A stretch of 30,715 nt of DNA, from assembly GCA_041288095.1 (NCBI GenBank), contig JBGGMJ010000021.1, positions 1-30,715 on the forward strand, given 5' to 3'. This document shows, one piece after another, positions 1-30,715 of the stretch. Positions within the stretch are counted from its first letter, which is position 1. The number at the start of each line of letters is the position of its first letter. Under the pieces are notes generated by a model that saw nothing but the letters and a program-made list of their open reading frames with translations, did not search any database and was not told the DNA's origin. The DNA comes from Myxococcota bacterium (GTDB lineage: Bacteria > Myxococcota > XYA12-FULL-58-9 > JALHOP01). A program made the translations under genes and the position numbers.

Positions 1-900
1 GATCACCGTCGACGTACGCGGCGAGATGCTCGAGCTGAAGGACACCATCAACACGATGGTCGACCAGCTGCGTTCGTTCGCGGCGGAGGTCACCAGCGTC
101 GCCCGTGAGGTCGGTACCGACGGAAAGCTCGGCGGCCAAGCCATGGTCCGCGACGTCGGCGGCGTGTGGAAAGACCTCACCGACAACGTCAACTTCATGG
201 CCGGTAACCTCACCAGTCAGGTCCGCAATATCGCACAGGTGACCACGGCGGTCGCGAACGGCGACCTGTCGAAGAAGATCACCGTCGACGTACGCGGCGA
301 GATGCTCGAGCTCAAGAGCACCATCAACGTCATGGTCGACCAGCTCAATTCGTTCGCGAGTGAAGTTACCCGTGTCGCCCGCGAGGTCGGCACCGAAGGA
401 AAGCTCGGTGGCCAAGCGGATGTGCGCGGCGTCGGTGGCGTCTGGAAGGACCTGACCGACAACGTCAACTTCATGGCCGGTAACCTCACGAACCAAGTCC
501 GCGGTATCGCCAAGGTAGTGACCGCTATCGCGAACGGCGACCTCCGCCAGAAGTTCTCGATGGAAGCCAAGGGCGAAATCGCCGCCCTCGCCGGCACCAT
601 CAACAGCATGATCGATACGCTCGCGACCTTCGCCGATCAGGTCACCACGGTGGCGCGCGAGGTCGGTGTCGAAGGAAAGCTGGGCGGACAAGCGAACGTC
701 CCCGGCGCCGCCGGTACGTGGAAAGACCTCACCGAAAACGTCAACCGCCTGGCGGCGAACCTGACGACGCAAGTGCGCGCCATCGGTGAAGTCGCGACCG
801 CCGTTACCAAGGGTGACCTCACCCGCTCCATCAAGGTCGACGCGCAAGGCGAGCTCGCGGCTCTCAAAGACAACGTCAATGAGATGATCCGCAACCTCAA
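1..900 (+). repeat. Coding tandem repeat with a 276-bp (92-aa) period encoding the poly-HAMP array
   Basis: GATCACCGTCGACGTACGCGGCGAGATGCTCGAGCT occurs at 1 and again at 277; ACCGACAACGTCAACTTCATGGCCGGTAACCTCAC occurs at ~179 and ~455; a more diverged third unit follows. Confidence 0.9.
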
Positions 901-3661
901 GGACACGACGGTCAAGACCAACGAGCAGGACTGGCTGAAGACCAACCTCGCGAAGTTCAGCCGCATGCTCCAAGGCCAGAAGGACCTGCTCACCGTCGGT
1001 AAGCTGATCCTCTCGGAGCTCGCGCCCGTCGTCGGCGCCCAACAAGGCGTCTTCTATATCGTCGAGAGCAGCATGGACACCGCGGAGAGCCAGCTGCGCT
1101 TGCTCGCGAGCTACGCCTACCGTTCGCGCAAGAACGTCGACAACGTGTTCAAGCTCGGCGAAGGCCTGGTCGGTCAGTGCGCCTTGGAGAAGGAGAAGAT
1201 CCTCCTCGCCAACGTACCGAACGACTACATCACCGTGTCGAGCGGTCTCGGTGAGTCCGCTCCGGCGAACATCATCGTGCTCCCCGTGCTCTTCGAGTCG
1301 AACGTCAAAGCGGTCATCGAGCTGGCCTCGTTCGAGCGCTTCAGCGTCACCCACTTGGCGTTCCTCGATCAGCTCACCGAGTCGATCGGTATCGTCTTGA
1401 ACACCATCGAAGCGAATATGCGTACGGAAGACCTGCTCAAGCAGTCGCAGTCTCTCGCGCGCGAGCTGCAGTCGCAGCAGATGGAGCTCCAGTCGACGAA
1501 TACGCAGCTCGAGGAGAAAGCAAAGCTGCTCGCCGATCAGAACGCCGAGGTCGAGCGCAAGAACACAGAGGTCGAGCAAGCCCGTCAGGCGCTCGAAGAG
1601 AAGGCGACGCAGCTCGCCCTCACCTCGAAGTACAAGTCCGAGTTCTTGGCGAACATGTCGCACGAGCTGCGCACGCCGCTGAACTCGCTGCTCATCTTGA
1701 GCGACCATCTCTCGAAGAACAACGAGAAGAACCTCACCGAGCGCCAGATGGAGTTCCTCAAGACCATCCACGGCTCGGGTACCGACCTGCTCTCGCTCAT
1801 CAACGACATCCTCGACCTCTCGAAGATCGAGTCGGGTACCGTCGTCGTCGATGTCGGCGATATCGCGATGGTCGATCTCATGGACTACGTCGACCGCACG
1901 TTCCGCCACGTGGCCGACAGCAAGAAGCTGTCGTTCGAGATCGAGCGCGATCTCACGATGCCGAAGATCGTGCAGACCGACGCCAAGCGCCTGCAACAGG
2001 TCTTGAAGAACCTGCTGTCGAACGCCTTCAAGTTCACCGAGCGTGGCCGCGTCAGCTTCAGCGTCAAAGAGGTGAAGGCTGGCTGGTCGACCGAGAACGA
2101 GGCACTCAACAAGGCGAAGGCCGTCGTCGCCTTCAAGGTCTCGGACACGGGCATTGGTATCCCCAACGAGAAGCAGCAGATCATCTTCGAGGCGTTCCAG
2201 CAGGCCGATGGCTCGACCAGCCGCAAGTACGGCGGTACGGGCCTCGGGCTCGCGATCAGTCGCGAGCTGGCGCGCTTGCTCGGCGGCGAAATCCGCCTGC
2301 ACTCGACGCCGGATGTCGGCAGTGAGTTCACGCTGTTCCTGCCGGCCACGTTCATCCAGCAACGGCCGACGCGCAAAACGCTGGAGATCCCGCGCGAAGG
2401 CGGGGCACAGCCGTTGGCGCTACGCGATCCAGAGATGCCGATGCAGCTCATCGAGACCGGGGCGATCGACCCGGCCGATCAGATGGGAGACCGGTCGTTG
2501 CTCATCGTCGAGAACGACGCGAGCTTCGCCAACTATCTGCGCGAAGCAGCGCGCGAGCGCGGCTTCCGTACCCGCGTGGCGCCCCGGGGCGCGCTGGCGG
2601 TGGCCATGGCGCACGACAACCCGCCGGACGCCATCACGCTGGATATCAACCTGGCCGACATGGACGGCTGGCGCGTGCTCGAGCGCTTGAAGAGTCATCC
2701 CGACACGCGTCACATCCCCGTGCACATCATCTCCACCGAGGACGAGCGCGAGCGCGGTCTACGGCTCGGCGCCACCGGGGTCCTAGTGAAGCCGGTCCGC
2801 GAGCGCGCAGTGCTCGACGAGGTTCTCGGCCGCCTCAAGGGAGCGACCGAGCCACATCCTCGCCGTGTGGTGGTGCTGGGAGACGGCGACGCGAAGGTGA
2901 CCCATGCCATCGAGGAGGCCTGTGGTCAGAACATTGGCGTGATCGCCGCGGGTCACGAGCAAGCCCTCGATGTCTTGCACGCCGCCGCCACTGACCTTGT
3001 GGTCGTCGCCAATCTGCACGGTGACGCGGCCGAGCTCGAGCTCGTCGCTCGCATGCGCGCCGATCAAGATCTCGCCGACGTGCCGGTGGTCGCGTACGTG
3101 GACGGGAACCTGACGCGCAAGGGCGAAGGTTACGTGAAGCGCCTCAAGGAAACCGCCATCGTTCGCGAAGCGCGCTCGCTCGAGCGCCTCATCGACGAGA
3201 GCGTGTTGTTCTTGCACCTGCGCCACACGGAGCTACCGGACGAGACGCGCAAGATGCTCGACGCCATGCGCAACTCGCGCACCGTCCTCTCCGGCAAGAA
3301 GGTGCTCATCGTCGACGACGACGTGCGCAACATCTTCGCCCTCGGCACGGTTCTCGAGCCGCACGGCATGGCGCTCAAGGCGGCGGAGAATGGCCGGCAG
3401 GCAATCGAGATCCTGCAGAACGAGCGCGACTTCGACGCCGTTCTCATGGACATTATGATGCCGGAGATGGACGGATACGATACGATGCGGGCGATAAGAA
3501 AGATTGGTCGGTTGCGGTCACTGCCGATCATCGCCCTCACCGCGAAAGCCATGAAGGGAGATCGTGAGAAGTGCCTCGAGGCCGGAGCTTCGGACTACGT
3601 CTCGAAGCCCGTCGATACCGACCAGTTGCTCGGCGTCTTGCGAGCCTGGTTGTACCGTTAA
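2..3661 (+). CDS. Poly-HAMP hybrid sensor histidine kinase (HAMP repeats-GAF-coiled coil-HisKA-HATPase-3 receiver domains), 5'-truncated by the window edge; OsaA/Nik1-like architecture
   Basis: Frame is open from position 2 ([10 protein letters not shown]...). 92-aa tandem HAMP units ([13 protein letters not shown]...WKDLTDNVN), GAF (GEGLVGQCA), H-box [13 protein letters not shown]-box [11 protein letters not shown]1 DTGIG, G2 GGTGLGL, terminal receiver (LIVDDD/LMDIMMP/SKP). Confidence 0.95.
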
Positions 3662-3670
3662 AGGTCTCGT

Positions 3671-5797
3671 ATGGGAGAACCCGAGGACGACATGGCCAAC
3701 GACGAAAGCGCGAGCATCCTGCTCGTCGACGACAGTCCGGAGAAGCTGCTCGCGCTCGAGACCGTGCTCGAGAGCCTGGGCCAACGCTTGGTCCGCGCCA
3801 GCTCCGGCCGTGAGGCGTTGCGCTGCCTGATGGGCGGCGAGTTCGCGGTCATCATCCTCGACATCAACATGCCGGGCATGGACGGCTTCGAAACCGCCGA
3901 GCTCATCCGTCAGCGCAAGAGCTTCGACCAGACGCCGATCATCTTCGTGACCGCGTTCGCCGACGAAATGCACGCGGCGCACGGCTACGAGCTCGGCGCC
4001 GTGGACTTCATCGTCCAGCCCGTGATCCCCGACGTGTTACGCACCAAGGTCGGTGTCTTCGTCGACCTGTTCCGCAAGAATCGCCAGGTGCGCCGTCAAG
4101 CCGAGTCGCTCGAACGGCGCGCGACGCAGCTCCACAAGCTCGCGGCCGCCTCGCTCGCCATCAACCGCTCGTTGACGCTCGAGCAGACACTCACGGTCGT
4201 CGCCGACGCCGCGCGAGAGATCGTCGGCACCGAGATCGCGGTCGCGCAGGTGTCCGCCGACTTGAAGCTCGAGTCGGTCAACGAGGTCGTGTCGCTCGCC
4301 GACGACGGCCGGCACATCGATCCCGAGCGCTGGAACGAAGCATTCGCGAGCCTGTCGCGCAGCGTTCGTGACCTCAACAAGCCACGGCGGATGTCTTCCG
4401 ACGAGCTCGAAGCGCACCTCGCCACCGAAGCGCCCGGGGCCGTCGGCTTTGCCACTGGTGGATGGCTCGCGGCACCCTTCACCAGCCGCGATGGCCGAAA
4501 CATCGGTGTCCTTCACGTCGTGCACAAGCACCAGGGGCCGCTCGTCGATGACGACGAAGCGCTGCTCGTGCAGCTCGCGCAGTTCGCTTCGATCACCGTC
4601 GAGAACTCGCTGCTTACCCGCGAGTCCGAGGTCAACCGCATCAAGGACGAGTTCCTGGCCACCCTCTCGCACGAGCTGCGCACTCCGCTCACCGCGATCA
4701 TGGGTTGGACGCAGCTCCTCCGCGAGCCGCAGGTCGCGACGCAGAAGCTCGGCCACGGCCTCGACGTCATCGACCGCAACACGCGCGCTCAAACCAAGCT
4801 GATCGATGACCTGCTCGACGTGTCACGCATCCGCACCGGCAAGCTGACGATCCAACGCGAGGCGCTGGCCCTGCCGGCCCTGGTCCAGAGCGCCGTCGAA
4901 GCCGCTCGCCCCGCCGTCGCCGGACGCTCGCAGACCTTGAGCCTCGACATCGAGCACGAGGGCCTGTCGGTGTACGCTGACGCGGACCGCTTGCAGCAGG
5001 CGATCGGCAACCTGATTTCGAACGCCATGAAGTTCACCCCCACCGGCGGCCGCATCATGGTGGGCGTGCGCCGGGTCGGCGCCGCGGTACAGCTCTCCGT
5101 GACCGACACGGGCGCCGGCATCACCCGATCCTTCTTGCCTTACGTCTTCGACCGCTTCAGCCAGGCCGACAGCTCGAGCACGCGCGCGCACGGCGGCTTG
5201 GGCTTGGGTCTCACCATCGTCCGCCACATCGTCGAGCTCCATGGTGGCCAAGTGGCGGCCGAGAGCGCCGGCCAGGGGCTTGGCTCGACCTTCACCCTTA
5301 CCTTGCCGATCCTCGAGGTCGGGGGTCGCTCCGAGCGCGAAACGCGGCGCGCGGTCCAAGAGGGCGCGGTCGACCGCGAGACGCTCCAAGGTGTGAGCGT
5401 CCTCGTGGTCGAAGACGAAGTCGACAGCCGCGAGCTCATCACCGCGGTCATCGAGCGCGCCGGCGCCAACGTCACCGCCTGCGGCTCCGTCCCGGAAGCC
5501 TTCCAGTCACTCGAGGGCGGTCTGCCGACGGTCATCGTCAGCGACATCGCCATGCCGGGCTACGACGGGCTCACCTTCATCAAGCGCTTACGCGCACGCC
5601 CGCCCCAGCAAGGCGGTAATGTGCCTGCTATCGCGCTCACCGCCTATGCACGTGAAGAAGATCGCCAGGCGGCCCTCGCCGCCGGCTTCCATCGTCACAT
5701 GTCGAAACCGGTCGAGCCGGCTCGCCTCGTATTCGCCATCGCGGAGCTGGCAAACGGCGGGCCAGGCTTCGAGATCGTGACCTCCTCCGGCGGCTAA
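3671..5797 (+). CDS. Hybrid sensor kinase/response regulator (REC-GAF-HisKA-HATPase-REC)
   Basis: N-terminal receiver (LLVDD, ILDINMPGMDG, LRTKVGVFVDL), GAF-like segment (WLAAPF...IGVLHV), H-box FLATLSHELRTP, NLISNAMKFT, DTGAG, GGLGLGL, C-terminal receiver (VVEDE, SDIAMP, SKP). Alternative start at 3692. Confidence 0.93.
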   Translation: MGEPEDDMANDESASILLVDDSPEKLLALETVLESLGQRLVRASSGREALRCLMGGEFAVIILDINMPGMDGFETAELIRQRKSFDQTPIIFVTAFADEMHAAHGYELGAVDFIVQPVIPDVLRTKVGVFVDLFRKNRQVRRQAESLERRATQLHKLAAASLAINRSLTLEQTLTVVADAAREIVGTEIAVAQVSADLKLESVNEVVSLADDGRHIDPERWNEAFASLSRSVRDLNKPRRMSSDELEAHLATEAPGAVGFATGGWLAAPFTSRDGRNIGVLHVVHKHQGPLVDDDEALLVQLAQFASITVENSLLTRESEVNRIKDEFLATLSHELRTPLTAIMGWTQLLREPQVATQKLGHGLDVIDRNTRAQTKLIDDLLDVSRIRTGKLTIQREALALPALVQSAVEAARPAVAGRSQTLSLDIEHEGLSVYADADRLQQAIGNLISNAMKFTPTGGRIMVGVRRVGAAVQLSVTDTGAGITRSFLPYVFDRFSQADSSSTRAHGGLGLGLTIVRHIVELHGGQVAAESAGQGLGSTFTLTLPILEVGGRSERETRRAVQEGAVDRETLQGVSVLVVEDEVDSRELITAVIERAGANVTACGSVPEAFQSLEGGLPTVIVSDIAMPGYDGLTFIKRLRARPPQQGGNVPAIALTAYAREEDRQAALAAGFHRHMSKPVEPARLVFAIAELANGGPGFEIVTSSGG

Positions 5798-5886
5798 GTC
5801 GGCGCCGACGCACCGGAAATTCTTGATAACCATGGTGGATGTTGGCCGCGTAGGTGTGTAGTCCGCGTACATCCGAGGGTTCCACC

Positions 5887-6090
5887 ATGACCGCTCAGAT
5901 TACCGGGGGCGTCTCCGCGCCGAAGGCGGGAGCCCCTGTTTCGAACGTCGAAAAAGTGCTTGGCGGCGCCGTCGCGTCAGCAATGGCCGCGTTTCCGGCG
6001 CACTTCGGAGGCCTCGGGAACGCGGTCGCCGCGGCTTGCTGCGAGGTCAACCGCATTCTCGCGGGCGGCTCAGGAGGGAATCGCTCCTGA
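5887..6090 (+). CDS. Small Ala/Gly-rich hypothetical protein (67 aa)
   Basis: GAGGG Shine-Dalgarno at 5875-5879 before ATG 5887. Stop TGA overlaps the probable start of the next gene. No recognised family. Confidence 0.55.
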   Translation: MTAQITGGVSAPKAGAPVSNVEKVLGGAVASAMAAFPAHFGGLGNAVAAACCEVNRILAGGSGGNRS

Positions 6091-6557
6091 ACACAGCTCA
6101 GACCCAGAGCCACAGTCTCGAGCTGCAGGCGATCTTCCTGCAGCGCGGCTCGGATGGACGGCGCCGCTTCACGAACGCGGAGATCCGCCATTTCATGCCC
6201 ATGGCGGTGCTCTGCACGCGCGTCAACCTCAAGCAGTTTCCGGCGCTCAAGCCGATCATGGCGGAGTTCATCCAGCGCTTGGTGCTACCACGGGTGCTCA
6301 CGTCCGAGGCGTTCGCGCGCGCCGTGCACGCGCACTATCGTGCCCATCCGCCAAACCGGGAGCTCGAGCGCCAGTTCTTCGCCTATTGCCGCGAGCACAC
6401 CGTCGCCAAGGGCGAGCTCGATCCCAAACAAGTCGCGAAATACGTCAAGGCGGCCGCGGCCGTCGCCAAGAAGCCGGCGCCTCAGGCGGCCATGGCCCCG
6501 CCCAAGCAGGGCGGCTTGTGGAGCACCATCCGCAACATCGCGCGCAACATGGGCTGA
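6087..6557 (+). CDS. Hypothetical protein (~156 aa) with a C-terminal amphipathic helix; start uncertain (CTG 6087 proposed, TTG 6036 or ATG 6195 possible)
   Basis: Protein-like ORF with GC3-rich codons. GGAGGG at 6073-6078 lies 8 nt before in-frame CTG 6087. Confidence 0.7.
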   Translation: MNTAQTQSHSLELQAIFLQRGSDGRRRFTNAEIRHFMPMAVLCTRVNLKQFPALKPIMAEFIQRLVLPRVLTSEAFARAVHAHYRAHPPNRELERQFFAYCREHTVAKGELDPKQVAKYVKAAAAVAKKPAPQAAMAPPKQGGLWSTIRNIARNMG

Positions 6558-6563
6558 TCGCCA

Positions 6564-6577
6564 TCCGCTAATGCGGA
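6564..6577. terminator. Small hairpin between convergent stop codons, possible weak terminator
   Basis: TCCGC-TAAT-GCGGA (5-bp stem) with no U-tract, in the 20-bp gap between the stops at 6557 and 6578. Confidence 0.25.
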
Positions 6578-9500
6578 CTAGCGTTGCTGATCGCGCTCGA
6601 CCAGCAACGGGAGGCCGGTGGCGATGAACGGCAGCAGCAAGCGCATGCGTTCGCGCCCTTGCGGCGTCGCCGCCGCGTCGGGCGGGAAGGCCGAATCCAG
6701 CACGCGCCGCATGTACGCGATGTCCCCGCCGGACCGTCCCGCGGCCCACTCTTCCATGGCCACCGCGAAGAGCTCCGCCGGATTACGATCGCCGTAGTTA
6801 TGATTGGTGCCGTGGCGCGTGCGGTACACGTGAAGATCGAGCATGCGCGCTTGCATCAGCAGCGCGTGCAAGCGTGGGTCGCCGCGCTCGAGGCCGTGGC
6901 CAGCGACCTCGTGCGTCGTCAGGGTGGGGCCATGCTCGGGGCGGATACCCGGATAGTAGGTGAGCACACCGCCGTTGTACCTCCAGGTGCCGGCGATGGA
7001 GTTGTTGGGCTGACTGAAGTCGATGCGGCCGATCTCACCCGCGGCGCGCGCCGGTAGCTGCTTCACCCAGTCGGCGATCTGCTCGTCGGTTGGCAATCGC
7101 GAAGCATCGTGGCCAGAACGCGACGCAATCGGCACCTCGTGCTCGATGTCGCCGATGCGCACGCGCATGGTTCGGCTGCCGTCAGCAGCGGGCGTTCCCA
7201 GCTCCACCGAACTAGGCCGCGGCAAATCCGCGAAAGCACGCGGCTGGCGGTTCGGCACGCGACGCTCGAAGTCGACGCGGACCTCGTCGATGGTGGCCGG
7301 CCGCAACCGTCCAGCGTCCTCCACGAAGATGGCCTGCGCATGGGGGTCGCTGGTGTCGCGATCGGCGGCGTAGGGACGCTCACTGCGCGCCATGATCAAG
7401 CGCGACGCGTCGTCCCCGGTGTAGCGCGCCATCTGCTCGATGAGGCGCACTGGATCGCCACCGGTTCGCGTCCGCAGCTCGTCGAGCAATGGGCCGCGTC
7501 CCGCCCTCACCTCGTTGGCGAGGTCTTGAGCAAAGCGCGCCTCGTCGCCGGCGAGGGTGCGTGCTCGCCGGAGGTCGGCCATGCTATCGACGAGGCGGCG
7601 CGTGGCAACGTCGTCGGCGCGGGGTGAGCGCAGGGCATCGGGCAAGCGCTCCAAGAACTGCTCCCGGGTCTCGGATTGCGACCAAACGCGATAGCTGCGG
7701 CCATCGTGGACGATGATCGTGCCGCCATCGACGTTGGCGCGCGCGGTGACGCCGGGTGGGCCGATGACGACGCGGGGCGGTGACCCCGGCTCGAGCCGCG
7801 CGACCTGATATTCGGTCTGGCCGCCGCTGAGCTGGCGGCGGACCACGCTGGTCACGCGATCGACGCTGCTCACGACCTCGTAGTGGCGGCCACCGGCTAC
7901 GTATGAGGTGATGCCGGTAGGTCCACTCACCGCGCCCTCGGGATGAACTTCGTTCGATCCCGGGCGGATGATGACAGCGTTGCCTTCGACATCCAGCGCG
8001 GCGGCGGCGCCGCGTCCGTTATCGACGATGCGAAAGTGCTCCGGACCGCGCGCCCCTTGCCGGACGTGAAAGTACTGTCCGATCGAGTTGCCTACACCCA
8101 GGATTGGCCGCGGATCGCCGACTGATGACAACGGGCTCATCCGCAGGGCGCCGCCGGCATCAGGGCTCAACACACCCACCGGCAGACCCTCGGTGTTGAA
8201 GGCGATGGCTCGTCCGTTCTCGCGGACAGTCGTGTAGGCGCGGCCTTCCGGGTCCAGCCAGTAGGCGGTGCCGGGATTGCGCGCTGCAAGCAAGGTCTCG
8301 CGCACCGCCGCGTCGGTATCGGCCGGCATGCGGGCCACGTCGACTTCGGTGCGGCTGCGCTCTGGGATGTCGTCGAGGGTGCGTGCCAGCCGCACGGGCT
8401 CGTCGCCGCCGATACGCGCGCGTTCTTGGTTGAAGTCAGTGCGGCGGTAACCGCGCGCGCTGTAGCGCGAGAACGCGGGCACAAAGCCCTGGAGCATCGC
8501 AGGCTCGACGGCTCCAACGGAACGAACGTAGGGGAGGTTCTGCCCCCCCGCGTTGGTACCGACCGCGAGCGTCCGACCCTCGCCGTCGATGTAGAAGCGC
8601 GTGTTGGTTTCCCGCGACTCGCCCATGTGCCGCAGCGCGCGACCAGTCGTGTCGATCATGCCCTGCTCGGTCATCCAGATGGGGCCCTGTGGTGTTTCAT
8701 GCCGGCCCATCGCCGGTACGCCGTTCCAAAACATGTCACGGACGAGCGGGTCGTCGGGATTAAGGCGTACACGATAGCGGAGGACGTCGCCGTCGGTATC
8801 GACGAGACCACGATGGGCCAGGGCGTGCGCATGCGCCACCTCGTCGGGGGTCGCGCCGGCTGGCACACGCACGTCCAGCCTGCGCGCTAGGCCGTTTCCA
8901 GTCACCACGAGCGGCACGCCGTCGGTGTCGCGCGCCACGTAGACGTGGTCGCGCGGGTCGGAACCGTCGTGGATGCGGCTCATGCGCCCGGGCTGGACCT
9001 CGAGGCTCTCCCAGGTGCCGGCGGTTCTGTCATAGCGGACAACGTGCGGTGGCGAGGCGGGGTCGTCGAGGCTTCGCAGGCCGAGGATGGTCTGTCCGCC
9101 AACGGAGGTCTCGTGCATCGCCGCGAAGCGTCGGTCACCCAGGGTGACGGTAGCCGGAGCGTTGCTCTCGGTCTCACCGATGATCAAACGGCCGTTGGGA
9201 CCGTCGATGTCGACGCGCGAGCCGACGGGCCCGTGGCCGCGCTGGGGCATGCTGTCGCGCCCCACAGCGAGGGGCACGTGGTTTTGGTCGGTGGCGAGGC
9301 CGTCGCGCAGGCGCGCCATGACGTCGCCGGGGCGAGCGCTATAACGCGAGATCAAGTGGTTAGTGCCGCCGAACATGGCGACCATGAGACCGGCCTGACC
9401 GAGGTGCGACAGCACCCGCTGGCGCTCCCGCGACTTCTCGGCGGAGCTGCGGTTGGATGCCTCGATCTCGTAGAGTTGCTGCGCCACCGGGGCAGCGATC

Positions 9501-11980
9501 GCGGCGAGACCTGCCACGGCCACCGGCGTGCCACCGATCGAGACCGCGTTGCGCGTCCACTGGCGCAGAATGAGCTCGCGCATCTCGCCTTCGACGGCGG
9601 CGCGCTGAGCACCGGGCGGCAACGATTGTGCCCGGCCTTGGGCCGCGGCGAAGGCGCGCGCGACATCGTCTTCGAGGCGCGGCGTCAAGCGGCCAAGGTC
9701 CGCCATCGCGGGCGTGAGCAGTGCCCGGGCTCCGGCCCTACCCAGCATGGCCGTCGCCTTGAGCGGCGCGGCGATCGCCAGGGCGTCGAACGCGAGGGAA
9801 ACGCCATTGAGCGCGGTCTCGCCGGTACCCGCGGTCGAGATGCCACCGATGACGTTCCCATCGAAGGCGCCGTGGCGATTGGCGCGCACGTAGTTGCGCC
9901 CCTTCAGCGCCGCGGTGCCGAGGCCTCCGCCGACCAGGGCGCCGATCGCGGCCCCCGGAACGACGCCGATGCCGCCAAGCCAGACGCCGATCGCGGCGCC
10001 CACGGCGGCGCCGGCGGCCATGCCACCGCCCTGGTAGACCATGGCTTCACCGAGGGTCTCGCTCGAGAGCTCGCGTAGCGCCACGCGCAACCCAGCGTCG
10101 TCACTCTGATGACGGTTGAGGAAGCCATCGACGCGCTCCCCGGCCCACGCCACCTCGCTACGCATCCCACGGAGCCGCTCGAGCGTCTCGCGTGCACGCG
10201 CGCCCTGGCTCGATTCGGCGAGCGCCTGCGCCTCGAGCAGGAGCAAGCGGGCTCGATGATCGGGCGTCGCACCCGAGTCGTTCTCTGCGTCCATGCGGAC
10301 GCGGCGCAGCTCATCCGCCGCCGGTCGGCGCTGGTCGTAAGTGCCCGCTCCCGCCGCCAGCTGGAGCTGGACGTTGCCGTATTGCTCACGCACTTCCTGG
10401 ACGAACGCTTGGCGCGTCGACGGATCGGGGATCGCCACTGCGTAGCGCAGCGCCTCTCGCAGCTCGGTCCCAGCCGTCGTCAGGTCACCGCGCATCGCCG
10501 CGTTGCGGGCCGCGATACCTCGGTTCTGCCCCCACAGGACCGGATCCTGCGTGCGCGAGGCGTATTCGTCGAGCAGGCGCAGGGCGCCGCGCGCCGCCGT
10601 GTCCTCGTCGTTCGTGGACGCGGCGGCCGCGATGCGGCTCATGCTGCGAATCATCTCATTGCGCCGCGCTTCCGGAAGACCACGCATGGTCTCGATCAAT
10701 GCGGGCGCGGCGGCGCGGTCGGGCGGTGTGCTGAAGAGATACATGCCGCGCTCGTTCGAGCGCAGCGCGTGGTCGAGGCGCTCCCGCGGCATGCCCGAGG
10801 AGAGCTGGAGTTGGTCGATGTAAGCCTCGCGCGCCTGGGTGAAGTCGCCGCGCCGCAAGTGATGGTCAGCGCGAACCTCGGCGCCTTCGAACGCCAGACG
10901 GTGCCGCAGCGGCTCGGCGTCCTCGGCGCGGATGACTCCGCGCGCGACGAGATCGTCGATGCCGGCACGGCCGCGCTCGATGGTCGCGTGGATGTTGGCG
11001 ACCGCCTGCGCCGCGCGCGTCGATGCTGGAACGCTCCGCGACGGAGGCAGCGGTTGGATGGTGCGCGCCTCGAGCACGGTAAGGTCGACGCTTTGCCTTG
11101 CGAGAGTGCGCTGCAGCTCCGGCGCCAGGTTGGTGTCGGAGATCAACGCATCCAGCTCGCGGCGCGCCTCGGCAAGCGGTACGCGGCCGGTGGTTGGTTG
11201 CGGTCCGGCCACGCGGCGCTCGACCTCGCCCACTTGCGTCGTGAGCCGCGCGAAGCCCGCTTGCACGCGCGCCTCCGCAATCAGATCCGCGGAGGTCATG
11301 AGCAACTGGTCGATCTGAGCGACAGCCTGGCGATTGACTGGATCAGTCGTCGCCCCCCGCGCCAGCTCTTCACGCGAACCGGCGAGGGCGATGGCTTGGG
11401 CTTCCAGCAGCGTCGCGCGCAGCTGCGCGCCCTCGATGGTATGGTCGAGCGTCACCCGAGCACCCTGCCGGGCAATCGCCCCCGCGGGGTCGCCTCCACG
11501 CGCGATGAGCGCCGCGAGGTCGGGATTGCGGCCGGCGAGGAGCGTGTATTGCCCAGCGGTCACCGCCTCGGGTTGCACGGCAAACGCGGTCGCGGCGATG
11601 TCACGCCACGATCGATCACGCGTCAGGGTCGCGCCAACACCAAGAATGGGTGCGCGGTCGTCGACTTCGATGCCCCCGGTCGCGAGCCGCGTGCGCGCAC
11701 CCTCGACCTCGCTCGTCAGGCTGCGCAAGCGGACGGGGTCCGCCGCAGCGGACGTAAAGCGACGCAACACTTCCGGACGGATGGCCGGGGGATCCGGCCG
11801 CACCTCGGTGGCCGGGGGATCGCCGGCCTGCGTCTTGGGCGACGTCTCGACGCGGTCGGCCGGCTCGACCACCTGCGTGGGCCGCTCTTTGGGCAGAGTC
11901 GGGTCGGCGCGCGGCTCGTCGTTCGCGGGCTCGGTACCACGGCGTTCGACAGGTGCAGCTCCGACGCCGGGCAAACCCAT
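6578..11980 (-). CDS. Large (~1800 aa) putative effector/toxin: low-complexity N-terminus, TPR-like helices, glycine-zipper/TM block, beta-rich region, C-terminal zincin-like metallopeptidase
   Basis: Single long ORF (TTG 11986 or ATG 11980). GGGMAAGAAVGAAIGVWLGGIGVVPGAAIGALVGGGLG at ~9915-10032. THEVAGH (HEVAGH at 6896-6913) is followed by YGDRNPAELFA. The ORF is secure; the function is inferred. Confidence 0.75.
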   Translation of the reverse strand: MGLPGVGAAPVERRGTEPANDEPRADPTLPKERPTQVVEPADRVETSPKTQAGDPPATEVRPDPPAIRPEVLRRFTSAAADPVRLRSLTSEVEGARTRLATGGIEVDDRAPILGVGATLTRDRSWRDIAATAFAVQPEAVTAGQYTLLAGRNPDLAALIARGGDPAGAIARQGARVTLDHTIEGAQLRATLLEAQAIALAGSREELARGATTDPVNRQAVAQIDQLLMTSADLIAEARVQAGFARLTTQVGEVERRVAGPQPTTGRVPLAEARRELDALISDTNLAPELQRTLARQSVDLTVLEARTIQPLPPSRSVPASTRAAQAVANIHATIERGRAGIDDLVARGVIRAEDAEPLRHRLAFEGAEVRADHHLRRGDFTQAREAYIDQLQLSSGMPRERLDHALRSNERGMYLFSTPPDRAAAPALIETMRGLPEARRNEMIRSMSRIAAAASTNDEDTAARGALRLLDEYASRTQDPVLWGQNRGIAARNAAMRGDLTTAGTELREALRYAVAIPDPSTRQAFVQEVREQYGNVQLQLAAGAGTYDQRRPAADELRRVRMDAENDSGATPDHRARLLLLEAQALAESSQGARARETLERLRGMRSEVAWAGERVDGFLNRHQSDDAGLRVALRELSSETLGEAMVYQGGGMAAGAAVGAAIGVWLGGIGVVPGAAIGALVGGGLGTAALKGRNYVRANRHGAFDGNVIGGISTAGTGETALNGVSLAFDALAIAAPLKATAMLGRAGARALLTPAMADLGRLTPRLEDDVARAFAAAQGRAQSLPPGAQRAAVEGEMRELILRQWTRNAVSIGGTPVAVAGLAAIAAPVAQQLYEIEASNRSSAEKSRERQRVLSHLGQAGLMVAMFGGTNHLISRYSARPGDVMARLRDGLATDQNHVPLAVGRDSMPQRGHGPVGSRVDIDGPNGRLIIGETESNAPATVTLGDRRFAAMHETSVGGQTILGLRSLDDPASPPHVVRYDRTAGTWESLEVQPGRMSRIHDGSDPRDHVYVARDTDGVPLVVTGNGLARRLDVRVPAGATPDEVAHAHALAHRGLVDTDGDVLRYRVRLNPDDPLVRDMFWNGVPAMGRHETPQGPIWMTEQGMIDTTGRALRHMGESRETNTRFYIDGEGRTLAVGTNAGGQNLPYVRSVGAVEPAMLQGFVPAFSRYSARGYRRTDFNQERARIGGDEPVRLARTLDDIPERSRTEVDVARMPADTDAAVRETLLAARNPGTAYWLDPEGRAYTTVRENGRAIAFNTEGLPVGVLSPDAGGALRMSPLSSVGDPRPILGVGNSIGQYFHVRQGARGPEHFRIVDNGRGAAAALDVEGNAVIIRPGSNEVHPEGAVSGPTGITSYVAGGRHYEVVSSVDRVTSVVRRQLSGGQTEYQVARLEPGSPPRVVIGPPGVTARANVDGGTIIVHDGRSYRVWSQSETREQFLERLPDALRSPRADDVATRRLVDSMADLRRARTLAGDEARFAQDLANEVRAGRGPLLDELRTRTGGDPVRLIEQMARYTGDDASRLIMARSERPYAADRDTSDPHAQAIFVEDAGRLRPATIDEVRVDFERRVPNRQPRAFADLPRPSSVELGTPAADGSRTMRVRIGDIEHEVPIASRSGHDASRLPTDEQIADWVKQLPARAAGEIGRIDFSQPNNSIAGTWRYNGGVLTYYPGIRPEHGPTLTTHEVAGHGLERGDPRLHALLMQARMLDLHVYRTRHGTNHNYGDRNPAELFAVAMEEWAAGRSGGDIAYMRRVLDSAFPPDAAATPQGRERMRLLLPFIATGLPLLVERDQQR

Positions 11981-11989
11981 GCCCAAAGC

Positions 11990-11998
11990 AGCTTAGCA
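11990..11998 (-). promoter_or_regulatory. Candidate extended -10 element for the large gene
   Basis: Minus strand reads TG-C-TAAGCT, 9 nt before ATG 11980; there is no Shine-Dalgarno sequence in between. Confidence 0.35.
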
Positions 11999-12067
11999 CA
12001 GCGCGCGGCCCTGTAGGGCCTTCACCCACCGGCCGCCTCCTGCCCTAGCGGCACACCGGCGCGGTGC

Positions 12068-13567
12068 TTACGGTTCGCTCTCGATCTCGGACTCGTGGAA
12101 GTCCTGGCCATCGAACTTCACCACCACCATGCGATCCTCGATGCGGGTGACGATGCCGACCGGCCGCGTCCACATGGCGTGGACGTTGGTTAGCGTGTCG
12201 CGCATGTAGTCGGTGCGCAGGTCGATGCCTTCGTGCTGGTGTTTGAGGAGCAGCTCGCCGCGGTTCTCGAAGTTGGCGTCGATGACGCTGATGAACGGCT
12301 GGCCGAAGTTCGTGAGCTGGAAGAGGAGCTTCTCCTTGATCGCCTTGAACTCGCGATCGGTGATCTCCCAGTTGCCGCTCTTCTTGTTGTAGCCGTACGT
12401 GAACATCTTCTGCTGGTTCGCGAAGTCGCGCGTCAGGAACTCGTCGATGAAGGTGACGTCGTTGTAGTGGCGACGTACCTCGAAGATCTTCTGACGACCG
12501 AGGCCCGCCTCGGTGTTCCACTCGCGACGCGCCCGCAGGTCGTCGCACTCGTCCCACTCCTTGCCGAAGCGACCCTTGTTCCAGCGGTCCTCGATGTCGC
12601 GAAACAGCTCGATGCCGAGCTTGTAGGGGTTCATCGAGCCCGGCTGCACGCCCATCGTTCCGCTATGGCGGTCAGCGTAGTCGATGACCTCGGAGTCCTC
12701 GAGCGCCTTCTGCGTCATGATGGTCGTGTGCCAGTAGCTGGCCCAGCCTTCGTTGATGACCTTCGTCTGACCCTGCGGCGCGAAGTAATAGGCCTCCTCG
12801 CGGATCATCGCGAGCACGTCTTGCTCCCAGTTCTCGAGCGGGCCGTGCTCCATGACGAACTGCAGCACGTCGCGCTCCGGACGCTCCGGGAACTTCCGCG
12901 ATTGCGCACGCTCTTCGTCGAGGCGCTTCTTTTGCTCCTCGATGAACTCGCGCGGGTTGATGTACTGATTCATGTACGAGCGCTCGACCTTGAGGCGCGG
13001 CACGTCGGGCGATCGATCGTCGCGCTCGAGCTCGTCGGTGCGCTTGTCGGCGCGGCGCTTGATGTACGGCGCCTGGCGGTCGATGAGGTTGTCGATCGAC
13101 AAGCAGCGATCGACGAAGGCTTCGACTTTCTCGAGACCGTAGCGGTCGATGAACCGGCGAATCTTGGTTCCGTGATTCGCCATCGTGTCCATCATCTTGC
13201 GGTTGGTGTGCGCGAAAGCGAAGTTGTTCTTGAAGAAGTCGACGTGCCCGTAGACGTGCGACATGACGAGCTTCTGGTCGACGTCCATGTTCGACGCCAT
13301 GAGGTAGGCGTACGAAGGGTCGTTGTTGATGACCAGCTCGTAGATCTTCGAGAGGCCGTACGAGTAGCTCTTGGCGAGCCGCTCGTACTCCATGCCGAAC
13401 TTCCAGTGCGGATAGCGCGTCGGAAAGCCGCCATACGCCGCGATCATGTTGAGCTCGTCGTACGAAACGACCTCGAAGACCGTGTCGAAGAAATCAAGCC
13501 CGAAATCGACGGCATGGCGGTGGATACGCTCGCGCATCGCCTCGAGGTGGGCTGGTAGGGCTGGCAT
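12068..13567 (-). CDS. spoVR: SpoVR/YcgB family protein
   Basis: Family motifs GFPTRYPHWKFG, SKIYELVINNDPSYAYLM, HVYGHVDFFKNN, YFAPQGQTKVINEGWASYWH, NPYKLG. Confidence 0.95.
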   Translation of the reverse strand: MPALPAHLEAMRERIHRHAVDFGLDFFDTVFEVVSYDELNMIAAYGGFPTRYPHWKFGMEYERLAKSYSYGLSKIYELVINNDPSYAYLMASNMDVDQKLVMSHVYGHVDFFKNNFAFAHTNRKMMDTMANHGTKIRRFIDRYGLEKVEAFVDRCLSIDNLIDRQAPYIKRRADKRTDELERDDRSPDVPRLKVERSYMNQYINPREFIEEQKKRLDEERAQSRKFPERPERDVLQFVMEHGPLENWEQDVLAMIREEAYYFAPQGQTKVINEGWASYWHTTIMTQKALEDSEVIDYADRHSGTMGVQPGSMNPYKLGIELFRDIEDRWNKGRFGKEWDECDDLRARREWNTEAGLGRQKIFEVRRHYNDVTFIDEFLTRDFANQQKMFTYGYNKKSGNWEITDREFKAIKEKLLFQLTNFGQPFISVIDANFENRGELLLKHQHEGIDLRTDYMRDTLTNVHAMWTRPVGIVTRIEDRMVVVKFDGQDFHESEIESEP

Positions 13568-13573
13568 TGGCTC

Positions 13574-13602
13574 AATTTATCGCGGCCAGCCCGGTGCCGC
13601 AA
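13574..13602 (-). promoter_or_regulatory. Candidate sigma70-type promoter giving a leaderless spoVR mRNA
   Basis: Minus strand TTGCGG-N17-TAAATT, then 6 nt, then ATG 13567. Confidence 0.45.
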
Positions 13603-13607
13603 TTGCA
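13592..13607 (+). promoter_or_regulatory. Candidate sigma54 (-24/-12) element facing the annexin-repeat toxin gene
   Basis: CGGTGCCGCAATTGCA is GG-N10-GC with a TTGCA -12 box; the -24 box is imperfect. Confidence 0.3.
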
Positions 13608-13662
13608 GCGGTCCGGAAGGCGTTTCCGATGGCGGATCGAAGTTTCGCCTAGGTACACTCCA

Positions 13663-13678
13663 AGCAAGTCGTATGCCC
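13663..13678 (-). promoter_or_regulatory. Candidate sigma54 (-24/-12) element facing spoVR
   Basis: Minus strand GGGCATACGACTTGCT is GG-N10-GC with a TTGCT -12 box, close to TGGCAC-N5-TTGC. Confidence 0.4.
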
Positions 13679-13761
13679 AAGGCGGCAGCAGTCATTCCCC
13701 CCACCCCTTTCGGAGCGCCCGAGGCCTGCTTACGGGCAGGCTTGCCTCGTGGAGGGTTCCG

Positions 13762-16344
13762 ATGACCGGAGGCGTGACCCGCGCGGGGGCGCCAACCGAA
13801 GCCATCCCCCAGGAGCCGGCCGCCACGGCGCGCGTGACCCGCACCGACGAGGCCGCGATCAGCCCGGTGGAGACGGCCGAGCAAGTACGGCTGCTTCGGG
13901 ACGCCTTCCAGGCGGGGAATCCCGATCGCGTAAAGGACGCGCTGCACGGCTACTCGCGCGCCGACCGTCGCGCCATCGTCAGCGCTTTCGATCGGCTCCC
14001 CGGTAACCAGTCCGAGTACCAGAGCTTCCAGCGCCGCATCGCGCGCTTGGGCCTACCGAACGACAACGATTGGATGACGATCGCGGCGAGCCCCACCGGC
14101 CGCAACGACGCCGTCGCCCGTCTCCACCGTGCCATGGCGAGCGGCAGCGTCGATCGCCAAGAGGTGCTTTCGCTCTACGGCGGCCGGACACGCGCGGAGA
14201 TTACCGCGCTCCATGCCGGCTACCGCGATCGCCACGCTCCCGACATGGATGTCGAGGCGGAGATCGCCCGGCGGTTCGGACGCACCCAGCAGCACGACCT
14301 CGCGGCGGCGCGGCTCGGACGCGATGTGCGCCGACCCGAGCATCGCACCGCGGCGGCGCTCGCCGACACCACCCAGGTTTCTGGCGCCTTCGACGGGCGC
14401 GCACGCATGCTCGGCGAGGTCCTGCAGAACAACCAGATCGACGCGGTGAGACGCGCCTACCAAGAGATGCTGCCCGGGCGCTCCTTCGACACGGACATGC
14501 TGAGCGACGTCCGCATCAATCAGACCTGGTCCGGCCGAGCCTCACGCGCCCGCATCCAAGCAGCACTCAATGGCGACCGCCTCGACTACGTGTCGCAAAC
14601 CGCGCTCTTCCTCGCCCGCGGCGAGAACTACATCTCCGAGGCCGACGCTCGGCCGGCCTTCGGCATGGTGAACGGGCGCGATCTCGCCTGGGCGGACGTC
14701 GAAGCGCGGCTACGCAACGACACCGGCGGCAGCATCACCACGGCGCTGCAGGCGCGCTACACCTCGGGCGAAACGCGCGCGTTGCTCGATCAGGTCATGC
14801 GGCCCGGTGCGGCGCCGGCGACAATCGCGAACCAAACAGAGCAGCCGTCGGTTCGTCTTGCCGCGGTCGAGGCCGCGCTCAACGAAGGCAACTATCTCAC
14901 CTCGTACCGGCGGCGCGCCGCGTTCAGCGAGCTGCTGGCGGGGATTCCGGTGGCCGACCGCGCGGCCATCGCCGACGCGGGCCGCGCCCGACCCGACAGC
15001 CGCGGCATCGAAGATCAGATTCGCGCGCGTTTCTCGGGCATCGAGGCCGAGCGCGCTTTAGCGGACTGGCGGGGTAACATCGATGCCATCGACATGTTGC
15101 GCTTCGCGAGCCGCGGCCAAGCGACGCCACAGGAGCTGACGCGCGCCATCGCCTCGACGAGTCTCGAGCGCCGTGCCCAGCTCGAAGCGGGCTTCAACGA
15201 GCGTCATGCCGACGAGCGCAGCGGCGGCCGCACGCCGTTCCAGACGGCGGTCGATCGCCTGCGTGCCGCCGATGGCGAGGCCTCGCGCAACCTCGACCTC
15301 CAGCTCAACCTTTCCCGCCTCGGCACGCCCGAAGGACTGCGCGAGGCGCAAACGCGCGCCCAAGAGCTGCTGCGCGAAGGCCGGGGTGAATGGGACAGCT
15401 TCCGGCGCTTCGCCATGGACACGCTGAAGTGGAGCGGTCCACAGCTCGATGCCTCGGGACGTGAGCTCTTCACCAACATCCGCAGAGCCGAGCGCGAGGG
15501 TCGGTTGCGTGAGGGTCAGCCGGTGCCGGCCGAGATCGAAACCGCGTACCGCCAGGTGGTGGCGGATTACCAACGCTACCTGCGCGACCAGGGGCGGCTT
15601 GGCGAAGCCGCGGCCGAAGTGGCGCTTTTCGCGGGCGGTACGCTGCTCAGTATCGCGAGCGGTGGCACCGCAACCGGCTTGATCTTGGCCGCGGGAGCCT
15701 CAGGTGGCCTCTACGTCACCACACGCGCCGCGGTTAGCCCGGTCTACGCGGACAGCAGCGCCGGCCGCCTGGTGACCGACGCTGGTACCGCGGCTATCGG
15801 CATGGCCATCCCCATCGCGGGCCGCCTTGGACCCGCGGTGACCTCGGTCTTCAGCCGTTATCCAACACGGACCGTATTGACGTTCAGCAACTCCACCGAG
15901 CAAGCCGCCTGGGCGGCGGCGCACATCCCCGGCGCGACCCCGCAGCAGATGGAAGCACTCATCGCCGCGACCTACTCGCGCAACTCGGGCTTCGTCGTCG
16001 GCGGCAGCCGCATCCGCGGCGACTTTCACGGGGCGAGTGACCTCGACGTCGGCTTCACGGCGCTCAGCAAACGCCAAGCAGAGCGTGTCATAGCGGAGCA
16101 CAACAAGCTTGCGGCGGCCGGCGACCTGCCCCTGCGGCTCGAGACCTACGCCATCGTGCCTGGCCGCGCGAGCGCGAACGTGCCGGAGATCATGCGCGTC
16201 GAAGAGTTCTTCCAGCGCACCGGCGTGCGGGCCCCCGGCGACCCGCGCGCGGGTCAGTCGTACGTGCCATCCGGTTCGGTCTCGTTCTGGCGCGACGCGG
16301 ATGGTATCTACCGCGTCGAGATTATCCCGCCAGGCGCTCTATGA
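13762..16344 (+). CDS. Putative polymorphic toxin (860 aa): annexin-like repeats, hydrophobic hairpin, C-terminal Pol-beta-superfamily nucleotidyltransferase domain
   Basis: GGAGGG RBS at 13751-13756 before ATG 13762, preferred to the ORF-track TTG 13567. Annexin-like DAVARLHRAMASGSVDRQEVLSLYGGRTRAEITALHAGY. TM-like VALFAGGTLLSIASGGTATGLILAAGASGGLYV. NTase signature FVVGGSRIRGDFHGASDLDV at 15991-16050. Confidence 0.75.
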   Translation: MTGGVTRAGAPTEAIPQEPAATARVTRTDEAAISPVETAEQVRLLRDAFQAGNPDRVKDALHGYSRADRRAIVSAFDRLPGNQSEYQSFQRRIARLGLPNDNDWMTIAASPTGRNDAVARLHRAMASGSVDRQEVLSLYGGRTRAEITALHAGYRDRHAPDMDVEAEIARRFGRTQQHDLAAARLGRDVRRPEHRTAAALADTTQVSGAFDGRARMLGEVLQNNQIDAVRRAYQEMLPGRSFDTDMLSDVRINQTWSGRASRARIQAALNGDRLDYVSQTALFLARGENYISEADARPAFGMVNGRDLAWADVEARLRNDTGGSITTALQARYTSGETRALLDQVMRPGAAPATIANQTEQPSVRLAAVEAALNEGNYLTSYRRRAAFSELLAGIPVADRAAIADAGRARPDSRGIEDQIRARFSGIEAERALADWRGNIDAIDMLRFASRGQATPQELTRAIASTSLERRAQLEAGFNERHADERSGGRTPFQTAVDRLRAADGEASRNLDLQLNLSRLGTPEGLREAQTRAQELLREGRGEWDSFRRFAMDTLKWSGPQLDASGRELFTNIRRAEREGRLREGQPVPAEIETAYRQVVADYQRYLRDQGRLGEAAAEVALFAGGTLLSIASGGTATGLILAAGASGGLYVTTRAAVSPVYADSSAGRLVTDAGTAAIGMAIPIAGRLGPAVTSVFSRYPTRTVLTFSNSTEQAAWAAAHIPGATPQQMEALIAATYSRNSGFVVGGSRIRGDFHGASDLDVGFTALSKRQAERVIAEHNKLAAAGDLPLRLETYAIVPGRASANVPEIMRVEEFFQRTGVRAPGDPRAGQSYVPSGSVSFWRDADGIYRVEIIPPGAL

Positions 16345-16766
16345 TCACGATTCGAATCTCCGGCGAGCTTGCCGCGGCCGACGCCGTGACGTTCAACGAA
16401 CGCGCGATGGGCGAGGTGGGACAGGGAGCGCCAACGATGGTGCTGACCGCGCCCTATCAGAGCTTCGCCGAGCGCTTCGCGCCAATCTACGCCGAGGCCA
16501 TCACCGAGCTCGAAACCGACGACCGCGTCACCGGGAAATTTTCACCGCCGTACGCGGGCGCGACGCGTTACCCGAGCCTCGCGGAGCTCTTCGCGTTGGC
16601 CGACTCCGAACGTATGGAGATGATCGGCGCGTTCTTCGCGGTCGACATTCTGCGTCTCTTTCTTCCGGAGACAGCCGCGGGCGCACGTTGGGCCGTACGG
16701 TCCGTCGACAGCGTGGCCAAGAAGGGCGACCTGCTCGAGCTGCGCGGCGTCGTCGAGGAGATCTAA
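16341..16766 (+). CDS. Hypothetical protein (141 aa), candidate cognate immunity protein
   Basis: ATGA overlap with the upstream toxin-like gene. Small, net acidic, no signal peptide and no histidine, so not an RxxxxH HEPN RNase. Confidence 0.7.
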   Translation: MITIRISGELAAADAVTFNERAMGEVGQGAPTMVLTAPYQSFAERFAPIYAEAITELETDDRVTGKFSPPYAGATRYPSLAELFALADSERMEMIGAFFAVDILRLFLPETAAGARWAVRSVDSVAKKGDLLELRGVVEEI

Positions 16767-18112
16767 GGCGCCGGCTCGGTCAAGCGCTCGAGCGCCTGCG
16801 CCAACCGGAAGGCCAGCTCCAGCGCTTGGTCCACGTTGAGTCGCGGGTCGCACAGCGTCTCGTAGCCCCCGCTCGCGAGTTGCTCTTCGGTGATGTCCGC
16901 ATGGCCACCGATGCACTCGACGACGTGCTCACCGGTGAGCTCCAGATGGACGCCCCCGGGCGGAATTGCTTGCTCCGCGCAAACGCCGAGGAAGATCTCG
17001 ACTTCGCGCACGACGTCCTCGAAGTGGCGGGTCTTGAAACCCGACGCGGTCTTGCGGGTGTTGCCGTGCATCGGGTCGCACGACCATATCGCCACCCTGC
17101 CCGCTTTAGCGGTCGCGCGGATGAGCCTCGTCAGGTGGGGCTCGGCCTTGTCGACGCCCATGCGGCCGATGAGCGTGACGCGGCCCGGCTCGTTCTTGGG
17201 GTCGAGGACGTCGAGCAAGCGCAGCAAATCGTCTTCGGCGAGCGAGGGGCCGCACTTCACGCCGATGGGGTTCGCGATGCCGCGCATGAACTCGACGTGC
17301 GCGCCGTCGAGCTGGCGCGTGCGGTCGCCCAGCCAGAGCATGTGTGCCGAGCAGCAATAGTGCTCGTCGGACAGCTCTTCCGCGTGCGTGAGCGCCTCTT
17401 CGTAAGGCAGGAGCAGGGCCTCGTGCGACGTATAGAGCTCGACGTGTTTGGTCTCGTGATGGCCGGCGATGCCCATGGCCTGCATGAAGGCGAGCGACTC
17501 GTCGATGCGGCTGGCGATGGCGTCGTAGCGTGATCCGCTCTTGCCGACGAAGTCGACGTTCCAGGAATGCACCTGGCGCAGGTCGGCGAAGCCGCCGGAG
17601 GACAGCGCGCGCAACATGTTGAGCGTCGAAGCGGACTGGAGGTAGGCGCGCAACATGCGTTGCGGGTCGGGCAGGCGCGCCATCACCTCGAACTCGATGC
17701 CGTTGATGATGTCGCCACGGTAGGCCGGCAGGGTCACGCCATTGCGGGTCTCGACCTCTTCGCTCCGGGGCTTGGCGAACTGCCCGGCGACCCGGCCCAC
17801 CTTCACCACCGGCAGCCGGCCACCGAACGTGAGCACGACGGCCATCTGCAGGAGGACACGTAGGTTATCGCGGATGGTCGCGGTGCCGAACTGATCGAAG
17901 CTCTCGGCGCAGTCTCCGCCTTGCAGCAGGAAAGCCTTGCCACGCGAGACGTTGGCGAGCTTGGCCTTCAACGCGCGCGCTTCGCCCGAGAAGATGACCG
18001 GCGGGTAGCTCGCGAGCTGCGCCAGGACCTTGGTGACCGCGTTGTCGTCCGGATACCGGGGCAGCTGCCGTGCCACTTTGCCGCGCCAACTGCTGGGACT
18101 CCAGCGCGTCAT
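16763..18112 (-). CDS. Class II 3-deoxy-D-arabino-heptulosonate 7-phosphate (DAHP) synthase
   Basis: WSPSSWR start, LLQGGDCAESF, GRVAGQFAKPRS, YRGDIING, YTSHEALLLPYEEALT, WLGDRTRQ, CDPMHGNT, GGVHLELTG, CDPRLN. ATGA overlap with trpA. Confidence 0.96.
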   Translation of the reverse strand: MTRWSPSSWRGKVARQLPRYPDDNAVTKVLAQLASYPPVIFSGEARALKAKLANVSRGKAFLLQGGDCAESFDQFGTATIRDNLRVLLQMAVVLTFGGRLPVVKVGRVAGQFAKPRSEEVETRNGVTLPAYRGDIINGIEFEVMARLPDPQRMLRAYLQSASTLNMLRALSSGGFADLRQVHSWNVDFVGKSGSRYDAIASRIDESLAFMQAMGIAGHHETKHVELYTSHEALLLPYEEALTHAEELSDEHYCCSAHMLWLGDRTRQLDGAHVEFMRGIANPIGVKCGPSLAEDDLLRLLDVLDPKNEPGRVTLIGRMGVDKAEPHLTRLIRATAKAGRVAIWSCDPMHGNTRKTASGFKTRHFEDVVREVEIFLGVCAEQAIPPGGVHLELTGEHVVECIGGHADITEEQLASGGYETLCDPRLNVDQALELAFRLAQALERLTEPAP

Positions 18113-18874
18113 CCTCGGACTCCAGCGACCAGCTCGCGCGTGAGCGCGCGCACCGACTCGAGACGTTCGTCGTCGCTCTTGGCCTTGGCCATGCGGTCGA
18201 CGATGGCGCTGCCGACGATGACGCCGTCGGCGAAACGCGAAACGGCGCGCGCTTGCTCGCCGTTCGAAACACCGAAACCCACCGCGACGGGGATCTTCAC
18301 GGCGCCGCGCACCCGCGCCACTTCTTCGGCGAGTGAGGTCGACAGGTCACGCTGCGCGCCGGTCACGCCGAGTCGCGAAACGTAGTAGACGAAGCCGCGG
18401 GACGCTTCCCCGACGAGCTTCAAGCGCGCCGGCGTCGTGGTCGGCGACGCGAGGAAGATGGTGTCGATGTCTTGAGCGCGCATCGCCGTGATGTGCTCGC
18501 TCGCCTCTTCGGGTGGCAGATCGACCACCAGGACCGCCGACGCACCGGCGGCGCGCATCGCGCGAGCCGCGTTCACGAATCCCATGCGGAAGAGCGGATT
18601 GGCGTACGTGAAGACCACGACGGGGAGCTTGGGGTGCCGGTCGCGAATCTTGCGCAGCACGTCGAGCACTGACTGCAACGACGGACAACTCTTGATGCCG
18701 CGTTCGGCCGCGCCCTGGATGACCGGGCCATCGGCGAGCGGATCGGTGAACGGAACGCCGAGCTCGACGACGTCGGCGCCTTCTTGCACCAGCACGTCCA
18801 CCGTGGCGAGCGTCGCTTCGATGGTCGGATCTCCCGCCATGATGAACGGTACGAAGAAGCGCCGGCCGCCGAGC

Positions 18875-18885
<11 letters not shown>
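18109..18885 (-). CDS. trpA: Tryptophan synthase alpha subunit
   Basis: [53 protein letters not shown]. Start taken as ATG 18885 (MGIELGG), overlapping the end of trpB. Confidence 0.97.
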
Positions 18886-20058
<1,173 letters not shown>

Positions 20059-20062
<4 letters not shown>

Positions 20063-20691
20063 CGCATGCTCCGCAAGGCGGCGAAAAAGGCGCGCATCTT
20101 CTCTTCACTCTTTCGGCCCGGCGCGTCCTCGACGCCGCTCGAGACATCGAGAGCCCAAGGTGTCACCGCCTTCACGGCGTCGACGACGTTGGCGGCTGAG
20201 AGACCACCCGCCAGCACCACCGGACGTGTCCGCGCGAGTGACGCGGCGAGGTGCCAATCGCTCGTCTTGCCCGTGCCACCGTGGCCGTTGTCCGCTTTAG
20301 CGTCTAGAAGCATCGCCTCACAGCCGCTGTAAGCCGCGCTCGCCAACAACCACTCGGCACGCTCGGTAGCGCTCGCCTGACTCACCCGCAACGCCTTCCA
20401 AACGCGGCCGTTCGAGGCCTGGCAATGCTCCGGCGTTTCGTCGCCGTGCAGCTGGGCCACCGAGAGGCCCACCAGGTCGACGACACGGCGCACCTCGAGA
20501 GCATCGGCGTCGACGAACACGCCGACGGGCTCGACGTTGCTCGGGAGCGTCTTCACGATCTGCCGCGCGCGCTCCGGCGTCACGTAGCGCGGGCTCGCGG
20601 CGTGAAAAATGAAGCCCACGTAAGCGGCGCCGCACGCCACCGCCGCATGCGCGTCTTCCTCGCGCGTGATGCCGCAGATCTTCACCTTCAC
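20059..20691 (-). CDS. trpF: Phosphoribosylanthranilate isomerase
   Basis: [48 protein letters not shown]. Confidence 0.97.
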
Positions 20692-21476
20692 GTCTTGGCC
20701 TCGCGACGCAGCTTCTCGAGCGCCTGCCCCGGCTCACCGTCGCGCATGAGCGCCGTCCCGACCAGGAACGCGTGGAAGCCGGCCTTGGCGAGGCGCTTCA
20801 CGTCGGCACCGGTGGCGATGCCGCTCTCGGCCACCAGCAGCGCGCCCTTGGGCGCCTCGGCGGCCAACGCGATGCCGCTCTCGAGCTTCACTTCCATGGT
20901 CTTCAAATTGCGATTGTTGATGCCGATGAGCGGCGCTCCCGCGCGGACGGCGATCTTCATCTCGTCGGCGTCGTGGACCTCGACCAGCGAAGTGAGGCCC
21001 AAGGCCGTGGCTAGCGCCAGGTACTCGTCGATGCTCTCGCCGAGCACCGACACCATGAGCAAGACGCAATCGGCGCCCCAGACACGCGCTTCGAGGAGCT
21101 GCGACAAGTCGACGACGAAGTCCTTCATGAGCAGAGCCGCTTTCGGCAGGCGCTCGCGAATGGCCGTGAGCACCTCGGGCGCGCCGCCAAAATGGTCGGC
21201 CTCGGTGAGCACGGACAACGCCGCGGCGCCGGCCGATGCGTATTGGCGTGCCACCTTCACCGGGTCCGCTTTAGCGTCTATGTCGCCCATGGACGGGCTC
21301 TTGCGCTTGACCTCAGCGATGACCGCCGGCTTGCTCTGCTCGAGCGCGGCGATGAAATCCCACGGCTGGCGAGCCACCATCGCCTGGTCGCGAAGCTTGG
21401 CGAGCGAGGTGGCGCGGCGGCGCTCGGCGAGGCGCTTACGAACATCGTCGAGGATTGTCGAAAGAACCGCGGTCAT
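20688..21476 (-). CDS. trpC: Indole-3-glycerol phosphate synthase
   Basis: VIAEVKRKSPSMG, ALSVLTE..HFGG, LMKDF, LVEVH, IGINNRNL, VAESGI, FLVGTALM. Confidence 0.97.
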   Translation of the reverse strand: MTAVLSTILDDVRKRLAERRRATSLAKLRDQAMVARQPWDFIAALEQSKPAVIAEVKRKSPSMGDIDAKADPVKVARQYASAGAAALSVLTEADHFGGAPEVLTAIRERLPKAALLMKDFVVDLSQLLEARVWGADCVLLMVSVLGESIDEYLALATALGLTSLVEVHDADEMKIAVRAGAPLIGINNRNLKTMEVKLESGIALAAEAPKGALLVAESGIATGADVKRLAKAGFHAFLVGTALMRDGEPGQALEKLRREAKT

Positions 21477-22477
21477 CGGGCAGCCTGCATCCGCTTCAAG
21501 AGCTCACGGGCCTTCCCAGAGTCGATCGCCTCGCGGGCCATGGCAACACCCGTTTTCACGTCCCCGGCTTTCCCGGCTACCTGCAAGGCGGCGCCTGCGT
21601 TGAGCAACACCACGTCCCCCGGCCCGCCCGGATCGCCCTCGAGCACCCGCACCAGGATGGCGGCGTTGTCCTTGGCGTCACCGCCGCGCAGGCTGTCGAT
21701 GCTCGACCGTCCGAGCCCCGCGTCCTCCGGCAGCATCGTCGTACGCTCGACGCCGCTCTTGGAAGCGCGCACCACGGTCGTGGCGCCAGTGACCGACATC
21801 TCGTCGAGGCCGTCGTGACCACGCACCACCCAGGCGTTGTCAGCGCCGAGCTCCACCAAGGCCTCCGCGACCAGCTCGAGCGCGCTATCGCGGAAGACGC
21901 CGATGAGCTGGCGTTTGGCGCCGACTGGATTCAGCAGTGGTCCCAGCATGTTGAAGACGGTGTAGAAACCGAGGTTGCGGCGCACCTGACCGAGCGCCTT
22001 CAGGGTCGGGTGGAAGGCGGGCGCGAACAGGAAGCCCAGGCCGAAGCGATCGATCTGCTGGTCGACACCCCGCGGGTCGGACGCGTAGCCGACGCCCAGC
22101 GCATCGAGCACGTCGAAGCTGCCGCACTTGCTCGAGACCGCGCGGTTGCCGTGCTTGGCGATCGGCTGACCCGCCGCCGCGACGACGAAGGCGACCGTGG
22201 TGGAGACGTTGAACGTACCGAGGCCGTCGCCGCCGGTGCCGCAAACATCGATGCACTCGGGTCGCGGCCGGGCGCTCGCCACCGCGCGCTCGCGCAACGC
22301 CTCGACGAAGCCAACGACCTCGTCGACTGCTTCTCCCCGCAGACGCAAGGCCGCGAGAAACGCACCGATGCGCTCGGTCGGCAAACCTGGCTCCAGCATG
22401 GCGTGCATGACGCCACGCGCCTCGTCGCGCGACAGGACGCCGCCGGCGAGGATCGTCTCGAGTGCCGCCAGCATCAC
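21473..22477 (-). CDS. trpD: Anthranilate phosphoribosyltransferase
   Basis: [57 protein letters not shown]. Start GTG 22477 or ATG 22474. Confidence 0.97.
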
Positions 22478-23097
22478 GCAGCCTGTCTCCGAAGCCTCTT
22501 AGGGAGGGGTCGCACCGCCGTGCTCTTGGTGGCGTGCGTGTCGAGGAAGCTTTCGATGAGCTTGCGTCCCTCGGGTGTCGCCACCGACTCGGGGTGGAAC
22601 TGTACGCCCTCGACGCGCAACGTCTTGTGACGCACGCCCATGATGACACCATCGTCCGTTTCCGCGGTCACCTCGAGACACTCGGGCAGGCTCGCGCGGT
22701 CGATGACCAGCGAATGATAGCGAGCGGCGACGAAGGGCTGCGGCAAGCCCGCATAGATACCATCACCGCAATGGCGGACCTTCGAAGTCTTGCCGTGGCG
22801 CTGCGCCTTGGCGCGTACGACGGCGCCGCCAAAGGCCTGACCGATCGCTTGATGGCCGAGGCAGACACCCAAGATGGGCGTGGTCGCCGCGAACTTCTCG
22901 ATGAGCTCGAGCGACACCCCGGCTTCGTCGGGGTTGCCGGGTCCGGGCGATATGACGATGACCTCGGGCTTCATCGCCGCGACCTCGTCGGCGGTGATGG
23001 CGTCGTTGCGAACGACCTTGCAGTCGAACCCCAGCGTCTCGATGAGCTGATACACGTTGTAGGTGAAGGAGTCGTAGTTATCGACGAGCAGAATCAT
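22474..23097 (-). CDS. trpG: Anthranilate synthase component II (glutamine amidotransferase)
   Basis: [39 protein letters not shown]. Start ATG 23097. Confidence 0.96.
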
Positions 23098-23098
23098 C

Positions 23099-24496
23099 TC
23101 AGGTCTCCAAACGCGCCAGAGCGCGACGTAGAGCACGCGTCTTGTGCTCCACCTCGCGATATTCCTTGTCGGGACTCGAATCGGCGACGATGCCGGCGCC
23201 GGCCTGCAGCACGACGTGATCGGCCGCGACACGGGCGCAGCGGATGGCGATGCACGACTCCAGGGTGCCGTCGTAACCGGCCATGGTGACGACCCCGCCG
23301 TAAACGCCACGGCGCGTTTGCTCGAGCTCGGCGAGCAGTCGCATGGCGCGCACCTTCGGCGCCCCGCTCAGCGTCCCGGCGGGGAAACACGCCGCCAGCG
23401 CGTCGAGTGGGTGGCGCGACGGGTCGAGCTCGCTCACCACCACCGACACCAGGTGAAACAGCTCGGGGTAGACCTTGAGGTCGCGAAAGTCCTTGACCTC
23501 GACGCTACCGGGGAGGCTCACGCGTCCGAGATCGTTGCGCGCGAGGTCGACCAGCATGATGTGCTCGGCGTTCTCCTTGGCGCTCCGCGATAGCTGACGC
23601 TTCATACGCTTGGCGTCGGCGGCATCTGGCCCGCGCGGCCGCGTACCGGCAATCGGATGGGTCTCGAGCTCGCCGTCCTGGGCGCGCACCAGCATCTCGG
23701 GCGATGAGCCGACGAGGATGCCTTCGGTCGTCGGCACGTAGAACTGATAGGGAGAAGGGCTGCCCGCGAGCAGCGCGCTGAACAAAGCGAGAGGCGCATA
23801 TTCGCGGCGCAAGACGAAGCGGTCCGAGAGCACCGCTTGGAAAATGTCGCCGGCGCGAATGTGCTCCTTCAGGGCGCGCACACCCTCGACGAAGCGATCG
23901 TAACCGAGGTCCGCCTCGAAGGCCTCGAGCGGGAGCGGCGTGACCTCGCCTCGCGTGACCGCCGGCCGCGCTTGGGCGGACAGCAACCGGGCGAAAACGG
24001 TGTCGAGCGCGACCTTGGCGCTGCGCTCACCATCCTGCCGCGACTCTTCGTTGGGAAAGTAACCGGCGATGACGTACGCGCGCTGGGCGCGATGATCGAT
24101 GACGACATAGGCGCGATGGAAAGTGACGTCGGCATCGACGCCCGGGTGCGCCATGGTGCCGCTACGCGCGAGCGACGGCTCGACGTGGCGCACGCACTCG
24201 TAACTGAAGCTACCGAGGGCACCGCCCTGGAAGGCCGGCAGCGCCGGATCGAGTGGCGCGGCGCGCTTGACCAGCCGGTCGCGTACCGCGCTGAAGGGAT
24301 TCTCGGCGCCGCTGAAACGGCAGCGCTCGTACGCCATGACGCCCAGGACATCGAGCATCGGCGTCGAGGTTTCGTCGTGGCTCGCGAGTCGCATGAACGA
24401 TGCATCCGGGTCGTCGGCGAACGCGGCGATGAGCGTCTCGGGGGACATCCCGTAGAACGGCAGCTCACGCACCATGCGAATGAAACCGACTTCCAT
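23099..24496 (-). CDS. trpE: Anthranilate synthase component I
   Basis: [75 protein letters not shown]. First gene of the trp operon. Start uncertain (ATG 24496, 24475 or 24520). Confidence 0.93.
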
Positions 24497-24524
24497 GACC
24501 CAGGGGTTATCGTCAGTCATCGCG

Positions 24525-24553
24525 TTGACATAAAGTGAATAATTCTCCACGAT
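24525..24553 (+). promoter_or_regulatory. Candidate sigma70 promoter of the LysR gene, overlapped by inverted repeats (possible LysR operator)
   Basis: TTGACA (24525-24530)-N17-CACGAT, 9 nt before ATG 24563. Inverted repeats TCTCCA(24544)...TGGAGA(24564) and TCCA-AA-TGGA (24558-24567). The region is locally AT-rich. Confidence 0.5.
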
Positions 24554-24562
24554 TGGTTCCAA

Positions 24563-25432
24563 ATGGAGACCATTCGCTTACGTCACTTTCGGATGGTGGT
24601 CGAAACCCAAAACCTGCGTCGTGCCGCGGAGTTACTTCGCATCTCCCATAGCGGCCTGTCCAAATCCGTGAAGGCTCTCGAGGCCGAGCTGGGGCTTACT
24701 CTGGTCATGCCGGCGGGCCGGGGCCTCGTGGTCACCGACGACGGCCACCGCGTTTACGCGCGCTCCGAGGAGGTCTTGCGCGCCGTCGACGCTCTTAGCG
24801 GCGCCGAGGTCGCGCCACCGGTCCTGAAGGTGCGCCTCGGGACCTTCGAGGTGTTCACCTCATTTTTCATCGGCGACCTGGTCCGCGAGCACTTCGGCGA
24901 TGCCGAGGTGGAAGTGCACGAGCTCGTGCCCGGCCGACTCGAAGAGGCTCTCTTGGGCTCCCGCATCGACATCGGCATTACCTATGAGCCGGTGCCGCGC
25001 GCCGGTGTCGATTACACCAAGGTCGCGAGCGTGCGCATGGGCACTTTCGTGCGGCATGACGCTTTCGCGGACATGCCCCTCGCGGAGATCCCCTTCGTCG
25101 TTCCGGTGCAGCCGCTGGACGGCACGACGAGCGGTGTCCGCGGAAGCGACGCCTGGCCGGCCGAGCGCTTTCCACGGCGTGACGTTTATCGCGTCGATGT
25201 CCTGACGACAGGCCTCACGCTCGTGCGCCAAGGCCTGTGCGCCGTGTTCATGCCCGAGTTCGTGGCGCGCTTGCACGACGCCACGGTCGATGCGCCCTAC
25301 CGCCTACGTGAGCTGCCGCGGCCCGCCGGCATGCCGGCGGTGAACCGCGACGTCTACATCGTCAAACGTGAGTCGACACCCGAGACGGCGACCATGAAGA
25401 AGATCGCCAGAGCTCTCAGAACTCTCCGCTAG
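24563..25432 (+). CDS. LysR-family transcriptional regulator, divergent from trpE
   Basis: N-terminal wHTH LRHFRMVVETQNLRRAAELLRISHSGLSKSVKALEAELG...T..G; 289 aa; effector domain with IDIGI and LVRQGLCAVFMPEF. Confidence 0.95.
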   Translation: METIRLRHFRMVVETQNLRRAAELLRISHSGLSKSVKALEAELGLTLVMPAGRGLVVTDDGHRVYARSEEVLRAVDALSGAEVAPPVLKVRLGTFEVFTSFFIGDLVREHFGDAEVEVHELVPGRLEEALLGSRIDIGITYEPVPRAGVDYTKVASVRMGTFVRHDAFADMPLAEIPFVVPVQPLDGTTSGVRGSDAWPAERFPRRDVYRVDVLTTGLTLVRQGLCAVFMPEFVARLHDATVDAPYRLRELPRPAGMPAVNRDVYIVKRESTPETATMKKIARALRTLR

Positions 25433-25811
25433 GACCGTTCGCGATCGCCGTGCGCACGCCGCGATTGAAGGCTTCCATGGCGAGGTAGTTGGTAGCGCTA
25501 TTGACCTTGGTCATCGCGTGAGCGACGCCGGGCATGCGCGCCAGGACGACCGGCAACGGCTGCCAGCTCCCGAACAGGATCATGGGTAGCTGCGCGTAGA
25601 ACGCGCCCGTCATGACACCGTAGGTGCCGAGATTTTCGGCGGTGAGCTGCGCCGCTTGCAGGCGAACCTTCGGGTTCACCGACGCGGCATGGCCGAGAAA
25701 CTCGGTCATGATCGCCTTCTTGACCGCGGGCTTGCTGACGCGGGCAATCTCGGAGCTGGAGATGGAGCTGGGCAGCAACTTGCTGCGCAGCGGGAACGGT
25801 TGCGCTTTCAT
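25416..25811 (-). CDS. Hypothetical protein (131 aa) with a hydrophobic central segment
   Basis: AAAGG RBS before the ATG and a sigma28-like promoter upstream; fills the gap between lysR and the aconitase gene; 3' end overlaps lysR by 17 bp. Confidence 0.7.
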   Translation of the reverse strand: MKAQPFPLRSKLLPSSISSSEIARVSKPAVKKAIMTEFLGHAASVNPKVRLQAAQLTAENLGTYGVMTGAFYAQLPMILFGSWQPLPVVLARMPGVAHAMTKVNSATNYLAMEAFNRGVRTAIANGPSGEF

Positions 25812-25844
25812 AAGAGACCTTTGTTTCGAAATTGGACGCGCGAC

Positions 25845-25871
25845 TTATCGGCTCGGTGCGTCATTCGTTTC
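25845..25871 (-). promoter_or_regulatory. sigma28 (FliA/SigD)-type promoter
   Basis: Minus strand GAAA-N15-GCCGATAA versus consensus TAAA-N15-GCCGATAA; intergenic, 33 nt upstream of ATG 25811. Confidence 0.6.
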
Positions 25872-25885
25872 GCAACATTTGTGTG

Positions 25886-27850
25886 TCAGCGCTGAGCGAA
25901 AAGCTCCTCGGGCGTCGTGATGTAGCCGGCGAGGGCGCTGGCGGCGACCACGAGCGGCGACGCGAGGTAGACCTTGCCGGGACCCGAGCGTCGCGGAAAA
26001 TTGCGATTGATCGCCGAGACCGTCACCTGGCCCTCGTTGCGCGACACACCAGGGCCCGCGTTGATGCAGGCGCCGCACGACGGGTTGACGAGCTCGGCGC
26101 CGGCGCGCGTGAAGAGCTCGACCCAGCCAGCCTGCTCGGCGCGAGCGCGGATCGCTTGCGAGCCAAACTGGATGTAGAAGCGAACCCCGTCCTTGACGCG
26201 CATGCCGCGCGCCACGGCTTGCTCGAGCACGCGCGCGTACATCTCCATGTCGCTGCTCTTACCGCCCGTGCACGACCCGCCGTAGGCGATGTCGATACGC
26301 ACGGGCTCGCCGAGCGCCGATACCGGAACGCCGTTACGCGGATCGCCGGGCGTCGCGACCATCGGCGCGAGCTCCGAGACGTCGATGCGCATGCTGTGCA
26401 CGTAGAGCGCGTCTGGATCGGAGCTCACGGCCTCCCGGACGAGGGGGGCAACGTCGATGCCGCGGTGCTTGGCCATGTAAGCGAAGGTCACGTCGTCGGC
26501 GGCGATGAAACCCGTCGTGGCACCGGCCTCGACCGCCATGTTGGTCAACGTCGCGCGCTCCTCGACGGACATGCGCTCGACCGCCGTGCCGCAGAACTCG
26601 AGCACTTGGCCTATGGCTTTACCATCCTTGAAGTACCTGTCCGCCATGACGTACAGCATGACGTCCTTCGCGGAGACGGAGGGCGAGAGCTCCCCGTCGA
26701 TCTGGATGCGGACGGTTTCGGGCACGGTCACCCGTACGTCGCGGGTCAGCCAGGCGTTGGCCATGTCGGTCGAGCCGACGCCGAAGGCAAAGCAACCGAG
26801 CGCCCCGGCGGTACAGGTGTGCGAATCGGTGCCGATGACCAGCTCGCCTGGTTGGGCGATGTCCTCGAGCACGGCGTTGTGACAGATCGCCTCGCTACCG
26901 CCGCCGCGCTCGGGGGGGACCTCGCCGTAGAGCTTGATGCCCTGGCGCTTGCAGAACGCCTCTTGAGTGACCGCGAGGTCGTCGGCGATCTGCAGGAGGC
27001 CCTGCTTGCGCTGCGCCTCGGGCATCACGTCCTTCAGGAAGGTGAGGTGATCGCGGAAGGCGTAGACGCGGCTGGGGTCGGCGACAGCGGCGCCGGCGCC
27101 GAAGCCTTCGCTGAACTGCGCCGCGGCCATCGGCGTCACGTAGTCGTGGGTGAAGCGGACGTCGGCCCGGCAAAACACGGCGTCGCCCGGTTTGACGGCG
27201 GTGATCCCCGTCGCGCCCTTGGCGGCATCGGTGATGGCGTGACGGGCGATGATCTTCTCGACCGCCGTCAGTGGTCGCTGCTGCGTTGTCGGCAATGGCG
27301 GACGCACGACGCCAGCGAGGCGCGCCGTGTTGTAGGCGAAGAGACCGCCGTGCTCGACGATGGCGGCGCTGATGGGGTCGAGGCCGCGTGTGAACTCGGA
27401 GATCGGGATCGCCTCCCCGTTCTTGATGCGGTCGATGAGCCCGAAGTCGGTCGAGGTGAGGAGACCGATGTTCTGGCAGTTCTGGCCGTAGATCTTCTCG
27501 ATCGACCTGGCGATCACCAGACGTATGCCGGCCGCTTTCTCGGAGTACGGCGCGGTCTCACGACTCGAGCCGCAGCCTTTCGAGCGTCCGGAGACGATGA
27601 CCGAGAAGCCACCCTCTTTGATGGCGCCGCGACCGATGGCTTGGTTGCGCAACCCGACCAGCGAGTAGAGGCCGAGCGTCGCGTCGTACCAGAAACACAC
27701 CCAACCGGGGGTGATCTCGTCGGTCGAGATGTTGTCGACCAGGCCATCGGGAACGGCCGAGAGATCGTCGCCGCCGAGCTGCCGCGCAATGGTGGCGGCG
27801 TCCTCGGTGAGGAAGAGAGTACGGCCGGGAAAGGTGACGCTTTGGTTCAT
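25886..27850 (-). CDS. Aconitase-family [4Fe-4S] hydro-lyase: N-terminal swivel (LeuD-like) domain fused to a LeuC-like large domain
   Basis: N-terminal DNISTDEITP and GCGSSRETAP; later THD, AICH, GTDSHTCTAGA, ERATLTNMAVEAGA, cluster cysteines in GGSCTGG and PSCGAC, NRNF, YLASP. Confidence 0.92.
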   Translation of the reverse strand: MNQSVTFPGRTLFLTEDAATIARQLGGDDLSAVPDGLVDNISTDEITPGWVCFWYDATLGLYSLVGLRNQAIGRGAIKEGGFSVIVSGRSKGCGSSRETAPYSEKAAGIRLVIARSIEKIYGQNCQNIGLLTSTDFGLIDRIKNGEAIPISEFTRGLDPISAAIVEHGGLFAYNTARLAGVVRPPLPTTQQRPLTAVEKIIARHAITDAAKGATGITAVKPGDAVFCRADVRFTHDYVTPMAAAQFSEGFGAGAAVADPSRVYAFRDHLTFLKDVMPEAQRKQGLLQIADDLAVTQEAFCKRQGIKLYGEVPPERGGGSEAICHNAVLEDIAQPGELVIGTDSHTCTAGALGCFAFGVGSTDMANAWLTRDVRVTVPETVRIQIDGELSPSVSAKDVMLYVMADRYFKDGKAIGQVLEFCGTAVERMSVEERATLTNMAVEAGATTGFIAADDVTFAYMAKHRGIDVAPLVREAVSSDPDALYVHSMRIDVSELAPMVATPGDPRNGVPVSALGEPVRIDIAYGGSCTGGKSSDMEMYARVLEQAVARGMRVKDGVRFYIQFGSQAIRARAEQAGWVELFTRAGAELVNPSCGACINAGPGVSRNEGQVTVSAINRNFPRRSGPGKVYLASPLVVAASALAGYITTPEELFAQR

Positions 27851-27959
27851 TCTAGAAGGCTCCGCTGAACGGATGTGGGCTACGGTACATCCACGCCGTC
27901 CATTAAGGCCCGTCCGCTACATTGCGCAGGTGCGGCCGAATATGTCACGAGGCGCGCCC

Positions 27960-28928
27960 ATGACCCCCGAAGAACGCCTCCGCCAGCGCGCCCGCATCAT
28001 CCGCGCCGTACGTGCGTTTTTCGACGCTCAGGACTTCGTCGAGGTCGACACCTGGGTGGCCATCAGCGCCCCGGCGCCCGAGCCGCACATCGAGACGGCG
28101 CGGGTCGCTCTCCAGGTCCCGAACGGCACGGCGACGCGCTATCTGCAGCCCTCACCCGAGATGCAGATGAAGCGCGTGATGGCCAACGCCCCGCGCATCT
28201 ACCAAATCGCGCCGGTCTTCCGCCAAGGCGACCTCAGCCCGCGCCACACGCCGGAGTTCCGCCTGCTCGAGTGGTACCGCCGGGGCGCGCCTTGGACCCA
28301 GCTCCTCGATGATTGCGAAGGTCTGCTGCGCGCCTGTGCGAGGGCCGCCGGCGGCACACCCCGGGTCGACGTCAGCCGACCGTTTTCGCGGATCAGCATG
28401 GAACAGGCGTTCCGCGAGCACGCCGGCTTCTCCATCCTCGAAGCACTCGAGCGCGACATCTTGGTGGCTCGTCTGCGCGAGCGGAACGTCCACTTCGCGA
28501 ACAACGACAGCTGGAACGACCTCTTCCACCGCGTCTTTCTCACCCACGTCGAGCCCAAGCTCGCGCGCCTCACCGAGCCATTCTTCTTGTACGGATACCC
28601 AGCGCCCTTGCAGATGTACTCGCGCCTGTCACCCGACGATGCGCGCATGAGCGAGCGTTTCGAGCTCTACGTCGGCGATATGGAGCTCGCGAATGGCTAC
28701 GGCGAGCTCGTCGATCCGAAGGCGACGCGCCAGCGCTTCATCGCGGACGCCGAGGCGCGACGTGAAGCAGACATGCAATCCTACCCACTCGACGAGCGGT
28801 TCTTCGACGCGCTCGGCAAGCTCCCAGACTCGGCCGGCATCGCGCTCGGTGTCGATCGCTTGCTCATGCTGATGATGGGAGTCGATCACATCGACGCCAT
28901 CGCCGCCGTGCCCTGGAGCCAAGCATGA
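27960..28928 (+). CDS. epmA: EF-P lysine aminoacylase (GenX/PoxA)
   Basis: Catalytic-domain-only LysRS paralog: RAFF..QDFVEVDT, YLQPSPEMQMKR, FRQGD..PRHTPEFRLLEWYR, ERFELYV..MELANGYGEL, GIALGVDRL. GAGG RBS at 27949. Confidence 0.92.
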   Translation: MTPEERLRQRARIIRAVRAFFDAQDFVEVDTWVAISAPAPEPHIETARVALQVPNGTATRYLQPSPEMQMKRVMANAPRIYQIAPVFRQGDLSPRHTPEFRLLEWYRRGAPWTQLLDDCEGLLRACARAAGGTPRVDVSRPFSRISMEQAFREHAGFSILEALERDILVARLRERNVHFANNDSWNDLFHRVFLTHVEPKLARLTEPFFLYGYPAPLQMYSRLSPDDARMSERFELYVGDMELANGYGELVDPKATRQRFIADAEARREADMQSYPLDERFFDALGKLPDSAGIALGVDRLLMLMMGVDHIDAIAAVPWSQA

Positions 28929-29575
28929 GCGAGAAGCTCGAGCGCACCCGCGTCACGCCACGCGAGCGCCATCGCCGGCACGCCAATCCCTTCGCCATGC
29001 GCTTCGACGTCGCGCCCGTCGACCTCACCGTCTACGCGCGCCAACAGCCGCTGGCGCTCGACATCGGCTTTGGCGAGGGCATCTTCGCCATCGACCTCGC
29101 GCGCAAGCATCCCGAGTGGAACGTGCTTGGGTTCGAGATCCGCGAGCACTACGTACGCTGGCTCAACGACGGCGCGCGCGCCCGCGACCTCGCAAACCTC
29201 CATGGGGTCCAAGCGAACGCCAGCACCCACTTGGACACCGTCGTCCCCGACAAGAGCGTCGCCTTCGTGGCCATCAACTTTCCCGATCCCTGGTTCAAGC
29301 GACGCCACATCAAACGCCGCGTCTTGAACCGTGACTGGCTCGCCACCTTGGAGAAGAAGCTCATCCCCGAGGCCGAGCTCCACGCCATGAGCGACTACGA
29401 GCCCATCGCGCGCGAGATGAACAAGGTGATGAGCGTGGCCAAGGGGTGGGAGCCCATCGTACCTCTCACCTCAACGGGTCCCTCCACCACCGGCATCATG
29501 ACCGAGCGCGAAGCCCGCCATAGCGGTCGCGGTGAGCTCATACATCGGATGGCGTATCGTTTTCGCGGCTGCTAG
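28925..29575 (+). CDS. trmB: tRNA (guanine(46)-N7)-methyltransferase
   Basis: RHANPF, LDIGFGEG, LGFEIR, NFPDPWFKRRHIKRR, TERE. ATGA overlap with epmA. Confidence 0.95.
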   Translation: MSEKLERTRVTPRERHRRHANPFAMRFDVAPVDLTVYARQQPLALDIGFGEGIFAIDLARKHPEWNVLGFEIREHYVRWLNDGARARDLANLHGVQANASTHLDTVVPDKSVAFVAINFPDPWFKRRHIKRRVLNRDWLATLEKKLIPEAELHAMSDYEPIAREMNKVMSVAKGWEPIVPLTSTGPSTTGIMTEREARHSGRGELIHRMAYRFRGC

Positions 29576-29592
29576 CATTTTCTCGCGGTCAC

Positions 29593-30060
29593 ATGGCGAA
29601 GAACGCTGACGAGACGAGCGCGGAGCACAGACGCAAGCTCGAGGCGATGTTCTCGGGCGGCGCCAAACCGAACACCAGCGGTGAGGCGGCGCCGCGTGAG
29701 CGCGTCTTCGCCAACGCACGCCGCTCCGGCGGACGCTCGCCGTCCGAGTACCGCATGCGCCTCGAGCGCCTGCGCATCGCCCGCGACGTCGACGAGCTGC
29801 GCGACGCCACCGATACGTTCCTCCAGCACCACCAGCTGCCGGACGATCCGGACGTGCTCACCAAGGTGATGCAGCACCCATCCGAGAAGGTGGTGCGTGA
29901 GGCCATGGGTCAAATCTCGGCGCTGCTGATGCAGGGTCGCATGCCGATCACCATCCTGCTCGACGAGCGGCTCAAGGAGCTTCAAGACCGCTGTAGCGAA
30001 CCGGCGACACGCTCGTACGTCCAAGGGATCCAGGCGCAGATCGCGGCGCTGCGGAAGTAA
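29593..30060 (+). CDS. Hypothetical helical protein (155 aa)
   Basis: Protein-like ORF 17 bp after trmB; HEAT-like segment DVLTKVMQHPSEKVVREAMGQISALL. Confidence 0.8.
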   Translation: MAKNADETSAEHRRKLEAMFSGGAKPNTSGEAAPRERVFANARRSGGRSPSEYRMRLERLRIARDVDELRDATDTFLQHHQLPDDPDVLTKVMQHPSEKVVREAMGQISALLMQGRMPITILLDERLKELQDRCSEPATRSYVQGIQAQIAALRK

Positions 30061-30070
30061 GCAGCAGCGG

Positions 30071-30715
30071 CTACCTCCGCTTCTTGGTCTCGACCTTTTT
30101 CGTCGTCGTCGTCTTCTTGGTGGTGGTGCGCGTCGTCTTCGTGGTGGTCGTCTTCGTCGCCTTGATCGGCTTCTCCGCCGCGACTTTGTCGATGGCGTTT
30201 TCGGTGTCGTCCTCGGGGACTTCCTCGGTGGGCTCGGCTGCCTCCGCCGCCTCGGGGGCCGCCGCGACAGCGGGTGCTACCGTGAGCCGCGTCTTGCAGC
30301 CATCGATGCACTCGGTAAAGCGATCCTGGCAGCGCTCGAGGCACCGCCCGTCGGCCGCGCAGCTGCCGCCGCAAGCGTCATGCAGGGAACGCGCGCGCAT
30401 CTCGCACGGCTCCTTGTCGGACTCGATCGGCGCCTGGCGGCAGCCCGGGAACTGCGACTCGGGAGTCACCACCGGGCGCTCGTCGCTCAAGCTCTCGCGA
30501 TTCACGTAGCCAACGCGGCCCCAAATGTCGCGCACGAGCGCGTACTCACCGAAGACCTCGCGCAAGAAAACGACCTCTTCACCACGCACCAGCGTGTCGA
30601 CCTGGCCATAGCCACGCTGGGCCGCGGGACCGCTCCACATCGAGGCCGGCGAGGTTACCCACTGCTTGTGCAACGGCGGCGGACCACCGGAGAGCGCGAC
30701 GATGACGATCGCCAG
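30071..30715 (-). CDS. SH3-like domain protein with an 8-Cys module and Lys/Thr-rich tail, 5'-truncated by the window edge
   Basis: Frame is open to the window end (LAIVIVALSGGPPPLHKQW..., hydrophobic). SH3b-like ASMWSGP...LVRGEEV...YALVRDIWGRVGYVNRESLS; repeated CxxxC motifs; KTTTTKTTRTTTKKTTTTKK tail. Confidence 0.8.
   Translation of the reverse strand: MAIVIVALSGGPPPLHKQWVTSPASMWSGPAAQRGYGQVDTLVRGEEVVFLREVFGEYALVRDIWGRVGYVNRESLSDERPVVTPESQFPGCRQAPIESDKEPCEMRARSLHDACGGSCAADGRCLERCQDRFTECIDGCKTRLTVAPAVAAAPEAAEAAEPTEEVPEDDTENAIDKVAAEKPIKATKTTTTKTTRTTTKKTTTTKKVETKKRR

Follow-up and report, generated by a model that had tools for sequence, protein, structure and literature searches.

Lysine-poor, cysteine-free giant proteins of toxin-type architecture in a lineage of Myxococcota

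Introduction

Polymorphic toxins that carry annexin domains as accessories were described by Zhang, Aravind and co-workers in 2012 (PMC3482391). As set out in the part of that survey that deals with annexins, a variable C-terminal toxin domain rides on many carriers, the annexin module lies upstream, a small ORF follows the toxin gene, and the source is a delta-proteobacterium of myxobacterial type (Haliangium). The locus described here is alike in each of these respects, with a putative role in immunity for its small ORF. The published toxins combine an N-terminal PVC/eCIS metallopeptidase domain with a single annexin domain, whereas the 860-residue protein considered here (P0004) has approximately eight annexin-like repeats, and neither a sheath nor any other trafficking domain was found for it. 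The part of the survey that treats annexin toxins makes no mention of a purge of Lys and Cys, which is the trait of interest here.

Lys-poor proteins are known in other settings. The catalytic chains of ricin (A chain), cholera toxin (A1) and pertussis toxin (S1), AB toxins routed through the ER, are poor in Lys, as outlined in the review PMC13696103. The proteins described below share with them an extreme bias of Arg over Lys that the GC content of the genes does not explain. In the AB toxins, in that review's outline, the translocated A chain alone is depleted, export is by Sec, and there are disulfides or B subunits. Here two giant proteins (P0001 and P0004) are depleted throughout and free of Cys, and no B moiety was found. 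Lysine deserts are also known from Actinobacteria and phages (Szulc et al. 2023, PMC10665810). This high-GC proteome, too, is rich in long Lys-free regions: a desert spans at least half the length of the protein in 13.7% of ORFs, as compared to 9-35% in the four actinobacteria for which that paper gives values. Unlike in the Actinobacteria as portrayed there, no Pup ligase was found, and the strongest deserts are in exported-looking or toxin-type proteins.

Whether selection or GC bias depletes bacterial proteins of Lys is still argued in the desert literature, as PMC13696103 relates. A search of the literature on lysine-poor or low-lysine secreted proteins and effectors brought up nothing on Lys-purged polymorphic toxins; the per-taxon tables of PMC10665810 may cover relatives.

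Two lysine-poor proteins at one locus

The window, that is, the whole stretch of 30,715 nucleotides that was analysed, contains four genes that matter here:

26-3661: hybrid histidine kinase, 68 Lys in 1211 aa
6578..11986, minus strand: P0001, 1802 aa, Lys-poor, Arg-rich and Cys-free (from composition)
12068-13567, minus strand: SpoVR, 28 Lys in 499 aa, between the genes for P0001 and P0004
13762..16344, plus strand: P0004, 860 aa, Lys-poor, Arg-rich and Cys-free; frame open back to a TTG at 13567

Counted on the translations, P0001 has 6 Lys (residues 33, 51, 695, 743, 851 and 1642), 215 Arg and no Cys, while P0004 has 4 Lys, 105 Arg and no Cys. The latter is on record as 860 aa, its start being M66 of a 925-aa frame; read from the first TTG (P0002), it has 5 Lys, 115 Arg and no Cys. 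P0004 is depleted end to end, with two Lys in the N-terminal 693 residues and two in the C-terminal domain. The initial annotation, made by hand from the sequence, had given six and four Lys, no Cys and abundant Arg, and had called SpoVR and the kinase Lys-rich. A recount agrees with it throughout.

The longest Lys-free run extends over 790 aa in P0001 (44% of 1802) and 497 aa in P0004 (58% of 860), ranking 5th and 33rd in length amongst 3963 ORFs. Szulc et al. define a lysine desert as a stretch without Lys that is 150 aa or longer or that covers at least 50% of the protein. P0001 is a desert by its run and P0004 by both run and coverage. When the expected Lys content is derived from each gene's own position-specific base composition, the ratio of observed to expected is 0.20 for P0001 and 0.30 for P0004, against a genome median of 1.52. 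The depletion is far beyond chance. Amongst the 2331 ORFs of at least 300 aa, P0001 and P0004 fall at the 3rd and 6th percentiles for Lys and at the 1.3rd and 2.6th for K/(K+R). Lys and Arg together make up 12.3% and 13.0% of the two proteins; the genome medians sum to about 10.6%. The proteome used for these comparisons is a crude ORF call, made with a filter on GC by codon position and with the longest starts.

A protein with annexin-like repeats and a toxin-like domain

P0004 and the ORF that follows it have these features:

13864..15681, plus strand: annexin-like all-helical repeat region, residues ~35-640 (phmmer links, AlphaFold2, Foldseek)
15643..15699, plus strand: Gly/Ala/Thr-rich hydrophobic segment leading from the repeat region to the C-terminal domain (hydropathy; conserved in three orthologues)
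15841..16341, plus strand: polymerase-beta-type nucleotidyltransferase toxin-like domain, residues 694-860, with 2 of the 4 Lys (phmmer; Pfam in homologues)
16000..16056, plus strand: GGSRIRGDFHGASDLDVGF, G-S ... D-x-D motif of nucleotidyltransferases, which hardly varies among homologues
16341..16766, plus strand: 141-aa ORF overlapping the stop codon of P0004, candidate immunity gene

The annexin repeats named in the initial annotation are real, as judged by transitive homology and fold. The Pfam profile PF00191 does not match P0004 even at E up to 5. Nonetheless, phmmer ties P0004 to proteins with true Pfam annexin repeats, and the profile matches the homologues P0065 (E 4.8e-16), P0117 (5.9e-12), P0134 (2.4e-53) and a paralogue in the same genome, C112 (3.7e-8). 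AlphaFold2 models residues 1-640 entirely as short helices (pLDDT 72.2). In a Foldseek search of PDB, annexins make up 48 of the 49 matches listed from the top 50 (probability 0.99-1.00, best E 5e-5). The global TM scores to these annexins are only 0.17-0.30, so the packing of the repeats differs from that in known annexins. The type II calcium-binding loop of annexins reads GxGT ... D/E. The family consensus is GxGTD, and P0004, as compared with that consensus, has SGSVD at the corresponding repeat.

Nearly all of 133 phmmer hits fall on the C-terminal domain (residues ~694-860); the proteins hit are 66 to 2105 aa long and usually have it at their C-terminus, and in G005 a related domain ends an ORF of 3668 aa. 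Of 67 homologues scanned, 18 reach Pfam's NTP_transf_2, and the other domains found amongst the 67 are RHS (8), PT-VENN (3), annexin (3), PT-HINT (2), PAAR (2), eCIS_core (2), Fil_haemagg (1), VgrG OB (1) and HopA1 (1), the last in an annexin-bearing homologue. A toxin domain that recurs C-terminally on unrelated N-terminal architectures is a trait of polymorphic toxins, and here the carriers upstream of related domains include those of Rhs, PAAR, VgrG and CdiA type. Such carriers, like the overlap of a stop codon in the style of immunity genes, are typical of systems that bacteria use against bacteria.

The motif likens P0004 to polymerase-beta-type nucleotidyltransferase toxins and antitoxins (NTP_transf_2; MntA/MenT-type). 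It fits G-[GS]-x(9-13)-D-x-[DE], and its G, S, R, D and D hardly vary amongst the 67 homologues. Unlike MntA and NTP_transf_2 proteins, the P0004 domain itself scores below both cut-offs (11.9 versus 21 bits for Pfam NTP_transf_2, 13.7 versus 60 for NCBIfam MntA). The initial annotation placed the two giant proteins in a class of secreted effectors, and for the 860-residue protein the architectures of its homologues support the nature of an effector or toxin.

The 141-aa ORF belongs to no Pfam family, and a search of the genome and the fetched loci gave no homologue beyond an orthologous fragment. A suspected likeness to the ORF that comes after the related domain in G005 was rejected, as BLASTP gave no alignment.

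The 1802-residue protein

P0001 is an accessory gene, a clean insertion or deletion with respect to the otherwise collinear locus of a genome of the same genus (G002). No flanking repeats were seen at its boundaries, and its matches in three same-genus genomes are modular and partial only. Its features are:

11687..11986, minus strand: N-terminal ~100 residues, Pro/Arg/Glu-rich, with 2 of the 6 Lys (sequence; no signal peptide by a crude predictor)
9905..10060, minus strand: Gly/Ala-rich hydrophobic "glycine-zipper", residues 643-694 (Pfam DUF6861, hydropathy)
9482..9547, minus strand: second hydrophobic segment, residues 814-835 (hydropathy scan)
6581..8248, minus strand: C-terminal module, residues 1247-1802, with a hydrophobic tail at its end (BLASTP, four-sequence alignment)
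6896..6913, minus strand: HEVAGH (HExxGH) motif, invariant, as is a Glu after it, in four aligned homologues

The best reading of this layout is an N-terminus that is probably disordered, a helical region, a zipper of DUF6861 type, a beta-rich middle and the C-terminal module with HExxGH. The DUF6861 match (37.7 bits, cut-off 28) takes in only positions 34-85 of a profile of 194, and the zipper contains a tandem duplication of 42-45 nt (repeat D1, 9927-10013). The C-terminal module is common to a paralogue on contig C87 (BLASTP, 27% identity over 559 aa, E 9e-27) and to large ORFs of two same-genus genomes. The four homologues have the consensus HE[VI][AT]GH plus the downstream Glu. HExxGH we take to be of the M49-like zinc metallopeptidase kind; the motif is a possible zinc-peptidase site, no more than a lead. 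Language-model leads for the module are weak (ATLF and Peptidase_M90, scores 0.88-0.89). Its AlphaFold2 model, built on the four-sequence alignment, has a mean pLDDT of 49, too low for use in a fold search, with values of 25-50 around HExxGH. Neither a profile search of PDB with that alignment (E up to 5) nor phmmer of P0001 against PDB gave a match, and an atlas search with residues 60-900 gave no usable one.

A class of lysine-poor ORFs

Fewer than 0.6% Lys is found in 148 of the 2331 ORFs of at least 300 aa and in 18 of the 69 of at least 1200 aa. Since 782 of 3581 ORFs (21.8%) have Lys-free runs of at least 150 aa, lysine deserts as such are commonplace in this genome. The low-Lys ORFs split into two kinds: lipoproteins that contain Cys and about 26 Arg-rich, nearly Cys-free ORFs, mostly outside any Pfam family and without a signal peptide (here and below, signal peptides are those called by our own crude predictor). 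P0001 and P0004 belong to the second kind, whose signature is common to these ORFs and to relatives in the same genus. The large, low-Lys orphan class that had been suspected from the two proteins is therefore there. The N-terminal features that its members were supposed to share are not: pairwise matches amongst the 26 are weak and inconsistent (best E 0.004), and the first 80 aa are alike only in their Pro/Arg-rich composition, with no motif. Some Lys-poor, Arg-rich ORFs bear ordinary families, for example a HisKA/receiver protein.

Cys is absent from 17 of the 281 ORFs of at least 800 aa, and its absence is associated with Lys below 0.6% (8/9/34/230, Fisher p 0.001). Low Lys also goes with signs of export: in this size range, predicted lipoproteins have a median of 0.85% Lys (17 of 46 below 0.6%), and ORFs without a signal peptide 3.3% (22 of 180). 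The initial annotation would have given way if Lys below 0.5% were ordinary in long non-secreted proteins of this genome. Low Lys is indeed common in long ORFs, but mainly in those that look exported or are orphans.

The class has, besides its Arg, raised levels of Gln, Asn, Pro and Thr, and so its composition is not the pattern of GC drift. Many members have central glycine-zipper or hydrophobic segments (hydropathy scan). Members also cluster, with three adjacent pairs where 0.31 are expected (p 0.002). A search of the neighbours for a recurrent accessory gene gave a single pair, a 173-aa ORF at 6036-6557 and a 45%-identical paralogue near C98. The former was rejected as a partner of P0001, because the G002 locus has this ORF but not P0001.

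Base composition versus selection

Could the loss of Lys be no more than a consequence of a genome with 66% GC? The idea in full is that GC-biased mutation strips dispensable Lys from fast-evolving proteins of repetitive or scaffold-like nature, and that, with CGN making up 96-97% of Arg codons, a return from Arg to Lys is rare. There is something to be said for it. The values of K/(K+R) in long ORFs form a continuum and no separate mode, and long Lys-free runs abound although no Pup ligase was found. The 860-aa gene has about ten times the dN of SpoVR, and the columns of variable Arg amongst orthologues show 2 Arg/Lys exchanges as opposed to 9 Arg/Gln. The review PMC13696103 raises GC as an alternative.

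Asn has the same AA codon prefix as Lys, and yet it stands at 2.55% and 2.59% in the two proteins, against a genome median of 2.45%, while K/(K+N) is 0.115 and 0.172, against 0.57. Ile and Met are at levels typical of the genome, and E/(E+D) and Q/(Q+H) are normal in both. By codon position, the GC content of the P0001 gene is 0.74/0.54/0.82. GC3 is 0.82 in both genes, below that of their Lys-rich neighbours (0.86-0.90). Together with the enrichment of Gln and Asn in the class and the low ratios of observed to expected Lys, these figures speak against mutation bias. A recent conversion of Lys to Arg through AGG or AGA was considered and rejected, since these codons account for 2.5% of those for Arg in the class, less than the 4.0% seen genome-wide.

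Then there is the evidence from homologues. The two orthologues of P0004 (82% and 76% identity) have 8 and 3 Lys and no Cys, and 3 of the 4 Lys in P0004 are invariant across the three. With the orthologue in G002, dN/dS is 0.123: purifying selection acts on the 860-aa gene. Of 135 homologues, with a median of 4.8% Lys, only the three orthologues and P0011 fall below 1%. Homologous ORFs in the same genus have 0.15-0.9% Lys and 0-2 Cys. Those in other families, with GC3 values of 0.96, 0.84, 0.94 and 0.89, contain 2.6%, 3.8%, 5.5% and 8.7% Lys respectively. Even within the same genome, the paralogue C112, with the same architecture and 39% identity, keeps 3.7% Lys, and therefore proteins of this type are not obliged to avoid it. 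Judged by these comparisons, the depletion is specific to the lineage and confined to the genus. GC pressure fails as its explanation, as the initial annotation had surmised from the neighbouring genes, and I consider stripping by mutation of dispensable Lys unlikely, though worth keeping in mind.

Proposed delivery and a possible cost of lysine

I propose, at somewhat less than an even chance, that selection has removed Lys and Cys from delivered toxins which form a class specific to the genus and act beyond the cytoplasm of the producer. Both genes at the locus encode modular proteins of toxin type without a Sec signal, P0004 proceeding from annexin-like repeats through a Gly/Ala-rich hydrophobic segment to the nucleotidyltransferase domain. 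Replacement of Lys mainly by Arg would preserve charge while doing away with epsilon-amino groups, at which Lys-directed proteolysis, tagging or chemical modification takes place. Without Cys, the chain would form no disulfides that hinder its export and delivery. Export itself, its route and the agent that makes Lys costly are inferences.

Searches for machinery covered a genome that is 90% complete. Neither P0001 nor P0004 has a Sec signal peptide by the crude predictor, a Pfam trafficking domain or a B-type receptor-binding domain in Pfam. TssC, a phage-type sheath and VirB4 gave no match in the genome. The eCIS_core profile is uninformative, since it matched neither here nor in any control genome, and the M35 family of Lys-specific peptidases, sought with a self-protease in mind, likewise matched nothing here or in the controls. 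Seven matches to the trypsin family are uninformative. The genome has one non-flagellar FHIPEP export gate; flagellin and rod genes were not found. Pup_ligase (PF03136) had no match, while a control Corynebacterium did. The initial annotation offered evasion of Pup tagging as one cause of the Lys depletion, and this is very unlikely because no Pup ligase was found.

It offered evasion of ubiquitin as well, taking the annexin repeats as a hint of a eukaryotic target. According to this idea, the proteins are injected into amoebae or fungi, where a scarcity of Lys limits ubiquitination and degradation by the proteasome. The paradigm of Lys-poor toxins is established (as presented in PMC13696103), the annexin fold, a binder of membranes, occurs mainly in eukaryotes, one annexin-bearing homologue has the HopA1 effector domain, and there is the non-flagellar FHIPEP gate, with flagellin and rod genes not found. 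Nothing in the data, however, indicates a eukaryotic host. The depletion spans entire proteins of 860 to 1800 aa rather than a catalytic chain, and predicted lipoproteins are depleted as well. Relatives of the toxin domain ride on carriers of Rhs, PAAR, VgrG, CdiA and PT-VENN/HINT types, and a small ORF overlaps the stop of P0004, as immunity genes do. Nor need annexins imply a eukaryotic target: the account of bacterial annexin modules in PMC3482391 interprets them as accessories for breaching membranes and draws no such implication. I regard injection into eukaryotes as decidedly unlikely.

It might instead be Arg that is needed, with Lys merely displaced, if guanidinium surfaces served to bind anionic lipids or envelopes, to promote self-translocation or to be recognized by an export machine. 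The elevated sum of Lys and Arg in both proteins and the zipper or hydrophobic segments at the centre of many class members accord with this, and a bias of Arg over Lys in translocated toxin chains has long been noted (London and Luongo 1989, as cited in PMC13696103). Against it, annexin-bearing homologues elsewhere work with normal Lys. Furthermore, the Lys-poor lipoproteins are low in Arg (median 5.0%), and so what exported-looking proteins have in common is the loss of Lys, not the gain of Arg. A need for Arg is quite unlikely to account for the class.

A more specific version of selected avoidance is a long shot: that the purged proteins are cargo of an apparatus with which this predatory lineage kills on contact, and that the purge protects them from Lys-directed destruction or tagging within the prey cell or in its surroundings. 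One candidate apparatus would be a needle-less, non-flagellar system resembling type III, because the FHIPEP gate is present and flagellin and rod genes were not found. If so, the purge would be the counterpart, for bacterial prey, of the evasion of ubiquitin by toxins routed through the ER.

Implications

The delivered effectors of uncultured predatory bacteria are largely uncharted, and a Lys-poor composition may be a cheap marker of an unannotated arsenal of giant toxins in them. If the purge is protective, then there would be a Lys-directed hazard at the interface of predator and prey, hitherto undescribed. The lineage also offers natural paired comparisons within one protein family and one genus. 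With 34 versus 4-5 Lys at the same GC and no Pup ligase found, such a pair separates selection from GC better than do surveys across phyla. The figures come from about 780 aligned columns, where 34 Lys in C112 compare with 4 and 5 in two same-genus homologues. Arg stands opposite these Lys of C112 more often than any other residue, 9-10 times.

Two proteins nearly free of lysine

The window, contig C21 of a draft genome of 5.85 Mb (66% GC, 212 contigs), encodes two giant proteins that are almost without Lys. P0001, encoded at 6578-11986 (-) and 1802 aa long, has just 6 Lys beside 215 Arg and lacks Cys. The ORF at 13567-16344 (+), counted from its first TTG, gives 925 aa, among them 5 Lys and 115 Arg and again no Cys; the form on record begins at Met66 and has 860 aa, 4 Lys (three of them invariant in the three orthologues compared) and 105 Arg. 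The Lys and Cys counts made by hand in the initial annotation proved exact. SpoVR, encoded between the two genes, has 28 Lys in 499 aa, and the first of two tandem hybrid histidine kinases has 68 in 1211 (Lys 5.6%, versus 2.1% in the second).

26-3661 (+), first hybrid histidine kinase: three HAMP matches, GAF, HisKA, HATPase, two receiver domains
3671-5797 (+), second hybrid histidine kinase: receiver, GAF, HisKA, HATPase, receiver

Base composition and selection

When Lys is predicted from the base frequencies at each codon position of the gene itself, 1.64% and 1.78% are expected in the two window genes and 0.33% and 0.54% are observed. The observed/expected ratios, 0.20 and 0.30, compare with a median of 1.52 across the genome. 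K/(K+N) stands at 0.115 and 0.172, as opposed to 0.57 in the genome, with E/(E+D) and Q/(Q+H) normal. Asn, Ile and Met are genome-typical in both proteins, and F+Y+M+I+N lies at the 21st and 44th percentiles versus the 3rd and 6th for Lys. GC3 is 0.82 in both genes, below the kinase (0.86) and SpoVR (0.90). The class of Lys-poor ORFs described below, to which both belong, is enriched in Gln, Asn, Pro and Thr besides Arg, and the AGA/AGG share of its Arg codons is not raised (2.5% versus 4.0%). GC pressure does not account for the depletion.

The 860-aa gene shows a dN/dS of 0.123 relative to its same-genus orthologue, approaching 1 only within the first 35 residues (SpoVR 0.031, kinase 0.089). 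Its dS (13762-16344) against the locus of a same-genus relative lacking the P0001 gene (L008) is 0.95, roughly double the values for the neighbouring spoVR (0.39) and kinase (0.45), which suggests that the gene has had another history or is under weaker codon bias.

Lysine in homologues

The 860-aa protein, run by HMMER against all of 1.84 billion representatives, gave 133 hits. Over 135 sequences (132 of the hits plus three orthologues) median Lys is 4.8%, and just four lie below 1%, the three orthologues and a single further protein. Same-genus ORFs homologous to P0001 modules likewise have little Lys and almost no Cys, with 3, 7, 6 and 2 Lys in pieces of 1053, 1374, 761 and 1370 aa; a homologue of 1459 aa from another family of the same order, at GC3 0.84, contains 56 Lys and 11 Cys. 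Paralogue C112, annexin-bearing and encoded in the genome under study, is 3.7% Lys. Among its homologues, those of the same genus have 0.42%, 0.67% and 0.89% and no Cys; more distant ones have 2.6%, 5.5% and 8.7% at GC3 0.96, 0.94 and 0.89, respectively. Aligned with two homologues over about 780 columns (39% identity), C112 shows 34 Lys and they show 4 and 5; the residue most often facing these Lys is Arg. The depletion is lineage-specific.

Architecture of the 860-aa protein

Residues ~694-860 form a recurrent domain, usually C-terminal, of proteins 66-2105 aa long; it also closes an ORF of 3668 aa in another family. The G-S ... D-x-D motif is intact in the 860-aa protein. Among the 67 homologues of at least 300 aa carrying the domain, Pfam finds NTP_transf_2 in 18, RHS in 8, PT-VENN and annexin in 3 each, PT-HINT, PAAR and eCIS_core in 2 each, and Fil_haemagg, the VgrG OB domain, DUF6861 and HopA1 in 1 each. 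Phmmer connects the first 640 residues with proteins bearing true annexin repeats, and these residues are predicted to fold into short-helix repeats (pLDDT 72); the PDB structures closest to the model are nearly all annexins, at a global TM of only 0.17-0.30, and the Pfam annexin profile gives no match to the 860-aa protein as such. Polymorphic toxins in which the toxin domain comes after an annexin module are known, one of them from Haliangium (PMC3482391), and the 860-aa protein is like those toxins in this order of modules. Another annexin-family paralogue, 37% identical to C112, lies on contig C92 at 14767-16236 (-). Its reading frame contains a TAA, and the locus may represent a pseudogene or two separate genes.

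A class of lysine-poor giants

A GC-by-codon-position filter yielded 3963 ORFs covering 83% of the genome, with a median Lys of 3.1%. Of the 2331 ORFs that reach 300 aa, 148 have Lys below 0.6%: 67/1302 at 300-500 aa, 39/748 at 500-800, 24/212 at 800-1200 and 18/69 at 1200 or longer. Lys-free runs of at least 150 aa are present in 782 of 3581 ORFs; those of P0001 (790 aa) and the 860-aa protein (497 aa) rank 5 and 33 among the 3963. The window pair is extreme but not alone, since other ORFs share low Lys or long Lys-free runs.

ORFs of 800 aa or longer with Lys below 0.6% number 42 and, sorted by eye, make two groups. Members of the first begin with a lipobox or signal peptide and have Cys, much Gly, Thr and Ser, and 4-6% Arg. 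Members of the second, P0001 and the 860-aa protein among them, lack a signal peptide; their N-termini are rich in Pro and Arg, and they have 10-13% Arg overall and 0-3 Cys. By a crude signal-peptide predictor, median Lys among ORFs of 800 aa or more is 0.85% in lipoprotein-like ones (17/46 below 0.6%) and 3.3% in signal-less ones (22/180), which supports a tie between depletion and export.

Counting ORFs of at least 500 aa with Lys below 0.7%, Arg of at least 9%, Cys of at most 0.35% and no signal peptide gives 26, mostly without a Pfam family. The large orphan low-Lys class for which the initial annotation proposed to look thus exists; the N-terminal features it might share amount to composition, with no common motif found among its members. 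Their first 80 residues have 10.1% Pro and 0.8% Lys, versus 6.4% and 3.0% in other signal-less ORFs. Many have a central Gly/Ala-rich hydrophobic segment, and three adjacent pairs occur versus 0.31 expected (permutation, p 0.002). No Pfam family exceeds the cut-off in 15 of 16 Lys-poor signal-less ORFs of at least 800 aa, nor is one present in 13 of 20 shorter Lys-poor ORFs (311-498 aa; 20 taken from 67 listed); the other seven carry ordinary families (subtilase, DUF4832/DUF4874, SLT_2, HisKA/receiver, Metallophos, DUF726).

Separately, a predicted lipoprotein family of 1200-1450 aa on contigs C212 (e.g. 56830-61125), C107, C57, C190 and C81 has a common N-terminal pattern, C-S-V-D-L ... V-(I/V)-T-C ... 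E-C-P; its members contain Cys and are likewise almost without Lys (2-7 each).

Delivery and the avoidance of lysine

I infer that the window proteins are exported from their producer. TssC, a phage-type sheath and VirB4 were not found in the 90%-complete genome, nor was eCIS_core, whose profile matched none of the control genomes either. There is a single FHIPEP (FlhA/SctV-type) export gate, on contig C31 at 3284-5302, and no match to flagellin or rod/hook family proteins in the genome, which points to a putative non-flagellar type III-like system. A similar set, a type III-like system without a needle, is described for Myxococcus (PMC10849154).

I propose, tentatively, that selection has kept Lys (and Cys) out of a class of delivered, toxin-type proteins specific to the genus; the literature searched yielded no account of a purge like this in polymorphic toxins. 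One might suppose instead that Lys was lost neutrally under GC, and K/(K+R) over the long ORFs is in fact continuous, without a separate mode. The contention of the initial annotation that GC alone is insufficient nevertheless survives, given the observed/expected ratios, the genome-typical Asn and the Lys-richer homologues of higher GC3, and neutral loss is unlikely.

A positive requirement for Arg seems quite unlikely. As for the earlier proposal of secreted effectors evading ubiquitin or Pup, no Pup ligase was found in the 90%-complete genome, making that half very unlikely; evasion of ubiquitin gained no positive support and seems quite unlikely too.

P0001 and its locus

In P0001 Pfam gives only a partial DUF6861 glycine-zipper match. 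A tandem direct repeat of 42-45 nt, 74% identical, lies within the zipper segment at 9927-10013 (-), so the zipper arose partly via internal duplication. The C-terminal module, with an invariant HExxGH motif, is common to one paralogue and same-genus ORFs; modelling of it gave no usable structure.

The gene is missing from an otherwise collinear same-genus locus, a clean insertion/deletion. It spans 5.5 kb between a small conserved ORF and spoVR (window 6578-12067, L008 5698-6448), and no flanking direct or inverted repeats were seen in that comparison. Convergent with P0001 is a 173-aa ORF (6036-6557, +), also present in the relative that lacks P0001, whose sole Pfam signal is a weak DUF2063 match (E 0.08); a 45%-identical paralogue (150 aa) is encoded on contig C98, some 1.8 kb away from a further Lys-poor giant. 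Finally, a Lys-poor 1533-aa ORF on contig C7 of the same-genus genome G001 joins a P0001-like N-terminal region to a C-terminal domain resembling Lys-normal C112, which is direct evidence that modules are shuffled among these genes.
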